NCBI GenBank assembly: GCA_035554115.1 | Contig: DATMIW010000070.1 | Coordinates: 18,742-82,741 of the forward strand | Origin: Pseudolysinimonas sp. | GTDB taxonomy: Bacteria > Actinomycetota > Actinomycetes > Actinomycetales > Microbacteriaceae | DNA: 64,000 nt | Direction: 5' to 3' | Shown: in pieces, positions 1 to 64,000 of the stretch | How the letters are laid out: every line of letters starts with the position of its first letter | How positions within the stretch are numbered: the first letter of the stretch is position 1 | Translations under genes and position numbers: made by a program | Notes under the pieces: generated by a model | The model's database searches: none | Told to the model about the DNA's origin: nothing | Seen by the model: only the letters and a program-made list of their open reading frames with translations

Positions 1-2772
1 TTCGTCAATGTGACAGTCGACCCTGATGCGCCTCTGGCTTATCCGATCGTGAGCGACACGGTTCTCGGCGTGAACGACGTTCTCGACCACGATTCCGTCG
101 ATGTTGCGGTTCTCGACAATGTCTTCTTTGCTGACGGCAATGTCGCCAATCTCGGGGTCGCGCTTGTGCAGGGCTACAGTTCGGGCGCCACGATTCTGGC
201 CAATAAGAGGATCCGCGTCACGATCGGTGACAAGAGCCAGATCATCCCGTTCTCGGTGTCGCATCCTGATGACGACTCGATTCGCTCATATGCCTTCATC
301 TGGGTGCCCGGATACGACGATGCTCTTCCGCAGCTCGATCGGACGGCTCCACCCCTGACGGTGAAGAGCGAAGAGACCCTGCGGATCGACCTCAACGACT
401 ATGTGGTTGCCCTGGGCGGGAATCAGGTCCGGCTCGCCGACACCTCGACGGTGCGCGCAACTCATGCAAACGGCGAAGACCTCGTGGTCGACAGCGACAC
501 CCTGTCGTTCACCTCGGCAGACCAGTACTTTGGCCCGGCATCGATAACCTTCGAGGTCACAGACGGCACCTTGGCCGACGATCCCGCGGGGAAACGGGCG
601 ATCCTGACACTGCCGATAACTGTTGAGCCGCGCACCAATCAACCACCCGCGTTCACCGGGGGAGTTGTGCCCTTCGAACCCGGCCAGCAGGTCGAGCTCG
701 ACCTCGTACGACTGACCAACTACCCCTATGACGATGTTTCCGAACTTGTCTATTCGGTGCTTTCGCCCCTGCCCGAAGGGTTCAGCTATGAGCTGAACGG
801 CCAGAGGCTGGTTCTTACGGCCAAAGAGTCGACGCCGAGCGGAACCAACACGTCGATCAGTATCGGAGTGCGCGACGATGTGAACGACGGACGCGCGGGA
901 CGGATCACGCTGCAGGTCGTTCCATCGACGCGCCCCATCATCAGACCCGTCGCAGATCGCGCGATTGCCGAACGCGGACAGACGACTGTTATCGATGTCC
1001 TTGCCAATGACGAGGCGAACAACCCGTTCCCGGGCCGCCCGCTCAGTGTGACCGACACGCGAGGTCTGGGCGAGCTGCCGGAGGGCGTGACTGTCACGCC
1101 GAGCGCTGATAGGTCGAAGTTGACGGTGACCGTCTCATCCAACGCCGCTCCCGTCGATGCCAATGTGCAGTACGAGGTCGCCGACGCGACCCTGGATGAA
1201 AGCCGTCGTGCATGGGGAAACGTGACGATCTCGGTGCAGGACGTGCCGGATCCGGTCAGTTCTGTGCACGTGTCGGAGTTTGGAGACCGTCTGCTCAAAC
1301 TGTCGTGGGCGGCCGGGCAGTTCAACAATTCGCCGATCACCGGGTATGAGGTCACGATGTCCGGAACAGATGGCGGTGTGATCTCGACGACGAGCTGCGA
1401 GACCACTGTCAACTGCGAGCTGAGAACTCCGGGCAACGGACCCGATAACGCGGTGCGCCTCTCGATGGTGGCGATTAACGCCATCGGGAAATCGTCACCC
1501 ACCTCACTGCCCGGCGCGATCTGGTCCGACATTATCCCGCCGCCCCCCACGAATCTGAGTGATCGCCCCCTCGACAACGGCCTGCGGATCACCTGGGCTA
1601 AGCCGGGTGGCGGCGCCGGAAGCCCGATCGAGCTGTACGTCATTACCGTCGGTGGCGTGACCCAGTCGATGAACGTGGACGCCAATGATCCGGTGGGAAC
1701 CGTCTATTCGCGCAATGTTCAGGCGCCCTCGATCGCGAATGGCAGCTCGGTCGGCTACAGCGTGAGTGCGCGCAATGGCGCGCCCAGCTCCCTCGCGACC
1801 TGGAACCAGGCCTCGGGGACGGGTGTTCCCGCCGGACCGCCACTCCAACTTGCGTCGCCATCGGCATCCGGGTCGCTCAGCGACGGGACGACGGCGCAAG
1901 TGTCGTGGGCAGGCGCGTTTGGAGCCAACGGCGCGACAATAGGCACCTATTACGTCTCGCTCTACACCGGATCCCAACCGTCATGTTCGGTATCGGGGGT
2001 CGACACGGGCAACCCCGTAGTGTCCCCGCCGGGCGGCAACACCCAGACACTGTCGGGTGGAACGACAGGCGCCTCATTCTCGGGTCTGACGCCCAATCAG
2101 CCGTACTCGATCACGGTCTTCGCCTACAACGGGCAGGGCTGCACCGCATCGCCCGAAGTGCAGGTCACCCCGCGAGCGGCGCCCGGCACCGTTTCTGCCA
2201 TCGATCACCCCGCGGGTCCGGTGGCGTCGAGCCCCAGCACATGGGATTTCCGCCTCGACGGATTCACGATCGGCTCCGGTTCCACCGACGCTGACCAATT
2301 CCGCTACCGCCTCATCGGCGGAACGACTGACCAGTCAGAGAGCGGCGTTGTCGACCCCGGATCCCTGTTGACGACCGATAACGGATCGCAATACGGCAAT
2401 GTCATCGGCGTGCAGCTGCGAGCGTGCAAGAGCTATCCCGAGGGCACTCTGTGTAGCGCATCATGGTCGCCGACCTTCCCCCTGGGGGTTCCTGTCAACA
2501 ATTCGGTGCCGGGCGGTCTCGCTGCTGTCGTCACCGACGACGGGGGCGGCTTGCTCAGCGCGAGCGGCTATTGGACCTGGGGCTCGATGCCCAGCGGACC
2601 CGGCTACAGCTCGGTGGGATTCTCCTGCGGCGGGGATGACGACTCCAGCACCCCTCAGCAGTGCGAGGTCTCGGGCGGTCTGCTGGGCGCCTCGTTCCCC
2701 AACCTGACTGTCACCATTACCGCCAACGGCACGACGTATTCGCGCGCATATGCGTGGAGCCAGTACTCATGA
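1..2772 (+). CDS. Large secreted/surface protein with cadherin/Ig-like and fibronectin type III repeats (5' end lies outside the window)
   Basis: Frame 1 is open from base 1 (ttc gtc aat precede the GTG at 10), so the gene is truncated by the window edge. Stop is TGA 2770-2772. It has a cadherin/VCBS-like module ('VADRAIAERGQTTVIDVLANDEANNPF...LSVTD'). At least three FN3-like modules follow ('LLKLSWAAGQFNNSPITGYEV', 'LRITWAKPGGGAGSPIELYVI', 'AQVSWAGAFGANGATIGTYYV'). There is no LPXTG at the C-terminus. Confidence 0.75.
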   Translation, partial: FVNVTVDPDAPLAYPIVSDTVLGVNDVLDHDSVDVAVLDNVFFADGNVANLGVALVQGYSSGATILANKRIRVTIGDKSQIIPFSVSHPDDDSIRSYAFIWVPGYDDALPQLDRTAPPLTVKSEETLRIDLNDYVVALGGNQVRLADTSTVRATHANGEDLVVDSDTLSFTSADQYFGPASITFEVTDGTLADDPAGKRAILTLPITVEPRTNQPPAFTGGVVPFEPGQQVELDLVRLTNYPYDDVSELVYSVLSPLPEGFSYELNGQRLVLTAKESTPSGTNTSISIGVRDDVNDGRAGRITLQVVPSTRPIIRPVADRAIAERGQTTVIDVLANDEANNPFPGRPLSVTDTRGLGELPEGVTVTPSADRSKLTVTVSSNAAPVDANVQYEVADATLDESRRAWGNVTISVQDVPDPVSSVHVSEFGDRLLKLSWAAGQFNNSPITGYEVTMSGTDGGVISTTSCETTVNCELRTPGNGPDNAVRLSMVAINAIGKSSPTSLPGAIWSDIIPPPPTNLSDRPLDNGLRITWAKPGGGAGSPIELYVITVGGVTQSMNVDANDPVGTVYSRNVQAPSIANGSSVGYSVSARNGAPSSLATWNQASGTGVPAGPPLQLASPSASGSLSDGTTAQVSWAGAFGANGATIGTYYVSLYTGSQPSCSVSGVDTGNPVVSPPGGNTQTLSGGTTGASFSGLTPNQPYSITVFAYNGQGCTASPEVQVTPRAAPGTVSAIDHPAGPVASSPSTWDFRLDGFTIGSGSTDADQFRYRLIGGTTDQSESGVVDPGSLLTTDNGSQYGNVIGVQLRACKSYPEGTLCSASWSPTFPLGVPVNNSVPGGLAAVVTDDGGGLLSASGYWTWGSMPSGPGYSSVGFSCGGDDDSSTPQQCEVSGGLLGASFPNLTVTITANGTTYSRAYAWSQYS

Positions 2773-2794
2773 CGTACCCGAGAGGACACACCCG

Positions 2795-3766
2795 ATGACT
2801 ATGACTCCGGAACAGGCGACAGCCTTCCAAGAGGCGTTCGGCAGGCTCGTTGCCGGCGTTGAGCAGGTGTTGCTTGGCAAGACTTTCGTCGTGCGCCTCG
2901 GATTCGTCGCGCTTTTTAGCGAAGGCCATCTGCTTCTCGAGGACTTTCCCGGCACGGGAAAGACGTCGTTCGCGCGCGCAATAGCCCAGAGCGTTGCGGG
3001 TACCCACAGTCGCGTGCAGTTCACTCCTGACCTTTTGCCGGGGGACATCACCGGTGTCAGCATTTACGACCAGCGCACAGGCAAGTTCGACTTTCATAAG
3101 GGGCCGATTTTCGCGAACATCGTGCTTGCCGACGAGATTAACCGGGCCAGCCCGAAGACCCAGGCCGCACTTCTCGAGGTCATGGAAGAGGGTCATGTGA
3201 CCGTTGACGGACACTCGCACAGTGTCGGTTTGCCGTTCATGGTGATTGCAACACAGAACCCCATCGAACAAGCCGGAACCTACCGACTGCCGGAAGCCCA
3301 GCTCGACAGGTTCCTGCTGAAAGCGTCAATCGGGTACCCGGATCACGCATCCACTCTCCGGATCCTCGAAGGAGCAGGAGTCAAGGCCCACGAGACGGCC
3401 ATCCCGCCAGTTGTCACAGCCGACGCCGTTCTCGAAATGGCGTCACTCGCGCGAACTGTGCATGTTGACGCAAGCGTTAACGACTACGTGTCGCGCCTCG
3501 TCGACGCGACTCGCTCGGCTACCGAGGTGCGATTGGGAGTCAGCGTGCGCGGTGCGCTCGCACTGGTGCGCAGCGCCAAAACTCTCGCGGCTGCCAGCGG
3601 TCGACACTATGTAGTTCCCGACGACATCAAGTCCTTGGCTGAGCCGGTGTTGGCGCACCGACTTGTGCTCGATCCGGAAGCCGAGTTCGACGGGGTTACG
3701 GCATCGAGCATTATCGGGCAGCTTCTTCTCGAGACGTCTCCGCCGAGTGATCGGCAAGCCGTGTGA
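2795..3766 (+). CDS. MoxR-family AAA+ ATPase (module 1)
   Basis: Walker A 'FPGTGKTS', Walker B region 'IVLADEINRASPKTQAALLEVMEE', and a MoxR-type lid 'VSVRGALALVRSAKTLAAASGRHYVVPDDIK'. The ORF opens at 2750, but ATG 2795 follows a GAGAGGA Shine-Dalgarno (2780-2786) and clears the upstream stop at 2772. Confidence 0.9.
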   Translation: MTMTPEQATAFQEAFGRLVAGVEQVLLGKTFVVRLGFVALFSEGHLLLEDFPGTGKTSFARAIAQSVAGTHSRVQFTPDLLPGDITGVSIYDQRTGKFDFHKGPIFANIVLADEINRASPKTQAALLEVMEEGHVTVDGHSHSVGLPFMVIATQNPIEQAGTYRLPEAQLDRFLLKASIGYPDHASTLRILEGAGVKAHETAIPPVVTADAVLEMASLARTVHVDASVNDYVSRLVDATRSATEVRLGVSVRGALALVRSAKTLAAASGRHYVVPDDIKSLAEPVLAHRLVLDPEAEFDGVTASSIIGQLLLETSPPSDRQAV

Positions 3767-5190
3767 GTACGCCACGCACCCATTCGCGGGTGCCACGCGG
3801 CGGGTCGACCGGATTACGGGGGTCGGCTCTCACCGACCGTGACACCCTCAGCCGCACGTCATCCGACGCCGCGGGACTCAGCAATATGCGTACGCGCCTG
3901 GTCGGGGCTCGCACCGGTGTGCTGGCGGAGTCGATCATTCTCGTCGTGCGCATCATCGCGCTCGTCAGCGGTGTCGTGGCTCGTGTGGCGCGTCGAGTTG
4001 CCGCAGTTATCACCCCACTCGGATGGGTCATGCTCGGCGTCGTTCCCGTCGCCTTCATCTGGGGATATCGGCTCGGCTGGATCGAATTGGTCGCGGTCGC
4101 GTGGGGCGCACTCGTCGTCGCCCTGGTCGCCGTGCTGTATCTCATCGGGCGCTCGCCACTGCGCGTGCAGTTGTCACTTCCGCATTCGCGGGTGACGGTC
4201 GGAGATCCGGCCTTCGCACATGTGAACGTCGTCAATCCGGCTTCTCGCCGGGTGTTCGGCGTGGCAATTGAGGTTCCGGTCGGCGATGGTCTCGCCGAGA
4301 TAGCGGTGCCGGGCTTGCGGGGTGGGGCCAGCCATGACCACGAGCTCACGATCCCCACGAGTCGACGCGGGGTCGTCGCCCTGGGTCCCGCTCGCACTGT
4401 GCGCGCCGACCCTGTCGGGATGGTCCGCCGCGAGGTGGTCTGGACCGACACCGTCGAATTGGTCGTGCATCCGCGCACCGTGGGGGTGCCGAGCACGAGC
4501 ACCGGGTTGATTCGCGACCTCGAGGGAGCCCCGACCCGTGATCTCACTGTCAGTGACGTCTCGTTCCATGCACTCCGCGAATATCAAACGGGGGATGAGC
4601 GCCGGTACATCCATTGGAAGTCGACGGCGAAGACCGGACGCTACATGGTCCGGCAGTTCGAAGAGACGCGACGCAGCCATCTCGTTGTTGCGCTGAGCCT
4701 CGCGACAAGCGATTACGCCTCAGAAGAGGAGTTCGAGCTTGCGGTCAGCGTCGCTGGCAGCCTTGGGGTGCGCGCGATCCGCGATGGCAGGACGGTGTCG
4801 GTCGTCGTCAGCACGATCACGCCCGAGTTCGCGAAACGCAAGGTTCTCACCGTTCGCCCGCTCGCGACTCACCTTCCTGCGCGTCTTCTTGATGACCTGG
4901 CCGTTGTCGATGTCGCCACCTCAGCCCTCAACATGCGCGACATTTCGCGCGTCGTCGCCGATGACGTAGCGGGTATCTCCGTCGCCTTCCTGGTCTGTGG
5001 ATCACGAACCACCCCGGTCGAGTTGCGGGCGGCCGCGCATGCGTTCCCCGTCGGGGTCGAGGTTGTCGCCATCGTCTGCGATCCGGATGCCGTGCCCGGC
5101 TTCCGACGCATCGCCGGTCTCAGCGTGCTCACCATCGGTTACCTGGAGGACCTCCGAGTCGCTCTCGCGCGGACGGCGGCAGTCGCATGA
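3763..5190 (+). CDS. DUF58 domain-containing membrane protein (vWA-like MoxR partner, module 1)
   Basis: DUF58 hallmark 'FHALREYQTGDERRYIHWKSTAKTGRYMVRQFEE', with hydrophobic N-terminal helices. The GTG start overlaps the MoxR stop (GTGTGA, 3761-3766). Confidence 0.85.
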   Translation: MSTPRTHSRVPRGGSTGLRGSALTDRDTLSRTSSDAAGLSNMRTRLVGARTGVLAESIILVVRIIALVSGVVARVARRVAAVITPLGWVMLGVVPVAFIWGYRLGWIELVAVAWGALVVALVAVLYLIGRSPLRVQLSLPHSRVTVGDPAFAHVNVVNPASRRVFGVAIEVPVGDGLAEIAVPGLRGGASHDHELTIPTSRRGVVALGPARTVRADPVGMVRREVVWTDTVELVVHPRTVGVPSTSTGLIRDLEGAPTRDLTVSDVSFHALREYQTGDERRYIHWKSTAKTGRYMVRQFEETRRSHLVVALSLATSDYASEEEFELAVSVAGSLGVRAIRDGRTVSVVVSTITPEFAKRKVLTVRPLATHLPARLLDDLAVVDVATSALNMRDISRVVADDVAGISVAFLVCGSRTTPVELRAAAHAFPVGVEVVAIVCDPDAVPGFRRIAGLSVLTIGYLEDLRVALARTAAVA

Positions 5191-7493
5191 CATCGCGGTT
5201 CGTCGTCGCCAACACCTTCCTGCTGTGGCTCGCCACGGCGGTGGCGGTCACAGCTCTGTGGCCGATCTACCAGGATCCGCGATTCACCATCCTGGTCGCG
5301 GTGACCGTCGTGCTCGGCTCTGCCATAGCCATCCTGGGAGCGGTCTTCCGGTGGTCGTCGGCGGTTGTTCTCCTCGTCGGCTTTGCCGTGTTTCTTGTGG
5401 CCGGTGTTCCGCTCGCCGTGCCGGATGAGGCCATCGGAGGAGTGCTCCCCAGTTTTGCCGGCATTGTCGAACTTCTGAAAAGCGTGGCGCTCGGCTGGAA
5501 GCAGCTGCTCACGATCGTGTTGCCCGTCGGCGACTACCAGGCTCTACTCGTTCCCGCCTTCGTGCTCATTCTCGTCAGCACGGTCGTCGCGCTTTCGATA
5601 GCCCTGCGATCGCGCCGCGGCGAGCTCGGGGTGATCCCCCCGATCCTGCTCTTCCTCGCGGGAATCGCCTTCGGCCCCGATGCCGTTCCGTGGCCGGTGC
5701 CGTGGGCTCTGGCGCTGTTCTCGATCGTGCTGCTGTGGCTGAGCTGGCGTCGGTGGCGACGTCGACACATCCAAGTGCGGCGCCTGGACCGCGCCACGGC
5801 ATCGCAGGGCGGCCGGACGTTCGAGGGCGCCGGAGCCGAAGCTGCCGGAGCCCGAACTGTCGTCGGAGCAGGCGTCATCTTGGCCATCGCCGCGGCTGCA
5901 TCCATTGCCGTGGTCACCCTGCCCAGCCTTCAGCCGACGGCGGAGCGCACGGTGCTGCGCACTGCCATGGAACAGCCGTTCGATCCGCGGGACTACCCCA
6001 GCCCGCTCTCCGGTTTTCGGCGGTATCTGAATGACGATCGCGTGGACGATTCCCTGTTCACAGTGACGGGCCTGCCTGTCGGTGGTCGGATCCGCATTGC
6101 GACTCTCGATAGCTACGACGGGGTCGTGTATGCGGTCGGAAGTCCTGCGGTCGACAGCGCTTCGGGAAGTTTCGTGCGCATTCCCGCCACGGTCGATCAG
6201 TCAAAGATTTCCGGGACTCAGCTCGATCTCACGGTGACAGTGGATGACTATCGCGGAGTCTGGCTTCCCACAGTCGGAAAGTTCGAATCGGTCGACTTTT
6301 CGGGTTCCGATGCGAGGCGATTGCGGGATGCTTTTTACTACAACGACACGAGCGGCACGGCTGCGGTGATCGGCGGTGTCTCACGAGGTGACAGTTACCA
6401 GCTGAGGGCAGTCAACCCGAGCCAGCCGACGGGGCGTGCGTTGCTCACTGTTACTCCGGGCTCTGCTGATCTGCCGCGGCTGGGGGAGTTGCCGGACGAA
6501 CTGTCGGCGGCGCTCGACGGCTATGTGGGCGGGCTCGTGGATCCGGGAGCCCGTCTCTCGGCTGCGATCAACGGTCTGCGACAAGAGGGGTATATCAGTC
6601 ATGGTCTGGGCGATGAGGAGCCCAGCCGTTCGGGTCACGCCGCTGATCGCGTCACCGAACTCTTCAGCGCTCCCCGCATGATCGGAGACGCCGAGCAATA
6701 TGCCGTCGCAGCGGCTCTTATGGCTCGGCAGCTGGGGTTCCCGGCTCGCGTCGTATTCGGCTTTGCACCGGACTCCGAGAGCACACGTGTCGATGTGCGC
6801 GGATCAGATGTGAGTGCCTGGATCGAGGTCGATACCGCTGAGTTCGGCTGGGTGACGATCGATCCGGTGCCCGAAGAACGACCGATTCCGGATGAGGTTC
6901 CCGAGGACCCGAAGCAGGTGGCACGCCCCCAATCGATCGTCCCCCCGCCCCCGGACAGGCCGGACATCAAGCAGAACCAGTCGACGCCCGACACCGAACA
7001 GGACGAGCCGCAGGCGATTGATCCGGTGATCGCCGCCATCTTGGCCATCTTGCGCGTGGCAGGTGGTGTCCTCCTCATCGTCGCGATCCTTCTAGCCCCA
7101 TTTGCTCTGGTGATCGCTGCCAAGGTTCGGCGACGGCGTCTTCGGCGTAACGCGCCGACCGCCGTGCAGCGAATTCGCGGCGGGTGGGACGAGTTCGCCG
7201 ATGCCGTGGTCGATCACGGATATGCGCCACCGAAATCGGCAACTCGTTCAGAAGTGGCCGCGGTGGTCGGCAGTCTGCCCTCGCGCGTGCTCGCAGCTGT
7301 GGCTGACCGTGCTGTCTTCGCGCCCGGGGAACCGCGGGCGTCTGATGCGGACCACGTTTGGGACGCCGTTATCGAATTGCGCGCGGCTCTCGCTGCGGGC
7401 CTCACCCGCCGCCAGCGACTTCGTGCGCTCGTCTCGCTTCGCTCGCTTGGTGGCTATAGTGTTCGAAATCTGCTCAAGGGGGCGCGACGATGA
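5187..7493 (+). CDS. Transglutaminase-like (TgpA-type) polytopic membrane protein; core catalytic residues substituted
   Basis: About six N-terminal TM helices and a transglutaminase-core-like segment 'GDAEQYAVAAALMARQLGFPARVVFGF...DVSAWIEVD...GWVTIDPV'. A Pro-rich linker, a further TM helix and a DUF4129-like tail follow. ATGA overlap with the DUF58 stop (5187-5190). Confidence 0.85.
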   Translation: MTSRFVVANTFLLWLATAVAVTALWPIYQDPRFTILVAVTVVLGSAIAILGAVFRWSSAVVLLVGFAVFLVAGVPLAVPDEAIGGVLPSFAGIVELLKSVALGWKQLLTIVLPVGDYQALLVPAFVLILVSTVVALSIALRSRRGELGVIPPILLFLAGIAFGPDAVPWPVPWALALFSIVLLWLSWRRWRRRHIQVRRLDRATASQGGRTFEGAGAEAAGARTVVGAGVILAIAAAASIAVVTLPSLQPTAERTVLRTAMEQPFDPRDYPSPLSGFRRYLNDDRVDDSLFTVTGLPVGGRIRIATLDSYDGVVYAVGSPAVDSASGSFVRIPATVDQSKISGTQLDLTVTVDDYRGVWLPTVGKFESVDFSGSDARRLRDAFYYNDTSGTAAVIGGVSRGDSYQLRAVNPSQPTGRALLTVTPGSADLPRLGELPDELSAALDGYVGGLVDPGARLSAAINGLRQEGYISHGLGDEEPSRSGHAADRVTELFSAPRMIGDAEQYAVAAALMARQLGFPARVVFGFAPDSESTRVDVRGSDVSAWIEVDTAEFGWVTIDPVPEERPIPDEVPEDPKQVARPQSIVPPPPDRPDIKQNQSTPDTEQDEPQAIDPVIAAILAILRVAGGVLLIVAILLAPFALVIAAKVRRRRLRRNAPTAVQRIRGGWDEFADAVVDHGYAPPKSATRSEVAAVVGSLPSRVLAAVADRAVFAPGEPRASDADHVWDAVIELRAALAAGLTRRQRLRALVSLRSLGGYSVRNLLKGARR

Positions 7494-8314
7494 CATGTCA
7501 GTACTGTGCGAGTGAGGTGCCCGAGGGGGCACTCTTCTGTGGCGAATGCGGTCGCTCGCTTGATGCTGCCGCAGTAGCTCCCGCGGTTGTGGAGGATGCG
7601 GCGGCACGGTCCGCCCTGCCGTCCATGCGCACACCCGTTCCGGCGTCCGTACCGAAGCCGGCCGTCTCGGCCTCCGTACCGCGTCAGGCTGTCCCGGAGC
7701 ACATGCCGATCCAAGCCGTCCCGGCGTCCGAGGCCTGGCCTTTCGATTCTGTTGTGAGTCCCGAATCAGTTGGCCCCGAACCCGTTAGTCCCGAATCCGT
7801 CTTGCCCGCAGCATCAGACCCAGCCGAGGAGTACCCCGTGGAGAACCCGACAGCACCACAATCCGAGCCTGAAGGCACTGTCGCCTCGGCCGGCGCACGT
7901 GTCACACCCGACCCATTCCCATGGGGAACGTCGACGCCTGATGAAGGCGATGTCGAGGCGACTCGCATCGTCTCGCAGCACGGCGGCGGAGAACGCTTCG
8001 TCTTGCAGTTCAGCACGGGTGAGAGCGTCACGGTCTCTGGGGCCGGATTGATTGGGCGCAACCCCGCGGCTCAGCCGGGCGAGTACGTCGATCAGCTCGT
8101 ATCGATTTTCGACGTCGGCAAGTCGGTGTCGAAGACGCACCTCGAATTCGGCCAAGACCAAGGCCGGTTCTGGGTCAGTGACAGGTATTCGACGAACGGA
8201 TCGATTGTGCGTCAGCCTGAGGCTGAGCCGCGCCGCTGCGAGCCAGGACGTCGTTATTTTGTCGTGCGGGGAACTCGCATTGACGTGGGGGAGCAGTTCT
8301 TCGTCGTGAGCTGA
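7490..8314 (+). CDS. Zinc-ribbon plus FHA domain protein
   Basis: N-terminal 'CQYCASEVPEGALFCGECG' (CxxC...CxxC), a Pro/Ser/Val-rich linker, and a C-terminal FHA signature 'GLIGRNP...SVSKTHLEF...WVSDRYSTNGSIV'. ATGA overlap with the upstream stop (7490-7493). Confidence 0.8.
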   Translation: MTCQYCASEVPEGALFCGECGRSLDAAAVAPAVVEDAAARSALPSMRTPVPASVPKPAVSASVPRQAVPEHMPIQAVPASEAWPFDSVVSPESVGPEPVSPESVLPAASDPAEEYPVENPTAPQSEPEGTVASAGARVTPDPFPWGTSTPDEGDVEATRIVSQHGGGERFVLQFSTGESVTVSGAGLIGRNPAAQPGEYVDQLVSIFDVGKSVSKTHLEFGQDQGRFWVSDRYSTNGSIVRQPEAEPRRCEPGRRYFVVRGTRIDVGEQFFVVS

Positions 8315-8404
8315 CCGCTCCTTCCCCGATGGCACAGGGCGTCGTCATCCCGATAGCTCGGATGCCGTGGGGTTGAGGGCCCGCCAGCTTGGTGGACTAG
8401 GGGG

Positions 8405-11263
8405 ATGCTTCCGCTCCCCGCCCCTGAACGTATAGCCCTCCCCGTACTCGCGAATTCCGCCGGCCGCACGGGATTTCCCCTCGTCGCAACCTTGGCACCT
8501 GTGGGAATGTCACTTGCTCTCTGGGCGATTACGCAATCGCCGGCGAGCCTGCTGTTCGCCCTTTTGGGTCCGCTGGTGGCAATCGGGGGTCTCATCGACG
8601 GGCGGGTATCGCGTCGCAAAAATGTGCGGCGAGAGCGTCAGAGATTCGCCCAGTCCCTCGAACGCATTCGGGAACGCATAGTCGAGGCGCACCAGCGCGA
8701 AATCCGACGACAGGAAAGCCTGGCACCGCACTGTCCACGCGACGAATCCGACAATGAGCTTCCGGCCAGCAAGCTATGGACAGAAGCGCCGGATGCCCCT
8801 GTCCCGGTGCTGCTCGGGAGGGCGGACCTCCCGAGTCGTCTCGAACTCACGGGCGACGATCCCGACGAGGCACCGGCTCCCCTTCGGAGTGCCATTGCCG
8901 ATCTTCGCGCGACTGCCGCCATCGTGAAGCAGGCGCCTGTTGTGGCCGACGCCCGCGACGGAATCGGCGTCATTGGTCCGTCGACGCTCGCAGCTGCCAC
9001 GGCGAGAGCGGTGGCCGTTCAAATCGCGGCGACCTTGTCGCCCGCCGGGACCACGGTTCGCGCTCCAGCCTCCGAAATGTGGGTTTCAGCACTTCCGCAC
9101 GCAACAGCTTTCGCAGACCACATGGCTTTTCGTTTTGTGACGGATGGACAGACGATGACTGTGGCGTGGGCGAAGGAACGTCGCGAGCTGTCACGTGACT
9201 GTGCGCTAGTGATTGATGTGGGCGGCGAGCCACGCCACGAGGAACATATTGGGCACGAATTCTCTCCTGTAGCCGTTTCTCGTTCGAGAGCCCACCGCAA
9301 CGCACAGCGGCTGGCGAAAGTCGCGGACGCGCACAATATTGTCCCGGCATCATCGCGGCTGCCCCATCGAGTCGATCTGGGTGATCTTCTCGATGAGGCG
9401 CGTATCTCAGAGGTGGCGCCACCGACGGGATCTCTTGCGGTGCCACTGGGGCGGGACGCGATCGGAAAGGTGATGGTCGACCTCGTGACCGACGGCCCGC
9501 ATGCCATCGTGGCGGGCACCACAGGGTCCGGTAAGAGCGAACTCCTGGTTTCGTGGGTTCTGGCGCTCGCGGCGACGCGCACACCCGACGAGGTCGTGTT
9601 CGTGCTGATCGACTTCAAAGGGGGTGCCGCTTTCGCTCCTCTCGCGGGCGTTCCCCATGTGCTCGCAACCTTGAGCGATCTAGACGCTCGGCTCACGCGG
9701 CGGGCAATTGACAGTCTGCGTGCCGAACTGCTGCACCGCGAACGCACCCTTGCGGCGCATCACGCGCGGTCGATCGCAGATCTTCCGGGCGGTGTCCTGC
9801 CGCGCCTTGTCATAGTTGTTGACGAATTCGCTGCAGTAGTCGGCGCGAATCCCGAATTGCATGATGTATTCGCCGATCTAGCGGCTCGTGGCCGTTCGCT
9901 CGGTATGCATCTGATCCTCTGCACGCAACGACCGTCGGGGGTCATTCGTGATGCCGTTCTCGCCAATGTGACCCTGCGGATCTCGCTCCGGGTCATGGAT
10001 CGAGCCGACAGCGTGGCGATGCTGGGCAGCGATATCGCGTTCCGCCTTCCAGTCGAGCCGAGCGGACGTGCTGTGGCAGTCGGCACAACAGCGAGCTCAG
10101 GCGAAAGAGGTGCCCCTGCCGATCCTCACGAGCTCCAGCTCGCAATCGCGCATTTCGCCGACGCAAGCCGAGCCCGTGAGGGCATTCATGGGGCGACTCG
10201 GCGCCCGTGGCACGACCCACTCCCCGCTCGCTTGGAAGTATCAGAGCTACCCGAGGTCGAATCCGGAATACCGTTTGGGCTGCTCGACCTCCCAGGGGAA
10301 CAGCGACAGCCGGTCGCCGTGTATGAACCGCGCGACCATGGATCTCTGCTCATCACAGGCGCCGGAGGTGCCGGCAAGACGCAGGCCGTCACCACCCTGG
10401 GCTGCGCGGCGCGCGAACGGGAGTATGACGTGATCGTGGTTCCCTCGCGCCCCGCTGATGCGTGGTCGTGCGTTGCCGCAGAGCTGGCTCGAGCTGAGCC
10501 GGCGCGCCGGGTGATGATATTCGACGACCTCGACCTGCTGAGCGACAGATTCAACTCGGACTACCGGCACGAGTTCGTCGACATGGTGATGCGCCTCGTA
10601 CGGGAGGCCTCGTCGCGTCAGCTCGGCATGGTCATGTCGGCTCATCGCATGACGGGCGCCCTATCTTCGCTCGCACAGATGATGGGGTCCCGACTGCTGC
10701 TCCGGCAGGTCACTCGCGACGAGCATGTTCTCGCTGGCGGAAGCAGTACACACTATGACGCGGATGCGCCGCCGGGTTCCGGCACATGGCGCGGTGACGT
10801 GATCCAGGTCGCAATTAGCGACTCAGAAGCCGCCGCAATGCCGCGCACCGACGCTTCACGGGTTCCCGAAGTACGTGTCGCTGAACATGAGGTTCTCGCC
10901 ATCGTCACCCCGCGTCCACGCGGCATCGTAGCTCAGCTCAACACGCAGAGCGTGCGTGTCGTTGATGTCGGCGAGCGTTCTTCGCTGAGTCCGGGTGCGC
11001 CGACCGAGCTGCGTATCTCCACGGGTGCGCAGCCCACTGTGCTCATAGGCGACCCGGAAGCATGGCAGGCGGACTGGGCCCTCCTCACGCAGGTGAGGCG
11101 CGAGGTCCCGATCGTGATGATCGGATGTTCGCCGGCCGATCATCGCGCGATATTGCGTGATCGTGAGCTCCCTCCGCCGCTCGAGGCGTCAGCCGACGAA
11201 TGCTGGCTCGCCGACGGAGGCAGGACGATTCGAGCGCTCTGGGCCGACAGGATGGCGCCATGA
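8405..11263 (+). CDS. FtsK/SpoIIIE-family (EccC/EssC-like) multi-P-loop membrane ATPase
   Basis: Two N-terminal TM helices. P-loop 1 is 'VAGTTGSGKSELL' with Walker B 'RLVIVVDEFAAVV'. P-loop 2 is 'ITGAGGAGKTQAV' with 'VMIFDDLDLL'. Flanking segments look like degenerate P-loop folds. ATG 8405 follows a GGGGG run. Confidence 0.85.
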   Translation: MLPLPAPERIALPVLANSAGRTGFPLVATLAPVGMSLALWAITQSPASLLFALLGPLVAIGGLIDGRVSRRKNVRRERQRFAQSLERIRERIVEAHQREIRRQESLAPHCPRDESDNELPASKLWTEAPDAPVPVLLGRADLPSRLELTGDDPDEAPAPLRSAIADLRATAAIVKQAPVVADARDGIGVIGPSTLAAATARAVAVQIAATLSPAGTTVRAPASEMWVSALPHATAFADHMAFRFVTDGQTMTVAWAKERRELSRDCALVIDVGGEPRHEEHIGHEFSPVAVSRSRAHRNAQRLAKVADAHNIVPASSRLPHRVDLGDLLDEARISEVAPPTGSLAVPLGRDAIGKVMVDLVTDGPHAIVAGTTGSGKSELLVSWVLALAATRTPDEVVFVLIDFKGGAAFAPLAGVPHVLATLSDLDARLTRRAIDSLRAELLHRERTLAAHHARSIADLPGGVLPRLVIVVDEFAAVVGANPELHDVFADLAARGRSLGMHLILCTQRPSGVIRDAVLANVTLRISLRVMDRADSVAMLGSDIAFRLPVEPSGRAVAVGTTASSGERGAPADPHELQLAIAHFADASRAREGIHGATRRPWHDPLPARLEVSELPEVESGIPFGLLDLPGEQRQPVAVYEPRDHGSLLITGAGGAGKTQAVTTLGCAAREREYDVIVVPSRPADAWSCVAAELARAEPARRVMIFDDLDLLSDRFNSDYRHEFVDMVMRLVREASSRQLGMVMSAHRMTGALSSLAQMMGSRLLLRQVTRDEHVLAGGSSTHYDADAPPGSGTWRGDVIQVAISDSEAAAMPRTDASRVPEVRVAEHEVLAIVTPRPRGIVAQLNTQSVRVVDVGERSSLSPGAPTELRISTGAQPTVLIGDPEAWQADWALLTQVRREVPIVMIGCSPADHRAILRDRELPPPLEASADECWLADGGRTIRALWADRMAP

Positions 11264-11423
11264 ATCCGCCCCAATACAGGGGACGATTTCACAAAAAACC
11301 CTGATCCGGCTTGGTCGGCGCGCGTGGTGCCACTCTCGCAGGTGGCATTTGATATGCCAGTATCTAGCACGACGCGCCGTTGCGTCACCGCCGCCTTCCG
11401 AATGACCCGAAGGAGCATCACCC

Positions 11424-12629
11424 ATGGCTCGCTCGTTGCCCGCCGATCCCGTGATCAGATCCCTCGTCACAGAGGCACGCCGAGCACACCTCAGCCGCCG
11501 CACTGTTCTCGCCGGCGTCGGCGTGGGCGCTTCCGCCCTCGCCCTAGCCGCATGCGCACCCGGAGCATCGGGAAAGCCGACCCCGCCGCCAGACAATTCC
11601 GCCCGCGACAAGAAGGTCGTGTGGGCAGCACGCTCCGGTCGAGTCGACACAACAGACACCGGATCCCACCCCACTCTCCAGAAGTTCACAGACGAGAGCG
11701 GCGTGGCCGTCAACTACGACGACACGATCGGGAACAGTTACAACTTCTTCTCCAAGTTCAAGACCCAGCTTTCTCAGGGCCAAGATATTGGCATCGATGT
11801 GGCCTCTCTCTCCGACTGGCAGACTGCTCGCCTGATCGACCTCGGATACATCCAAGAGCTCGACCATGCCGAACTTCCCAATTTCACCAACCTCGACCCG
11901 GATCTCCTTACTGTCGGCTATGACGCAAAGCGCCAGTACACCCTGCCGTGGCAGGGGGGCATGACGGGCATCTGCTGGAACAAAGCTGCTCTCCCCGACG
12001 GATTGCGTAAAGTCTCCGAGCTGTGGGGCCCTACGCTCGCCGGGCACGTGGGTATTGTTCCCGAGATGCGGGACACGATCGGCCTCATCATGCTCGACCA
12101 GGGCATCGACATCTCGTCCGACTGGCGAGAGTTGTATTTCGACGACGCCAGCGCATTCCTCGAGCGCCAGCTGGGTGGCCAGATCCGGTTCTCCAAGAGC
12201 AGTTCATATCTGCAAGACCTCGTCAACGGCGACACAGTTGCATCTATCTGCCGTTCGGGGGACATCACCGTTCTCAATGCCACCCACGGGGACCAGTGGG
12301 AGTTTGCGATCCCGGATTCCGGCGGAGTTCTCTGGTACGACAACTTTGTGGTGCCGATCGGTTCACGGCGCAAGGCCAACGCTGAAAAGCTCATGAACTA
12401 CTACTACGAGCCCGAAGTGGCCGCTGAGGTGGCGGCCTGGACCGGCTATATGCCCCCGGTCGAGGGCGCCCAGGCGGCGATGGCTGATATCGACCCGAGC
12501 CTGGTCGACAACCAGCAACTGTTCCCGAACGCGGCAACACAGGCGTCCGTTAAGCAGTTCCGACCTCTGAACGCCGCGGAGTCGCAGACATTCGAGGCGG
12601 CGTTCCAAAGCCTGCTGCTCGGCGCCTAG
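11424..12629 (+). CDS. Polyamine (spermidine/putrescine, PotD/PotF-like) ABC transporter substrate-binding lipoprotein
   Basis: Tat-like 'SRRTVLAGVGVGASALALAAC' signal with a lipobox Cys. The family-1 SBP body resembles PotD/PotF ('YTLPWQGGMTGICWNK'). GAAGGAG Shine-Dalgarno at 11410-11416. Confidence 0.78.
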   Translation: MARSLPADPVIRSLVTEARRAHLSRRTVLAGVGVGASALALAACAPGASGKPTPPPDNSARDKKVVWAARSGRVDTTDTGSHPTLQKFTDESGVAVNYDDTIGNSYNFFSKFKTQLSQGQDIGIDVASLSDWQTARLIDLGYIQELDHAELPNFTNLDPDLLTVGYDAKRQYTLPWQGGMTGICWNKAALPDGLRKVSELWGPTLAGHVGIVPEMRDTIGLIMLDQGIDISSDWRELYFDDASAFLERQLGGQIRFSKSSSYLQDLVNGDTVASICRSGDITVLNATHGDQWEFAIPDSGGVLWYDNFVVPIGSRRKANAEKLMNYYYEPEVAAEVAAWTGYMPPVEGAQAAMADIDPSLVDNQQLFPNAATQASVKQFRPLNAAESQTFEAAFQSLLLGA

Positions 12630-12679
12630 CTTCGCCGAGCCTCGTGCCGGCGAGCGGTTAGCACCGAGTCGCACGCCGC

Positions 12680-13783
12680 TTAGAGCTGGGTCGTATCCGG
12701 TGCGCTCGTGCTGTCGAGTTTCGTATACAGCTCGGCGTAGTCGCTGTCGAGCGCGACAAGTTCGGCGACCTTTCCGTTATAGATTTCGACGTCGCTGTTC
12801 AGAGACGTCAGTTCTGTCTGCAGGGCCGCTTGACGATCGACCAGCACTTGGCGCGCAGTCCGGAACTCGGTCTCGCTCGTGAAGCCTCCACTGTCGGCGC
12901 GGGCGTTGAACGCGCTGATATCGACGTCGAGTTGGGCCGAGGCCGCGGTGAATGCTGATTGTCGTGCGGTGAGTGCGGCATCCATGGCGTCGAGATCGGA
13001 TGCCAGAGCGGCAAGCTTGGCCTCGAACGCGTCGAGGACGGCTACCGACCGCTGGAACAAGCTGAGGACTTTGGCGCGACTATCGAAGTAGTGGGCGTAA
13101 TGCGCTTCGAGTTTCTTCGGCAGTTTCGAATACTCGGTCCCCAGCCGCGAATGCCATTCGTCGGCGAAGTCCGCCTCGGCATAGCCGTCTTGCAGCGTCG
13201 CGAAGGTCTTGTCGTCCGAGGGCAGCGTTGCTACATAGGAAGCGACAAGTTTGTCCACCTCGTGCCGTTCGGCCTCCGACATGCGTTGGTACGCCGCGTG
13301 GAGCATTTCGTGCGCTGCGGTGACCTCCATGGTGCCGGTCAGTCGGGTATCCGTCACCCGGTAGATAAAGATGTCGGTGCCATCGAAACAGCCCAGAGTG
13401 CCTTCTGTCTCAACGCTGCAGTCTGCATTGAACGCTGTCGCGTTCTCGATTTCGGGGGTGGAAGCAAGGAAAATGCGTCGACCGGTCTCGTTCATGCCCG
13501 TAGCTGCGGCCAACGACACGACGGCGGCACTCGAAGGCTCGGTGAGAACCGTGTATTCGTCGGCGAAGAACTGTTGGCGTGCCGAATCCCAGGGCGCAAT
13601 GACAATGAGGGCAGCGATGACCACGACGCCCACGGCAACGCCGACGATAGGGAGTGTCCTGCGGCGAGTTGATGTGCCCCGATGGTGGCCGCCGAGCGCA
13701 TGCCGCGGGGGAGTGTCAGGCAGCGGCTCATGTCGCAACGCGGGGTCGGCTTCGAGGCGATCCTCGGTGCCGGCGGTCGTCAT
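12680..13783 (-). CDS. Membrane-anchored hypothetical protein with HExxH zincin-like motif and C-terminal coiled coil
   Basis: One TM helix ('LPIVGVAVGVVVIAALIVIAPW'), an extracytoplasmic 'TAAHEMLHAAY' motif, and a long Ala/Leu/Asp/Glu-rich heptad-like C-terminus. No confident family assignment. Confidence 0.6.
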   Translation of the reverse strand: MTTAGTEDRLEADPALRHEPLPDTPPRHALGGHHRGTSTRRRTLPIVGVAVGVVVIAALIVIAPWDSARQQFFADEYTVLTEPSSAAVVSLAAATGMNETGRRIFLASTPEIENATAFNADCSVETEGTLGCFDGTDIFIYRVTDTRLTGTMEVTAAHEMLHAAYQRMSEAERHEVDKLVASYVATLPSDDKTFATLQDGYAEADFADEWHSRLGTEYSKLPKKLEAHYAHYFDSRAKVLSLFQRSVAVLDAFEAKLAALASDLDAMDAALTARQSAFTAASAQLDVDISAFNARADSGGFTSETEFRTARQVLVDRQAALQTELTSLNSDVEIYNGKVAELVALDSDYAELYTKLDSTSAPDTTQL

Positions 13784-13887
13784 GGCATCAGCGTATCCAG
13801 CGTGTGCCGGTATGACGCACGCATGCCACGCGCATGCCGCACGCAGTATTCACCTGACCCGCAGGAATTCTGGGCCAGGATGGGGGG

Positions 13888-14853
13888 ATGCTTCGCACCC
13901 GCGCCTTCGTGGCCGCCCTGACCATTTCCGTTCTCGGCATCAGCCTGGCCGCCTGCTCATCAGGCGCGCCAGATCCGTCGTCCTCGGCGTCATCGGCCGC
14001 CACGGCCTGTTCGCCCGCGGGCGAGGCGTCGAAGTCGATAGCTGTGACAGGCAAGGTGGGGACGGCTCCGACCGTCACGATTCCGTTCCCCGTGTCGACA
14101 GACATCACCGAGAGGACAGTCACGGTCAAGGGTTCCGGGACCGCTGCCAAGGCAGGCGACAAGGTGCGGACGCAGTTCACGATCTATAACGCGACGACGG
14201 GTGAAGTGCTGACGTCTACGGGCTACGGCGAGGGGACAGCCCTTACCCTGAGCCTCGACGAGCAGACCCTTGCCGGCTTTACCAAGGCTTTGCTCTGCGC
14301 GAAGCCCGGTTCCCGCATCACGGCGGTCATTCCGCCCGCCGACGCATTCGGAGCCCAGGGCTATTCAGGCGACGAGTTTTCGATCAGCGGTAAAGACTCG
14401 GTTGTTTTCGTAGCCGATGTGCTGAAGCCCCTGCCGCCGTTGACCCCCAAGGCGTGGAAAGACAACGTCCCGACAGTGACGTACACAGGCGATGTTCCGA
14501 CGGTCACCCTTCCGCAGACACCGGCGCCCACAGATCTCCTTCGCAAGGTCCTCACGAAAGGGACCGGCGCCACAGTTGGCGCGTCCGACACCGTGACTCT
14601 CGATTACCACGGCATCAGTTGGACCACGGGTGAAGTGTTCGACGAAAGCTTCACCAAGAAGCCCATCAGTCTCACGGCGAGCAGCTTCGTACCCGGCTTC
14701 TCGGCGGCAATCATCGGGCAAAAGGTCGGGACCACTTTGCTCGTGTCGATCCCGCCCGTCGACGGCTACGGCGTCGACCCCGCGGCGCATGAGCTCGGTG
14801 GTCAGACTCTCGTGTTCCTGGTGAAGATCGAGAAGACGGCCAAGGCCGGGTGA
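13888..14853 (+). CDS. FKBP-type peptidyl-prolyl cis-trans isomerase lipoprotein (two FKBP domains)
   Basis: Lipobox 'SLAAC'. FKBP signatures '[20 protein letters not shown]' and '[29 protein letters not shown]', plus an upstream degenerate copy. Confidence 0.85.
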
Positions 14854-15935
14854 CCCGGATGCGCCGCGTCATCATCCTCGGGTCCACCGGCTCGATCGGG
14901 GTTCAGGCCCTCCATGTGATTGCCGCGAACCGCGACAGTTTCGAGGTTGTGGGACTGGCAGCGGGCAGCAACCGAGAGGCCCTCGCTGCTCAGGCCCTCG
15001 CCGTGGGCACCGATCGGACGGCGCTCGGAGTGGATGAAGCCGTCGCTCTAGTGCGCGACACTCCCGCCGATGTGGTGCTCAACGCCATCACCGGATCTGT
15101 TGGTCTGGCCCCCACTCTCGCCGCACTCGAAGCGGGAACGACTCTCGCTCTCGCCAACAAAGAGAGCCTCATCGTCGGAGGAGCGCTCGTCACGGAAGCA
15201 GCAGCGCCGGGGCAGATCGTGCCGGTCGACTCGGAACATTCCGCAATCGCGCAAGCTCTGCAGTCCGGTACTCACGCCGAGGTCCGTAGGCTTGTGCTCA
15301 CCGCATCCGGAGGTCCGTTTCGGGGGCGCAGTCGAGAGTCGCTCATGGCGGTCACTCCCGCCGAGGCTCTCGCGCATCCGACCTGGGATATGGGTCTCGT
15401 GGTCACGACCAACTCGTCGACCCTCGTCAATAAGGGCCTCGAGGTCATCGAAGCCCATCTGCTGTTTGACGTGCCCTATGACCGCATCGATGTGACGGTG
15501 CACCCACAATCGATAGTCCACTCGATGGTGGAGTTCGTCGACGGATCGACGATTGCGCAAGCGAGCCCGCCGGACATGCGACTCCCGATCTCTCTCGGTC
15601 TGGATTGGCCGCACCGGGTACCGGGTGTCGGCGTTCCCCTCGACTGGACGACAGCGCAGACGTGGACCTTTGAACCTCTCGACAATGTGGCATTTCCTGC
15701 TGTCGAGCTTGCGAAGCGTGTCGGGATCGCCGGGGCGACGTATCCGGCGGCGTTCAATGCGGCCAATGAGCAGGCCGTTGCCGCTTTCCATGCGGGCCGG
15801 ATCGGATACCTCGATATTCTCGACATCGTTGAGCGGGTTGTTGGGGAACACGCTCCCGGTGAGCTCACCCTCGGCGGTGTGCTGGAGGCCGAGGCTGACG
15901 CCCGACGCCAGGCAGATCTGCTGATCGCGAGATAG
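14850..15935 (+). CDS. dxr: 1-deoxy-D-xylulose-5-phosphate reductoisomerase
   Basis: '[13 protein letters not shown]' NADPH-binding N-terminus, '[11 protein letters not shown]' and '[14 protein letters not shown]'. The GTG start overlaps the FKBP stop; ATG 14859 is an alternative start. Confidence 0.93.
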
Positions 15936-16014
15936 CGGGCGGAGCGCGGCGGTGGTGCCGCGGCCCGCGTACGCGGGGGCGCGTTCCCAGCACGGCTGAA
16001 TTACAGTTCTCGAC

Positions 16015-17343
16015 GTGGAAACCGTGCTGCTGTACATCCTCGGCGTCGTCCTGATTTTCGTGGGCCTCGTCGTGTCGATTGGCCTGCACGAGATCGGCCA
16101 CCTCATTCCCGCCAAGAAATTCGGGGTCAAGGTGGGTCAATACATGATCGGCTTCGGCCCGACCTTGTTCTCCCGAAAGAAGGGCGAGACCGAATACGGC
16201 ATCAAGGCCGTCCCGCTCGGGGGGTACATTTCGATGGCCGGCATGTATCCGCCGGCCAAGTCCGGGGGCAAGGCGCGTACGGCATCCACGGGCTTCTTCC
16301 AGACCTTGGTGCAGGATGCCCGCACATCGTCCGCAGACACCGTATCGGCAGGAGATGAGCACCGCACTTTCTACAAGCTCGCCACCTGGAAGCGCGTGGT
16401 CATCATGCTCGGCGGCCCAACTATGAACCTGCTGATCGCGGTTGTGCTGTTCGGCATCCTGCTCGTCGGCTTTGGCATTCCGCAGGCGACGACGACGATC
16501 GGTGGGGTGTCTACGTGCGTCCTCCCTGCGACGAGCGAAAAGACCACGTGTGAACCGGATGACAGCGCGTCTCCTGCCGCGGCATCCGGTCTGCTGCCGG
16601 GCGACCGGATCGTGAGCATTGACGGAACGGCCATTAGCTCGTCCGCTCAGGCCACCGCCGTCATCCGCAGGTCAGCCGGTGACGAGTTGTCGGTCGTGGT
16701 GGAGCGTAAGGGTGCGAACAAGACGGTGGCGGTGACACCTTTGTTGACCGAGCGGGCCGTCACCGACGAAGCGGGCACTCCGCTCAAGAACGCTGACGGT
16801 TCACTCAAGACCACCAAAGTCGGGATCATCGGTGTGACTTTCGCGCAAGCCACCGTCCAGCAGCCTGTTACTGCTGTGCTTCCCGCAGTGGGCGACAACA
16901 TCGTCGCTGTGACCAAGGTGATTGTCACGCTGCCTCAGCGGCTCGTTCAGGTGGGGCAGGCCGCCTTCGGAGGCGATAAGCGTGATCCCAATGGACCGAT
17001 CAGCGTTGTGGGGGTGGGCCGGCTGGCCGGCGAGATTACCGCCGAACAGCGTTTTCCGGTGATGGACCGCGTTCGGACGATTCTGGGAATGCTTGCGGGG
17101 CTGAACGTGGCGCTCTTCGTCTTCAACCTCATCCCGCTGCTGCCTCTTGACGGAGGCCATGTGATCGGTGCTCTCTGGGAGGCATTGCGTCGCGGTCTTG
17201 CGCGCCTGTTCAAGCGCAAGGATCCGGGACCGGTCGACACCGCAAAGCTCGTCCCCCTGACTCTGGTCATCACAATGGTGATCGGGGCATCGTCGCTTTT
17301 GCTCATCTACGCGGACATCGTCAACCCGGTTTCGATTCTGTAG
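16015..17343 (+). CDS. M50-family site-2 (RIP) zinc metalloprotease, RseP/Rip1-like
   Basis: 'HEIGHLIPAKKFGV' HExxH in TM1, a PDZ segment 'AASGLLPGDRIVSIDG', and 'NLIPLLPLDGGH'. It occupies the conserved position between dxr and ispG. Confidence 0.9.
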   Translation: METVLLYILGVVLIFVGLVVSIGLHEIGHLIPAKKFGVKVGQYMIGFGPTLFSRKKGETEYGIKAVPLGGYISMAGMYPPAKSGGKARTASTGFFQTLVQDARTSSADTVSAGDEHRTFYKLATWKRVVIMLGGPTMNLLIAVVLFGILLVGFGIPQATTTIGGVSTCVLPATSEKTTCEPDDSASPAAASGLLPGDRIVSIDGTAISSSAQATAVIRRSAGDELSVVVERKGANKTVAVTPLLTERAVTDEAGTPLKNADGSLKTTKVGIIGVTFAQATVQQPVTAVLPAVGDNIVAVTKVIVTLPQRLVQVGQAAFGGDKRDPNGPISVVGVGRLAGEITAEQRFPVMDRVRTILGMLAGLNVALFVFNLIPLLPLDGGHVIGALWEALRRGLARLFKRKDPGPVDTAKLVPLTLVITMVIGASSLLLIYADIVNPVSIL

Positions 17344-17403
17344 ATCGGGTGGGTGCAGCCCGCGCACCCAGCCGCCCCGGAGCGGGCCCCGTAGAATCGG
17401 GGC

Positions 17404-18555
17404 GTGCCAGCCGTCAATATCGGGATGCCCAAAGCCGCTCCCGAAACCCTCGCGCCTCGTCGCAAAACCCGCCAGATCAAGGTCGGCAAAGTGCTTGTGG
17501 GCGGTGATGCTCCGGTCAGCGTGCAGTCAATGTGCACGACACCGACGACGAACATCAACGCGACCCTGCAGCAGATCGCCGAGCTGACGGCATCCGGATG
17601 CGACATTGTGCGCGTCGCAGTGCCGAGCCAAGACGACGCGGATGTGCTGCACATCATTGCGAAGAAGAGCCAGATCCCGGTCATCGCCGACATCCACTTC
17701 CAGCCCAAATACGTATTTCAGGCGATCGACGCCGGATGTGCGGCTGTGCGGGTCAACCCGGGCAATATCCGTAAGTTTGACGACCAGGTGGGTGCCATCG
17801 CCAAGGCCGCGAAAGACGCCGGGGTCTCGCTTCGCATCGGTGTCAACGCGGGGTCCCTCGAACCGTCGATTATGGCCAAGTACGGCAAAGCGACCCCGGA
17901 GGCGCTCGTCGAAAGCGCCGTATGGGAAGCATCGCTCTTCGAAGAACACGATTTTCACGACTTCAAGATCTCGGTCAAGCACAACGATCCCATTGTCATG
18001 GTGCAGGCCTACCGACAGCTCGCCGCCCGCGGGGACTGGCCCCTGCACTTGGGCGTGACGGAGGCCGGGCCCGAATTCCAGGGCACCATCAAAAGCGCGA
18101 CGGCGTTCGGCATCCTGCTGTCTGAGGGAATCGGAGACACGATTCGTGTGTCACTCTCGGCGCCGCCGGCTCAGGAGGTGAAGGTGGGTCTGCAAATCCT
18201 GCAGAGCCTCAACCTGCGCGAGCGCAAGCTGGAAATTGTGTCGTGCCCCTCCTGTGGTCGCGCCCAAGTTGACGTCTACACGCTCGCGAACGACGTCACT
18301 GCGGGCCTGGAAGGCATGACGGTGCCGCTGCGGGTTGCCGTTATGGGATGCGTCGTCAACGGCCCCGGAGAGGCGCGCGAAGCCGATCTGGGCGTGGCCT
18401 CCGGCAACGGCAAGGGCCAGATCTTCGTTAAGGGCGAGGTCATCAAGACGGTGCCCGAAGCGGACATCGTGGCGACGCTTATCGAAGAGGCCAAACGACT
18501 CGCTGCGGCGATGCCGCCGGGGGAGTCGGGGGCACCCGAGGTCATCACCGCCTAG
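17404..18555 (+). CDS. ispG: 4-hydroxy-3-methylbut-2-en-1-yl diphosphate synthase
   Basis: Full-length GcpE-like protein with 'VQSMCTTPT', 'VRVNPGNI' and C-terminal Fe-S cysteines 'SCPSCGR...GCVVNGPGE'. Confidence 0.95.
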
Positions 18556-18604
18556 ATGATCGACTCCACTAAAGTGAAGCTTCGTTCGTAAACCTGGGGG
18601 ATAC

Positions 18605-19813
18605 GTGTCCGACCACTTCGCCGCCGGCGTTCCTGCTGCGCCCGCTCCGGTGCCACCGCCTTCGGCGCCCCTCGCACCTCCGCCACCCGCGCCTGTCGGC
18701 GCGCCCCTTCCCGGCCCCGAGCCTGTGCCTTCGATGGCCGAGCCTGCACCGCCGATAGCTGCACCTCCGATGGCCGAGCCTGCACCCCCGGTGGTCGAGC
18801 CTGTCGAGACCCCCGCAACTCTCCTGAATGTCATAACCGACGCAGAACTCGAGCGCGCCCGAGGAATCGTGGCGCGTATGTCCCATGCCTTCGCCCGCAA
18901 AGTTGTCGGCCAAGAACGGCTCCGCACGAGCATCATGGCGACACTGATCGCCGGCGGCCACATTCTGCTTGAGTCGGTTCCCGGTCTTGCGAAGTCGACG
19001 GCAGCCCACACCCTCGCGGATGCGGTCGAAGCGAACTTTCGCCGCATCCAGTGCACCCCTGACCTGCTGCCGAGTGACATCATCGGCACGCAGATCTACG
19101 ACCCGTCGAAGGTCGGCTTTACGACACAACTCGGGCCTGTTCACGCGAACATCGTCCTGCTCGACGAAATCAACCGCTCGAGCGCCAAGACCCAAAGCGC
19201 CATGCTCGAGGCGATGCAGGAGCGCCAGACCTCAATCGGCGGCACGGTGTATCGGCTGCCCGAGCCGTTCCTGGTCATCGCGACGCAAAACCCGATCGAG
19301 CAGGAAGGCACCTACCTGCTGCCCGAGGCGCAACTCGACCGCTTTCTGCTCAAAGAGGTTCTCGACTACCCCTCGGCGGCAGATGAGCTCGAAATCTTGC
19401 AGCGCATCGACTCCGGAATTTTCGACCCCGACGCTGTCGCTCCTGTTGGGCTTAGCCTCGACGACGTTCGTTTCCTGCAGGAGGCCGCCAAACGCGTCTT
19501 CGTGGAAGATTCGGTGCGCGCCTATCTTGTCGCCATCGTGCAGGCCACTCGCACCCCGAAGGGTCTTATTCCTGACGATCTTGCCCGTCTTGTCGAATAC
19601 GGGGCCAGCCCGCGCGCCAGCATCGCGTTCATCGCGGCAGCCCGCGCGGTCGCGCTGTTGGAAGGACGTTCCTTCGTTGTGCCGGAGGACATCAAGAACC
19701 TTGCCCATCGGGTGCTTCGTCATCGGGTCGTGTTGAGTTTCGAGGCTGATGCTCTCGAGATCTCGTCCGAGCGGGTCATCGACGCGATCATCACCGCCGT
19801 TCCCACTCCGTAG
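18605..19813 (+). CDS. MoxR-family AAA+ ATPase (module 2) with Pro/Ala-rich N-terminal extension
   Basis: 'ESVPGLAKST' P-loop, 'IVLLDEINRSSAKTQSAMLEAMQE' and 'ASPRASIAFIAAARAVALLEGRSFVVPEDIK'. The first ~75 aa are Pro/Ala-rich ('AEPAPP' repeats). Confidence 0.9.
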   Translation: MSDHFAAGVPAAPAPVPPPSAPLAPPPPAPVGAPLPGPEPVPSMAEPAPPIAAPPMAEPAPPVVEPVETPATLLNVITDAELERARGIVARMSHAFARKVVGQERLRTSIMATLIAGGHILLESVPGLAKSTAAHTLADAVEANFRRIQCTPDLLPSDIIGTQIYDPSKVGFTTQLGPVHANIVLLDEINRSSAKTQSAMLEAMQERQTSIGGTVYRLPEPFLVIATQNPIEQEGTYLLPEAQLDRFLLKEVLDYPSAADELEILQRIDSGIFDPDAVAPVGLSLDDVRFLQEAAKRVFVEDSVRAYLVAIVQATRTPKGLIPDDLARLVEYGASPRASIAFIAAARAVALLEGRSFVVPEDIKNLAHRVLRHRVVLSFEADALEISSERVIDAIITAVPTP

Positions 19814-19830
19814 ACGGCCTGAGCCTCGCT

Positions 19831-20718
19831 ATGGTCGCGCTTCTCCCGCGGGTCAAGTCGCGCCTGTTCATTCATGCGAACAGGCGCTCCACGAACCTGC
19901 TCGAAGGGGAGTACGCCGCGATCACCTCAGGCCGCAGTCTCGACTTCGACGACCTCCGCGAGTATGTGCCGGGCGATGAGGTCGACGACATTGATTGGAA
20001 GGCGACGGCACGTGTCGGGTCGCCCCTGGTAAAGCGCTACAAGCAGACGCGACGCCAAGATGTTGTGCTCGCCGTCGACACGGGTCGCGGCATGGCGGCA
20101 CTCGCCGAGAACGGTGAACCCAAGCGCGAGCTGGCGATTTCGGTGGCCGGCTCCCTCGGCTATCTGGCGCTGCGACACGGGGATGCCGTGGGCCTCGTGA
20201 CAGGAGCAGGTACCCGCCTGCATCGCCGCCCCGCCCGCGCGAGCGAGGGGTACCTCGAGACCCTACTGCGTACGGTGCAGGCCGATACGACCCTCGAATC
20301 CGAGTCGAGTGACCAGTTCGAGCTGGTCAGTTACCTTGTCCGAGCCGTGCCGAATCGCAGCATTGTCGTCATCATCGGCGACGATATCGAGCCGGACCCG
20401 CTGATCGACGAGGCGCTGCGCGCGCTCCGCATCCGGCATGAACTGCTCTGGATTACCGTGGCCGACCTCGATCTCGTTGCAGGAGACGGGAGTCGCCGCA
20501 CCATTCTCGACGTCGACGACAACAGCCCGATTCCGAAGATTCTGCGTACCGATAAGAAACTCGCGGCGATCTATGCCGATCGCACAGATACCCGCATAGC
20601 CGCACAGCACGCATACTTCCGCGCGCGAGGCGTATCGCACTGTCGCGTCACCTCGAGCGAGGCAGTGGTGCCGACGCTTTTGGACCTCTTGCAGAGGCGG
20701 CGCCGTGCGGGTTTCTGA
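19831..20718 (+). CDS. DUF58 domain-containing protein (module 2)
   Basis: 'SLDFDDLREYVPGDEVDDIDWKATARVGSPLVKRY' DUF58 hallmark, followed by a vWA-like body. Confidence 0.85.
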   Translation: MVALLPRVKSRLFIHANRRSTNLLEGEYAAITSGRSLDFDDLREYVPGDEVDDIDWKATARVGSPLVKRYKQTRRQDVVLAVDTGRGMAALAENGEPKRELAISVAGSLGYLALRHGDAVGLVTGAGTRLHRRPARASEGYLETLLRTVQADTTLESESSDQFELVSYLVRAVPNRSIVVIIGDDIEPDPLIDEALRALRIRHELLWITVADLDLVAGDGSRRTILDVDDNSPIPKILRTDKKLAAIYADRTDTRIAAQHAYFRARGVSHCRVTSSEAVVPTLLDLLQRRRRAGF

Positions 20719-21262
20719 TCTTGTGAATGCGGCAACCTCTCCGCCAGCTCCGCAGCCCACCTCAGGGCCGAGTTTCACCCCCGACCCCAACGTCGATCCC
20801 TTGATGCCGCCGGTGAATTATGACTGGCCGTGGTGGATTGTCCTGCCCGTGTTCCTCCTACTGCTGGTGGCGTGGTTCCTGCTGAGCAGACGCCTCGCTC
20901 GGCGCCGACGTCGCGATGATGTTGCGACCCCCAGTGCGCCGAAAGCTCCTCTTCCTTTGCCGATCGATGTGCGGCGCAAAGCCTGGTCGCGCATCGACGA
21001 CATTGAGCGCCGCACTGTCGCCGGCGAACTGAGCGCGCGTGACGCTCATATTGAGCTGAGCGGCGTGCTGCGAGAATTGGCGTTCTTCACCTCCAGTCAC
21101 GATGCGCGGAAGATGAATCTCGACGAACTGCGGGCCGCGGGGATGCATGATCTGGCGAATATCGTCGGCAGCTTCTACCCCGTTGCCTTCGCGGCACCCG
21201 AGGCCAATGACGCCCGAGCGGCGATCGTCACGGCACGTCAGGCGGTGACGCGGTGGAGCTAG
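20705..21262 (+). CDS. Small single-pass membrane protein, DUF4381-like (Bat-operon accessory)
   Basis: 'PPVNYDWPWWIVLPVFLLLLVAWFLL' then 'RRRRRDD', the pattern found between DUF58 and BatA-like genes. The start is uncertain; ATG 20804 is an alternative. Confidence 0.5.
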   Translation: MRVSDLVNAATSPPAPQPTSGPSFTPDPNVDPLMPPVNYDWPWWIVLPVFLLLLVAWFLLSRRLARRRRRDDVATPSAPKAPLPLPIDVRRKAWSRIDDIERRTVAGELSARDAHIELSGVLRELAFFTSSHDARKMNLDELRAAGMHDLANIVGSFYPVAFAAPEANDARAAIVTARQAVTRWS

Positions 21263-22269
21263 TCTTCGTCTGGTTGCCGCTCGTGTTGGCGGCGTTCCTG
21301 GTCGCACTCCTGGCCGTCTTCGTGTTCTTGCGCCGAAAGCGCACGCGCGCCGACGCTGACACCGTGGCGGCGGCGCACACCGACAGGTTCCTGCGCCTTC
21401 CCGAATATCGCAGGGTGTATCGCAGGGTGATCCTGCAAAGCAGCGCCATGTTCGTTCTCGCGGTGGTGTCCCTGGGCGCGTTCGCCGTCGTTGCGGCCCG
21501 TCCCATAACTACCGATGTCGCCGACACCGAACGGGTGTCACGCGACATCGTTTTGTGCCTCGACGTTTCGGGCTCGATGACGTCGACCGACGCCAAGATC
21601 ATCGACAGATTCCAGGAACTCGTCAGACAGTTCCAGGGCGAGCGGATTGCGCTTGTCGTCTGGGACAGCTCCGCCGCTCAGGTTTTCCCGCTCACCGATG
21701 ACTACCCCTATGTTCAGCAGGAACTCGCCGCGATCGGCGACGACACCGGGGTCGATATCGGCGACCTCGGTGATCTCTTCGGGGGCGGTGGCGAAAGCAA
21801 AGTGCCGCTGTATGCCGGTACCGGACTCGGTGAGGGCTCGTCGCTGATTGGCGACGGCCTGGCGTCGTGCGTGCTGCGCTTCGACATCCCCGAGCTCGAC
21901 AGGTCGCGCACGGTCATCCTGGCCACCGACAATCAGCTGGCGGGTACGCCTCTCATCGGTCTCGACAAGGCGGTGGACTTCGCGATCGAGCAGAAGGTGC
22001 GGGTATACGGGATCGCTCCCGGTGGCCTGCTTGCGGGTCCCGAATTGGACGAGTTGGAGGCAGAAACCAAGCGAACAGGTGGCGATCTGTTCAGCCTCGG
22101 TGATGTGGACGGCGGTCAGAGCATCGTGGATAAGGTGCTCGATGACCAGGCGACGGCTCTCAACGGTGTTCCCGAGCTGATCATTACCGATCACCCGGGT
22201 TTCCCATTCGTTGTCGGGGTGTTGGCCCTGTGGTCGGTCGTCTTCGTCGGATGGCGGTTGCGATCATGA
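21253..22269 (+). CDS. vWA domain membrane protein, BatA-like
   Basis: N-terminal TM helices, MIDAS 'LCLDVSGSMTS', and a C-terminal TM helix 'FVVGVLALWSVVFVGW'. Confidence 0.8.
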   Translation: MELVFVWLPLVLAAFLVALLAVFVFLRRKRTRADADTVAAAHTDRFLRLPEYRRVYRRVILQSSAMFVLAVVSLGAFAVVAARPITTDVADTERVSRDIVLCLDVSGSMTSTDAKIIDRFQELVRQFQGERIALVVWDSSAAQVFPLTDDYPYVQQELAAIGDDTGVDIGDLGDLFGGGGESKVPLYAGTGLGEGSSLIGDGLASCVLRFDIPELDRSRTVILATDNQLAGTPLIGLDKAVDFAIEQKVRVYGIAPGGLLAGPELDELEAETKRTGGDLFSLGDVDGGQSIVDKVLDDQATALNGVPELIITDHPGFPFVVGVLALWSVVFVGWRLRS

Positions 22270-23327
22270 CCTTCGAGCCCCTTTTCGACCTGTGGACGAT
22301 CGTCTTCCTGCTGGTCCCGCCCGCTGTCATCCTCGGCATCCAGATTTTTCGGGGTCGAAAGGATCGGCGCGGCTGGGTGGCACCCGTGCGCCGTGGCGTT
22401 GTGCTGCTACTGCTTCTTGCGACGGCCGTCGGTCCAGCAATTCCCGGCGCCCTCACGAAAGTTGTTGTGTCAGACATCGACATCTTTCTGGTGATGGATA
22501 CGACGACCAGTTCAAACGCAGAAGACTATGGCGCCGAAGGAGGCACTCGCCTCGACGCAATGCGTGCCGATGCCCTGCGGGTGAGCAAGGCATACGCTGG
22601 CGCCCGGTACTCGATCATCAGTTTCGACAACGGTTCGCTGGTGCGCATGCCACTTGTTGCCGACCCGATCGCCCTCCGGTCGGCACTGGCCTCCCTCGAG
22701 ATCGAGGTGACCGGGCGATCCGGGGGTTCGAGCATTGGCGAAGCTCGCGACCTCCTGCGGGCCCGGCTTGAGGCGTCGGCGAAGGCCCATCCGGAGCGCT
22801 TGCGGCTCGTGTTCTACTTCGGTGATGGTGAGCAGACGCGCGACAGCCCTCCGGAGTCATTCAGTGACGTGAAGTCGCTGGTGTCTGCGGGTGCGGTGTT
22901 CGGGTACGGCACGGCAAGCGGTGGACCCATGCGCGAGAACGATTTCGCGCACTACGGCTACTACGGCAATGGCTTTGATGACGGCGGCGAAGCGCCCGAA
23001 CAGGAACCGCCGCCGTACGTTCGCGATACGAGCAAACCCGGGAGTCCGCGGGCAATTTCCCGAATCGACGAGAACAATTTGAAGACCGTCGCACGCGAGC
23101 TGGGGGTTGGCTATCAGCATCGCAGGCCCGGATCCGAGCCCACCTTCCCCGATGTGTCCGACCAAATCGGCGAGGAAATTCTCGTACCCGATGTCGAGGT
23201 AGCCGCCCGGCTCTACTGGATTCCGATGATCGCGGCGTTCCTGCTGCTCAGTTGGGATCTAGTCGTTGCCGGTCGTCACGTCAGTGAGCTGCGCGCATCC
23301 CGTCCCCGGAAGGCGGGGGCGCGATGA
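22266..23327 (+). CDS. vWA domain membrane protein, BatB-like (variant MIDAS)
   Basis: TM helices at both ends and a vWA body with 'LVMDTTTSS' (DxTxS instead of DxSxS). I chose ATG 22266 for its ATGA overlap with the upstream stop; the ORF track opens at 22230. Confidence 0.7.
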   Translation: MTFEPLFDLWTIVFLLVPPAVILGIQIFRGRKDRRGWVAPVRRGVVLLLLLATAVGPAIPGALTKVVVSDIDIFLVMDTTTSSNAEDYGAEGGTRLDAMRADALRVSKAYAGARYSIISFDNGSLVRMPLVADPIALRSALASLEIEVTGRSGGSSIGEARDLLRARLEASAKAHPERLRLVFYFGDGEQTRDSPPESFSDVKSLVSAGAVFGYGTASGGPMRENDFAHYGYYGNGFDDGGEAPEQEPPPYVRDTSKPGSPRAISRIDENNLKTVARELGVGYQHRRPGSEPTFPDVSDQIGEEILVPDVEVAARLYWIPMIAAFLLLSWDLVVAGRHVSELRASRPRKAGAR

Positions 23328-24100
23328 TGGCTCCCACTCGCACTCCGGGGCGGCGGCGCCTGCTGCTGCTGTCGCTGATCGCCGTAATCCCTCTCGGACT
23401 GGCATCCGTGGCGGTTGGTGTCAACGTCGGAATCACGGCGATGGCGGTGAAAACTTTCGAAGGCGGCGACATGAATGCCAGTGCCGCCTGGGCGCGCGCG
23501 AGTGTGAGCCTCAATCCATTCGACCCGTACACCCCGCATTTCAACCTCGGTACGGCATATGCCGGGGGAGGCCTGAACTCTGAGGCGCTCCCCGAGCTGC
23601 AGCTTGCACTCCGCAACGCACCGAGTCCCGAGGCTGCCTGCCCGCCCCGGGCAAATCTCGCGCTCACTCTCGAGCGGCTCGGCGACCGCGCAGTTTTTGA
23701 TGAGAAGTTCCCCGAGGCCATCCAGTTCTACGAGCAGGCACTCATGTTGTGGCAGCGCGGCACTGACGATGTCTGTTACGACATTCCGGAGTTTCGGTCG
23801 CGGGGCGAGAGCAGCGTTCCGCGGGTGACGAAGAAACTCCGGCAGGTGCAGCAGATGCTCGAGCAGCAGCAGAATCCTGGCGGGGGAGGACAAGACCCGA
23901 CACCGCAGAACCCGACACCGCAGAACCCCAACGGCCAGGACCCCAACGGAGGTCAGGACCCGAACAGCGGTGAAGGCCCGGATGTCGAGAGCCCTACTCT
24001 GGGCGGAAAGCTGGATGACATCCGCCGTCTCAACGAACTGTCCGATCGCGAGCGTCAGAATTCGGGCCACGAGTCGGGGACGTCAAACACCCCCTGGTAG
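23324..24100 (+). CDS. TPR-like membrane-anchored protein with Gln/Asn/Pro/Gly-rich tail (BatC/D-like position)
   Basis: N-terminal TM helix and TPR-like helices ('FNLGTAYAGGGLNSEALPELQLAL', 'FPEAIQFYEQALMLW'). Low-complexity tail 'QNPTPQNPTPQNPNGQDPNGGQDPN'. The ATG overlaps the upstream stop. Confidence 0.6.
   Translation: MMAPTRTPGRRRLLLLSLIAVIPLGLASVAVGVNVGITAMAVKTFEGGDMNASAAWARASVSLNPFDPYTPHFNLGTAYAGGGLNSEALPELQLALRNAPSPEAACPPRANLALTLERLGDRAVFDEKFPEAIQFYEQALMLWQRGTDDVCYDIPEFRSRGESSVPRVTKKLRQVQQMLEQQQNPGGGGQDPTPQNPTPQNPNGQDPNGGQDPNSGEGPDVESPTLGGKLDDIRRLNELSDRERQNSGHESGTSNTPW
23896..23925 (+). repeat. Perfect 15-nt tandem duplication inside the CDS (cccgacaccgcagaa x2), followed by two related 'ccccaacgg' units up to 23958
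   Basis: Read directly: 23896-23910 is identical to 23911-23925. It encodes PTPQN-PTPQN. Confidence 0.9.
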
Positions 24101-24117
24101 CCGAATAGGCTGAACGG

Positions 24118-25887
24118 GTGCCCACCCGCCTGACTCAGCTATTCGTCCGTACCCTTCGTGAAGACCCCGTCGACGCGGAAGTTGCCAGCCACCGCCTGCT
24201 CGTCAGGGCCGGCTACATTCGCCGCCAGGCCCCCGGCATATTTGCCTGGCTGCCACTGGGCTTGAAGGTGCGCCGCAAGGTGGAACAGGTGATCCGCGAG
24301 GAGATGGCCGCTGCCGGTGCGCAAGAGATGCATTTCCCCGCGCTTCTGCCCCGTGAGCCGTACGAGACCACGGGCCGCTGGGATGAGTACGGCGACGGAC
24401 TCTTCCGGCTTCAGGACCGCAAAGGTGCCGACTACCTGCTGGCCCCGACTCACGAAGAGGTCTTCACCCTCACCGTGAAAGATCTCTATTCCTCGTACAA
24501 AGACCTCCCGCTGACGATCTACCAGATCCAGGACAAATACCGCGACGAGGCCCGTCCGCGCGCCGGACTGTTGCGTGGTCGTGAGTTCTCGATGAAAGAC
24601 GCCTACTCCTTCGATGTCACCGACGAAGGCCTCAACATCAGCTACCAGGCGCAGCGAGACGCGTACGAGCGCATCTTCACCCGGCTGGGGCTCGACTATG
24701 TGATCGTGCAGGCCGATGCGGGCGCCATGGGCGGATCCCGCAGCGAAGAATTCCTGCACCCCACGCCTATCGGTGAAGACACCTTCGTTCGTTCGGCGGG
24801 AGGCTATGCGGCGAACGTCGAGGCCTACGCCACGGCCCCCGTCGCATCCGTGCCGTTCGACACCTCACCAGCCCCGACCATCGTTCCGACGCCCGGAGCG
24901 TCGACGATTGCCATAGTCGTCGACCAGGCGAACGCGAGCTTCCCCCGCACCGATGGTCGCGAGTGGACGGCCGCCGACACTCTCAAGAATGTTGTGCTGG
25001 CGCTGCGCCATCTCGACGGCACGCGCGAGGTCGTGATCGTCGGCCTGCCCGGGGATCGCGATATCGACCTCAAGCGCGCAGAGGTTCTGTTCGCTCCGGC
25101 CGAGATCGAACCCGCGTCCGACGCAGATTTCACGAAGCACCCTCTCCTGGTGCGGGGCTATCTCGGTCCGTGGACACCCGAAGGCGCGCTCCTCGGTGAG
25201 GAATCCGCTACGGACATCCGATACCTGCTCGACCCGCGGGTTGCCGAGGGAACCGTGTGGATCACGGGCGCCAACCGTGACGGTCACCATGTGATGGGCC
25301 TCGTCGCAGGCCGCGACTTCAGCTCGGACGGTGTTGCCGATATCGCCGAGGTGCGCGCGGGTGATCCCGCCCCGGACGGCTCCGGACCGGTAGAACTCGC
25401 GCGCGGTATGGAAATTGGCCACGTCTTCCAACTGGGCCGCAAATATGCCGAAGCGCTCGGCCTGCAGGTGCTCGACGAGAACGGCAAGCGCGTCACGGTC
25501 ACAATGGGCTCGTATGGCATCGGCGTCACCCGCGTGTTGGCTGTTATCGCCGAGACCAACCACGACGACAGGGGCCTTATCTGGCCTGCCGAGGTGGCGC
25601 CGTACGACGTTCACGTCATTGCCACTGGCAAAGACGAGATCGTCTATCAGGTGGCTGAACAGCTGATCGCTGACCTTGAAAAGAGCGGCATCGATGTTTT
25701 GTTCGACGACCGCCCCAAGGTCTCACCCGGCGTGAAGTTCGGCGATGCCGAACTCATCGGTGTGCCGCAGATCATCATCGTCGGCCGAGACGCCGGGGAG
25801 GGTGTTGTCGAGCTGTGGGATCGTCGCTCGGGCGAGCGCACCCCCACTCCTGTCGCAGATGTTGTGGCCGCCCTGGTTGCCCGCTAG
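24118..25887 (+). CDS. proS: Proline--tRNA ligase (bacterial type with INS editing domain)
   Basis: 'FAWLPLG', '[31 protein letters not shown]' (class II motif 2) and 'GSYGIGVTR' (motif 3). 589 aa. Confidence 0.95.
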
Positions 25888-25906
25888 CACGACACAATTC
25901 GCGAGA

Positions 25907-25952
25907 GGGCATATAACGCTGTTGCGCTGACCTTTTGCAGCATTTTCTGCCC
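25907..25952. repeat. 46-nt imperfect palindrome, copy 1 (possible proS terminator or REP-like element)
   Basis: gggcatataacgctg...cagcattttctgccc. The arms pair at 12/15 positions. It starts 20 nt after the proS stop and is related to copy 2 at 26952-26997. Confidence 0.7.
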
Positions 25953-26025
25953 GCTCGCGCATGAAGCGGGGCGCGGGATGTGGAGAGCTCGGGCAGGCGG
26001 GCAGCAAGCCCGTGAGAGTGGGGGC

Positions 26026-26949
26026 ATGCCGCGCCTTGTTCCACTTCCTCTCGCCGCGCACCAGCCGTTTCGCACAGCCGAGCATGCGAACTGGGGCATC
26101 GGGCGCGGGAGACTTCGCTCTCCAGATGTGGCCCATCCCTTCCATGGGATCAACACCGCGGGTGGTGTACCCACCTCCGTTCGAGAGTTGGCAATGGCAT
26201 GTGCACCATTGCTTCGCGACGGTGACGCCTTCAGTCACACGACCGCGGCGCTGCTGTTCGGTGCCGAGTTGCCTGAGGTCCACGAGCGCGAGAGCCAGGT
26301 GCATATCACCTCGATCGGCGGACTCGATCGATTTCGTCGCCGTGGAGTGCGGGGCCACCGAGCAACTGAAGTGCCGCCGTTAGTGCTGGTTGGCGTCCTC
26401 CCGGTCGTCGCCCCGGCTTATGTGTGGTTTCAGCTCGCGTCCGTTCTGTCGGTATGGGATCTCGTAGCGGTAGGGGACAGGTGGACAACTCCCCGACGCC
26501 GGGGATCGACTCGCCGACCTCCGCTCGTCCGGCCGGAGGAACTCGTGCACGCCGTCGTGGCTCACGCCGGTCAGAGGGGAGCTGTTCGTGCGCGCGAAGC
26601 TCTGCGACTAGTCCGAGCGGGGGCCGAGTCCCGGATGGAGACTCACTTGCGGTTGCTCCTAGCCGAGGCTGGTCTACCTGAGCCCCTCCTGAACCCAGGT
26701 CTTCGAGTGAGGGGCGAGACCCTGCATCCGGATCTCTTCTTTGATCGATGGCGCGTGGTGCTCGAGTATGAAGGGGACGGGCATCGCACGGACCCTCGGC
26801 AGTGGCGTCAGGACATCTGGCGCCGTGAAGCATTCGAAGAGGCGGGTTACCGGGTAGTTCGGGTGCATCGTGACGACCTACTGGCTGAGCCGCAGGCATT
26901 CCTGGCACGAGTTCGCCGCATCCTCGCTCAGCGTGAGGGGCGAGCGTGA
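26026..26949 (+). CDS. DUF559 / Vsr-like endonuclease-domain protein
   Basis: C-terminal 'ETHLRLLLAEAGLPEPLLN...HPDLFFDRWRVVLEYEGDGHRTDPRQWRQDIWRREAFEEAGYRVVRV', typical of actinobacterial DUF559 proteins. ATG 26026 follows 'GAGAGTGGGGG'; the ORF track opens at 25978. Confidence 0.75.
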   Translation: MPRLVPLPLAAHQPFRTAEHANWGIGRGRLRSPDVAHPFHGINTAGGVPTSVRELAMACAPLLRDGDAFSHTTAALLFGAELPEVHERESQVHITSIGGLDRFRRRGVRGHRATEVPPLVLVGVLPVVAPAYVWFQLASVLSVWDLVAVGDRWTTPRRRGSTRRPPLVRPEELVHAVVAHAGQRGAVRAREALRLVRAGAESRMETHLRLLLAEAGLPEPLLNPGLRVRGETLHPDLFFDRWRVVLEYEGDGHRTDPRQWRQDIWRREAFEEAGYRVVRVHRDDLLAEPQAFLARVRRILAQREGRA

Positions 26950-26951
26950 AC

Positions 26952-26997
26952 GGGCAAATAACGCTTCTCGGTCGCGTAGGAACAGCGTTCTCTGCCC
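26952..26997. repeat. 46-nt imperfect palindrome, copy 2
   Basis: gggcaaataacgctt...acagcgttctctgccc. Same length as copy 1. The arms are 13/14 and 13/15 identical to copy 1, while the central 17 nt are unrelated. It starts 3 nt after the DUF559 stop. Confidence 0.7.
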
Positions 26998-27070
26998 TCT
27001 CGAGCCCGCTCGAGGCGAGGTACGGGATGCGCGGTACCGTGAGGACGGGATAGCGCGGCTCGGCTACGCT

Positions 27071-27101
27071 GAGGATGCACCTCGCTGCGAAGTGCATCCT
27101 C
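27071..27101 (+). promoter_or_regulatory. Perfect 10-bp stem-loop in the nusA 5' leader
   Basis: GAGGATGCAC (27071-27080), an 11-nt loop, then GTGCATCCTC (27092-27101). It ends 30 nt upstream of the nusA ATG and has no downstream T-tract. Confidence 0.4.
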
Positions 27102-27130
27102 ACCACATGTGAATAGCGGAAGGCCTCGAC

Positions 27131-28111
27131 ATGGACATCGACCTCACCATGCTGCGGCTTATGGAACGTGAACGCGAGATCCCGTTCGACGAGCTCGTGG
27201 TGATCATCGAACAGGCGATCCTCACCGCCTATCTCAAGCACACCGATCAGGCTCCGGAGTCCGGAGCACGCGTCGAACTCGATCGAAAGACGGGTCATGT
27301 CACCGTCTTCGTGCCGGAACGCGACGACGAGGGCGAAGTTGTCGGCGAAGCTATCGACAGCCCCGACGACTTCGGGCGCATTTCGGCCTTTGCCGCAAAG
27401 CAGGTCATCAATCAGCGACTGCGGGACATTGGCGACGACAAAGTTCTCGGCGAGTTTCGTGGGCGCGAGGGCGACATTGTCGCGGGCGTGATCCAACAAG
27501 GGCCGAATCCTCGGATGATCCACATCGATCTCGGTACGGTCGAGGCGATTCTGCCTCCTGAGGAGCAGGTCCCGGGAGAGAACTACGCACACGGCACCCG
27601 CATCCGGGTCTACGTCACGAGCGTTGCTAAGGGGCTCAAGGGGCCGCAGATCACTGTGAGCCGGACGCACCCCGGACTCGTGCGCAAGCTGTTCGCCCTT
27701 GAGGTGCCTGAAATCGCATCAGGAGCCGTCGAAATCACCTCCCTTGCGCGGGAAGCGGGGCATCGCACCAAGATCGCCGTCAAAGCGACTCAGCCGGGTA
27801 TCAACGCCAAGGGTGCCTGTATTGGTGAACTGGGCCAGCGAGTGCGCGCCGTAACCGCCGAGCTCAATAACGAGAAGATCGACATCGTCGACCACTCCGA
27901 TGACTTGGCCACCTTTGTGGCCCACGCCCTGTCACCGGCAAAAGTGTCGAGCGCTTTCGTTGTCGACGAGAGTTTGAAGGCCGTGCGTGCGCTGGTTCCC
28001 GACTACCAGCTTTCCCTTGCGATCGGCAAAGAAGGCCAAAATGCACGCCTCGCGGCGAAGCTCACCGGTGCGCGCATCGACATCCAGCCCGACTCCGTCA
28101 TGGAGGATTGA
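27131..28111 (+). CDS. nusA: Transcription termination/antitermination factor NusA
   Basis: 'MDIDLTMLRLMEREREIPFDELV' N-terminus, an S1 region 'GDIVAGVIQQ', and KH domains 'RTKIAVKA...GACIGELGQRV' and 'LAIGKEGQNARLAAKLTG'. Confidence 0.95.
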   Translation: MDIDLTMLRLMEREREIPFDELVVIIEQAILTAYLKHTDQAPESGARVELDRKTGHVTVFVPERDDEGEVVGEAIDSPDDFGRISAFAAKQVINQRLRDIGDDKVLGEFRGREGDIVAGVIQQGPNPRMIHIDLGTVEAILPPEEQVPGENYAHGTRIRVYVTSVAKGLKGPQITVSRTHPGLVRKLFALEVPEIASGAVEITSLAREAGHRTKIAVKATQPGINAKGACIGELGQRVRAVTAELNNEKIDIVDHSDDLATFVAHALSPAKVSSAFVVDESLKAVRALVPDYQLSLAIGKEGQNARLAAKLTGARIDIQPDSVMED

Positions 28112-28137
28112 GCGGCTTCTCGGCCAAGAGGAGTAAC

Positions 28138-28413
28138 ATGGCTGCCGTAAGAACCTGCCTGGGTTGCCGGCAGCGTGCCCTTCGCTCCTCGCTTATGAGG
28201 GTGGTGGCACGCAACGGACGGGCTGTGGTGGATGCCGCAGCGGGACTTCCGGGCAGGGGAGCGTGGGTGCATCCGGATTCCGAATGCGTCGAGACCGCGA
28301 TCAAACGCCGTGCCTTAGGGCGCGGACTTCGGGTTGCCGATCTTGACACCTCTGCTCTTCTCACATCCCTATCCGACTTCGAAGAACGGGCTGAACGGCC
28401 AATGGACAACTAA
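28138..28413 (+). CDS. ylxR: YlxR family (DUF448) RNA-binding protein
   Basis: 'RTCLGCRQR' and 'GRGAWVH' motifs, in the conserved position between nusA and infB. ATG 28138 follows AAGAGGAG. Confidence 0.85.
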   Translation: MAAVRTCLGCRQRALRSSLMRVVARNGRAVVDAAAGLPGRGAWVHPDSECVETAIKRRALGRGLRVADLDTSALLTSLSDFEERAERPMDN

Positions 28414-28488
28414 TGAGCGACTCGAAATGAGTTCCCTCTCGCTTTAATGTCCACTCCTGCTTGGGGTGGACCCCCTGACAGGAGAATT

Positions 28489-31182
28489 GTGGCCAACCCA
28501 CGTGTGCATGAAGTCGCTGCCGAACTCGGCATCGATAGCAAGATCGCTCTCGACAAGCTCAAAGACATGGGCGAATTCGTCAAGAGCGCGTCCTCGAGCA
28601 TCGCCCCTCCGGTGGCGCGCCGTCTGAAGTCGGCTCTTGAAGCCGATGGAATCAAGCCTGCCCCGGCCGAGCCCGTGGCAAAGCCGGCGGCCAAGCCCGC
28701 TGCGGCCAAGCCTGCTCCGGCTAAGCCGGCCCCGGTGCCGACTGCGGAGCCCGTGGAGGCTTCGGCTGCCGCGCAAGCGCCCGCCGAAGCAGCCCCCGCG
28801 GTCGAGCATGTCGAAGCCCCGGCTGAAGGTGGCGCAGCAGCAAGCCCCGCCGGTCCCCGCCCCGGTGGTGGCCCGCGCCCCGGCAACAACCCCTTCGCCA
28901 GCGCGCAGGGCATGCAGCGTCCCGGAGCTCCTCGTCCGGGGAACAACCCCTTCGCCGGTTCTCAGGGAATGCCCCGACCCGGCGGCGCCAGCGGTGCCAT
29001 TCCGCGTCCCGCAGCCCCGCGTCCGGGCGCCCCACGTCCCGGAGCCCCTCGCCCCGGCGGTCCCGGCACCGGTCGTCCCGGAGCCCCGTTCCAGCAGCGT
29101 CCCGGCGGTGCTGGCCGTCCCGGCGGAGCACCTGGTGGCTTCCAGCGTCCCGGGGGTGCTCCCGGTGGCGGCGGCGGATTCGCCGGTCGCCCTGGTGGCG
29201 GCGGTGGCCGCGGTCGTGGACCCGGTGGTGGCACGGCTGGTGCCTTCGGTCGTGGCGGCGGCAAGAGCCGCGCCCGCAAGTCGAAGCGGACGAAGCGCGC
29301 AGAGTTCGAGATGCGCGATGCTCCGTCGCTCGGCGGCGTCGCGATCCCTCGCGGTGACGGCAACACTGTCATCCGGATGCGCCGCGGCGCCTCGATCGCC
29401 GACCTTGCCGACAAGCTCGAGGTTCTGACCAAGTACTCGGTGCAGCCGGGCGCGCTGGTCACGGCACTTTTCCACCTCGGTGAGATGGCGACGGCGACCG
29501 AATCGCTCGACGAGGCCACCTTCGAGATTCTCGGAACCGAACTGGGATACAAGATCCAGGTCGTCAGCCCCGAGGACGAAGACAAAGAGCTCCTCGAAGG
29601 CTTCGACATCGACCTCGAGCAGGAACTTGCCGACGAAGACGACGACGACCTTGTGATCCGGCCCCCGGTTGTCACTGTCATGGGTCACGTCGACCACGGT
29701 AAGACCAAGCTGCTCGACGCGATCCGCCAGGCGAACGTCGTGGCGGGCGAAGCAGGTGGCATCACGCAGCACATCGGTGCGTACCAGGTCTGGACCGAGC
29801 ACGAGGGCATCGAACGTGCCATCACCTTCATCGACACACCGGGCCACGAGGCGTTCACCGCTATGCGTGCCCGTGGTGCGCAGGTGACCGACATTGCGAT
29901 CCTCGTGGTGGCAGCCGACGACGGCATCATGCCGCAGACGGTTGAGGCGTTGAACCACGCGCAGTCGGCCGGTGTGCCGATTGTTGTCGCGGTCAACAAG
30001 GTCGATAAAGAAGGCGCCAACCCCGCAAAGGTGCGTCAGCAGCTGACCGAATTCGGTCTCGTGGCCGAAGAATTCGGTGGCGACACAATGTTCATCGATG
30101 TGTCGGCTCTGCAGAACAAGGGCATCGACACCCTGCTGGATGCCGTGCTGCTGACGGCGGATGCCGGCCTCGATCTTCGCGCCAACCCCAACAAAGAGGC
30201 GCGTGGTGTCGCGATCGAAGCCAAGCTCGACAAGGGACGCGGTGCCGTCGCGACGGTCCTCATCCAGTCGGGAACGCTTCGCGTCGGAGACCCGATCGTG
30301 GCGGGCACGGCTTATGGCCGCGTGCGTGCGATGCATGACGAGAACGGTGACCCGGTCGATGAGGCCTACCCGGCACGTCCGGTGCAGGTGCAGGGACTGT
30401 CGACGGTGCCTCGCGCCGGCGACACCTTCCTGGTAACAGAAGACGACCGCACAGCACGTCAGATCGCGGAAAAGCGTGAAGCCGTGCAGCGCAACGCGCT
30501 TCTTGCGAAGGCGCGCAAGCGCATCTCGCTCGAAGACTTCACGCGTTCGCTCGCCGAAGGCAAGGTCGACTCGCTCAACCTCATCATCAAGGGTGATGTC
30601 TCGGGTGCCGTCGAGGCGCTCGAAGAGGCGCTGCTCAAGATCGAGGTGGACGAGAGCGTGCAGCTGCGCATCCTGCACCGCGGTGTGGGTGCCGTCACCG
30701 AGTCGGATGTCGACCTCGCGACGATCGACAACGCGATCGTCATCGGGTTCAACGTGCGACCGGATGTCAAAGCCCGCGAGCGCGCTGCTCGCGAAGGTAT
30801 TGACGTGCGCTTCTACTCTGTCATCTACGCCGCACTCGAAGACATTGAGCAGTCCCTCAAGGGCATGCTCAAGCCGGAATTCGAAGAGGTGCAGTCGGGT
30901 GTCGCCGAGATCCGCGAGATCTTCCGCTCGTCGAAGGCCGGCAACATCGCCGGTGTTATCGTCCGCAGCGGAACGATCACCCGCAACGCCAAGGCGCGCG
31001 TCATTCGCGAAGGTGTCGTCGTCGGCGACAACCTGGCGATCGATTCGCTCCGCCGCTTCAAGGACGACGTCACCGAGGTGCGCACGGACTTCGAAGCCGG
31101 TATCGGCCTCGGCAAGTTCAACGACATCCAGATCGGTGACGAGATCGAGACGATCGAGCTGAAAGAGAAGGTCCGGGCCTAA
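28489..31182 (+). CDS. infB: Translation initiation factor IF-2
   Basis: GTG 28489 follows GGAG (28481-28484) and gives '[14 protein letters not shown]'. A Pro/Gly/Ala-rich linker precedes the G domain ('[14 protein letters not shown]', 'DTPGHEAF', 'NKVD'). Confidence 0.95.
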
Positions 31183-31191
31183 CCGCCCGTG

Positions 31192-31215
31192 GGGCCCCGA
31201 CTACGGTCGGGGCCC
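31192..31215 (+). terminator. GC-rich hairpin downstream of infB (putative terminator/attenuator)
   Basis: GGGCCCCGAC (31192-31201), TACG loop, GTCGGGGCCC (31206-31215): a perfect 10-bp stem followed by 'ttcccctttc'. Confidence 0.45.
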
Positions 31216-31240
31216 TTCCCCTTTCACGAAAGGAATTGCA

Positions 31241-31720
31241 ATGTCAGGACAGGGCGACCGCGCCGCGAAAATGGCGGACCGCATCCGTGAGATCGTGGCC
31301 AAGCGCATCGAGCGTGGGCTGCGCGACCCGCGGCTCGGCTTTGTGACGATCACAGATGTTCGGATGACGGGCGACCTTCAGCACGCGAGCATCTTCTACA
31401 CGGTCTACGGCACCGATGAGGAGCGAGCGGACAGTGCTGCCGCACTCAAGGCGGCGACTGGCATGTTCCGCACAGAGGTCGGCAAGAACATCACGGCACG
31501 CCTGACACCGTCCCTCGAGTTCATTGCGGATGCGATTCCCGAGAACGCGGCCGCGATCGACGATCTGCTGCGCGAGGCGCGCGAACGCGATGCGCAGTCG
31601 ATGCAGCTCGCGGCAGCCGCTCACTATGCCGGCGATGAGGATCCATACGTCAAGCCGCGCGACGCCGCGGATGACGACGAGGACCTGGCCGCCGAAGACA
31701 TTTACGACGACGAGAAGTAG
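31241..31720 (+). CDS. rbfA: Ribosome-binding factor A
   Basis: 'RAAKMADRIREIVAKRIE...DPRLGFVTITDVRMTGDLQHASIFY', with an acidic C-terminal tail. Confidence 0.93.
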   Translation: MSGQGDRAAKMADRIREIVAKRIERGLRDPRLGFVTITDVRMTGDLQHASIFYTVYGTDEERADSAAALKAATGMFRTEVGKNITARLTPSLEFIADAIPENAAAIDDLLREARERDAQSMQLAAAAHYAGDEDPYVKPRDAADDDEDLAAEDIYDDEK

Positions 31721-31729
31721 TCGCACGCG

Positions 31730-32605
31730 CTACTTCAGCAGCCGACTGAGCACGCGATCCGCAAGAGGTTTCCCGCCTGTCTGGCACGTCGGGCAGTACT
31801 GGAACGTCGAATCGCTGTAGATAACCTGCCGGACGGTGTCGCCGCACACCGGGCACGGTTCGCCGGTGCGACCGTGTACGCGCAGATTCGACTTCTTCTC
31901 CGCCTTCAACTCGGATGCGGCGAGGCCGTCGGCGCGTGCGATGGCCTCGCGCAGCGTGGTCTGAATCGCGTCGAAGAGGCGGGCAATGTCATCCGGCTTC
32001 ATGTCCGCGGGGGTAAAAGGCGACATTTTGGCCACGTGCAAGATTTCGTCCGAGTAGGCGTTGCCAATGCCGGCGATGAGGCTCTGGTTGCGCAGGACAT
32101 TCTTGATCCGGGCGCGACCAGCCTGTTTCAGGATCTCGTGGAGCGTCTCCTGCGTGAAGTCGGCCGCAAGGGGGTCAGGTCCCAATCGCGCAATGCCGGG
32201 CACGGCGTGTGGATCGGTCACGACATAGATCGCGAGACTCTTCTTCGTGCCCGCTTCGGTGACGTCGAAACCGGACCCGTCATCCAGCACCAGACGCGCC
32301 GCAAGCGGTCCTTTCCCGCGTCCTGCACCCGGCGTCGGGGCGGTAGCGCGCCAGCGGATCCAGCCCGCGCGCGCGAGGTGGACGATGAGGTGGATGACGC
32401 TGGAGCCTGCACCCGAGCAGGACAGGTCGAGAAACTTGCCGTGATGTGTGACGCCCGACACGGTCATGCCGTCTAACGCGGAGACCGGCGGGTCGAAGGT
32501 CTTGAGTGCCGAGAACGCCGTTACGTCGAGCCGCGCAATCGTGCGGCCCCTGAGGCGCCCTCCGAGGTCCGCCGCGAGAGCTGTCACCTCAGGAAGCTCG
32601 GGCAT
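31730..32605 (-). CDS. Fpg/Nei-family DNA glycosylase/AP lyase
   Basis: 'MPELPEV' catalytic N-terminus, H2TH 'LRNQSLIAGIGNAYSDEILH', and a C-terminal zinc finger 'CPVCG...CPTCQ'. Confidence 0.88.
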   Translation of the reverse strand: MPELPEVTALAADLGGRLRGRTIARLDVTAFSALKTFDPPVSALDGMTVSGVTHHGKFLDLSCSGAGSSVIHLIVHLARAGWIRWRATAPTPGAGRGKGPLAARLVLDDGSGFDVTEAGTKKSLAIYVVTDPHAVPGIARLGPDPLAADFTQETLHEILKQAGRARIKNVLRNQSLIAGIGNAYSDEILHVAKMSPFTPADMKPDDIARLFDAIQTTLREAIARADGLAASELKAEKKSNLRVHGRTGEPCPVCGDTVRQVIYSDSTFQYCPTCQTGGKPLADRVLSRLLK

Positions 32606-32632
32606 GGCTTAAGTGTGGATCGCGTCGAGAGC

Positions 32633-33556
32633 TCAGGCAATGCCCGGCAGCTGGTATCCGCTGCGGGGGTTGCCGTGCACGAGGCCGTCGCGCAGCAGGC
32701 CGGCCAAAGCGCGGTCGACTTGATCGACATCCGGCCAGAGGGAGCGCAGGGTGTGGGCGTCGACCGGAATGTCGGCCGAGCGCAGCTCGCGCATGATGAT
32801 GCCACGTACCTGACGGTCGGATCCCTCGTACTTCTTCTGGCGCGAGATCGCGGGCCCGTCGTAAGCGGGGTACCCCTGAGCCCGCCACGTGCATTCAGCA
32901 GCGATCGGGCACGCCTCGCATCGAGGAGACCGCGCGGTGCACACAACGCTGCCAAGCTCCATCGTCCCGGCGTTCACGAGGCGCGCCACGGCCGGCTCGA
33001 CGGGTAACAGCGTCTCCATCAGGGCGAGTTCGTGACGGGTTCGCACGGGCCCGGCCGCAGCCTGCCCGTCGACCGCCCGCGTGAGCACCCGACGCACATT
33101 GACATCGACAACAGGGGTGCGGATGCCGTACGCGAACGATGCAACAGCTCGCGCTGTATACGGCCCGACTCCCGGCAACGCCAGCAGCGCATCCACGTCT
33201 GATGGCACCTCGCCCCCATGCGCCTCGGTGATCGCCACGGCTGCCGCGTGCAGGTTGAGCGCGCGCCGTGGATATCCCAAGCGGTCCCAGGCGCGAACGG
33301 CCTCGCCGGGCGGTACCGAGGCCAGGTCGGCCGGAGTCGGCCAACGTTCCAGCCAGGCCTCCAGGCGCGGGATCACACGGGCCACCGGAGTCTGCTGCAG
33401 CATGAATTCGCTCACCAGGGTTCCCCACGCAGAAAACCCCTCGGCGCGCCAGGGTAGCTCGCGGTGCCCCGCGGCGAACCAGGCCGCGATTGTCTGGCCG
33501 AGGCGCGTGCGATCGCTCGCCGTCGAGCCGTCCTTCACACCGTGAACGTCCGACAT
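32633..33556 (-). CDS. mutY: A/G-specific adenine DNA glycosylase
   Basis: 'LVSEFMLQQTPVARV', HhH 'LLALPGVGPYTARAVASFAY', 'VVDVNVRRVL' and an Fe-S cluster loop 'CTARSPRCEACPIAAEC'. Confidence 0.88.
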   Translation of the reverse strand: MSDVHGVKDGSTASDRTRLGQTIAAWFAAGHRELPWRAEGFSAWGTLVSEFMLQQTPVARVIPRLEAWLERWPTPADLASVPPGEAVRAWDRLGYPRRALNLHAAAVAITEAHGGEVPSDVDALLALPGVGPYTARAVASFAYGIRTPVVDVNVRRVLTRAVDGQAAAGPVRTRHELALMETLLPVEPAVARLVNAGTMELGSVVCTARSPRCEACPIAAECTWRAQGYPAYDGPAISRQKKYEGSDRQVRGIIMRELRSADIPVDAHTLRSLWPDVDQVDRALAGLLRDGLVHGNPRSGYQLPGIA

Positions 33557-33557
33557 A

Positions 33558-34553
33558 TCAAACAGCCACGCGTGCCGAAAGCTGTTCGGGCGTCAGGAAC
33601 TCCCCGCTGGCTTCGACGTCGTGCACGAGCGCGGTGAGCGCCGCGTTGATGGGCGCCGTTCGGCCGATTGGCTCGGCCAGCGCCACCACGGCCCCGTTGA
33701 GGAAATCGATCTCGGTCGGCCGCCCACGTCGGATGCTCTGCAGCGTTGAGCCGGGGTTCGGCACCGAGCCCATGCGACGTGCCAGGGTCCGCGGAAAAAC
33801 GGCACCGAGGGCCAGAGGCAGCGAGCCGATCAGGGCGACCAACCACCCGCGTATCCCCGGCAGATCACCGAACTTCCCGCCGCGAGCATGCACAATGCGG
33901 ACCGTCTCTCGCATGCTCGCCGCCATGATCCGTCGCGTGGAGGGATGGGCAACAACGTCTTGCACGCTCAGTCCCGTGATCGCCGGCAGCGCGTTGACGT
34001 GATTGACCAGCAATTTCGTCCACTGCGCGGCGACGATGTCGTCGCTCACCTCCACACGAATGCGTGTGCCCAGCGCCTTGGCGATCATCCGAGCAAGAGA
34101 CGGGTCGGCCCCTTCGCTTGCGCCGACGAGGATCGGCGCCGCGGCGGTCACCGTGACGCGGCCGGGCGAGAGGTACGACGCGGCGAAAAGGGCGAGCCCG
34201 CCGAGAACAGGGGAGTGGGGGAGCGCGGAACGGGCAGCCTCGAGACCTCCGATGCCGTTCTGCACGACGAGAACGGGGACCCCCTCGAGAAGCTGTGCGT
34301 TGTCGGCGAGCGTGGCCGCGGCATCCTGAGCCTTGGTGGTCAGGATCGCGAACTCGGGTCGCGCGGCCAGCGTCGCGTGAGCCACAACCCGTGCCTCGAT
34401 CTCGCCAAAACCCCCGTCGACGTGCAGCCCGTGCTGTTGCAGTGCCGCAAGATGCTCGCCCCGCGCGGTCACCAGCACCTCGTGACCTTCCCGCGAGAGG
34501 AGGGCGGCCAGCGTCCCGCCGACCGCCCCCGCTCCGAGCACTGCTATTCGCAT
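33558..34553 (-). CDS. Ketopantoate reductase (ApbA/PanE) family oxidoreductase
   Basis: 'MRIAVLGAGAVGGTLAALL' Rossmann N-terminus and a PanE-type C-terminal domain ('STLQSIRRGRPTEIDFLNG'). Confidence 0.75.
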   Translation of the reverse strand: MRIAVLGAGAVGGTLAALLSREGHEVLVTARGEHLAALQQHGLHVDGGFGEIEARVVAHATLAARPEFAILTTKAQDAAATLADNAQLLEGVPVLVVQNGIGGLEAARSALPHSPVLGGLALFAASYLSPGRVTVTAAAPILVGASEGADPSLARMIAKALGTRIRVEVSDDIVAAQWTKLLVNHVNALPAITGLSVQDVVAHPSTRRIMAASMRETVRIVHARGGKFGDLPGIRGWLVALIGSLPLALGAVFPRTLARRMGSVPNPGSTLQSIRRGRPTEIDFLNGAVVALAEPIGRTAPINAALTALVHDVEASGEFLTPEQLSARVAV

Positions 34554-34562
34554 GCCTCCAGG

Positions 34563-36029
34563 CTAGGCGTTGAGCTCCACGAGCTCAGCCTCCGCATCGG
34601 CCTCGAGCATTGCCTCGTCAACCCCTTCGGCTACATGGGTGCCTCGTCCGGCGGGAAGGAACAGCGCAATGATCGCCGTGGCGAGCACCACGAAAGCACC
34701 GACATAGACCGCGGGGATTGCCGCATCCACATAGCCGGTCGGGGTCAGTTCGCCGTTCGCACCTGTGAACACCGCGGTAAGCACGGCGATTCCGAGCGCG
34801 ACACCGATTTCGCGAAGGGTCGAGTTGGTTCCGCTTGCCTTTGCCGTGTCGGCCGGAGCGATTCGGGCGAGCACGGCCGTGGAAACCGGTGCGAAGACAA
34901 GTCCCATTCCGATTCCCGCCGAGATGAATGCGGGAAGCATCGTGCCGTAGGCCGTGTCGGCGTTGAGAACCGTCGCCAGCCAGAACAACCCCGCGGCCTG
35001 AAACAGCAGACCCGCGACGATCAGAATGCGGGTGCCGACGCGCGGCGCGAATATGCCCGCGAGGGGGGCAACGATCATGGGAGCCATCGTCCACGGGGTT
35101 GTCATCAACGCGGCATCCAGCGGGCTGTGCCCCTGCACGATCTGCAGGAACTGGATGAGGATGAACACCGCGCCGAACATGCCGAAGCTGAACCCGAACC
35201 CGACAACATTCGCAATTGTGAAGCTGCGGTCGCGGAACAGGCGCAGCGGCAGCAGAGGAGCCGAGGCACGCGTCTCCCACAGGATGAACGCGGCGATGAG
35301 CACCGCGCCCCCGATGAGGCCCAGCAGCACCTCGAAGCTGCCCCAGCCTGCGTCGTTTCCGCGCACGATGCCGAAGACGAGCCCCAGCACGCCGAGGGCT
35401 GCGAGAACGAGGCCCACAACATCCGCGCGCAATTTGGCGCCGAACGCGTTGGGAAGCACGGCCAGCACGAACGGGATTGCCAGGATGCCGACGGGCACGT
35501 TGATCCAGAAGATCGCCTCCCAGCTCCATCCCTCAATTACTGCACCGCCGATGAGGGGCCCGACCGCAACGCCCAAACCGGCGAGACCTCCCCAGATTCC
35601 GATGGCGAGGGGGCGGCGGCGCGGTTCGACGGCTCCGGCCAGCAAGGAGAGTGAAAGCGGCATGATTCCGGCGCCGCCCAGGCCCTGGACAGCCCGCGCG
35701 ATGATCAGCTGTGTCGGATCGGTGCTCAATGCCGCGAAAACCGATGCGACCGTGAACAATGCGATTCCGACAACGAATACTGTGCGTCGCCCGAGTCGGT
35801 CGCCCAGGGCTACGGCCATGAGGATGAGGCTCGCGAAGGCCAGGGTGTATGCGTTGACGAACCACTGCAGTTCTTCAACGCTGGCGCCGAGCTCGAGGCG
35901 AATGATCGGGAGCGCATTGGTCATGACGAGGTTGTCGAGTGTTGCCATGAAGAGGGGGATGCCGGTGGCAAGAACCACGAGCACGAACGGCACGCGGCGC
36001 ACGGCTGTTGCTGTCGCAGGAGAAGACAT
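34563..36029 (-). CDS. MFS drug-efflux transporter (DHA2/EmrB-like, ~14 TMS)
   Basis: 'LGDRLGRRTVFVVGIALFTVAS' motif-A-like loop and many TM segments. I chose ATG 36029 ('MSSPATATAVRR'); the longer ORF to 36110 would overlap the divergent TetR gene. Confidence 0.85.
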   Translation of the reverse strand: MSSPATATAVRRVPFVLVVLATGIPLFMATLDNLVMTNALPIIRLELGASVEELQWFVNAYTLAFASLILMAVALGDRLGRRTVFVVGIALFTVASVFAALSTDPTQLIIARAVQGLGGAGIMPLSLSLLAGAVEPRRRPLAIGIWGGLAGLGVAVGPLIGGAVIEGWSWEAIFWINVPVGILAIPFVLAVLPNAFGAKLRADVVGLVLAALGVLGLVFGIVRGNDAGWGSFEVLLGLIGGAVLIAAFILWETRASAPLLPLRLFRDRSFTIANVVGFGFSFGMFGAVFILIQFLQIVQGHSPLDAALMTTPWTMAPMIVAPLAGIFAPRVGTRILIVAGLLFQAAGLFWLATVLNADTAYGTMLPAFISAGIGMGLVFAPVSTAVLARIAPADTAKASGTNSTLREIGVALGIAVLTAVFTGANGELTPTGYVDAAIPAVYVGAFVVLATAIIALFLPAGRGTHVAEGVDEAMLEADAEAELVELNA

Positions 36030-36046
36030 AAGGGCTCCGAACATTT

Positions 36047-36080
36047 GTAATCGAATGATTACTTCAGACAATAAGTAATC
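36047..36080. promoter_or_regulatory. Overlapping palindromes in the MFS/TetR divergent intergenic region (candidate TetR operator)
   Basis: GTAATC-gaat-GATTAC (36047-36062) and GATTACTT-cagacaat-AAGTAATC (36057-36080; perfect 8-bp arms). They lie in an AT-rich 61-bp gap. Confidence 0.5.
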
Positions 36081-36090
36081 AACTGATACC

Positions 36091-36732
36091 ATGTCAAGCG
36101 TGACCGACACGAAACCCGAAACCGCAACGCGGATGCGTTCCGCAGAGCGCCGTGAACAGGTGCTCGCCGCTGCCGCCAGCGTGTTCGGTGAGCGCGGATA
36201 TGTCGGTGCTACGACTGACGCAGTGGCCCGAGCGGCAGGAGTCAGCCAGCCCTATGTCGTGCGAATGTTCGGCACCAAGGCTGCGCTTTTCGAGGCCGTG
36301 CTGGCGCGCTCGCTCGACCGTCTGATCGAAGAGTTTCGTAGCGCAATCGACGAGAGCGCATCCGAACCCGAAGAACTGCCGGCGTGCATTGGGCGCAACT
36401 ACATAGCCTTGCTGGCCGATCGCGGTCTGCTGCTGAGCCTCATGCAGGCGTTCATGTTGGGTGCAGATCCCGAGATCGGCCCCATTGCGCGAGCAGGGTT
36501 CCGCCGCGTCTACGTTCTGCTCCGTGAGGAGGCGGGCTTCAGCCCCGAAGAAGCGACCCGGTTCTTGAGCGAGGGGATGATGCTCAACACCCTGGTCGGT
36601 CTCCGTATGGCCGCGGACTGGTCGGATCCCGTCGTGCGCGAAATGGTCGAAGGCGTGCGCCCGGAGAAGGCGATAATCATGCGCGACCTGGCTTCAGAGT
36701 CGAACCCCACCGCGTCTCGCCTCACCGTATGA
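36091..36732 (+). CDS. TetR/AcrR family transcriptional regulator
   Basis: HTH 'GYVGATTDAVARAAGVSQPYVVRMFGTK'. The gene is divergent from the MFS transporter. Confidence 0.88.
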   Translation: MSSVTDTKPETATRMRSAERREQVLAAAASVFGERGYVGATTDAVARAAGVSQPYVVRMFGTKAALFEAVLARSLDRLIEEFRSAIDESASEPEELPACIGRNYIALLADRGLLLSLMQAFMLGADPEIGPIARAGFRRVYVLLREEAGFSPEEATRFLSEGMMLNTLVGLRMAADWSDPVVREMVEGVRPEKAIIMRDLASESNPTASRLTV

Positions 36733-37664
36733 ACGAAACATCGCCCACCGGAATCCTTCTCGTCGACAAACCGCAGGGCATCACGAGTCACGACGTCGTC
36801 GCGCGCGCCCGTCGCGCGCTCGGAACGCGCAAAGTCGGCCACGCGGGAACCCTCGACCCGATGGCAACAGGCCTTCTCGTGCTCGGTGTGGGCAGTTCGA
36901 CCCGTCTGCTCAGCTATGTCGTAGGGCTCGACAAGGATTACGAGGCCACGATTCGGCTGGGCCAATCGAGCGACACCGACGATGCCGACGGCGAGATTTC
37001 GGCCGCACGCTCGACCGATGCGGTAAGCGCAGATGCGCTCGCCACTGGTATAGCCGCCCTCACCGGGAGCATCTCGCAGGTGCCATCGACTTTCAGTGCC
37101 ATCAAGGTCGACGGTCGTCGCTCCTACGACCTCGCGAGGGCCGGCCACGCCGTCGAACTCGCCTCGCGCGCTGTCACCGTGTCGCGCTTTGAGGTCCGGG
37201 CCCGACGCGAAGCGACAGTCGACGGCACGCCGGTAATCGATCTGGATGTCGCGGTGACCTGCTCATCTGGCACCTATATCCGCGCCCTGGCCCGCGATCT
37301 CGGCAGTGCGCTGGGCGTCGGCGGGCACCTCACCGCCCTACGGCGCACCCGAATCGGTCCCTTCGTCGTTGCCGACGCAACGGTTCTTGAATCACAGCGC
37401 CCTTCTCCGGATGAGCCGTCACCGATTCACGCCGCCGATCTGCGCACAGCCGCGGCCACTGCCAGACAGCTTTTCCCCACCCTCGCCCTCGACGAGTCGG
37501 AGGCTGTCGCCCTGAGCCAGGGCAAGCGGCTAGCCGTCGACGTTCCCGACGCAGCAATTGTGGCGGCGCTCGCTCCGGACGGACATCTTGTGGGTCTGGT
37601 CTCGGTTACTGACGGCGAGGCGCGGGTGCTCGTGAATTTTCCGACAGAAGGGCGTGTTTCGTGA
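36729..37664 (+). CDS. truB: tRNA pseudouridine(55) synthase
   Basis: 'GILLVDKPQGITSHDVV' and 'GHAGTLDPMATGLLVLGVG' (catalytic Asp). Confidence 0.93.
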   Translation: MNETSPTGILLVDKPQGITSHDVVARARRALGTRKVGHAGTLDPMATGLLVLGVGSSTRLLSYVVGLDKDYEATIRLGQSSDTDDADGEISAARSTDAVSADALATGIAALTGSISQVPSTFSAIKVDGRRSYDLARAGHAVELASRAVTVSRFEVRARREATVDGTPVIDLDVAVTCSSGTYIRALARDLGSALGVGGHLTALRRTRIGPFVVADATVLESQRPSPDEPSPIHAADLRTAAATARQLFPTLALDESEAVALSQGKRLAVDVPDAAIVAALAPDGHLVGLVSVTDGEARVLVNFPTEGRVS

Positions 37665-38029
37665 TCCTGGGCTTCACCGTGATCCTCATCGGGGTCGCCG
37701 TCTTGGTTGGCGCGGTCTGCGTTGTGCTGGGGCTCGTCGGCAAGCGCCCCGCAGACATCAGCATTCTCGGGGTGGCCGTCGTCGAGCTTCTGGTCCTCGC
37801 GCAGATTGTGATCGCGATTATTGCGCCTGCTGTCGGCAATGAACCCACGGGAAGCGGGCTCGAATTCTGGGTGTACCTCGTCACCGCGGCAATCATTCCT
37901 CCTCTGGCCCTTGTGTGGGCGCTTCTTGAGCGCACGCGATGGAGCACCGTGGTGTTGGGAGTAGCAGCTCTCGCCATTGCGGTCATGGCCTACCGCATGC
38001 ATCAAATCTGGACCGTCCAACTGGCCTAG
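37661..38029 (+). CDS. Small integral membrane protein (hypothetical)
   Basis: Four hydrophobic helices. The GTG start overlaps the truB stop (GTGA). Confidence 0.55.
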   Translation: MILGFTVILIGVAVLVGAVCVVLGLVGKRPADISILGVAVVELLVLAQIVIAIIAPAVGNEPTGSGLEFWVYLVTAAIIPPLALVWALLERTRWSTVVLGVAALAIAVMAYRMHQIWTVQLA

Positions 38030-38040
38030 GCTTTCCTTCG

Positions 38041-38490
38041 ATGCCCACCTCCGCCCCGCCTCGCACACCGTCCCGGATTACGGGCGTCGGTCGTGTGCTC
38101 GTCGCGGTCTACGGGATCCTCGCGATTGCCGCCATCGGGCGCTCAGTATTCCAGATCGTCGACCGCTTCTCTGAGGCTCCGGTGGCGTTCTCGCTCTCCG
38201 CACTCTCCGCGGCGGTCTACCTCGTGGCGACTCTCGCGCTGGCTCTCGGATGGCATCGAGTCGCCGTCGCCACAATCGCATTCGAGCTCGCCGGGGTCCT
38301 CATCGTCGGCACAATCAGCCTGGTAGCCCCCGCTTTCATCGGCCTTGGGTCGATCGAGCCCTTCGGTCGCACTGCCACGGTGTGGAGCGTCTTCGGCGCT
38401 GGCTACCTGTTCATCCCCCTTGTGCTCCCGGTTCTCGGTCTTCTGTGGCTGCGCAGCCGGAATCCTCGTGCGGCTGCGGCGAGAGGCTAA
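38041..38490 (+). CDS. Integral membrane protein (hypothetical)
   Basis: I chose ATG 38041 ('MPTSAPPRT...'). Four hydrophobic helices. The ORF track opens at 37939, inside the previous gene. Confidence 0.55.
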   Translation: MPTSAPPRTPSRITGVGRVLVAVYGILAIAAIGRSVFQIVDRFSEAPVAFSLSALSAAVYLVATLALALGWHRVAVATIAFELAGVLIVGTISLVAPAFIGLGSIEPFGRTATVWSVFGAGYLFIPLVLPVLGLLWLRSRNPRAAAARG

Positions 38491-38492
38491 TC

Positions 38493-39449
38493 GTGCAGAT
38501 ATTTGAGGGGCTCGCGGCGGTCCCGCAAGGTTTCGGTCCGTCGGCGGTCACAATCGGCAAGTTCGATGGTTTGCACCTCGGGCACCGCGGCGTCATCGCT
38601 CAGCTGCGCGCGAGGGCCGGCGAATTGGGCCTGGTGTCCACTGTCGTGACCTTCGACCGGCATCCACTTGCCGTGCTCAAACCCGAATTGGCTCCGACCC
38701 CTCTCGTGAGCCCGGCGCAGAGGCTTGAACTTCTCTCCGAGTCGGGAGTCGATGCAGTCGTAGTTCTTGCATTCTTGACCGAGATGGCGCAGATGCTTCC
38801 CGAGGACTTCGTGCGCACCGTCCTCGTCGATCGGCTTAATGCCAAGCTCGTGCTGGCGGGTTCTGACTTCCGGTTCGGTTTGGGGGGAGCGGGCGACACC
38901 TCAGCGCTCGAGGGCTTCGGTGAACGCTACGGATTCGAGGTCGCCCTCATCGATGACGTGCGGCTTCCTGAAGGAGAGCGTCGCGCATCGTCGAAATGGA
39001 TCCGTGAGCTGCTGAGCAAGGGCCGGGTGCACGAGGCCGGGACTCTGCTGGGACGCCCGCCGGCCATTCGCTCGGTGGTCGTGCATGGCGAACGTCGCGG
39101 TCATGAACTCGGATTCCCGACAGCAAACCTTGACCCGAAAATCGAGGGCATGGTCCCGGTCGACGGCGTGTATTCGGGATGGGCAATCGTCGACGGCGTG
39201 ACATACGGAGCCGCGGTGTCGATCGGCAACAACCCGACCTTCGACGGCGTACTCCAGCATCAGGTCGAGGCCCACCTCCTCGACGTTGACGAAGACCTCG
39301 ACATTTACGGTCGGGAGATCGAGATCCAGTTCGTCGAGCACGTGCGACCTATGGTCAAATTCGACTCGATCGAGACGCTCATCGCGCAGATGGAAGACGA
39401 CGTCGCCGGCGTGCGGCGTACTCTCGGGCGACCCGCGCCTGCCCCCTGA
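38493..39449 (+). CDS. ribF: Bifunctional riboflavin kinase / FAD synthetase
   Basis: GTG 38493 follows GAGAGG. Motifs 'TIGKFDGLHLGHR' and 'GERRGHELGFPTANL'. The ORF-track start at 38250 overlaps the upstream gene. Confidence 0.92.
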   Translation: MQIFEGLAAVPQGFGPSAVTIGKFDGLHLGHRGVIAQLRARAGELGLVSTVVTFDRHPLAVLKPELAPTPLVSPAQRLELLSESGVDAVVVLAFLTEMAQMLPEDFVRTVLVDRLNAKLVLAGSDFRFGLGGAGDTSALEGFGERYGFEVALIDDVRLPEGERRASSKWIRELLSKGRVHEAGTLLGRPPAIRSVVVHGERRGHELGFPTANLDPKIEGMVPVDGVYSGWAIVDGVTYGAAVSIGNNPTFDGVLQHQVEAHLLDVDEDLDIYGREIEIQFVEHVRPMVKFDSIETLIAQMEDDVAGVRRTLGRPAPAP

Positions 39450-39493
39450 GCTGGCGGCTGCCGAATCTCGGTGGTCGCACCTACACTGACGCC

Positions 39494-39910
39494 GTGGACG
39501 AAGTCGTGGTCGTGGAGCGGGTCATCGACCTCCCGTGGGTGATTGTCGTCGACGCGTTCATCGACCCGATCCTCGTTGAGGGATGGATGCATCCGACGGC
39601 TCGCTTAGTCCCCGACGGTAGCGCGATTCCCCCGCAGGGAGTGCCCATCGTTTCGGAGACAGATGAGCTAGGGCAGGTCCAGGTCGAGCTGTACGAGCGG
39701 GCCAGGGGCACCCGCGGTGCCTCGACGCGCGTGGTGATCACCGTGCAGTCGTCTCTCGAGCCTCACCGCAGCACCCTTCTGAGGGCGAGCTGGCTGACGC
39801 GGATCGACCAGCTGGAGGGGCTGCTTCGCGGGCATCCCGTCGACTGGGAGCACTGGGATGAGCAATACGGGGCCGACTACGCGGGCTATCTCGCGCAGGG
39901 CGCGTCGTAG
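39494..39910 (+). CDS. SRPBCC (START/Aha1-like) domain protein, hypothetical
   Basis: 'VERVIDLPWVIVVDAFIDPILVEGW' N-terminal pattern and a 'RIDQLEGLL' C-terminal helix resemble the SRPBCC fold. This is weak, motif-level evidence only. Confidence 0.5.
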   Translation: MDEVVVVERVIDLPWVIVVDAFIDPILVEGWMHPTARLVPDGSAIPPQGVPIVSETDELGQVQVELYERARGTRGASTRVVITVQSSLEPHRSTLLRASWLTRIDQLEGLLRGHPVDWEHWDEQYGADYAGYLAQGAS

Positions 39911-39962
39911 TCCGGATGCCCCACCCCGGCCGAGGTGCAGCTCGGCTCGGTAGACTCCCTAG

Positions 39963-40976
39963 ATGACCGTGCAGCGGGGTGACACCCTGGCAACCGCGGA
40001 GCGGGCGACACGCCTGCTCGGCGGCGAGCTGACGGAAACCGGTTTGCGACGCCACCTCGCAGCTCTCCCGCGGGTCGACGGTGTCGGACTCGAGCAGCGC
40101 GCACAGACCCTCGGCACGCGGTCCATCAAAACGACCTCCAAGGCCCAAGCTCTCGACACGATAATCGGGCTTATCGATCTCACCACGCTCGAGGGTGCCG
40201 ACACCCCCGGCCGCATTCGATCCCTTGTCGCGAAGGCTCGGCGACCCGATTCCACAGATCTCGCCACACCCCGCGTCGCGGCGGTCTGCGTGTACGGAGA
40301 TCGGGTGGCTGACGCGGTTGCGGCTCTCGGAATCGATCACGGCGATCCGGATGCGGGCCTCATATCCGTCGCGGCCGTCGCTACTGCCTTCCCCAGTGGG
40401 CGCGCGTCCTTGCGCATCAAGCTCGCCGACACGGCCGAGGCAGTGGCCGCCGGCGCTGACGAAATCGACATGGTGATCGATCGTGGGGCGTTTCTTGCAG
40501 GCCGCTACGGACAGGTTTTCGACGAAATCGTTGCCGTCCGCCAGGCCTGTCAACGTGCGGATGGAACAGCCGCCCACCTCAAGGTGATCCTCGAGACGGG
40601 TGAGCTGGCGACGTACGACAATGTGCGCCGCGCATCGTGGCTGGCAATTCTGGCCGGTGCGGACTTCATCAAGACCTCAACGGGCAAAGTCGCGCCCGCG
40701 GCCACCCTGCCGGTCACGCTGCTCATGCTCGAGGTCGTGCGCGACTGGCATCGGCTGACGGGCGAGAGCATTGGGGTGAAGCCGGCCGGCGGCATCCGAA
40801 GCTCGAAGGACGCAATCCGATACCTCGTAACCGTGGCCGAAACTGTGGGGGAGCGCTGGCTGCAGCCGCATCTGTTCCGGTTCGGCGCATCGGGGCTGCT
40901 CAACGATGTATTGCTGCAGCGTCAGAAGATTTCGACAGGCCGGTACTCCGGCCCCGACTATGTGACGGCGGACTGA
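39963..40976 (+). CDS. deoC: Deoxyribose-phosphate aldolase (long form)
   Basis: 'IDLTTLEGADTP', 'ADEIDMVIDRG', 'LKVILETGEL', 'FIKTSTGK' (Schiff-base Lys) and 'GVKPAGGIR'. Confidence 0.88.
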   Translation: MTVQRGDTLATAERATRLLGGELTETGLRRHLAALPRVDGVGLEQRAQTLGTRSIKTTSKAQALDTIIGLIDLTTLEGADTPGRIRSLVAKARRPDSTDLATPRVAAVCVYGDRVADAVAALGIDHGDPDAGLISVAAVATAFPSGRASLRIKLADTAEAVAAGADEIDMVIDRGAFLAGRYGQVFDEIVAVRQACQRADGTAAHLKVILETGELATYDNVRRASWLAILAGADFIKTSTGKVAPAATLPVTLLMLEVVRDWHRLTGESIGVKPAGGIRSSKDAIRYLVTVAETVGERWLQPHLFRFGASGLLNDVLLQRQKISTGRYSGPDYVTAD

Positions 40977-42418
40977 TGGGTTTCTTGGACTACGCTCCCG
41001 CGCCGGAGTCGACGAGCATCCTGCGACTGCGCCCCAGCTACGGTCTTTTCATCGACGGTGACTTCTCTGACGGGTCGGGTGCGGAATTCACGACGATATC
41101 CCCGGCAACCGAGCAGCCGATTGCCCGGATCGCGAGTGCTGACGCGGGGGACGTTGACCGTGCGGTGGCCGCGGCACGGCGTGCTTTCGACACGACATGG
41201 TCGACGATGCGCGGCACCGATCGCGGCAAATACCTGTTCCGCATCGCGCGACTCATTCAGGAGCGCGCCCGCGAGTTGGCCGTCGCCGAGACATTCGACA
41301 ACGGCAAGCCGATCCGTGAGAGCCGGGATGTCGACATTCCGCTTGTCGCGGCCTGGTTCTTCTACTACGCGGGCTGGGCCGACAAACTCGACTACGCGGG
41401 CCTGGGCGCTGCCCCGCGTCCGCTCGGTGTTGCCGCGCAGATCATTCCGTGGAACTTCCCGCTGCTCATGCTGGCGTGGAAGATCGCCCCGGCACTGGCA
41501 ACCGGCAATACCGTCGTTCTCAAACCCGCCGAGACAACCCCTCTCACAGCGCTGCTGTTTGCCGAGATTCTGCAGCAGGCCGATCTTCCCGCCGGCGTCG
41601 TGAATATCATCACGGGGGCGGGCGACACGGGCGCCGCGCTCGTGCGGCATCCGGATGTCGACAAGATCGCTTTCACGGGTTCGACGGCTGTGGGGCGAGA
41701 GATCGCCAAAGCCGTGGCGGGGCGCCCCACGCGGGTCAGTCTTGAGCTGGGGGGCAAAGGCGCCAACATCGTGTTCGACGATGCCCCGCTCGATGAGGCC
41801 GTCGAGGGCATCGTCAACGGGATCTTCTTCAATCAGGGACAGGTGTGCTGCGCAGGAAGCCGCTTGCTGGTGCAGGAGAACATTCACGAGGAGGTTGTGG
41901 CCCGCCTGAAGGAGCGCCTCACGACACTACGTCTGGGTGACCCGCTCGACAAGAACACCGATATCGGTGCGATCAACTCGGCCGAACAGCTCGCGCGCAT
42001 CCGGCGCTTGAGCGATCTGGGGGAGGCCGAAGGCTCCGAGCGGTGGACGGCACCGTGCGAAATCCCTGCGTCCGGCTTCTGGTTCGCGCCGACGCTGTTC
42101 ACCGGGGTCACGACGTCATCGACTATTGCCCGCGACGAGATCTTCGGACCCGTTCTATCGGTCCTCACCTTCCGCACTCCCGCCGAGGCAATCGCGAAGG
42201 CCAACAACACGCCCTATGGGCTGTCGGCCGGAATCTGGAGTGACAAGGGCTCCAAGATCCTCGCGGTGGCGGATGGGCTGCGCGCCGGTGTGGTCTGGGC
42301 GAACACCTTCAACCGCTTCGACCCGTCCTCGCCCTTCGGCGGCTACAAAGAATCCGGGTATGGCCGCGAGGGCGGCCGTCACGGCCTGACGAGCTACCTG
42401 CAGGGAGGGGCCATATGA
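40976..42418 (+). CDS. NAD(P)-dependent aldehyde dehydrogenase
   Basis: 'IIPWNFPLLMLAWKIAPALATGNTVVLKPAE', 'LELGGKGANIVF' (catalytic Glu) and 'FFNQGQVCCAGSRLLV' (catalytic Cys). ATG 40976 overlaps the deoC stop by 1 nt. Confidence 0.9.
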   Translation: MGFLDYAPAPESTSILRLRPSYGLFIDGDFSDGSGAEFTTISPATEQPIARIASADAGDVDRAVAAARRAFDTTWSTMRGTDRGKYLFRIARLIQERARELAVAETFDNGKPIRESRDVDIPLVAAWFFYYAGWADKLDYAGLGAAPRPLGVAAQIIPWNFPLLMLAWKIAPALATGNTVVLKPAETTPLTALLFAEILQQADLPAGVVNIITGAGDTGAALVRHPDVDKIAFTGSTAVGREIAKAVAGRPTRVSLELGGKGANIVFDDAPLDEAVEGIVNGIFFNQGQVCCAGSRLLVQENIHEEVVARLKERLTTLRLGDPLDKNTDIGAINSAEQLARIRRLSDLGEAEGSERWTAPCEIPASGFWFAPTLFTGVTTSSTIARDEIFGPVLSVLTFRTPAEAIAKANNTPYGLSAGIWSDKGSKILAVADGLRAGVVWANTFNRFDPSSPFGGYKESGYGREGGRHGLTSYLQGGAI

Positions 42419-43278
42419 CCCGCCTGAGCATCCCCAAGACCTACAAGCTGGCAATCGGCGGTGCGTTCCCGCGCAGCGAGTCGGGTCGCAGTTACACCGT
42501 GCAGAGCGCAGATGGCGGATTCTTGGCGAATGCCGCCCAGGCAAGCCGCAAAGACGCTCGGGACGCCGTGGTCGCCGCCCGCGCCGCACAGCCTGGCTGG
42601 GCCGCCGCCACTGCCTACAACCGCGGCCAGGTGCTCTATCGCATCGCCGAGCTGCTCGACGGCCGCCGGGCGCAGTTCATCGAGGAAATCGTTGCCACCG
42701 AGGGCGTTAGCGCCGCCGACGCTGCAGTGCAGGTTGACGCCGCCACCGATACGTGGATCTGGTACGCCGGCTGGGCAGACAAGTTCGCCCAGGTGGTCGG
42801 GGCCGGCAATCCCGTCGCGGGCCCGTACTTCAACCTTTCGGTTCCCGAGCCGACGGGCGTGGTTGCCGCAATCGCACCCCAGGGCGTTACCGGCGCATCC
42901 CTCCTTGGCACCGTCGCCGTCATCGCACCGGCGATTGTGAGCGGAAACACCGTCGTCGTTATCGCCGACGAAACGCGGCCTCTCAGCGCTATCAGCCTCG
43001 CTGAGGTTCTCGCCACGAGTGATGTGCCGGGGGGAGTGGTGAATGTCCTCACCGGACTGCCAGCAGAGATCGCTCCCTGGCTGGCGTCCCATTCCGATGT
43101 CAACGCCCTCGACATGGCCGGCGCCGGCGCCCTCGACTGGGTCAACCTCGAGATTGCCGCCGCCGAGACCCTCACGCGCATTGTTCGTCCGGTGCCGGGC
43201 ATTCCCGAGCAGTCTCTCGAGCGCATCCTGTCCTTCATCGAGACGAAGACCGTCTGGCACACGAAAGGCCTGCTCTAG
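42415..43278 (+). CDS. Aldehyde-dehydrogenase-like protein lacking the catalytic domain
   Basis: ALDH N-terminal/NAD-binding-like region ('AAATAYNRGQVLYRIAELL', 'APAIVSGNTVVVIADE', 'VPGGVVNVLTG') and an ALDH-like C-terminal tail ('FIETKTVW'). At 287 aa it has no ELGGK or catalytic Cys segment. ATGA overlap with the upstream ALDH. Confidence 0.7.
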   Translation: MTRLSIPKTYKLAIGGAFPRSESGRSYTVQSADGGFLANAAQASRKDARDAVVAARAAQPGWAAATAYNRGQVLYRIAELLDGRRAQFIEEIVATEGVSAADAAVQVDAATDTWIWYAGWADKFAQVVGAGNPVAGPYFNLSVPEPTGVVAAIAPQGVTGASLLGTVAVIAPAIVSGNTVVVIADETRPLSAISLAEVLATSDVPGGVVNVLTGLPAEIAPWLASHSDVNALDMAGAGALDWVNLEIAAAETLTRIVRPVPGIPEQSLERILSFIETKTVWHTKGLL

Positions 43279-43703
43279 TGCCCGCAGCCCAACGCCCCGC
43301 ATCGCGATCCGGATCCCAACGCCCCGGATCCCGGCGCCCTGCGTCCCAACGCCCCGGCGACCGCTACGGAGACCCCAAGGTCCGCCGCACGGGCCTCGCG
43401 CCCGGCCTACTCGGCGCCATCGCGCTCCTGGCCGGTCTTGCGCTCATCGACAGCCCCGGCTTCATCGTCATCCGCTATCTCGTGGCGATTCTCGCGATCA
43501 TCGTCGGGGTCTTCGCCTTCCAGGCTCGCCAGTGGTGGTGGTTGCCGCTTCTCGCGGCGATTGCGGTCATCTGGAACCCGGTATTTCCGCTGGACTGGAG
43601 CGGACAAGCCTGGGTCGGCGCTCAGTACATTGCCGTCCTGGTCTTCGTGATCGCCGGGGTGCTCATCAAGGTGCCAACAACAGAAGAAGACACCAGACGC
43701 TGA
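43278..43703 (+). CDS. Small membrane protein with N-terminal 'QRP' repeats (hypothetical)
   Basis: 'AAQRPASRSGSQRPGSRRPASQRPG' followed by four hydrophobic helices. 'cccaacgcccc' occurs three times in the DNA. Confidence 0.6.
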   Translation: MPAAQRPASRSGSQRPGSRRPASQRPGDRYGDPKVRRTGLAPGLLGAIALLAGLALIDSPGFIVIRYLVAILAIIVGVFAFQARQWWWLPLLAAIAVIWNPVFPLDWSGQAWVGAQYIAVLVFVIAGVLIKVPTTEEDTRR

Positions 43704-43858
43704 TTTCGGGGTCCGTCTGATAGATTAGATTCTGCGAACCACCCACCGGCCAAAGCCGGGTCTGGGAGCTTGTCGGATCGCATCCAGGATCACCTTCTTA
43801 CACTCGATCCGCTCGAGAACCGCTTTCACCGTTCTTGCTCGGATCACTCAGGAGCACC

Positions 43859-45985
43859 ATGGCCACATCCGGCCAGAAGAGATCGTCTCAACGCAGCACG
43901 ACGAAACGTCCTGCGGCGTCGCGGCGTCGTGCGCACCACGACGAGGCGGGTGTCATCCCCGTATTGGCGCGCACAGTCCGCACAATCGAGAACTCTGCCG
44001 AGCGCGGCAAGGTCAACGCCTCGAACCGCACCCGGTTCCGTGTCGTGGCCGTTCTCGTGCGTGAGGAGCGGGCGCGCATCAAATCCGATGTTCACCTCAC
44101 GGATGCCGAGCGCACAAAAGAACTGACGCGCCTTGACGGGATTGCCACCATCATGGCGAAGACCGCGTCACGCGACACCAGCCTGATTCAGCTGCTCACC
44201 GACAATGCCCCGCTCACGCCGGCTGCCCAGGAGATGCGCCGCGCGATGCTGATGGAAGCCGGCAGCGAGCTGAGCCCCGAAGACCTCATCGTGGTGACCG
44301 AGGCGCCAGCCAAACCCGCCGAAGAAGAGCGTCAGGTTGTTCCGCGATCTGTTCAGCAGTTCCAAATGTCGAACCCGTTCCTGGCACCCGACTTCAGCAA
44401 TGTGCAGCCCGTCGCATCCACGGCCGGCCGACTTGCAAACTGGGATCTCATCGATCCGCTTTTCCGGTCGTTCGAGATGGGAGGCGGGGGCGCTGCCACC
44501 ATGAACCTTCCGGCCCCACGCACCCTCGACACCCCGGGCGGAACGCCCCTGATGATTCACCAGGCGCGCTTCGTCGAAAGTGCGCGGGCAGGCCACCGAA
44601 CCTATCTGCTGGCCGACGAACCCGGACTCGGCAAGACCGCGCAGGCCTTGCTCGCGGCCGACGTAACCGGATCCTTTCCGCTTCTCGTGGTCGTGCCCAA
44701 CGTCGTCAAAGTTAACTGGGCGCGCGAGGTCGACAAGTGGATCCCGCAGCGCCAGGCAACTGTCGTTCACGGCGACGGCGAAGATCTCGACGCATTCGCC
44801 GATGTCGTCATTGTCAACTACGAGGTTCTCGACCGCCACACCGCCTGGCTCTCTCGGCGCGGTTTCAAGGGCATGGTCGTCGACGAGGCGCATTTCATCA
44901 AGAACAAAGAGTCGCAGCGGTCCCGCCACGTGCAGTCGCTGTCGCGCAGCATCCGGGCGACCTATTCGGATGCGCTGTTCATCGCGCTCACCGGTACGCC
45001 CCTGATCAACCAGATCGAAGACTTCCGAATGATCTGGCAGTACCTCGGCTGGATCGACGAGAAGAACCCCCTTCCGCGCCTCATGCGCAAGCTGGAGGAG
45101 ACCGAACTGAGCCCGGGTGAACCCGGATTCTTCGCCGCCGCACGCACCGCTGTCGTGGACATGGGCATTGTGCGCCGCAAAAAGGTGGATGTCGCAGCCG
45201 ACATTCCCGCGCGCCGCATAGCCGACATTCCGGTTGAACTCGACGGCGAATCCGGTCGTTCGATCCACGCGGCCGAAGCGGCTCTCGTCAATCGGCTCGT
45301 CGAACGCTACCGCCGGGTTCGCGCGACGCGACCCGATGTCGACAGCCTCGAGCTCATCCGTCTCGTTGCCTCTGCAGAACTCGAAGAGACGTCGGGCGCA
45401 TCGGGCGGCGACAATGTTTTCGCCATGGTGCGGCGCATTGGCCAGGCCAAGGCGACACCTGCGGCCGACTACACGGTCAACCTGGCCCGCAATGTGGGCA
45501 AGGTGGTGTTCTTCGCGAAGCACATCGACGTCATGGACGAGGCCGAACGCCATTTTGCCGCAGCAGGAATCCGCACCGTCAGCATTCGTGGTGAACAGTC
45601 GACGAAGGCCCGTACAGCCGCGCTTGACGCGTTCACGAACGATCCCGAGGTGTCAGTGATCGTGTGTTCGCTGACCGCTGCGGGGGTGGGCATCAACCTT
45701 CAGGCGGCATCGAACGTGGTTCTCGCCGAACTCAGTTGGACCAACGCCGAGCAGACCCAGGCCATCGACCGCGTCCACCGCATTGGGCAAGAGCTTCCGG
45801 TGACAGCGTGGCGAATTATCGCCGCCGGCACCATCGACAGCCGCATCAGCGAACTGATCGACGCGAAGGCCGGTCTCGCCGCACGCGCTCTTGATGGCGC
45901 CGAAACTACCGAAATGGATGACAGCTCGGTTCAGCTCGAGGCTCTTGTCACCCTTCTCCGCTCCGCAATCGCGGAGGACGACTAA
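43859..45985 (+). CDS. SNF2/RAD54-family helicase
   Basis: Motif I 'ADEPGLGKTAQAL', motif II 'VVDEAHFIKN', 'LTGTPLINQIEDF', and helicase-C 'AAGVGINLQAASNVVLAELSWTNAEQTQAIDRVHRIGQ'. ATG 43859 follows AGGAG. Confidence 0.88.
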   Translation: MATSGQKRSSQRSTTKRPAASRRRAHHDEAGVIPVLARTVRTIENSAERGKVNASNRTRFRVVAVLVREERARIKSDVHLTDAERTKELTRLDGIATIMAKTASRDTSLIQLLTDNAPLTPAAQEMRRAMLMEAGSELSPEDLIVVTEAPAKPAEEERQVVPRSVQQFQMSNPFLAPDFSNVQPVASTAGRLANWDLIDPLFRSFEMGGGGAATMNLPAPRTLDTPGGTPLMIHQARFVESARAGHRTYLLADEPGLGKTAQALLAADVTGSFPLLVVVPNVVKVNWAREVDKWIPQRQATVVHGDGEDLDAFADVVIVNYEVLDRHTAWLSRRGFKGMVVDEAHFIKNKESQRSRHVQSLSRSIRATYSDALFIALTGTPLINQIEDFRMIWQYLGWIDEKNPLPRLMRKLEETELSPGEPGFFAAARTAVVDMGIVRRKKVDVAADIPARRIADIPVELDGESGRSIHAAEAALVNRLVERYRRVRATRPDVDSLELIRLVASAELEETSGASGGDNVFAMVRRIGQAKATPAADYTVNLARNVGKVVFFAKHIDVMDEAERHFAAAGIRTVSIRGEQSTKARTAALDAFTNDPEVSVIVCSLTAAGVGINLQAASNVVLAELSWTNAEQTQAIDRVHRIGQELPVTAWRIIAAGTIDSRISELIDAKAGLAARALDGAETTEMDDSSVQLEALVTLLRSAIAEDD

Positions 45986-47595
45986 TGACCGCCGACCTGG
46001 AACTCGTGTGGGAGAACCCGCGTGCCCGATTGGCCGCGCGCCCCGACGTTGTCATGGAGCGGGACCGCTATGCCTTGCGCGACCCTGCGGCGACTCCTCT
46101 GTCAGCAATGCGCGACGATGTGCTGCTGGTGCGCGACGCGCTCGACGACGCCGGAATCGACTACCTGCTCATTCGGGGAGACGACTCGCGGCCCGTGCTC
46201 GCCGTCGACCGCGCCCGTCGCGACGAGGTGCGTGCAGCCTTCGCGGTCGCCTTTGCCGCCCAGCCGTTCTATGCGCGGGTCGAAGGAACGGCCAAGCCCA
46301 GCGAGGTGCTCCTCGCTGACGGCCGACTCCCGTCGCCAGGCAAAGCCGATGTGCTTCGGCTCTATCGCCGTCGCGTGACCGACGCGGGTCGTCTCTGGCG
46401 CCCCGTTGCTTCAGCCGTCTTCATCGAGTTCTGGCGCTTCGGCGAAACGGATCTGCTGGCGCCCCGTGAGAACGCGATAACCCGTCGGGTGCTGCCGCGC
46501 GTCGACGCTATCGAGACGAAGGTCCAGAGATTCGGAGCCGAATGGCCGACTCTCGTGGGCATGTTCGACGAACACGCGAGCGACGTCACCTTTCCGATCG
46601 ACATGGTGTTCTCGTGGGTCGACGGTACCGACGTCGAGTTTCAGCGTGAGCGAGCCCGACGCATGGGCAGCTATGTCGTCGGTGAAGGCGATGACTCCGA
46701 GGCCCGGTTCCGCCAGATCGATGAGCTCAAGTTCGCCCTTCGCAGTGTGTATGTCTATGCACCCTGGATACGGAATATCTTCATCGTCACGGATTCTCCA
46801 CGTCCGGTGTGGTTGGCCGAGCACCCGCGCGTGCGTGTCGTGCGCAGTTCCGAGTTCTTTGCGGATCCGTCGCACCTGCCCACGTACAACTCGCATGCCG
46901 TCGAGGCTCAGCTCCATCGCATTCCGGGACTGAGCGAATATTTCCTATATTCCAACGACGACATGTTTATCGGGCGACCCATATATCCCGACCTGTTCTA
47001 TTCGCCGGGCGGCATCACCAAGTTCGTCGAGGCGACAACCCGCATCGGTTTGGGCGATTCGTCAGCAGAGCGCAGTGGATATGAGAACGCCGCCCGCGTG
47101 AACCGCGCGCTCCTGCGCGAGAAGTTCGGTCGCGTTATCACCCGTCACCTCGAACACTGCGCCACGCCCATGCGGACAAGCGTTATGCGCGAGCTCGAAG
47201 CCGAGTTTCCGGAGGCGATCGCCCGCACAGCGGCGAGTCCGTTCCGATCGGCGACCGATGTGTCGGTCACGAACTCGCTATACCACTACTACTCGCTGTT
47301 TACCGGGCGCGCGGTGACGCAGACGTCGGCTCGCATGCTCTACGTTGAGACGACTCTTGCCACGGCGGCGGGTCAGATGCGGCATCTGCTCTCTGACCGG
47401 CGCTATGACTTCTTCTGCCTGAATGACGGCAGCTTCCCCGAGATCTCGGTCGAAGAGCGCATCGAGAATATTCTCGGTTTTCTCAACGCGTATTTCCCGG
47501 TTCCCGCGCCATGGGAAGTCGTCAACGAGGTCGAAGCGCACGATCGACACGAGCACGACCGACACGAGCACGAGCAGGTCAGCCAGCTCGACTGA
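45985..47595 (+). CDS. Stealth-family (CR1-CR4) hexose-1-phosphoryltransferase-like protein
   Basis: 'IDMVFSWVDGTD' (CR1), 'DELKFALRSVYVYAPWIRNIFIVTD' (CR2) and 'YNSHAVEAQLHRIPGLSEYFLYSNDDMF' (CR3). The ATG overlaps the SNF2 stop by 1 nt (TAATG). Confidence 0.85.
   Translation: MTADLELVWENPRARLAARPDVVMERDRYALRDPAATPLSAMRDDVLLVRDALDDAGIDYLLIRGDDSRPVLAVDRARRDEVRAAFAVAFAAQPFYARVEGTAKPSEVLLADGRLPSPGKADVLRLYRRRVTDAGRLWRPVASAVFIEFWRFGETDLLAPRENAITRRVLPRVDAIETKVQRFGAEWPTLVGMFDEHASDVTFPIDMVFSWVDGTDVEFQRERARRMGSYVVGEGDDSEARFRQIDELKFALRSVYVYAPWIRNIFIVTDSPRPVWLAEHPRVRVVRSSEFFADPSHLPTYNSHAVEAQLHRIPGLSEYFLYSNDDMFIGRPIYPDLFYSPGGITKFVEATTRIGLGDSSAERSGYENAARVNRALLREKFGRVITRHLEHCATPMRTSVMRELEAEFPEAIARTAASPFRSATDVSVTNSLYHYYSLFTGRAVTQTSARMLYVETTLATAAGQMRHLLSDRRYDFFCLNDGSFPEISVEERIENILGFLNAYFPVPAPWEVVNEVEAHDRHEHDRHEHEQVSQLD
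47539..47568 (+). repeat. 15-nt near-perfect tandem duplication at the Stealth C-terminus (encodes HDRHE-HDRHE)
   Basis: cacgatcgacacgag (47539-47553) and cacgaccgacacgag (47554-47568) differ at 1 position. Confidence 0.85.
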
Positions 47596-47619
47596 GCATC
47601 AGCCCCTGTGGGCCGAGCT

Positions 47620-48597
47620 TCAGCCCGCGTGGACCGGAATCGGCATCGTCATCGGCGGGTCCGGCTGCACGCGCGGGGCTGCGTCGGCGATGCGCACGCC
47701 CTGCTCGGCCAGGCGACGGGCTGCCTCGTCTGCGTCGATGTAGTCCAACGCGGCGTACGACCCGAGGGGCACGACCGAGTGGAGAACTGTTGTCGGGTAC
47801 ACGTGGATGGTGTTGAAGGCGCGGGCGCCGTCACGACCACGAGTTCCGCCGACGGGCACGTTGAGATCCTGGGTGTAGCAGGTCGCCGACGCGACAGACA
47901 CGGGGATGCCCGCAAACATGGCCATTGAGGAATAGTGCAGGTGGCCGGCGATGATGCTGCGCACATCCGTGTTTTCGAGAACCTCGGCCAATTCCTGCTG
48001 GTTTCTCAGCTCGACCGACGCAGCAAGATCGAGAACGCTGGGGATGGGCGGGTGATGCATGGCGAGAATCGTGCCGTGCGGAGCAGGGATCGACAGCTCT
48101 TCGGCCAGCCAGTCAAGCTGTGCGCTACTGATTTCACCGTGGTGGAACCCGGGAACAGAGGTGTCGAGGGTGATAACGCGCAGTCCGTTGACGTCGTAGA
48201 CCCGATCAACGGGCCGCGCCGACGGCTGCTCGCCCAACAACACCGAGCGGAAGTTGCTGCGATCGTCGTGGTTGCCCATGGCCCAGATCACCTGGGTGCC
48301 GAGCCGAGCCGCCACGGGTTCGACTATTGAGCGGATCCGCTCATAGGCATCCGGCTCGCCCTTGTCTGCCAGATCACCGGTAAAGATGATCGCCTCCGGG
48401 CGGCCGTTCGACGACTCCAGCTCGGCGAAGAGCTCGCGTAGGTGCCGCTCGCTGTCGATCCGGTTGTACAGCATGCGTCCCCCGCCCAGCAGGTGGGTGT
48501 CGCTGATGTGGACGAGGAAGTGGTCCGGGCGCGGATATTCAGCGGTCCGGATGTCGACTCGGGTGTCGGTCACAGGTATATCGAAGCAGACGAACAT
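47620..48597 (-). CDS. Class III metallophosphoesterase, cyclic-nucleotide phosphodiesterase (CpdA/Rv0805-like)
   Basis: 'HISDTHL', 'FTGDLADKG', 'AMGNHDD', 'AMHHPP' and 'IIAGHLHYS'. Confidence 0.85.
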
Positions 48598-48828
48598 GAA
48601 CAGCGGGGGAGGACGCGCGGACCCAATAAGAGGGGTTCCCGATCACGTCACCCGCAATGGGGGCAGACACGCGTACGAACCTTTGCGTAATGTCATGAGC
48701 GCACTAGTCGGGGGACTAGCAGGCGGCGGTGATCTTGTCATCATTGTGGTCCGGGATACGGGGGTATTCGGAACACGAGACAGGACACCGCCGCCAGTAT
48801 TTTCTGGCCGTGTTGTGTCCGGTCGACG

Positions 48829-49716
48829 TCAGCCGGTTCGCGCGCGAAGGGCGGCGTTGATTCCCGCCGTGAGTTCGCCATCTAGGGCGAAGTCGGAACC
48901 GTCAATGGCGTGCAAGGGTGCCGCATGGCGCACGCTCGACACGAGCCACGCGGCATCCGCTCCTGTGAGATCGGAGGGCGTCAGCAGTGCCTGCTCAGTC
49001 GCGAAACCTTGACTCTCAGCCCAGGCGAAAACATCGGATTGCGTCGTACCCGTGAGGATTCCAAGATCCGTGCGTGGGGTCGAAAGCGTCATTCCACGGC
49101 GGATGATCAGATTGGACACGGGTCCTTCGAGCAGGAACCCGTCGGAGCTCACGAAGACGACGTCATCTGCGCCCCGCCGACGCGCCTCACGGAGTGCCGC
49201 GAGGTTGACGGCGTAACTCAGAGTTTTGGCTCCAGCCAGCAGCCAGGGGGAGGTCTGCGCCACATTGTGCGCGAGCCCCCGGTCGAGAAGCACGACGCCG
49301 ATCCCGATAGTACGTGTCGCGCGGTAGTCCGGCGCGACCGACGCGTACACCCATCCGGTGGGAGCCGGCTGCCCTTCGACTCCTCGGCTGAGCACGAGCT
49401 TGACCTGGGCTTCGTCGTGATCCGCCATTGTGGCAGCGGCCTCATGAACTGCTGCACGCCACACCCCCAGATCCGGGTGAGGCAGATCGAGTAGAGCGGC
49501 GGACTTCGCGAACCTGTCCAGATGTGGATTGAGTGCCTGCGGCAGACCGGAGCCGACGCTGATCGTCTCGAAGACTCCATCGCCGCGCGTTGCGGCCACG
49601 TCGGTCACGAGAAGCTGTGGCGATCCGGCGTCGACGAATTCGTAACCGAGAGTCGTCGCTCCATCCGGTGAGAAGAGGATGCGCGCGAGGGTCGCCGTGC
49701 TCCTGGGCTCGGTCAT
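48829..49716 (-). CDS. Class IV aminotransferase fold protein (aminodeoxychorismate lyase-like)
   Basis: 'GDGVFETI', 'LDRFAKSAALL', 'KTLSYAVNLAALREARRRGADDVVFVS', 'EGPVSNLII' and 'LSTPRTDLGILTGTTQ'. I chose ATG 49716 for its ATGA overlap with the upstream gene's stop. Confidence 0.8.
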   Translation of the reverse strand: MTEPRSTATLARILFSPDGATTLGYEFVDAGSPQLLVTDVAATRGDGVFETISVGSGLPQALNPHLDRFAKSAALLDLPHPDLGVWRAAVHEAAATMADHDEAQVKLVLSRGVEGQPAPTGWVYASVAPDYRATRTIGIGVVLLDRGLAHNVAQTSPWLLAGAKTLSYAVNLAALREARRRGADDVVFVSSDGFLLEGPVSNLIIRRGMTLSTPRTDLGILTGTTQSDVFAWAESQGFATEQALLTPSDLTGADAAWLVSSVRHAAPLHAIDGSDFALDGELTAGINAALRARTG

Positions 49717-50042
49717 GCGCTCTCGCGATCGTCGAGCATCTTCCACACCGTTTCCGTGAGAGCCGGATAGGCCAGTGCGATCTGCCGCAACATCCGATAT
49801 TGCACGTCCGGCGAGGGCATTCGCTCATTGTCGGCGCGGATCAACTCCGCTCGCAGGGTGAGGACGACGAGTTGGTCAACGCTCGGGATCTGCTCCATGA
49901 ACGCCCACGGGTCTTCGCCGGCGCGCAGCCTCTCAAATACCACGGTGCTGAGTTCGTCGAGGGCCTCTGCGCGAAGAACTTCGAGGCTTGCGCGGCGCAG
50001 GACTCCCGGGGATTCCCCAACCGGATCCGACGTGGCGCTCAT
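49713..50042 (-). CDS. Hypothetical protein (109 aa)
   Basis: Clean ORF translationally coupled to the downstream class IV gene. No recognisable motif. Confidence 0.5.
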   Translation of the reverse strand: MSATSDPVGESPGVLRRASLEVLRAEALDELSTVVFERLRAGEDPWAFMEQIPSVDQLVVLTLRAELIRADNERMPSPDVQYRMLRQIALAYPALTETVWKMLDDRESA

Positions 50043-50106
50043 GAGTTTGAGCCTACGCCGCCGTTCGGGTCAGGCCAGGCAGCGGCACCTCGGTTAGCAT
50101 CATCCG

Positions 50107-51072
50107 GTGTCCGATAGCCCGCTCGCCGCGTCCGCCTACGAGACACTCGGTGTTTCGGCGACTGCGAGCCATGCCGAACTGCGACGTGCGTATCGCGCGA
50201 GGCTGCGGCAGACGCATCCCGATGCCGGAGGCGTCGCAGCTGAGTTCCATGCCGTCCAGCGGGCCTGGGAGCTTGTGGGTACTTCCGAGGCCCGCGCCGC
50301 CTACGACCGAGACGGCATGCCGTCGCCGAGCCGAGCCGAATCGCGGGCGAACTGGGCGCCGGATTCTGCACCTCGTCGTGCCGACTCGCGTCCGACAGCC
50401 CGCTCCCACGGCCACCCCGGTGGGTGGTATCGCGAGCAGTATCTGCACGAGCTTCGCGAATGGGTCGGCAGGGGAGTCGAGGTCGCCGACCCCTATGACC
50501 CTGTGCTGCTGCGAGGCGCACCGAGAAACGTGCGCCACCTTCTCGCGGCGGCCGTCGCAGAAGAGGATACGGCGCGCGAACTCGCGACTCTCGGCATTGG
50601 CTTCACCGTGTGGCACGACGTGCGCACCGATGCGCGGCCAAGCGGAAGTGCCGTCGATCGACATGATCCTCAGGGCGGCGGTGGAAAACTCGACCATATT
50701 GTCCTCGGACCGACCGGGCTCTGGGCTCTGCTGAGCGAAGACTGGGGCGAGGGCGTGAAGACGAAGCGCGGTGAGATTATCGGCGCGGCTCTTGCACCGG
50801 GAGAGCGGCCCGTGCACGAACTCGGACTGCGAGCCCGAGCCTTTTCTCGGCTCGCTCGGGTGTCGTTCTCGGCTCTTGTCGTGGTGGTTCCCGACGGGGC
50901 GTCCGCGGAGGGGGTGGAGGTCATGGGTCGTACTCGGGGCGCGCCGACCTTGCTCGTGCAGCGTCCGAGACTCATCGACCTCCTTCGGCAGGGAGTCCCA
51001 GGTGTCGGGATCGGCGGTACGGACCTCTTTGAGGTGCGCACCCGGGTGCAGGCCGCGGCTCGCTTCGTGTGA
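50107..51072 (+). CDS. J-domain protein with C-terminal NERD-like domain
   Basis: 'YETLGVSATASHAELRRAYRARLRQTHPDAGG' (J domain with HPD). The C-terminal 'VWHDVR...KLDHIVLGPTGLWALLSEDWGEGV' resembles the NERD nuclease-related domain. Confidence 0.75.
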   Translation: MSDSPLAASAYETLGVSATASHAELRRAYRARLRQTHPDAGGVAAEFHAVQRAWELVGTSEARAAYDRDGMPSPSRAESRANWAPDSAPRRADSRPTARSHGHPGGWYREQYLHELREWVGRGVEVADPYDPVLLRGAPRNVRHLLAAAVAEEDTARELATLGIGFTVWHDVRTDARPSGSAVDRHDPQGGGGKLDHIVLGPTGLWALLSEDWGEGVKTKRGEIIGAALAPGERPVHELGLRARAFSRLARVSFSALVVVVPDGASAEGVEVMGRTRGAPTLLVQRPRLIDLLRQGVPGVGIGGTDLFEVRTRVQAAARFV

Positions 51073-51087
51073 CAGGGGAGGCGCGGA

Positions 51088-51636
51088 TCAGCGTGACGAG
51101 TTCACAGTGCGTCCCCGCACGATCCCGACAAAGGTCTCGATGCGGTCATCGCTGATGTCTGCGCGCCAGGCGAGCCCAATGCCCGTATCGGGCGCGTCGA
51201 CAATTGGGCGAGCGACGAGGTCTTTGCGCGAATGAGCGCGAGCTACCGACTGCGGCAAAATCGCGTATCCCACTCCCGCCGCCAAGAGTTCCAAAGTTCC
51301 GGAGATGTGGGTGTCATCGAGAAGCTCCTGACGTGGCTCGTCGAGCCCGTCCAGGTCACTGCATGTGATCGAGTCGAGAGACGCTAAGAGCGATTCACGA
51401 GATGTGACCACAACCGGGGTTTCGCGATACAGGGGAATGACGTTGAGCTCGTCTGTCGCGTCGACATCCCGCAGGAATGCCATATGAGCCGAGCCGGCGA
51501 GGACGCCGCTCAGCGCGTCATCATTCGAGGCAGCTCGGATGTCGAGCGGGCGACGTCGCATCCGCTCGTTCCACATGCGCGTCCATTTGCCCGGCGTCAC
51601 GCCCGTGACAAACAACACGACGAACGCATCCTCCAT
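51088..51636 (-). CDS. Stand-alone LysR-type substrate-binding domain protein (no HTH)
   Basis: 182 aa with a type-2 periplasmic-binding fold pattern ('FVVLFVTGVTPGKW', 'PLYRETPVVVTS', 'LLAAGVGYAILPQSVA'). Only 50 bp separate its start from the divergent gene, so there is no room for an HTH. Confidence 0.65.
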   Translation of the reverse strand: MEDAFVVLFVTGVTPGKWTRMWNERMRRRPLDIRAASNDDALSGVLAGSAHMAFLRDVDATDELNVIPLYRETPVVVTSRESLLASLDSITCSDLDGLDEPRQELLDDTHISGTLELLAAGVGYAILPQSVARAHSRKDLVARPIVDAPDTGIGLAWRADISDDRIETFVGIVRGRTVNSSR

Positions 51637-51686
51637 GGGCCCAGGCTAGTGCGAGGGGATCGAAGGCCGACGACTAGCCTGGTGCA

Positions 51687-52088
51687 ATGAGCGACGAGCG
51701 CCCCGATACCCGCCAGCAGCCGAAACCCCGTGCACCCCAGCTGCTGAGCCCCGCCACCGCCGCGAAAAAGTTGAACGTGTATCTGCCCGCGACACCCGAG
51801 GAGTTCCGGGCGAACCCGATAAGCCGCGACGAGCTGAACGCGATGCAAGCCAGTCCGCCAGAATGGCTTGCCACTCTTCGACGCGAGGGCCCGCATCCGC
51901 GCAATGAGGTATCGCGCCGTCTCGGCATTTCCAATTCGGCGCTCGTACGCGGTGGTGTCAGCGACACGATGACGACAGCCGAGATCGGCGAGCTTCTGGA
52001 TGAGATGCCGGCCTGGTTGGTCGCCGAGCGTCAGTCCGCTGCGGCCTCCGTGACGGCCCCGCAGCAGGCGGCCCCCGACGAGAGGTAG
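51687..52088 (+). CDS. Hypothetical 133-aa protein with two HTH-like repeats (possibly the actinobacterial DUF5997 family; name uncertain)
   Basis: Two related ~45-aa segments end in 'PPEWLATLRRE' and 'MPAWLVAERQS'; 'VSRRLGISNSALVRGG' is HTH-like. The gene ends 15 nt upstream of the DarT-like gene. Confidence 0.6.
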   Translation: MSDERPDTRQQPKPRAPQLLSPATAAKKLNVYLPATPEEFRANPISRDELNAMQASPPEWLATLRREGPHPRNEVSRRLGISNSALVRGGVSDTMTTAEIGELLDEMPAWLVAERQSAAASVTAPQQAAPDER

Positions 52089-52103
52089 CCTGGGAGTGGT
52101 GTC

Positions 52104-52913
52104 GTGCGTTCTCGACGCCGCGAGAGGAACTTCCCAGTGGCAGACGAGTGCATCCACGGCTTCGAAGCGGGGCTGTGCGACAGCTGCTATCCCCGGCAGG
52201 CAAAGGAGCCGGCAATTGCGGTTGTGGCTCCTGGCAGCCGTCGGAACGCCGCACCAAAAAGGGTTCCCGGTGCCCGTAGTGCTGCCAACGCTCCTGCCGC
52301 CGTTGCGCAATATGTCTTTGCGCAGCAGCGGCTGTATCACGTCACCCACCTGCAGAACCTCGCGGGGATCATCGCCGATGAGGTCATCCGGGCAGACGCT
52401 GTGCCCGCCGTCGACGTCAGCGCACCCCTGACGCGCGAACTGCGTGCGTCGACCGAAGTGGCATCCGGAGACCCTGTTTCGCACCACGTCCCGTTCTTCC
52501 TGTCGCCCGACGCGTCGCGCTGGGACGAGCTGCGCACGGGCGCGCTTGGCGCGCATTGGTCGGACGAGGCTCGGGCTTCGAGCCCCCTCGATTTTGTGAT
52601 CTTGGTGACCGAAGCCGGTAACTTGGGGCCCGACTCGGTCCTGAGCGACGGCGATGCGGCAGCTCCCAGCACTCGATTCGCTGTCGGTGCCGATGGGGCT
52701 GCGCCCTTCCTGCGTCGCGTGCGCGGAGACGACCCCGACTTTCTCGAGCCAGAGGTGCTGGCACCGGCTGCCGTGCCGTTCGACGTCATCTCGCTGATCG
52801 GTGTGGCCAACGACAGGGTGCGGGATCAGGTGAAGGCTCTTCTGCGCCCGCGCGGCGACGCCGCCCCCAAGGTCGCGGTCTACCCCCCGTGGTTCCAGCC
52901 GACCGGTAGTTAG
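52104..52913 (+). CDS. DarT-like (DUF4433) ADP-ribosyltransferase domain protein with N-terminal Cys/His motif
   Basis: 'LYHVTHLQNLAGII', 'HHVPFFLSPDASRW', 'VLSDGDAAAPSTRF' and 'EPEVLAPAAVPFDVISLIGV' match, as I recall them, the conserved DarT/DUF4433 blocks, including the catalytic-Glu strand. The N-terminus carries 'CIHGFEAGLCDSC'. The start is uncertain (GTG 52104 or GTG 52137 after GAGAGGAA). Confidence 0.7.
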   Translation: MRSRRRERNFPVADECIHGFEAGLCDSCYPRQAKEPAIAVVAPGSRRNAAPKRVPGARSAANAPAAVAQYVFAQQRLYHVTHLQNLAGIIADEVIRADAVPAVDVSAPLTRELRASTEVASGDPVSHHVPFFLSPDASRWDELRTGALGAHWSDEARASSPLDFVILVTEAGNLGPDSVLSDGDAAAPSTRFAVGADGAAPFLRRVRGDDPDFLEPEVLAPAAVPFDVISLIGVANDRVRDQVKALLRPRGDAAPKVAVYPPWFQPTGS

Positions 52914-53575
52914 CGGGTCTGCTCGCCGGTCGGATCCTTCGCCCGATCGTCATGCAGGGCTTCGCCACCGACGGGCTCTCCACCCCAGGTTTCGACGATC
53001 CATCCGTCATCGGGCGAGCCGATCAGCACCACGACTCCGGTGTTGTCGAGGATCGTGCGGCTGGTGAAGTCCTCACCAAGGTTCTTGCCGCGCGCTCCGG
53101 TCCAGACGCGTATCGCACCGCCGTGCGAGACCACCGCAACCGTCGCATCTTCGGGGTGGCGTTCCGCGATAGAGCGCAGTGCACCGTCGAACCGCTCGAA
53201 GAAGCGTGCGCCGTCAGGGCCTCCGGGCATGGCACGGTCGAGGTCTCCCGACAGCCAGCCGAAAACGGTCTCCAGGTAGGCCCATACGGCCTCTTTGTCG
53301 GCGCGGCCCTCCAGTTCTCCCGCCTCAATTTCCTCAATGCCTTCGATCACCATCGGCTCGAGGTTGAGGGCCCGAGCCAGGGGAGCGGCGGTGAGATGGG
53401 TACGGCTGAGAGGTGACACATAGATTGCGTCGATCGTCTCGTGGGCGAGGGCCGTGGGTATCGCCGCGGCCTGCTCCTCGCCGAGCTTGGTGAGGGGCGG
53501 CCCGGGGCGCGCGGTTTCTAGCTCACCGCGCACGTTCGCGGGGGTCTGGCCATGACGGATCAGAAGCAGGCGCAT
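52910..53575 (-). CDS. Histidine phosphatase (phosphoglycerate mutase-like) family protein
   Basis: 'LLLIRHGQTPANV' (RHG) and 'VVSHGGAIR'. Its 3' end overlaps the DarT-like gene by 4 nt in convergent orientation. Confidence 0.88.
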   Translation of the reverse strand: MRLLLIRHGQTPANVRGELETARPGPPLTKLGEEQAAAIPTALAHETIDAIYVSPLSRTHLTAAPLARALNLEPMVIEGIEEIEAGELEGRADKEAVWAYLETVFGWLSGDLDRAMPGGPDGARFFERFDGALRSIAERHPEDATVAVVSHGGAIRVWTGARGKNLGEDFTSRTILDNTGVVVLIGSPDDGWIVETWGGEPVGGEALHDDRAKDPTGEQTR

Positions 53576-53868
53576 CGAGGTCAGCCTACGATCCTGAGGG
53601 CGTCACGCACCATTGGCTGTCCTGGTGACTATTCCAGTTCGGTGCCATCCCCGACCTGTTGGCCTTCGACGAGGGCGTCGGGGTTCGCGGGCGATCTGTG
53701 GACTTCAGGATGCCGCACGGGGGTCGAGCTTCCCACATGTGTGTCATCGGAGATTTCCGCCCCCGGACTGACAAGTCCCCTGCGAGGTGCCACTTCGTTA
53801 TCGCGCATGCCCTCACGGTAGACCGCGTTGATGGACGCGGGCTGAGGCTCTCAGCGATCTTCGAGTTG

Positions 53869-54636
53869 CTAGTTGGCGCGGTAGGACTGCGTCAGAGTGT
53901 CGTTTGCTCCCAGGTTTGCCAATACCTGGACGCGGAGGCCGTCAGGTCGCACGGCGTCGCAGGTCACATCCGCTCCCACCGAAGCATCGTCGAGGATAGG
54001 CGGGCAGGAGACGGAGCTCAGGCGCCCTGTGTCGACAAGCCGCTCGTTCAGTGTGGACTGCACAAAGTAGGCCTTCGTGACCGGGGCAGCTGCTCCGCTT
54101 GCGAGAAGACCAGCAACACCACCGCCGAGCACAACAGCGATCGCCAGAAAGACCACGAGAAGCGTGTTTCCTGTTACCGCAAGTCGGCGTGCGATGAGGT
54201 AGGGAAGGGCACCGAGGAGGCTCCACAGCGCACGCGGTGAGCGGAATCCGCGGTGACGCAGGATCCGTGCATCGAGTACCGCAGCAGCCACGACCACCGC
54301 ATAGAGCACGACGAGAATCGCGATCGCGGCGGGGGCAGATGCGGCGTACAGGAAGAGGTAGGCGGCGAGAGCACCGAGAACGAACAACAGGGCCGGCGTG
54401 ATCGCGAGGAACCACCCAGTAAATGTTCCTGAGACAACCGGCACATAGGTGCTGGTCGCGATGCTTTCAGTTGTCGGCTTCGGTTCTGTGTGGTCCGTCC
54501 ACGTTGCCCCGTTCCACCAGCGAACGAGGTCGGCAGAAGCCGGGTCTTCGTACCAGCCGGCAGAGACGACACGCGTTGCCTGAGCCTGTGCTTGATCGGT
54601 CACGTGTCTCTCCCCCCATTGGGTCCTGAGCACCAT
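53869..54636 (-). CDS. DUF2510 domain membrane protein (paralog A)
   Basis: 'AGWYEDPASADLVRWWNGATWTDHT', four TM helices, and a Cys-containing extracytoplasmic tail ('SVSCPPILDDASVGADVTCDAV'). Confidence 0.75.
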   Translation of the reverse strand: MVLRTQWGERHVTDQAQAQATRVVSAGWYEDPASADLVRWWNGATWTDHTEPKPTTESIATSTYVPVVSGTFTGWFLAITPALLFVLGALAAYLFLYAASAPAAIAILVVLYAVVVAAAVLDARILRHRGFRSPRALWSLLGALPYLIARRLAVTGNTLLVVFLAIAVVLGGGVAGLLASGAAAPVTKAYFVQSTLNERLVDTGRLSSVSCPPILDDASVGADVTCDAVRPDGLRVQVLANLGANDTLTQSYRAN

Positions 54637-54711
54637 ATGTAGGCGTCGGGTTTCAGTCTAAAAATGGAGCAGGTGGTGGGTAGGTCCCAGTTCGGGGCCT
54701 ACCCACGGCAC

Positions 54712-56004
54712 CTAGTTGGCCATCGACATGATGCCCCAGTCTTCCACTCGCCACTCGATCCAGCCGTTGGCGCGCTGAAGACTTACCGTGACGTTGAAGA
54801 ATTCGCCGCCACTGTCGACAGCAGTGCACTGGAAGCTCGATCCGATGAGCTGCGGGGGAACCGCGGGACATTCGACCTTGAGGTTTGCGCCAAGGCTGAT
54901 TGCGTCTTGTTCAATAGATTGCTCGGCTGCCGTCGAGAAGGTGCTCGGAGACATAGCAATAACAAGGCCGGGTACAGCGACAAGCGAACCGACGGTAAGC
55001 AGGCCGAAAGCACCCCAGGTGAGCAGCGGCCCGAACCCACGACCCGTTTCACGCACGACGGAAGCGAGTCGCGTGATGAGGTAGACCGGCGCGGTAAGGA
55101 ACGACCAGGCCCAGTGCGCGGTGTGCTGGAATCCGTGGCGCTTGAGGGTCTGGCGATCGATTATCGCGAGACCGACAGTTGCCAAATAGGGAAGCACCAC
55201 AATGAGGGCGATGAATATCGGGGATGCGCTGCCGGCCATACCTGAAAGCAGGAAGAGCAGCCCGAGCACGAGAATCAGCAACGGCATGAGGGCAATAACC
55301 CAGACCGGCCCAGTGGTCGCGCGCGGGGTGAAGTCGGGAATACTGGTGTGCGTCGCCTGGCGCCGCTCGTAGTCGGCTCGGAACTGGTCCTCGGGCACAA
55401 AGTGCGCCGAGGATTCCCCCACGTAAGAGAAAGCGGGACGAGGCATGGCGGTCTCTGCGGCCGTCTCACCGAGCAGGTCGTCGAAACGGTTGTCGAGCAG
55501 GAACGGCATGCTCGTGGGAGCGTCCTCGACGTACGTCGTTTCGGCCAGACGCTCTGCAGGCGAAGGTTCGTCGATGGTGATCTCTTCGCGCACGGGTGCT
55601 TCAAGCGATAGCAGCGGGTCGCCGAAGAGGGGCTGGCTATCAACCCGCGCCGTGCCCGCCGCACCCTGCTGCAGGATGATCGGCGCGTCGGTTTCGGTCT
55701 CGAGCCGTTCCCGCTCGCGTCGCTCACGCCGTGTCAGCGCGTCGTCGCCCAGAGAGTCATCGATGACGTAGAGGCGGTCATCGGCAAAGTCTTCGTCATC
55801 ATCAGCGAATGCCAAGCGGGGTATTACGGTCTCTGTCGCCACCATCGGCTGGCGTGCGTCCGATGTGTGTTCCGTCCACGAGTGGTTGTCCCACCAGCGA
55901 AGCTGGGGAAGGCCCAGCGGATCCGGATACCAACCTGCCGGCACGCGCACGTCATTGTCTACCAACGAACGCTCCTCAATACATGGTCCCCCGGTGCGAA
56001 TCAC
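54712..56004 (-). CDS. DUF2510 domain membrane protein (paralog B)
   Basis: 'PAGWYPDPLGLPQLRWWDNHSWTEHT', an acidic linker, four TM helices and a tail 'KVECPAVPPQLIGSSFQCTAV'. The start is uncertain (GTG 56004, or TTG 55965 after GAGGAG). Confidence 0.7.
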   Translation of the reverse strand: MIRTGGPCIEERSLVDNDVRVPAGWYPDPLGLPQLRWWDNHSWTEHTSDARQPMVATETVIPRLAFADDDEDFADDRLYVIDDSLGDDALTRRERRERERLETETDAPIILQQGAAGTARVDSQPLFGDPLLSLEAPVREEITIDEPSPAERLAETTYVEDAPTSMPFLLDNRFDDLLGETAAETAMPRPAFSYVGESSAHFVPEDQFRADYERRQATHTSIPDFTPRATTGPVWVIALMPLLILVLGLLFLLSGMAGSASPIFIALIVVLPYLATVGLAIIDRQTLKRHGFQHTAHWAWSFLTAPVYLITRLASVVRETGRGFGPLLTWGAFGLLTVGSLVAVPGLVIAMSPSTFSTAAEQSIEQDAISLGANLKVECPAVPPQLIGSSFQCTAVDSGGEFFNVTVSLQRANGWIEWRVEDWGIMSMAN

Positions 56005-56103
56005 CGTTACTCAGCAAATAGTAAGGGTCGGGCGATATCGAGGGGAAGATTCGTCGCATACCCCAACCAGGGGACACGCGCGTGCGGGACGGGGCGCGAT
56101 TTG

Positions 56104-58629
56104 GTGCAGACTCATCCAGTGCTGCACGACGGACTTCCTGCCCCGTGGGACCCGGATCTCTTCGTCGTCGCCTTTGATGAATGGGTTCGCTCGCGAGGAA
56201 TGGTTCTCTATCCTGCGCAGGAAGAGGCGGTCCTCGACCTCGCCCTGGGATCCCATGTTGTGGTGTCGACTCCGACCGGCAGCGGAAAATCACTGATCGG
56301 AATCGCCGCTCACGCCGCTTCTCTCGCGCAGAACTCGCGCAGCTGGTATACGGCTCCGATCAAGGCTCTCGTCAGCGAAAAGTTCTTCGCCCTAGTCGAC
56401 ATCTTCGGGGCCGAAAACGTGGGTATGGTCACCGGGGATTCTCGTGTGAACCCCGACGCACCGATTATCTGTTGCACGGCAGAGATCCTGGCCAACTTTG
56501 CGTTGCGGCACGGTTCTGAGGCCGATGTCGGCACGGTCATCATGGATGAGTTCCACTACTACTCGGACCCGGATCGTGGCTGGGCCTGGCAGGTGCCGCT
56601 TCTGCTCATGTCGCGGGCACGGTTCGTGCTCATGTCGGCGACTCTGGGTGATGTTGACGCGCTTGCGGCGGATCTTGAGCGTCGCACGGGCCGAGAGGTG
56701 GCACGGATCACGGGCGTGGATCGCCCGGTGCCGCTGCATTTTCGTTGGTCGATGACCCCGATTCACGAGACCGTGCAGAACATCTTGACCGAGGGACTCG
56801 CTCCCATATACATCGTGCACTTCTCGCAGGCAGCCGCAGTTGAGAAGGCCCAGGCTTTGTCGAGCCTCAACATCGCAACGCGTGAGCAGCGCGATGCGAT
56901 CGCCGCGGCGATCGGTGATTTCAGGTTTTCCGTCGGATTCGGCGCCACCTTGTCGCGCCTGATTCGTGCGGGAATCGGGGTGCACCATGCGGGGATGCTG
57001 CCGAAGTACCGACGTCTGGTCGAAACCTTGGCGCAGCAGGGGCTGTTGAAAGTCATTTGCGGAACCGACACCCTCGGGGTCGGAATCAACGTTCCGATCC
57101 GGACTGTACTTCTCACCGGGCTGACCAAATTCGATGGAACACGGATGCGCCAGTTGACGGCGCGCGAATTCCACCAGGTGGCGGGACGTGCCGGTCGCGC
57201 CGGGTACGACATAGCCGGTGACGTCGTCGCTCAGGCGCCCGAGCATGAGATCGAAAACGCACGAGGCGCCGCCAAGGCCGGAATTGATCCCAAAGCCAAG
57301 AAGAAGCTGGTGAAGAAGCGGGCGCCCGAGGGGTTCGTCTCGTGGGGTGAGCCTAGTTTTCAGCGGCTCATAGCGGCACAACCCGAAACGCTGGCTTCGT
57401 CAATGCGAATAAGCGCGGCGATGATGATCGGGCTGATCAGCAGGCCAGGAGCCGAGATTCGTGCCGATCAGTCCGGTAGCGCGTTCGCCATCGTTCGCGA
57501 GTTGATATTTGACAGCCACGAATCACCGGCCCGCAAGCGAGCTTTAGCGAGGAGGGCGCTCGGCATCTATCGCACGCTGAGGGCGGGGGAGGTCGTCGTG
57601 CAGCACGGGGGAGGCTTCGATGGCTCCGCACGCAGTGAACTCGCGGTGGATCTTTCGGAGGACTTCGCGCTCAACCAACCTCTCTCTCCGTTTGCCCTCG
57701 CCTCATTCGACCTGCTCGATCGGGATGCCCCGAGCTATCCGCTCGACATGATCTCGGTTGTCGAGTCGACTCTCGACGATCCGCGCCCGGTGCTCAGCCA
57801 GCAGCAATTCCGTGCGCGTGGCGAAGCAGTCGCGGCGATGAAGGCCGAGGGTATCGAGTACGACGAACGGATGGAGCTGCTCGAGGCGATCACCTGGCCG
57901 AAGCCCCTCAACGATCTGCTCGAGCAGTCATTTGCTGTCTTTGCAACGTCACAGCCGTGGGTGCGGGATTTCGAGCTGAGTCCCAAATCGGTCGTACGAG
58001 ATATGTACGAGCGCGCCATGACCTTCAGTGAATACATCGCCTACTACCAATTGGCTCGTAGCGAAGGTCTCGTGCTGCGCTACCTGTCCGACGCCTATCG
58101 AGCTGCTCGACAGACAATTCCGGATACGGCGAAGACTGACGAGCTGCGGGATCTCATCGAGTGGCTCGGTGAGCTGGTGCGTCAGGTGGATTCGTCACTG
58201 CTCGACGAATGGGAAGCGCTAACGCACCCGTCAGAGGATTCCGCGGCGACGGCCGTGATCCGACCGCCCACCTCAGTTGTGACCAACCGACGCGCGTTCC
58301 TGGTGCTCGTCCGTAATGCGCTATGGCGCCGCGTCGACCTTGTTGCGCGCCAGCGCGACGAGGAACTGATCGCGCTTGATCCGGATGTCGATTGGTCGTC
58401 GGCGCTCGACGACTACTTCGCGGATCACGACAGCGTGAGTGTTGACGCTGATGCACGCAGCAACGCCCGACTGATCATCGACGAGAAACCGGATCGCTGG
58501 GAGGTGCGGCAGGTGCTCGCCGATCCCGCCGGTGATCACGACTGGGGTATTCGCGCTGTGGTGGATCTCGTCGAATCAGCCGAGCTGGGGTTCGCGGTCG
58601 TACGTGTCGTCGGCCTCGACCGACTCTGA
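56104..58629 (+). CDS. Ski2-like DEAD/DEAH-box helicase with DUF3516-type C-terminal region
   Basis: 'VVSTPTGSGKSLIG', 'VIMDEFHYYSD', 'GIGVHHAGMLPKYR', 'GTDTLGVGINVP' and 'QVAGRAGRAGYD'. I chose GTG 56104; the ORF-track start at 55867 would overlap the divergent DUF2510 gene. Confidence 0.85.
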   Translation: MQTHPVLHDGLPAPWDPDLFVVAFDEWVRSRGMVLYPAQEEAVLDLALGSHVVVSTPTGSGKSLIGIAAHAASLAQNSRSWYTAPIKALVSEKFFALVDIFGAENVGMVTGDSRVNPDAPIICCTAEILANFALRHGSEADVGTVIMDEFHYYSDPDRGWAWQVPLLLMSRARFVLMSATLGDVDALAADLERRTGREVARITGVDRPVPLHFRWSMTPIHETVQNILTEGLAPIYIVHFSQAAAVEKAQALSSLNIATREQRDAIAAAIGDFRFSVGFGATLSRLIRAGIGVHHAGMLPKYRRLVETLAQQGLLKVICGTDTLGVGINVPIRTVLLTGLTKFDGTRMRQLTAREFHQVAGRAGRAGYDIAGDVVAQAPEHEIENARGAAKAGIDPKAKKKLVKKRAPEGFVSWGEPSFQRLIAAQPETLASSMRISAAMMIGLISRPGAEIRADQSGSAFAIVRELIFDSHESPARKRALARRALGIYRTLRAGEVVVQHGGGFDGSARSELAVDLSEDFALNQPLSPFALASFDLLDRDAPSYPLDMISVVESTLDDPRPVLSQQQFRARGEAVAAMKAEGIEYDERMELLEAITWPKPLNDLLEQSFAVFATSQPWVRDFELSPKSVVRDMYERAMTFSEYIAYYQLARSEGLVLRYLSDAYRAARQTIPDTAKTDELRDLIEWLGELVRQVDSSLLDEWEALTHPSEDSAATAVIRPPTSVVTNRRAFLVLVRNALWRRVDLVARQRDEELIALDPDVDWSSALDDYFADHDSVSVDADARSNARLIIDEKPDRWEVRQVLADPAGDHDWGIRAVVDLVESAELGFAVVRVVGLDRL

Positions 58630-58857
58630 GACGAGACCCGAGAACCATCGGGCACCGGCGCCGATACTCGTCAGAAGCGAACCAGCGCCGACGAGGAAAA
58701 AGACGACGGCAAGCGGAGGGATGTTCCCAGCAAGGCAGGCTGACGCGGCCAAGCAGCCATTGGCGTCGGCGATCGCCACGTCAACGACGGCGAAACTGAT
58801 GGCTGAGGTTACGACCGCGACGAGCGCGGCGATGCCCAACACCCTGCGCGAGTGCAT
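58576..58857 (-). CDS. Possible small two-TM membrane protein
   Basis: ATG 58857 gives 'MHSRRVLGIAALVAVVTSAISFAVV...PPLAVVFFLVGAGSLLTSIGAG'. Its 3' end overlaps the helicase 3' end by 54 nt. It could be a GC-driven artefact. Confidence 0.3.
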   Translation of the reverse strand: MHSRRVLGIAALVAVVTSAISFAVVDVAIADANGCLAASACLAGNIPPLAVVFFLVGAGSLLTSIGAGARWFSGLVSESVEADDTYDREPQLG

Positions 58858-59048
58858 CCTGATCCTTCTGCGTCCGCGGTGAGGACTGCACCGACAGGTT
58901 ATGAAATCGCGCAGAATCGCGGCATTCCCATTTCCGGTGCCGCTCACTCTGGGGCCACGGAAACTTGTCGCATTCGGCATCATTGCCATAGTGCCGGCGT
59001 TCCATTCGATACTCGGCCGGTAGTCGATCGGCCACGGGAAGGACCCCA

Positions 59049-59342
59049 ATGTCTGTTGTTCTGCATGCCACCTGGACCGTTACTCCGGGTCGTGAGCACA
59101 TCGTGCGGGAGGCGCTTGCCTCCCTGGCTCCAGCGACTCGCGAGGAGCCCGGCTGCCTCTTCTTCCAGCCATATGTCGATCCGGCTGAGCCGAATGTGAT
59201 CCGCATCTTCGAGGTCTACCTTGATCAGGATGCGGTAACTGCCCACGCCGAATCGGCCCATTTCGCGCAGTGGGCCCTTGGCGTCGCGATCCCCGAACTC
59301 ATCGACCGCCGTCGGGAGTTCTTCGAGACTCTCGACGTCTAG
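59049..59342 (+). CDS. Antibiotic-biosynthesis-monooxygenase (ABM) domain protein
   Basis: 97-aa ferredoxin-like ABM pattern: 'EPGCLFFQPYVDPAEPNVIRIFEVYLDQDAVTAHAESAHF'. Confidence 0.8.
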   Translation: MSVVLHATWTVTPGREHIVREALASLAPATREEPGCLFFQPYVDPAEPNVIRIFEVYLDQDAVTAHAESAHFAQWALGVAIPELIDRRREFFETLDV

Positions 59343-61798
59343 CGAGACTCCCACCGCACCTCGTCGGGGCGGACATCGTTTCGCCATCCGCGCCAGACCG
59401 GATGCCGCAACCGGCCGTCTCCGGTCGCCTCGCCATATTCCACTTCGGCCACCATCGTCGGCGACACCCAATGTGCGTCGCGCGCATCGACTGTGGGAAC
59501 CCCTCTCACCGAGCTTCTGTCGCTGGAGATCCTGTCGAGTCGGGCGCGCAGGGCCTGCAACTCGCCGTCGCTGAAACCGCTGCCGACTCGGCCCACATAG
59601 CGCACGCCATCTCCATCGGGAACGCCGAGCAGAAGTGAACCGATGGAGTCTGAGCGGTGGCCTTTTCCGGGTCGCCAGCCCACCACGATCACGTCCTGCG
59701 TCTGTGTGTGCTTGATCTTGATCCAGTCGCGGCTGCGCTTGCCTTCGCGGTAGGGGCTTGAGCGGCGTTTAGCCATAATCCCCTCAAGGCCCAATTCGCG
59801 GCTTGTCGCGATGGCCGCGGTCAGCTCGGTACCGAGCTCCGGGGGCACCACGATCGTGCGGGTCTCGTGGACGGCACCCACGAGGCGCTCCCTACGGACG
59901 CTGTATGGCTCGGATGTCAGTGTGCCGCCGCCGAGTGACAGTACGTCGAAGAGGTAAAGCGCAACGGGGGCGGCCAATTGACCACGCGCAATATCGCGGG
60001 GGGTCGTCAATCCCGAACGTCGTTGAATGAGTTCGAAGCTGGGCCGCCTGTTTTCGTCGAGCGCGACGATCTCGCCGTCAAAGACGCCTGTCCCTTCGAC
60101 GGCGTCGGCGAGCTCGGCAAGTTCCGGAAAGGTCGGAGTGAGATCCAGCCCGTTGCGGGAGCGAAGCTCGACAGTGCGCGAGCCAGCCGTTTCGGTGACA
60201 GTCGCGATCGCGCGGTAGCCGTCCCATTTCATTTCATAGGCCCAGTCGTCCCCGCCCGTGAAGTCGGCCGGATCCCCGAGCGTTGCGAGCATCGGGCGCA
60301 CGGTGCCGGCCCCTCCGGTCCTCGTCCCCACAACGGTCTTCCCGTTTCGCCGCACAGGCGCAGCAGGGGCGGCGGCGCGCGCGCCAGGCCCGGATGACCA
60401 CACACCTTTGCGCTGATCCTTCATGCGGTGCATGAGCCAGTTCTCTTTCGCAGCGCCGCCGACGCTGTCCGACGTCGTTCGAATCAGCGCCAGACGATGC
60501 GAGCCGTGCTTCTCACCGTGAATGATGACAACGACCTCGTGATCGCTGAACTTCTCCTCTTCATATATGCCGCGGTCCCAGATCGTGACGGTGCCGGCGC
60601 CGTATTCTCCGCGCGGGATCGTGCCCTCGAACTGTCCGTATTCGAGCGGGTGATCTTCGACATGGACGGCAAGATGATTCGCATCGTCGAGGGGGATGCC
60701 TTTGGGGACTGCCCAGCTCACCAGAACGCCGTCCCTCTCGAGCCGGAAGTCGTAGTGCAGTCTGCGCGCGTGGTGCTCCTGAATCACAAAAGTCGGTTGC
60801 CGGCGCGGATCGGCATTCGGGGGCTTGTCGCCCATGGGTTCCGGGGTCTTGGCCGAGTCGCGCTTCGACCGGTAGGAGCCCAGAGCCTCATTATGGTGAC
60901 CCGTTCGGTGGCTCGCCGAGAGGTCGGCGAGCAGGTCTCCCTTCTTCTCGACGCGCTTCAGCACATCTGTGAACTCGAGATGGGTGAGTGAAGGGGATGC
61001 GAGCTCGCGCCAGGTGCGCGGGGCAGCGACCGTGGGACGAATTCGCCCCCGCAAGGAGTAGGGCACGATTGTGGTCTTCGCTGCGTTGTTCTGACTCCAG
61101 TCGACAAGAACTTTGCCGCCGCGGATCGATTTCTTCATATCGCTGACCACGAGGTCAGGGTGATCGGCCTCGAGAGACCGCGCGAGTTCATGGGCGACCG
61201 CTGACACTTCATCGCTTGTCTGTCGGCCGTCGAGGGCCGCATAGAGGTGAATGCCCTTGCTGCCACTCGTGACGGGCAGCGGGTTGAGTCCCATGCCGGA
61301 AAGGATTGCGCGCACGAGGCGGGCCACTTCGGCGCATTCCGCCAGGCCCGCCCCTTCGCCTGGGTCCAGGTCGAGCACCATGCGATCGGGGTTCTGCCGC
61401 GCGCCTCCCGGGCCGAATCGCCACTGAGGAACGTGGATTTCGAGGGCAGCCTGTTGGGCAATCCAGACCAGGGTTGCCAGATCGTTGACGAGCGGGTAGA
61501 CGTTCACGTGATCCGAGTGCTGGATTTCGCGACGGGCGATCCACTCGGGCGCGGAGGCTGGCACGTTCTTTTCAAAAAACACCGGGCCGGGGTCTGCCGC
61601 TGTCCCTGTGCCGCTGACCCACCGCTTGCGGGTCGCGGCCCGATCGCGCGCGTGCGGAATCAACACATCGGAAACGCGCGAGTAGTAGTCGAGGACCTCG
61701 CCTTTGGTCGTTCCCGTCTCGGGGTAGATCACCTTGTCGAGATTGGTGAGACGTAGTCGCCGCCCGCCGACCTCCACGAACGTTTCGGTTCCGGCCAT
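59339..61798 (-). CDS. ligD: Multidomain ATP-dependent DNA ligase D (polymerase/primase - phosphoesterase - ligase)
   Basis: N-terminal 'LRLTNLDKVIYPETGTTKGEVLDYY' (Pol), middle 'PTFVIQEHHARRLHYDFRLE' (PE), and C-terminal 'YEMKWDGYRA' (adenylation KxDG). Confidence 0.93.
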   Translation of the reverse strand: MAGTETFVEVGGRRLRLTNLDKVIYPETGTTKGEVLDYYSRVSDVLIPHARDRAATRKRWVSGTGTAADPGPVFFEKNVPASAPEWIARREIQHSDHVNVYPLVNDLATLVWIAQQAALEIHVPQWRFGPGGARQNPDRMVLDLDPGEGAGLAECAEVARLVRAILSGMGLNPLPVTSGSKGIHLYAALDGRQTSDEVSAVAHELARSLEADHPDLVVSDMKKSIRGGKVLVDWSQNNAAKTTIVPYSLRGRIRPTVAAPRTWRELASPSLTHLEFTDVLKRVEKKGDLLADLSASHRTGHHNEALGSYRSKRDSAKTPEPMGDKPPNADPRRQPTFVIQEHHARRLHYDFRLERDGVLVSWAVPKGIPLDDANHLAVHVEDHPLEYGQFEGTIPRGEYGAGTVTIWDRGIYEEEKFSDHEVVVIIHGEKHGSHRLALIRTTSDSVGGAAKENWLMHRMKDQRKGVWSSGPGARAAAPAAPVRRNGKTVVGTRTGGAGTVRPMLATLGDPADFTGGDDWAYEMKWDGYRAIATVTETAGSRTVELRSRNGLDLTPTFPELAELADAVEGTGVFDGEIVALDENRRPSFELIQRRSGLTTPRDIARGQLAAPVALYLFDVLSLGGGTLTSEPYSVRRERLVGAVHETRTIVVPPELGTELTAAIATSRELGLEGIMAKRRSSPYREGKRSRDWIKIKHTQTQDVIVVGWRPGKGHRSDSIGSLLLGVPDGDGVRYVGRVGSGFSDGELQALRARLDRISSDRSSVRGVPTVDARDAHWVSPTMVAEVEYGEATGDGRLRHPVWRGWRNDVRPDEVRWESR

Positions 61799-61873
61799 GC
61801 GTTCACGCTAAGGGGAGCTCTCGAAAAAGCCCAGGGGGTATACAGCGTCCACATCCGGGACGAAAATGACACC

Positions 61874-62713
61874 ATGCGCTCGATCTGGAAAGGCTCGCTG
61901 AGTTTCGGTCTCGTCAACGTGCCGGTGAAACTGTTCTCGGCAACCGAAGACCACGACGTTCCTTTGCACCAGGTCCATGACAAAGATGGCGGACGGATCC
62001 GGTACAAGCGGGTGTGTGAGATCGACGGTGAGACAGTCGACTTTGAGCACATTCAGAAGGCATATGTGGATGGCGAGCAGACCGTGGTGTTGACCGAGAA
62101 GGACTTCGCAGCGCTGCCGGCCGAGCGCAGCAAGGACATCGATGTCGTGGAGTTCGTCCCCACCGAACAGGTCGATCCGATCATGTTTGAAAAGAGCTAC
62201 TTTGTCGCACCGGACTCGAAGTCGACGAAGGCCTATGTGCTGCTGATGCGCACACTTGACGAGAGCGACCGCACCGCGATCGTGCAGTTCGCTCTGCGTC
62301 AGAAGACACGATTGGCGGCGCTGCGCGTGCGAGACGGGGTGCTCGTCATGCAGACCCTGCTGTGGGATGACGAGGTGCGTGAGGCCCGATTCCCCGAACT
62401 CGACGAGTTGCCGACGATCTCGGCGGCGGAGTTGAAAATGTCGCGTCAACTGGTCGAGAGCTTCTCGAGCGATTTCACGCCGGAGAAATTTACCGACGAC
62501 TATCAAGAGCAGCTGCGAACCCTGGTTGAGGCGAAGCTCGAGCAGGGTGACGCGCTCGACACGGAGGCGACCTTCGGGCGCGAGACCGAGGGAGGCGGGG
62601 AGGTTCTCGACCTTATGGAGGCGCTTCGGCGATCCGTTGAATCTCAGCGCGGAGGGACAGCCAAGAAGGCGCCCGCCAAGAAAAAGGCACCCCCCAAAAA
62701 GAAGTCCGCCTAA
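61874..62713 (+). CDS. ku: Non-homologous end-joining protein Ku
   Basis: 'MRSIWKGSLSFGLVNVPVKLFSATE' with a Lys-rich tail 'KKAPAKKKAPPKKKSA'. The gene is divergent from ligD across a 75-bp gap. Confidence 0.93.
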   Translation: MRSIWKGSLSFGLVNVPVKLFSATEDHDVPLHQVHDKDGGRIRYKRVCEIDGETVDFEHIQKAYVDGEQTVVLTEKDFAALPAERSKDIDVVEFVPTEQVDPIMFEKSYFVAPDSKSTKAYVLLMRTLDESDRTAIVQFALRQKTRLAALRVRDGVLVMQTLLWDDEVREARFPELDELPTISAAELKMSRQLVESFSSDFTPEKFTDDYQEQLRTLVEAKLEQGDALDTEATFGRETEGGGEVLDLMEALRRSVESQRGGTAKKAPAKKKAPPKKKSA

Positions 62714-63717
62714 CTTTCTGTGCGCTTATCTCGTGAACGCACCTCGTCGGCGATGCGGTGAGCCGACGCAACGTCGCTGTCCCGCTGTCGGGCAATGATT
62801 CGATTCCGGCGAGTATCTCGCAGAGGCAACAGCACGACTTCTTCCGCGCGTTCCCCGCGGGCGAGCTGACGCAGGCGAACGAACTCCGCGTCGATCTCGG
62901 CACCTCCCACTAATGCTGCGTTAGTGAGGTAGGCCCACAGGAGAGCGATGAGGACACCCCCTAGTGATCCATAGAGAGCGTCGTAGTGTCCGGCGACCAC
63001 GATGTATAGAGCGAAACCGAGGGTCGCAACGACCCACAGCGTGACGGCCGCGAGCGATCCGATGCTTGCCCAGCGCACACGGGTATGTCGCACATTCGGG
63101 GTTGCCGAGTAGAGCACGGCGATCAGGACGATGAGCAAGAGCAGCAGCAGAGGCCATTTGCCCACATTCCAGAGCTGCGTCGTGAGGGGAGCGATTCCGC
63201 GGCGTCCCAAAATGTCGGCCGCGGCCGCCGGGGTAACGAGAACGATTGTCGCAATCGCTGCCGCGAGGGCCGTGACAACAACGGCGACGACGAGCATGCG
63301 TGCGCGAAAGGCCCAAAACGGGCGGCCTTCCTGGACCTCATAGACGGCGTTGATGGCTCGTCCCAGAGCGGTGGAATACCCGGATCCCGTCCAGAGCAGA
63401 AGTATCACTCCGAGCACGAGAGCTGCGGGTGCGTTCCCGAGACTCAGTAGTTCGCCGAGGCCGCGTCGGATTTCCGTTGCCGCGTCATCGGGAAGCAGAG
63501 TACGTGCGACGGCCACAAGGTCATCGAGTGCGCGCGTGCGGTCGTCAAAGAGCGCAAAAGCCGACACGAGGACGAGTGCCGCCGGGAATGTAGTCAGCGC
63601 CATGAAGAATGTCAGCGCCGCCGCGGCGTCGATCCCGCGATGCCGCATGAAGCCGTGCCCCGCGCGAACGAGGGCAATGCGCCAACTGCCGCGCGGGAGT
63701 CGGGGGGTGCGTGTCAC
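62710..63717 (-). CDS. YihY/BrkB family membrane protein
   Basis: 'RHRGIDAAAALTFFMALTTFPALVLV' and six TM helices. I chose GTG 63717 for its GTGA overlap with the upstream ORF's stop; the ORF track opens at 63810. Confidence 0.8.
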   Translation of the reverse strand: MTRTPRLPRGSWRIALVRAGHGFMRHRGIDAAAALTFFMALTTFPAALVLVSAFALFDDRTRALDDLVAVARTLLPDDAATEIRRGLGELLSLGNAPAALVLGVILLLWTGSGYSTALGRAINAVYEVQEGRPFWAFRARMLVVAVVVTALAAAIATIVLVTPAAAADILGRRGIAPLTTQLWNVGKWPLLLLLLIVLIAVLYSATPNVRHTRVRWASIGSLAAVTLWVVATLGFALYIVVAGHYDALYGSLGGVLIALLWAYLTNAALVGGAEIDAEFVRLRQLARGERAEEVVLLPLRDTRRNRIIARQRDSDVASAHRIADEVRSRDKRTES

Positions 63718-63995
63718 CGCTTCGGCCGTTCTCCAGGATCCTCGCCGAGCGTCGCAAGGAGTCGACGCGAGCGCGCAAAGGCCGGTAGTGCCAGCCATGC
63801 CGTGACGCACAGCACGGCGCTGACCGTTGACGCGATAATTCCGGCCGCCAGCCCCGCTACAACCGAGAAGATCAACAGGGTCGTGCCACTAAGGGTCAGG
63901 GCGACAAAGAGCAGAGTGAACGCGAGCAACACATTGGTTATCCGCACGATTTGCGGCTTCGCGCCTTGGCGGAACAGGACCCTGTGCAGGCTCAC
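63714..63995 (-). CDS. Small membrane protein (hypothetical; start close to the window edge)
   Basis: Three hydrophobic helices, GTG start at 63995, translationally coupled to the YihY gene. Confidence 0.4.
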   Translation of the reverse strand: MSLHRVLFRQGAKPQIVRITNVLLAFTLLFVALTLSGTTLLIFSVVAGLAAGIIASTVSAVLCVTAWLALPAFARSRRLLATLGEDPGERPKR

Positions 63996-64000
63996 CGGGG

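Follow-up and report, generated by a model that had tools for sequence, protein, structure and literature searches.

A conserved gene cluster of Microbacteriaceae probably joins an already-described pathway to a shortened type VII-like ATPase

The gene cluster at the start of the window (the whole 64,000-nt stretch of Pseudolysinimonas DNA analysed here, drawn from a MAG designated G000) is real and conserved, and probably consists of an already-described pathway joined to a shortened type VII-like ATPase. It is in all likelihood the Microbacteriaceae copy, in an actinobacterium of soil type, of Esr, the epibiont sensing and response pathway, which detects threats at the cell surface and is known from a single preprint on oral Schaalia odontolytica (Wang et al., bioRxiv 2026-09-09; PMC13622651), and the same system as the PFNA operon of bifidobacteria. 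On this reading, the 'cytokine-sensing' PFNA operon and the Esr pathway would be one ancient system, and two literatures would be tied together. A sequence-only reading had treated the module as functionally unassigned, a description that no longer fits, since the cluster matches the published accounts of both PFNA and Esr. Its genes are as follows (window positions, except for the last two lines, which refer to contig C70 of G000).

1-2772, forward strand: giant surface protein, C-terminal 923 codons (Pfam fn3, Big_9, Cadherin_5)
2795-3766, forward strand: MoxR-family AAA+ ATPase (AAA_3, 204.8 bits; AAA_lid_2, 86 bits)
3763-5190, forward strand: DUF58 (vWA-like) membrane-anchored adaptor (PF01882, 48.7 bits)
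5187-7493, forward strand: EsrD/TgpA-like polytopic membrane protein (TgpA_N and Transglut_core matches)
7490-8314, forward strand: EsrG-type output protein (Pfam Zn_Ribbon_1 and FHA matches)
8405-11263, forward strand: short EccC/EssC-like ATPase, 952 aa (NCBIfam EssC/EccCa; AF2 fold)
G000:C70:13230-14018, same strand as the cluster: PP2C phosphatase (PP2C_2 match; DGMGGH motif)
G000:C70:14142-15581, same strand as the cluster: Ser/Thr kinase (Pkinase, 143 bits; VAVK, HRDIKPSN and DFG motifs)

The six consecutive same-strand genes of the window, and the tight junctions between them on which the sequence-only reading had built, were confirmed. The giant ORF stops at 2770-2772 and MoxR begins with the ATG at 2795, with GAGAGGA just before it; MoxR and DUF58 overlap in GTGA (3763-3766), DUF58 and the TgpA-like gene in ATGA (5187-5190), and the TgpA-like and Zn-ribbon/FHA genes again in ATGA (7490-7493), whereupon a 90-nt spacer leads to the ATPase start at 8405. 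The six protein identities proved correct as well in profile searches with Pfam (the matches being, in order, fn3/Big_9, AAA_3, DUF58, TgpA_N with Transglut_core, Zn_ribbon with FHA, and FtsK_SpoIIIE). The cluster is bigger than six genes, with the PP2C and kinase genes upstream of the window and the giant gene starting at C70:15583, 1 nt past the kinase stop, so that the order reads PP2C, kinase, beta-propeller/Ig/FN3 giant, MoxR, DUF58, TgpA-like, Zn-ribbon/FHA and EccC-like ATPase. Catalytic motifs are intact in the kinase, PP2C, MoxR and the D1 domain of the ATPase. A promoter and terminator scan of positions 1-14000 returned sites more rarely than shuffled sequence did, the method being uninformative for this high-GC genome.

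The giant, 1976 aa in full and starting 3158 nt upstream of the window, is composed of an N-terminal signal or anchor, a beta-propeller, about ten cadherin/Big_9 Ig-like repeats, FN3 repeats and a C-terminal domain; Pfam picks out Big_9 in seven places, along with cadherin-like and fn3 domains, and a TM segment, a Sec-type N-terminal signal or anchor, lies at residues 14-32. The AF2 model of residues 21-420 (pLDDT 83.9) finds its fold matches in beta-propellers (1L0Q and BamB), and this N-terminal domain is 23-29% identical to Bifidobacterium FN3 proteins over 400 aa, the full lengths being nearly equal too (1976 aa here versus 1994 aa for the PFNA giant). MoxR scores 36 bits against bpMoxR (cut-off 27) and carries its Walker A motif GTGKT at residue 53 and its Walker B motif LADEINR at residue 111; DUF58 has an S/T-rich cytoplasmic N-tail and two to three TM helices, with hydrophobic segments at residues 47-128. 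The EsrG-type protein consists of a Zn ribbon, a linker of about 140 aa and an FHA domain, and in an alignment of 31 homologues both the Zn ribbon and a motif some 10 residues before the FHA domain, [ED]D[VIL]E[AE]TR[IL]V, are conserved.

How widely is this arrangement kept? The short ATPase is present in 70 of the 121 Microbacteriaceae genomes, and in at least 45 of those 70 the TgpA homologue precedes it by 1-2 kb in the same orientation. The complete eight-gene order occurs at loci L018-L036 and L054-L057, and the same gene order is found in dozens of genera, many Microbacteriaceae genera among them, an arrangement far beyond chance. The earlier proposal that these genes make up one functional unit is borne out, the FHA/FtsK-like pair and the giant being syntenic with the MoxR triad in related genomes. 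Outside the family, homologous clusters extend through Actinomycetales and were recovered from Bifidobacterium gallicum (L059), Demequina (L073), Actinomyces (L074) and Dermatophilaceae; when the window proteins were compared by tblastn with the B. gallicum locus and with loci L058 and L060, which belong to the same family as B. gallicum, all five core proteins were homologous to L059. The PFNA operon has been stated to be restricted to Bifidobacterium (PMC10688814), and this is wrong, as clusters exist in Microbacteriaceae, Dermatophilaceae, Demequina, Actinomyces and other orders. About ten family genomes, the sampled Bifidobacterium loci and several other Actinomycetales loci keep the giant and the triad with no EccC-like gene nearby (loci lacking one in or near the cluster are L038-L047, L050, L058-L060 and L067-L075), and where the ATPase moves out of the cluster PP2C accompanies it (L049, L052, L063-L065). 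In other families the FHA and EccC-like ATPase parts are fused in one protein, which at L076 directly follows TgpA; the triad is upstream in 50 of 54 long fusion-type loci, and in fused-type loci WXG100 substrate genes come after the ATPase. A PotD-like binding-protein gene downstream of the cluster is often conserved too, with no obvious link to it.

In the Esr pathway, the giant EsrA serves as sensor and a kinase phosphorylates the FHA protein EsrG, which governs either transcription or EccC, the ATPase of Esx, with EccC/Esx being a regulated output (PMC13622651). In S. odontolytica, Thr phosphorylation of EsrG depends on EsrA, whose deletion abolishes signalling; without EsrD, EsrA is no longer retained on the cell and is released to the supernatant; and secretion of some Esx substrates is Esr2-dependent (PMC13622651). 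As the preprint defines it, the pathway is activated by Patescibacteria epibionts and protects the host; the same paper describes EsrG-EccC fusions, Zn-finger EsrG variants and esx genes beside 40% of loci (PMC13622651). In its components the cluster agrees with Esr: it has a giant of EsrA type (beta-propeller at the N-terminus, plus Ig-like repeats), MoxR together with a vWA-like partner, a membrane protein of the transglutaminase-like EsrD kind, a Ser/Thr kinase and PP2C, an FHA protein of output type whose linker is disordered, and a neighbouring EccC-type ATPase. Both the Zn-finger EsrG variants and the EsrG-EccC fusions were recovered independently here. It differs in that the phosphatase and kinase come first, the vWA-like partner is a DUF58 protein, esx substrate genes do not adjoin it, EccB, EccD and EssB were not found, and the ATPase, at 952 aa, has two P-loops and no D3. 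The PFNA operon of Bifidobacterium runs pkb2-fn3-aaa-atp-duf58-tgm-prpC-hyp-fha (Nezametdinova, Danilenko et al.; PMC8430577); in B. longum its genes are co-transcribed and Pkb2 phosphorylates MoxR (PMC8430577; PMC10688814). Here the shared core is the order of kinase, FN3 giant of about 2000 aa, MoxR, DUF58 and TGM, whereas PP2C is upstream in the present cluster and downstream in PFNA, an EccC-like gene is added, and the host is not a gut bifidobacterium. The PFNA and Esr descriptions do not cite each other.

A MoxR-vWA-beta-propeller trio is also the hallmark of ternary conflict systems, which carry toxin-type effectors and have a patchy, island-like distribution (Kaur et al. 2020, PMC7159879). 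In a broad sense the trio is present here, and the cluster has no effector toxin domain. It is core and syntenic, for which reason an anti-phage or conflict-island reading is disfavoured. A PADLOC scan gave generic kinase and HerA/FtsK-domain matches only, with no defence-system assignment.

Taken over to Pseudolysinimonas, the Esr model would work as follows. The giant would be the sensor, its beta-propeller projected from the surface on the Ig-like stalk and held on the envelope by the polytopic TgpA-like protein, here a pseudo-transglutaminase. Membrane-anchored DUF58 and the MoxR AAA+ ATPase would relay a surface event to the cytoplasm, where the single-pass Ser/Thr kinase would be turned on, PP2C providing the reset, and would phosphorylate a Thr in the disordered EsrG-type linker. 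The best candidate is T158 of EATRIV, a motif with a Val at +3 that suits FHA binding, and this conserved Thr beside the FHA domain offers the Esr model a candidate phospho-site in Zn-ribbon EsrG proteins. Binding of the phospho-Thr by the FHA domain may then alter EsrG, with the neighbouring EccC-like ATPase as its target, or possibly DNA, via the Zn ribbon, or both. The stimulus in this organism and the role of its short ATPase are matters of inference. Comparable logic is found in the PpkA-PppA-Fha1 system of P. aeruginosa, in which a membrane Ser/Thr kinase with an outward domain, a PP2C and an FHA protein gate the ATPase of the H1 type VI secretion system post-translationally; neither its secretion system nor its sensor is related to those considered here, and the analogy is one of logic only.

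What, then, would the TgpA-like protein do? Its transglutaminase-fold domain is predicted by the positive-inside rule to face outward, and its Cys-His-Asp triad is incomplete: in alignment with the P. aeruginosa TgpA structure 6G49, Ala502 (codon 6690-6692) replaces Cys and Ser543 (6813-6815) replaces His, Asp559 (6861-6863) being retained, so the protein is, judging by these residues, catalytically degenerate. The catalytic Cys is likewise missing in all 52 aligned cluster-linked homologues and in 114 of 120 homologues of the Actinomyces/Microbacteriaceae type, a comparison that reached Actinomyces, whose homologues lack the Cys. The preprint proposes EsrD as a covalent linker (PMC13622651), a model that appears to fit poorly because the catalytic Cys is absent from these homologues; EsrD-type proteins without a transglutaminase nucleophile are thus something the Esr model has to accommodate. 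The claim in the PFNA papers that TGM is a cysteine protease is contradicted as well.

The ATPase is built from a TM hairpin (residues 24-64), a stalk helix, a DUF-like domain, D1 (Walker A 9515-9538, Walker B 9815-9832), D2 (Walker A 10358-10381) and a small C-terminal domain; with only two Walker A motifs in its sequence, the third P-loop domain, D3, is absent. It scores 249 bits against EssC (TIGR03928, cut-off 778) and 195 bits against EccCa (TIGR03924, cut-off 509), and its AF2 model (pLDDT 87.5) has T. curvata EccC (4NH0) as its best fold match (E 3.6e-31, 891 columns), with EssC next, whereas an FtsK match covers one domain only. A DNA translocase of the FtsK/TraB type was rejected, since the EssC/EccC HMMs score four-fold above the FtsK model and the multi-domain fold is that of EccC. 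EccC/EssC proteins are the best structural and HMM match and share the TM hairpin, stalk, DUF-like domain and tandem FtsK-type domains, as well as an FHA partner, which is a separate gene here, is fused in Dermatophilaceae and takes the form of N-terminal FHA domains in Firmicute EssC. They nonetheless have three P-loop domains against two here, and the scores fall far under the family cut-offs, the canonical membrane partners and adjoining WXG100 genes being absent too. The D1 motifs are the same in all 45 ATPase homologues compared, and the Lys of the D2 P-loop varies among them.

Does the ATPase nevertheless secrete something? Searches with PF05108, TIGR03920 and PF10140, models that may miss divergent pore proteins, detected no EccB, EccD or EssB in G000, nor in eight fusion-type genomes that have FHA-EccC and WXG100 beside the triad, which casts doubt on a conventional Esx output here. 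For the Esr model this means many genomes with Esr and an EccC-like ATPase yet no known type VII pore proteins. A rather unlikely explanation is that these genomes harbour a minimal, non-canonical type VII-like system in which the TgpA-like protein, DUF58 and kinase replace EccB, EccD and EssB. Esr would then be part of a kinase-gated minimal secretion apparatus instead of a regulator only, with the ATPase as its motor and the lone WXG100 protein or another effector as a cargo under phospho-Thr control; we give this small weight. As a related point, EsrD may hold the sensor filament non-covalently, having no nucleophile. Such an apparatus would be consistent with the EccC-like fold, with its TM hairpin, stalk and DUF domain, with the undetectable pore proteins, and with the cluster ATPase being the sole EccC-like gene in G000 at E <= 1e-20, the single WXG100 gene lying on another contig and none adjoining the cluster. 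However, D3 is the substrate-signal-binding domain of EccC, and is missing, the D2 Lys is not conserved, and the pore proteins might merely have been overlooked by the Pfam and NCBIfam models. WXG100 proteins occur in 117 of the 121 family genomes, a phyletic test that does not discriminate, and the link between them and the ATPase is weak because four of these genomes have no ATPase match.

The sequence-only reading had instead envisaged machinery devoted to exporting, assembling or remodelling the giant. In such a model MoxR would serve as chaperone, DUF58 as adaptor and the FtsK-like protein as the translocase by which the giant is pumped or assembled. The tight coupling of the genes would suit it, as would the release of EsrA into the supernatant on loss of EsrD in Schaalia and a mycobacterial MoxR chaperone on which Tat export of the neighbouring RipA reportedly depends (cited in PMC12067865). 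What survives is the retention of EsrA on the cell by EsrD in Schaalia; an FtsK-like pump for the giant is unsupported, as the giant has its own Sec-type N-terminal signal or anchor, many genomes have the giant, MoxR, DUF58 and TgpA yet no EccC-like gene, and WXG100 substrates follow the fused ATPase. In addition, EsrA deletion in Schaalia abolishes signalling, so that EsrA is not a secretion end-point, and the machine as a whole is improbable. Still harder to credit, to the point of being nearly dismissible, is the host-immune sensor of the PFNA papers, whose FN3 protein would capture cytokines, TNF-alpha for example. Although a B. longum FN3 fragment reportedly binds TNF-alpha in vitro (PMC8430577; PMC10688814), free-living Actinobacteria of soil and water commonly carry the system, and homologous clusters are common in Microbacteriaceae from such habitats as well as in Dermatophilaceae, Demequina and further orders, which undercuts this view; given that distribution, a host-cytokine role is neither ancestral nor general, and is implausible for the Pseudolysinimonas organism. 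Finally, could the ATPase and FHA genes be mere conserved neighbours of the MoxR triad, functionally unlinked to it, as the downstream PotD-like gene may be? This too is very unlikely: adjacent genes overlap at their start and stop codons, PP2C moves along with the ATPase, a genetic link has been reported in Schaalia (PMC13622651), and the idea is contradicted by the existence of FHA-ATPase fusions directly after TgpA in other families.

Judged from sequence, the eight-gene cluster at the 5' end of the window is of the Esr/PFNA type; its ATPase is a reduced form and its TgpA-like protein clearly a pseudo-transglutaminase. It is longer than the window (positions 18742-82741 of contig DATMIW010000070.1) shows, as the contig adds genes for a PP2C phosphatase and a kinase on the 5' side; read upstream of the window, the giant gene begins 1 nt past the stop codon of the kinase and codes for a protein of 1976 aa. 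The six ORFs and junctions of the sequence-only reading proved exact when ORFs were called, and the profile annotation it proposed confirmed all six domain identities (Pfam and NCBIfam).

Contig 13230-14018: PP2C phosphatase, upstream of the window
Contig 14142-15581: Hanks-type Ser/Thr kinase, upstream of the window
Window, open at the 5' end, to the stop at 2772: giant ORF, C-terminal part of the gene
Window, ATG at 2795: MoxR, ribosome-binding site GAGAGGA in front
Window 3763-3766: MoxR/DUF58 junction, GTGA overlap
Window 5187-5190: DUF58/TgpA junction, ATGA overlap
Window 7490-7493: TgpA/FHA gene junction, ATGA overlap
Gap of 90 nt between the FHA gene stop and the ATPase gene start

Two published systems match this cluster. 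[quoted passage not shown] PFNA genes of Bifidobacterium gallicum (locus L059) are homologous to those of the window. The Esr pathway was defined in Schaalia odontolytica in a September 2026 preprint. There EsrA, which carries a Sec signal and 14 Ig-like domains besides its N-terminal beta-propeller, senses Saccharibacteria; when esrD is deleted, EsrA is lost to the supernatant; and the response is driven by EsrG, an FHA protein, through EsrA-dependent phosphorylation of Thr in its disordered linker (PMC13622651). The same source reports esx genes adjoining 40% of 3502 Esr loci, frequent EsrG-EccC fusions, prominent Zn-finger EsrG variants and post-translational control of the secretion of some Esx substrates by Esr2, and mentions neither PFNA nor Bifidobacterium (PMC13622651). 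Its bioinformatic claims are reproduced by our own data on synteny, fusions and distribution, which also connect the PFNA and Esr literatures. What, then, is the cluster for? That its genes form one machine, as the sequence-only reading held, is upheld by gene order conserved across genera and by FHA-ATPase fusions after TgpA; export of the giant protein, the function it suggested, is not the best reading, given that the Esr homologue EsrA acts as a sensor. Most likely, the giant protein is the sensor and the ATPase the output.

In a tblastn comparison of all eight cluster proteins with 42 loci, many genera showed all eight genes in the order PP2C, kinase, giant, MoxR, DUF58, TgpA, FHA, ATPase, and the FHA/ATPase and giant genes, whose synteny with the MoxR-DUF58-TgpA triad had been proposed for checking, kept the same order in many Microbacteriaceae genera. 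The genome's named relatives, Pseudolysinimonas, Lysinimonas and Schumannella, place it in the Microbacteriaceae. A full-length homologue of the short (952-aa) ATPase occurs in 70 of 121 Microbacteriaceae genomes, at least 45 of which carry it 1-2 kb downstream of a TgpA homologue on the same strand; about 10 genomes lack the ATPase but keep the seven genes that precede it. The block of giant, MoxR, DUF58 and TgpA, with kinase/PP2C/FHA order varying, is present in nearly all of the sampled families of the order, and the giant N-terminal domain in three other families of the class, in ORFs always of ~2000-2100 aa. In genomes G002 and G036 the ATPase lies elsewhere with PP2C directly upstream and the main cluster lacks PP2C, and three more genomes (L063-L065) carry a PP2C-ATPase pair away from any TgpA homologue; this pairing away from the main cluster argues that the phospho-switch would act on the ATPase or its partner. 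A contig labelled 'Acidobacteria bacterium' MAG (L003, JABBOD010000014.1) shows the same gene order at 46-87% protein identity to the window and is probably a mis-binned Microbacteriaceae contig. A gene for a PotD/PotF-like solute-binding lipoprotein (window 11424-12629) follows the cluster in many Microbacteriaceae, with or without the EccC-like gene (L003, L004, L018, L020, L023, L025, L027, L028, L032, L041, L042); it looks like a conserved neighbour, with no evidence seen of membership in the system.

The catalytic motifs of the signalling proteins are intact: VAVK, HRDIKPSN and DFG in the kinase, which also has a single TM helix and, facing outward, a beta-rich domain of ~90 aa, and DGMGGH in PP2C. 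The giant, EsrA-type protein has a basic N-terminus followed by a hydrophobic segment of 19 residues, and no LPXTG motif. Its N-terminal domain, modelled by AF2 from an alignment including Bifidobacterium and other relatives, is a predicted beta-propeller (pLDDT 83.9), best matched by an archaeal S-layer YVTN propeller and BamB; behind it lie ~10 cadherin/Big_9 repeats, then FN3 repeats, and the protein ends in a domain of ~200 aa. EsrA-type ORFs are nearly constant in length across families and orders (mostly ~1800-2150 aa; 1994 aa in B. longum), which suggests selection on the reach of the filament. In Janibacter sp. GS2 (L153, 2969-5188) the giant is down to ~470 aa, plus a 266-aa ORF, and the remaining cluster and FHA-EccC fusion are kept despite this. 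The DUF58 protein has an S/T-rich N-tail and 2-3 TM helices. The FHA (EsrG-type) protein joins a CxxC...CxxC Zn ribbon through a Pro/Ala-rich linker of ~140 aa to a canonical FHA domain (GR, SxxH and NG motifs), and aligned Zn-ribbon EsrG homologues share [ED]D[VIL]E[AE]-T-R-[IL]-V ~10 residues N-terminal to that domain. The motif Thr, T158 here, is a candidate phospho-site, because the Val or Ile at +3 among homologues suits FHA binding.

The TgpA-like (EsrD-type) protein consists of 6-7 N-terminal TM helices, a ~380-aa domain predicted to be extracellular by the positive-inside rule, one further TM helix and a cytoplasmic tail that matches Pfam DUF4129 weakly, below threshold. Aligned with the P. 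aeruginosa TgpA structure 6G49, it has Ala for Cys and Ser for His, with Asp kept. GD[ADQGES]EQ[YF] replaces the expected GxCxx[YF] in all 52 cluster-linked homologues of the families sampled (named sources including Microbacteriaceae, Dermatophilaceae, Demequina, Actinomyces and Bifidobacterium), and also occupies the Cys site in 114 of 120 homologues in a survey of Actinomyces- and Microbacteriaceae-type proteins. By these residues the type is a pseudoenzyme, a pseudo-transglutaminase, and the loss of Cys speaks against the 'cysteine protease' reading as well as the 'covalent linker' one. How, then, does a nucleophile-less EsrD retain EsrA?

The short ATPase opens with a TM hairpin; a long stalk helix and a DUF-like alpha/beta domain come next, and then D1 (GTTGSGKS, VVDEFA), D2 (GAGGAGKT, IFDDLD) and a small domain at the C-terminus. 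The motifs of D1 do not vary among 45 homologues, but the D2 P-loop Lys does. The best match of its AF2 model (pLDDT 87.5) is T. curvata EccC, in the cytoplasmic part with its three domains (4NH0, E 3.6e-31, 891 columns), with EssC next; FtsK is matched over one domain only. In Dermatophilaceae (Terrabacter, Janibacter, Intrasporangium and others) and at locus L076, a single ~1480-aa protein is encoded right after TgpA. Its FHA domain is N-terminal, ahead of a TM segment and three ATPase domains of the FtsK type, and it is homologous to the window ATPase, with 33% identity over the TM/stalk region and 41% over D1. The triad lies upstream in 50 of 54 long loci of this kind, 1-3 WXG100 genes lie downstream of the fusion gene, and some Microbacteriaceae have both forms. 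The Zn-ribbon/FHA protein and two-P-loop ATPase of the window are therefore an EssC-like architecture in split and reduced form. Residues 1-90 of the L076 fusion form a domain N-terminal to FHA that may resemble ubiquitin, as YukD and EsaB do. Some Microbacteriaceae (L150-L157 in Agreia, Herbiconiux and Cnuibacter; G034, G051, G075, G103 and others) carry a second, paralogous cluster ordered MoxR, DUF58, TgpA, RDD-FHA, PP2C, second FHA protein, kinase, FHA-EccC fusion (three P-loop domains) and WXG100 genes, coexisting with the short-ATPase type.

What would an ATPase without D3 do in genomes that lack type VII pore proteins? Profile searches detected no EccB, EccD or EssB in the genome under study, nor in 16-18 of 20 genomes tested, including all eight with FHA-EccC fusion and WXG100 genes, and the short ATPase is the only EccC-like match here at E <= 1e-20; it does not belong to any canonical T7SSa or T7SSb. 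The genome's one WXG100 gene (53.5 bits) lies on another contig (C6:3815-6868, L239), directly after a HAMP/HisKA histidine kinase gene and before ORFs of 480 and 234 aa, neither with a Pfam match; the short ATPase could have these products as its substrates or partners. EccB and EccD are present in only two of the 20 genomes (G088:C19:15854-25937 and G055:C1:760050-763589), adjacent to each other and beside WXG100 genes. G088 has another TgpA paralogue next to them as well, and canonical T7SSa loci can therefore adjoin a TgpA-like gene too.

Follow-up and report, generated by a model that had tools for sequence, protein, structure and literature searches.

The window, a 64,000-nucleotide stretch of a Pseudolysinimonas sp. 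contig, contains two neighbouring open reading frames on the forward strand, one at 51687–52088 (133 aa) and the other at 52104–52913 (269 aa), both as given in an earlier sequence-only reading of this DNA. The first encodes a DUF5997 protein (PF19460, 153 bits) and the second a DarT-like ADP-ribosyltransferase. We place the start of the DarT-like coding sequence at the GTG at 52137, because homologues begin 1–3 residues ahead of E-C-I-H-G in the alignment, the NCBI gene call has 258 residues, and a Shine-Dalgarno-like GAGAGGAA, read from the sequence, lies at 52122–52129 (+), 7 nt ahead of the GTG. The identical motif is found at the equivalent position in Frigoribacterium loci. The 258-aa product (52137–52913, +) matches NCBI protein P0001 exactly, which is annotated as 'DarT ssDNA thymidine ADP-ribosyltransferase family protein [Pseudolysinimonas sp.]'; residue numbers here follow the 269-aa frame. 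With this start, the gap to DUF5997 is 48 nt, not the 15 nt given previously, and the N-terminal extension, which had been put at about 70 residues, is present but comes to about 66.

The DarT-like protein matches Pfam PF14487 (DarT/DUF4433) at 47.1 bits against a gathering cut-off of 22.5, with residues 78–264 (52335–52895, +) covering profile positions 1–200 of 201, and the PADLOC DarT model at 54.5 bits. This bears out the family assignment first made from four sequence blocks, all of which are present: YHVTHLQNLAGII (residues 78–90), HVPFFLSPD (128–136), SDGDAA (181–186) and PEVLAPAAVPFDVISLIGV (216–234). On the NCBIfam toxin_DarT equivalog NF048013 it scores 38.2 bits, far under the cut-off of 150. 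The catalytic core has pLDDT above 90 in the AF2 model, and Foldseek with that model gave a TMt of 0.70–0.76 to M. tuberculosis (Mtb) and Thermus DarT2 (7yk3, E 5e-14; 7omy/7omv, TMt 0.75–0.76) and of 0.54 to E. coli C7 DarT1 (PDB 8baq, E 3.5e-5). A family profile searched against the PDB retrieved Mtb DarT at 7e-10 and Thermus DarT at 1.6e-9 and did not detect DarT1. In its predicted structure, the protein has the DarT fold.

Active-site residues were mapped by aligning 187 family sequences, with Thermus DarT residue numbering as reference. E217 (52752–52754), in the E-V-L, corresponds in the alignment to the catalytic Glu of Thermus DarT, E160, and is Glu in 187/187, in agreement with the earlier assignment of the catalytic Glu to the ExL strand. 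The NAD-ribose contacts H79 (52338–52340; H13 equivalent), T81 (T15) and N85 (N19) are His in 186/187, Thr in 187/187 and Asn in 166/187. R111 and R114 (52443–52445), the equivalents of R50 and R53, are Arg in 186/187 and 187/187, respectively, with the register against catalytic R51 ambiguous by one residue. The DUF4433 match is thus accompanied by essentially invariant NAD-ribose, Arg and Glu residues. Other positions differ from the canonical enzymes. D184 (52653–52655) occupies the base-contact position (H119 equivalent) and is Asp in 185/187, so that the canonical His119/Asn is not kept; R139, at the M78-equivalent position, is Arg in 130/187 and replaces the oxocarbenium-stabilising Met78. 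About half of the family has S, Q, A or T at the position of the nicotinamide-stacking Tyr, Y71. F131/F132 are further key residues of the domain. The Met and the base-contacting His/Asn have been reported as essential in DarT1 and DarT2 (PMC9967889, PMC11543638), and catalysis is reported not to require the aromatic residues that stack on nicotinamide (PMC11543638). With the Met and the His/Asn replaced and the Tyr position variable, the NAD+/substrate site may work differently or not at all. Since the base contact is Asp in almost every member, and Arg mostly takes the place of the Met beside the oxocarbenium site, target recognition may well be altered.

Ahead of the catalytic domain lies an N-terminal Cys/His knuckle, E15-C16-I17-H18-G19-x5-C25-D26-x-C28-x-P30 (52146–52193, +), built of invariant columns. 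C16, H18, C25 and C28 (C-x-H-x6-C-x2-C, codons 52149–52187) are invariant across the family alignments and provide four candidate metal ligands in a short span; the Cys/His extension noticed previously is therefore a real family feature. A profile of this region matches 103 representative proteins, its AF2 pLDDT is about 75, and Pfam and PDB searches returned no counterpart. We consider the knuckle a putative zinc-binding mini-module. It is joined to the DarT domain through a Pro/Ala/Arg-rich linker (residues 31–77; 52194–52334, +) that is predicted to be disordered (pLDDT 43–63) and differs in length and sequence among homologues. Short forms of the protein, in about 80 clusters, have lost the whole catalytic centre (H-x-T-H, Arg helix, SDGDAA and E-x-L strand), yet are retained. 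They keep the knuckle and a C-terminal beta-alpha-beta, and occupy the equivalent syntenic position or follow mfd in a fusion, with contexts that include mfd and dinB. Their retention shows that a role not involving catalysis, exerted by the knuckle and C-terminal parts, can be enough.

A conserved element, GAGGTAGCCTGGGA (family consensus GACGTAnCnTnGA), lies at 52082–52095 (+) and contains a -10-like TAGCCT (52086–52091) that overlaps the DUF5997 stop codon. The element precedes the DarT-like gene in nearly all loci, whatever the neighbour. A GACGTAnCnTnGA weight matrix, trained on the same regions that were later counted and with many of the loci closely related, gave 60 (+3) matches upstream of DarT-like genes versus 14 elsewhere in 1.9 Mb; the site in the window scores 11.8. 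No consistent -35 box was found by eye upstream of the element, and leader RNA structure in the window was no better than in shuffles (z = -0.29). From its conservation and placement, the element appears to be promoter-like and specific to the DarT-like gene. It is present in full-length forms and missing from short forms, which suggests that the two are handled differently. A second motif, the TAGCCTGG repeat (4 copies versus 0.56 expected), was considered as an operator shared by DUF5997 and the DarT-like gene and was rejected: both DUF5997 copies are -10 boxes 6 nt before divergent, apparently leaderless starts, and the copies there score only -3.7 on the DarT-specific matrix.

Precomputed Pfam matches of the called genes in the 64-kb window include no macrodomain, NADAR or ARH gene, and a Pfam scan of what could not be recognised by eye within the 15.5–33.6 kb stretch found none either. 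Probing the six-frame ORFs of the window and of 88 loci with YmdB, YbiA, TARG1 and YegU (phmmer, single-sequence sensitivity) also gave no match. The earlier observation that no DarG- or NADAR-type ORF is visible in the window thus holds. Across the related loci, whose genes were called by a conservation-driven caller, no neighbour of any family is conserved beside the DarT-like gene. The genes on either side depend on the genus. Frigoribacterium and Curtobacterium have the order tuf-TopIB-[gene]-rpsJ, Salinibacterium and Rhodoglobus have GAF protein-[gene]-Eis-like GNAT, and Protaetiibacter has M28 peptidase-[gene]. Several Curtobacterium and Frigoribacterium strains are among the sources of the loci compared. 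TopIB is nearby in 28 loci, and the gene generally sits among housekeeping genes (tuf/rpsJ, His_Phos, GNAT, peptidases) and not in a defence island.

Relatives are present in no fewer than 360 species genomes. In a neighbour-joining tree, Frigoribacterium (14/14), Curtobacterium (16/16) and Lacisediminihabitans (3/3) are monophyletic and the tree follows genus taxonomy; synteny class tracks tree clade, and the position of the gene is stable within genera. Its GC content is unremarkable, and the plasmid and phage collections searched contained no homologue of the protein. The clade was found in Microbacteriaceae/Micrococcales-like taxa only. The gene is vertically inherited in Microbacteriaceae, and the sporadic, mobile, defence-island distribution that is a trait of DarTG is not what we observe.

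The sequence-only reading had proposed a toxin/partner pair, in which the DarT-like toxin would be matched with DUF5997 as a new type of antitoxin or a dedicated regulator. The two genes of such a module are co-oriented in the window with no terminator found between them, and DUF5997 resembles a tandem HTH-type protein. Its predicted structure does contain two tandem helical repeats, in line with the duplicated modules described from the sequence, but a whole-fold search gave no significant match. DUF5997 also lies co-oriented within 6 kb upstream in 24 of 80 related loci. However, it is directly upstream in only 2 of the 80, and in 56, closest relatives (L001–L012) included, no copy lies within 6 kb, so there is no conserved co-occurrence with the 133-aa family; the constant partner of DUF5997 is instead a LysR_substrate-like gene, with which it pairs divergently in 23/24 loci. 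Unlike typical antitoxins it is strongly conserved, with 56 invariant columns, and among the non-self matches listed its identity is 64–79% versus 43–63% for the DarT-like protein. It is also present in rapid-growing mycobacteria (PMC10551460), where the DarT-like clade is not seen, and its stop codon is overlapped by the DarT-like gene's own promoter-like element. Synteny largely refutes the pairing. We regard the module as extremely improbable and DUF5997 as probably just a syntenic neighbour, not a functional partner; adjacency in one genome is poor ground for inferring toxin/antitoxin pairs. A single-gene anti-phage or abortive-infection effector, with DarT silent or inactive until infection and no need for an antitoxin, is very unlikely as well. 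DarT systems do defend against phages (PMC11543638; PMC13069673). The PADLOC model matches, and the N-terminal module and dedicated promoter-like element could supply triggering. As a rule, however, genes for defence are patchily distributed and mobile, whereas this one has housekeeping neighbours, a phylogeny that follows taxonomy, a stable position within genera and no copies in the plasmid or phage collections.

Loss of enzymatic activity has to be considered as well. The ART fold could be a scaffold for NAD+/ADP-ribose, DNA or protein, with function residing in the knuckle and the C-terminal beta-alpha-beta, and the core-less short forms, together with the replaced Met and base-contact residues and the variable Tyr71 position, point that way. 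Such a pseudo-enzyme is nevertheless unlikely: full-length forms keep the NAD-ribose contacts, both Arg and the Glu in 186–187 of 187 sequences (N85 in 166), and even the replacing Asp in 185, a pattern hard to explain without catalysis, and it is these forms, not the short ones, that carry the upstream element. Activity on a protein or a small molecule, for example an antibiotic or a metabolite, is distinctly unlikely. The DarT1/DarT2 base-recognition residues are not kept, and ART folds can switch substrate class, as the rifampin ARTs of Actinobacteria illustrate. Against this, every one of the nearest relatives, in sequence as in fold, is a DarT that modifies ssDNA, and the neighbours lean towards DNA transactions (TopIB, mfd and dinB), although these are weak links.

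Our preferred explanation, to which we give an even chance of being correct, is that the gene, vertically inherited and solo, codes for an ADP-ribosyltransferase of a distinct clade derived from DarT2, probably active with altered specificity. The protein would be an active, cytoplasmic, NAD+-dependent ADP-ribosyltransferase whose most likely target, by analogy with DarT2, is a base in single-stranded nucleic acid. Its recognition of that target would differ from that of DarT2, as Asp has replaced His/Asn at the base contact and Arg usually the Met. Self-harm might be avoided by tight gene-specific transcription from GACGTAnCnTnGA, by targeting or autoinhibition through the knuckle and linker, or by both, and unlinked hydrolases or DNA repair may take care of removing the modification. 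Since there is no adjacent antidote gene and inheritance is chromosomal, the gene looks tamed and not like half of a toxin/antidote pair. The retained NAD site, the solo status and the proposed self-control together suggest a domesticated, regulated enzyme, the alternative that had been offered beside the toxin/partner pair and that the evidence now favours. A more ambitious proposal, which we put forward tentatively and think unlikely as a whole, is that this is a core enzyme of Microbacteriaceae for eraser-less nucleic-acid ADP-ribosylation. Descended from DarT2, it would recognise a new base or sequence (with the Asp as reader), be aimed or gated by a zinc knuckle not described before, be switched on by a dedicated factor at GACGTAnCnTnGA, and serve the normal DNA transactions of the cell, in replication, repair or the control of transcription, rather than act as a toxin. 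The short forms without catalytic function, in some cases translationally coupled to mfd, would then be readers or decoys made from the same module. A clade of this kind would be a natural test case for whether DNA/RNA ADP-ribosylation can be an ordinary regulatory modification, and for the taming of a dangerous enzyme without an antitoxin.

To our knowledge, all characterised DarT enzymes are restrained by a macrodomain, NADAR or ARH eraser encoded next to them and have been studied as toxins or phage-defence effectors, and no antitoxin-less or zinc-finger DarT is described in the literature we searched. This clade combines family-wide vertical inheritance, the lack of a linked eraser, a remodelled base-contact site and a new, putative metal-knuckle at the N-terminus. 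The closest known system is DarTG2, whose DarT2 toxins (Thermus sp. 2.9/T. aquaticus DarT and M. tuberculosis DarT Rv0059; PDB 7omv-7on0, 7yk3) share with it PF14487, the fold (TMt 0.70–0.76), the H-x-T...N of NAD-ribose binding, the region of the catalytic Arg and the E-x-L strand with its catalytic Glu. Mtb DarT also has the 'SDG-x-AA' form of the loop and is likewise chromosomal; a physiological role has been described for it in controlling replication and stationary-phase transcription (PMC12170906). In contrast to DarT2, the gene described here has no adjacent macrodomain DarG, carries the knuckle and linker in addition, and is lone and vertically inherited with its own upstream element; the thymine-contacting His119 of Thermus DarT2 (Asn in Mtb by alignment) is Asp and Met78 is Arg. 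DarT1 of DarTG1 (E. coli C7, PDB 8baq), which is guanine-specific with a NADAR antitoxin, shares the ART fold and the essential Glu and Arg but is far more distant; the equivalent of its base-contact Asn104 is Asp, and our gene is without a NADAR neighbour. DarHTG, a three-gene E. coli defence operon of DarT, a UvrD-like helicase and the ARH-type antitoxin DarG3 (PMC13069673), shows that DarT modules occur with non-canonical partners, whereas the present gene has no linked ARH-like or helicase gene. SCO6735/TARG1-type macrodomains are unlinked thymidine-ADP-ribose erasers, reported to be common across Actinobacteria and to be driven from a DNA-damage promoter (PMC9411070). None is encoded in the window or within 6 kb of the DarT-like gene in 80 genomes, and by analogy they could plausibly be the in-trans counterpart of this solo writer.

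Both open reading frames proposed by the sequence-only reading exist on the forward strand, at 51687-52088 (133 aa) and 52104-52913 (269 aa). All sequence blocks that it quoted occur in the 269-aa product, and the C-x-H-x6-C-x2-C was confirmed at 52149-52187. Homologue N-termini, the NCBI annotation and a Shine-Dalgarno sequence, GAGAGGAA (52122-52129), agree on GTG 52137 as the start, so the DarT-like ADP-ribosyltransferase gene is placed at 52137..52913 (+) and encodes 258 aa; residue numbers here follow the longest frame, from 52104. NCBI holds an identical 258-aa protein labelled 'DarT ssDNA thymidine ADP-ribosyltransferase family protein', and the source genome is Pseudolysinimonas-like Microbacteriaceae. 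With this start, the gap to the upstream gene, first put at 15 nt, becomes 48 nt.

We searched the 269-aa product for the DUF4433/DarT domain, and Pfam PF14487 matched over its whole length (residues 78-264) with 47.1 bits, its cut-off being 22.5. The PADLOC DarT model scored 54.5 bits and the NCBI toxin_DarT equivalog model 38 bits, far short of its cut-off of 150. An AlphaFold2 model built from 16 family members has core pLDDT above 90, moderate confidence in the N-terminal motif and a disordered Pro/Ala/Arg-rich linker. The top Foldseek matches in the PDB are all DarT structures, among them M. tuberculosis DarT (E 5e-14, TMt 0.70) and Thermus DarT (TMt 0.72-0.76), with E. coli DarT1 far weaker (E 3.5e-5, TMt 0.54). 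The Pfam, PADLOC and Foldseek matches thus uphold the DarT-family identity first read from the sequence. A family profile recovers both DarT2 sequences (7e-10, 1.6e-9) but not DarT1.

Active-site positions were mapped across 187 family sequences, with residue roles taken from PMC9967889 and PMC11543638. The equivalents of H13 (H79, 186/187), T15 (T81, 187/187) and E160 (E217, 187/187) are kept, the last being the catalytic Glu of the ExL strand that had been picked out by eye. N19 corresponds to N85, which is Asn in 166 and Thr in 21. At the catalytic Arg site lies an Arg pair, R111 (186/187) and R114 (187/187), whose alignment to R51 could shift by one residue. The base-contact position is Asp (D184, 185/187), unlike His119 in Thermus DarT2, Asn104 in DarT1 and, by our alignment, an Asn in M. 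tuberculosis DarT. Arg predominates at the Met78 position (Met71 in DarT1; R139 here, 130/187), with an invariant Trp directly after it. The position of the nicotinamide-stacking Tyr71 is Phe in the window's protein and is taken by several residues across the family (Y 61, F 31, S 31, Q 27, A 14, T 14); the stacking aromatics of DarT1 are reported to be dispensable for catalysis (PMC11543638). Because Arg and Glu are conserved while three substrate-side positions differ from characterised DarTs, the protein is a DarT2-like member of the DarT family whose catalytic Arg/Glu core is intact and whose substrate-side pocket is remodelled yet strongly conserved.

The N-terminal Cys/His extension noted earlier proved invariant across the family, as E-C-I-H-G-x5-C-D-x-C-x-P. 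This knuckle has no counterpart in Pfam or PDB searches, and its four invariant ligands suggest that it may bind zinc. A knuckle-region profile run against 1.84 billion representative proteins returned 103 proteins, mainly full-length relatives. The second class among them consists of short forms of 135-175 aa, which retain the knuckle, the first beta-alpha unit, the central 'VVLV' strand and the C-terminal '...VANEPARxRV...VAVYPPWF' unit. Missing from these catalytically dead derivatives of the DarT-like protein are H-x-T-H, SDGDAA, the Arg helix, and both the V-P-F and E-x-L strands. None of six tested gave a convincing Pfam match, one yielding a marginal C-terminal DarT fragment (22.7 bits). 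Microbacteriaceae or Micrococcales metagenome genomes are the source of every one of the roughly 80 short-form clusters, whose members are all unnamed hypothetical proteins. Three of those in the retrieved comparison loci (L085:989-1471, L086:6001-6483, L087:6001-6447) converge on a pair of GNAT and His_Phos_1 genes, the last two with dinB close upstream; this His_Phos_1 arrangement is that of the window's DarT-like gene. Another (L088:6001-6456) overlaps the mfd stop by 4 nt, and sequence upstream of a fifth (L084:97-579) resembles that mfd end, with a 33-aa fragment unannotated. The knuckle also recurs in tandem in unrelated database proteins, six times in P0169 and three times in P0220, both apparently secreted or membrane-associated and with the repeat 'DWCxEHGxPESxCxxCNP', and twice in the 114-aa P0211. 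It would seem to be a portable mini-module not described before.

Relatives were scanned in one genome per species; at least 360 genomes were positive, and 80 loci were retrieved for conservation-driven gene calling and clustering of neighbours. Immediate neighbours vary by genus: fusA-tuf-(TopIB)-[gene]-rpsJ-rplC-rplD in Frigoribacterium and Curtobacterium, LysR-like/DUF5997-(GAF protein)-[gene]-(Eis-like GNAT) in Salinibacterium and Rhodoglobus, (M28 peptidase)-[gene] in Protaetiibacter, and NUDIX/HNH or SDR/HTH/acyl-CoA ligase genes in Pseudolysinimonas-like MAGs. No neighbour family is conserved across the 80 loci. A bacterial topoisomerase IB gene lies directly upstream in 28 of them (Frigoribacterium, Curtobacterium; between tuf and rpsJ; L007, L015, L018-L028, L033-L039 etc., at about positions 4900-6000 per locus). 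The ~90-125 nt between the two genes hold the conserved element described below and a leader hairpin, the latter of different sequence in each genus.

The 133-aa protein (51687-52088, +), earlier cast as a toxin partner, belongs unambiguously to DUF5997 (153 bits) and has two tandem HTH-like helical units. DUF5997 lies within 6 kb of the DarT-like gene in 24/80 loci and directly upstream in two (L054, L068); in 23 of the 24 it is divergently paired with an HTH-less LysR_substrate gene. It is also far more conserved, its best 120 matches being 64-79% identical with 56 invariant alignment columns, against 43-63% among the non-self matches listed for the DarT-like protein. Rapid-growing mycobacteria have DUF5997 as a signature domain (PMC10551460), and the DarT-like clade was not seen in them. 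The neighbourhood survey thus assigns DUF5997 to the LysR_substrate gene, not to the DarT-like gene, and a toxin partnership of DUF5997 with the DarT-like gene is very improbable, the synteny data essentially excluding it.

In the window, the LysR_substrate-only protein (182 aa, lacking an HTH domain; 51088-51636, -) and DUF5997 are separated by 51637-51686. TAGCCTGG has four window copies against 0.56 expected, and those flanking DUF5997 sit 6 nt ahead of the two divergent start codons as mirror-image -10-like boxes, ACTAGCCTGG, which form a 17-nt imperfect inverted repeat. Two leaderless divergent transcripts are therefore implied. The pair may be a 'split' LysR-type regulator with DUF5997 as its DNA-binding half.

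A conserved element, consensus GACGTAnCnTnGA, lies just 5' of the DarT-like gene at nearly every locus, whatever the neighbour, and includes a TANNNT -10-like hexamer. Its distance to the start codon is 6-8 nt in Protaetiibacter and several others, which points to a leaderless mRNA; a leader of 40-60 nt carrying a Shine-Dalgarno sequence comes after it in Frigoribacterium, Curtobacterium and the window. The window copy (52082-52095, score 11.8) overlaps the DUF5997 stop codon, and its leader has no significant RNA structure. A weight matrix found 60 (+3) matches in DarT-like upstream regions versus 14 in the remaining 1.9 Mb on both strands, an enrichment to be taken as qualitative, because those same regions served to train the matrix and the loci include many relatives. 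The element is gene-specific: were it no more than a generic -10 box, many other promoters would carry it too. Short forms lack it, and the TAGCCTGG boxes at DUF5997 do not fit its extended form.

A neighbour-joining tree gives clean clades for Frigoribacterium (14/14), Curtobacterium (16/16) and Lacisediminihabitans (3/3), groups Protaetiibacter with Homoserinibacter and Salinibacterium with Rhodoglobus, and is tracked by synteny class. The GC content is that of the surroundings, and tblastn found no match among 72,556 plasmids or 50,697 phages. Together with a tree that follows genera, this pattern marks a chromosomal gene passed on vertically and does not fit a mobile toxin-antitoxin or defence module.

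Elsewhere in the window, LigD (primase-polymerase + ligase; 59339-61798, -) and Ku (non-homologous end joining; 61874-62713, +) lie 6.5 kb downstream of the DarT-like gene and a DEAD/DUF3516 helicase (about 56200-58629, +) 3.3 kb downstream; this proximity is probably coincidental, though it adds a DNA-transaction flavour to the region. Two adjoining DUF2510 membrane proteins (53869-54636, -; 54712-56004, -) and the His_Phos_1 gene keep a shared synteny across many related loci. Of two MoxR-AAA/DUF58 clusters (1-7493 and 18605-23327), one, which comes after a giant Cadherin/Big_9/fn3 surface protein, has a TgpA-type transglutaminase and the other VWA proteins apparent by eye, with DUF4381 just below cut-off. 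An FtsK/SpoIIIE-like ATPase occupies 8405-11263, and an ORF between proS and nusA (25978-26949, +) has weak sub-threshold similarity to DUF559/REase_MTES_1575, the very-short-patch-repair-like endonuclease type.

Three types of DarT antitoxin are known: macrodomain, NADAR and the ARH-type DarG3 (PMC11543638, PMC13069673). None of these hydrolases was found in the window in precomputed Pfam annotation of public contigs, nor any eraser in a Pfam scan of the 15.5-33.6 kb ORFs not identifiable by eye. phmmer with YmdB, YbiA, YegU and TARG1 sequences gave no match in six-frame ORFs of the window or 88 loci, at single-sequence sensitivity. The earlier observation that the window has no macrodomain or NADAR ORF therefore stands, and the loci surveyed hold no linked eraser or other conserved partner.

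Taken together, our results establish a DarT2-like fold, a conserved catalytic core, the knuckle and a gene-specific upstream element. The full-length protein would be an active NAD+-dependent transferase, its target most likely a base of single-stranded nucleic acid; its specificity would differ from that of thymine- or guanine-specific DarTs. The short forms and replaced residues would suit a pseudo-enzyme or binding scaffold, yet H, T, R and E are near-invariant and we consider this unlikely. A substrate other than nucleic acid is less probable again, and single-gene phage defence, against which genomic context and mode of inheritance both speak, slightly more doubtful still. For an active transferase, harm could be held off by expression control and/or the N-terminal module, and reversal might be left to unlinked hydrolases or repair; SCO6735-type macrodomains, an example of the former, are reported to be widespread in Actinobacteria (PMC9411070).

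The family assignment is not new, as databases already label the protein DarT family. In the searchable literature, we found no report of an antitoxin-less DarT clade, a knuckle fusion, vertical descent of a DarT, Asp as the base reader, an upstream element private to the gene or degenerate short-form orthologues. The nearest functional precedent is the chromosomal DarT of M. tuberculosis, which has a physiological use (PMC12170906), although that system needs DarG.
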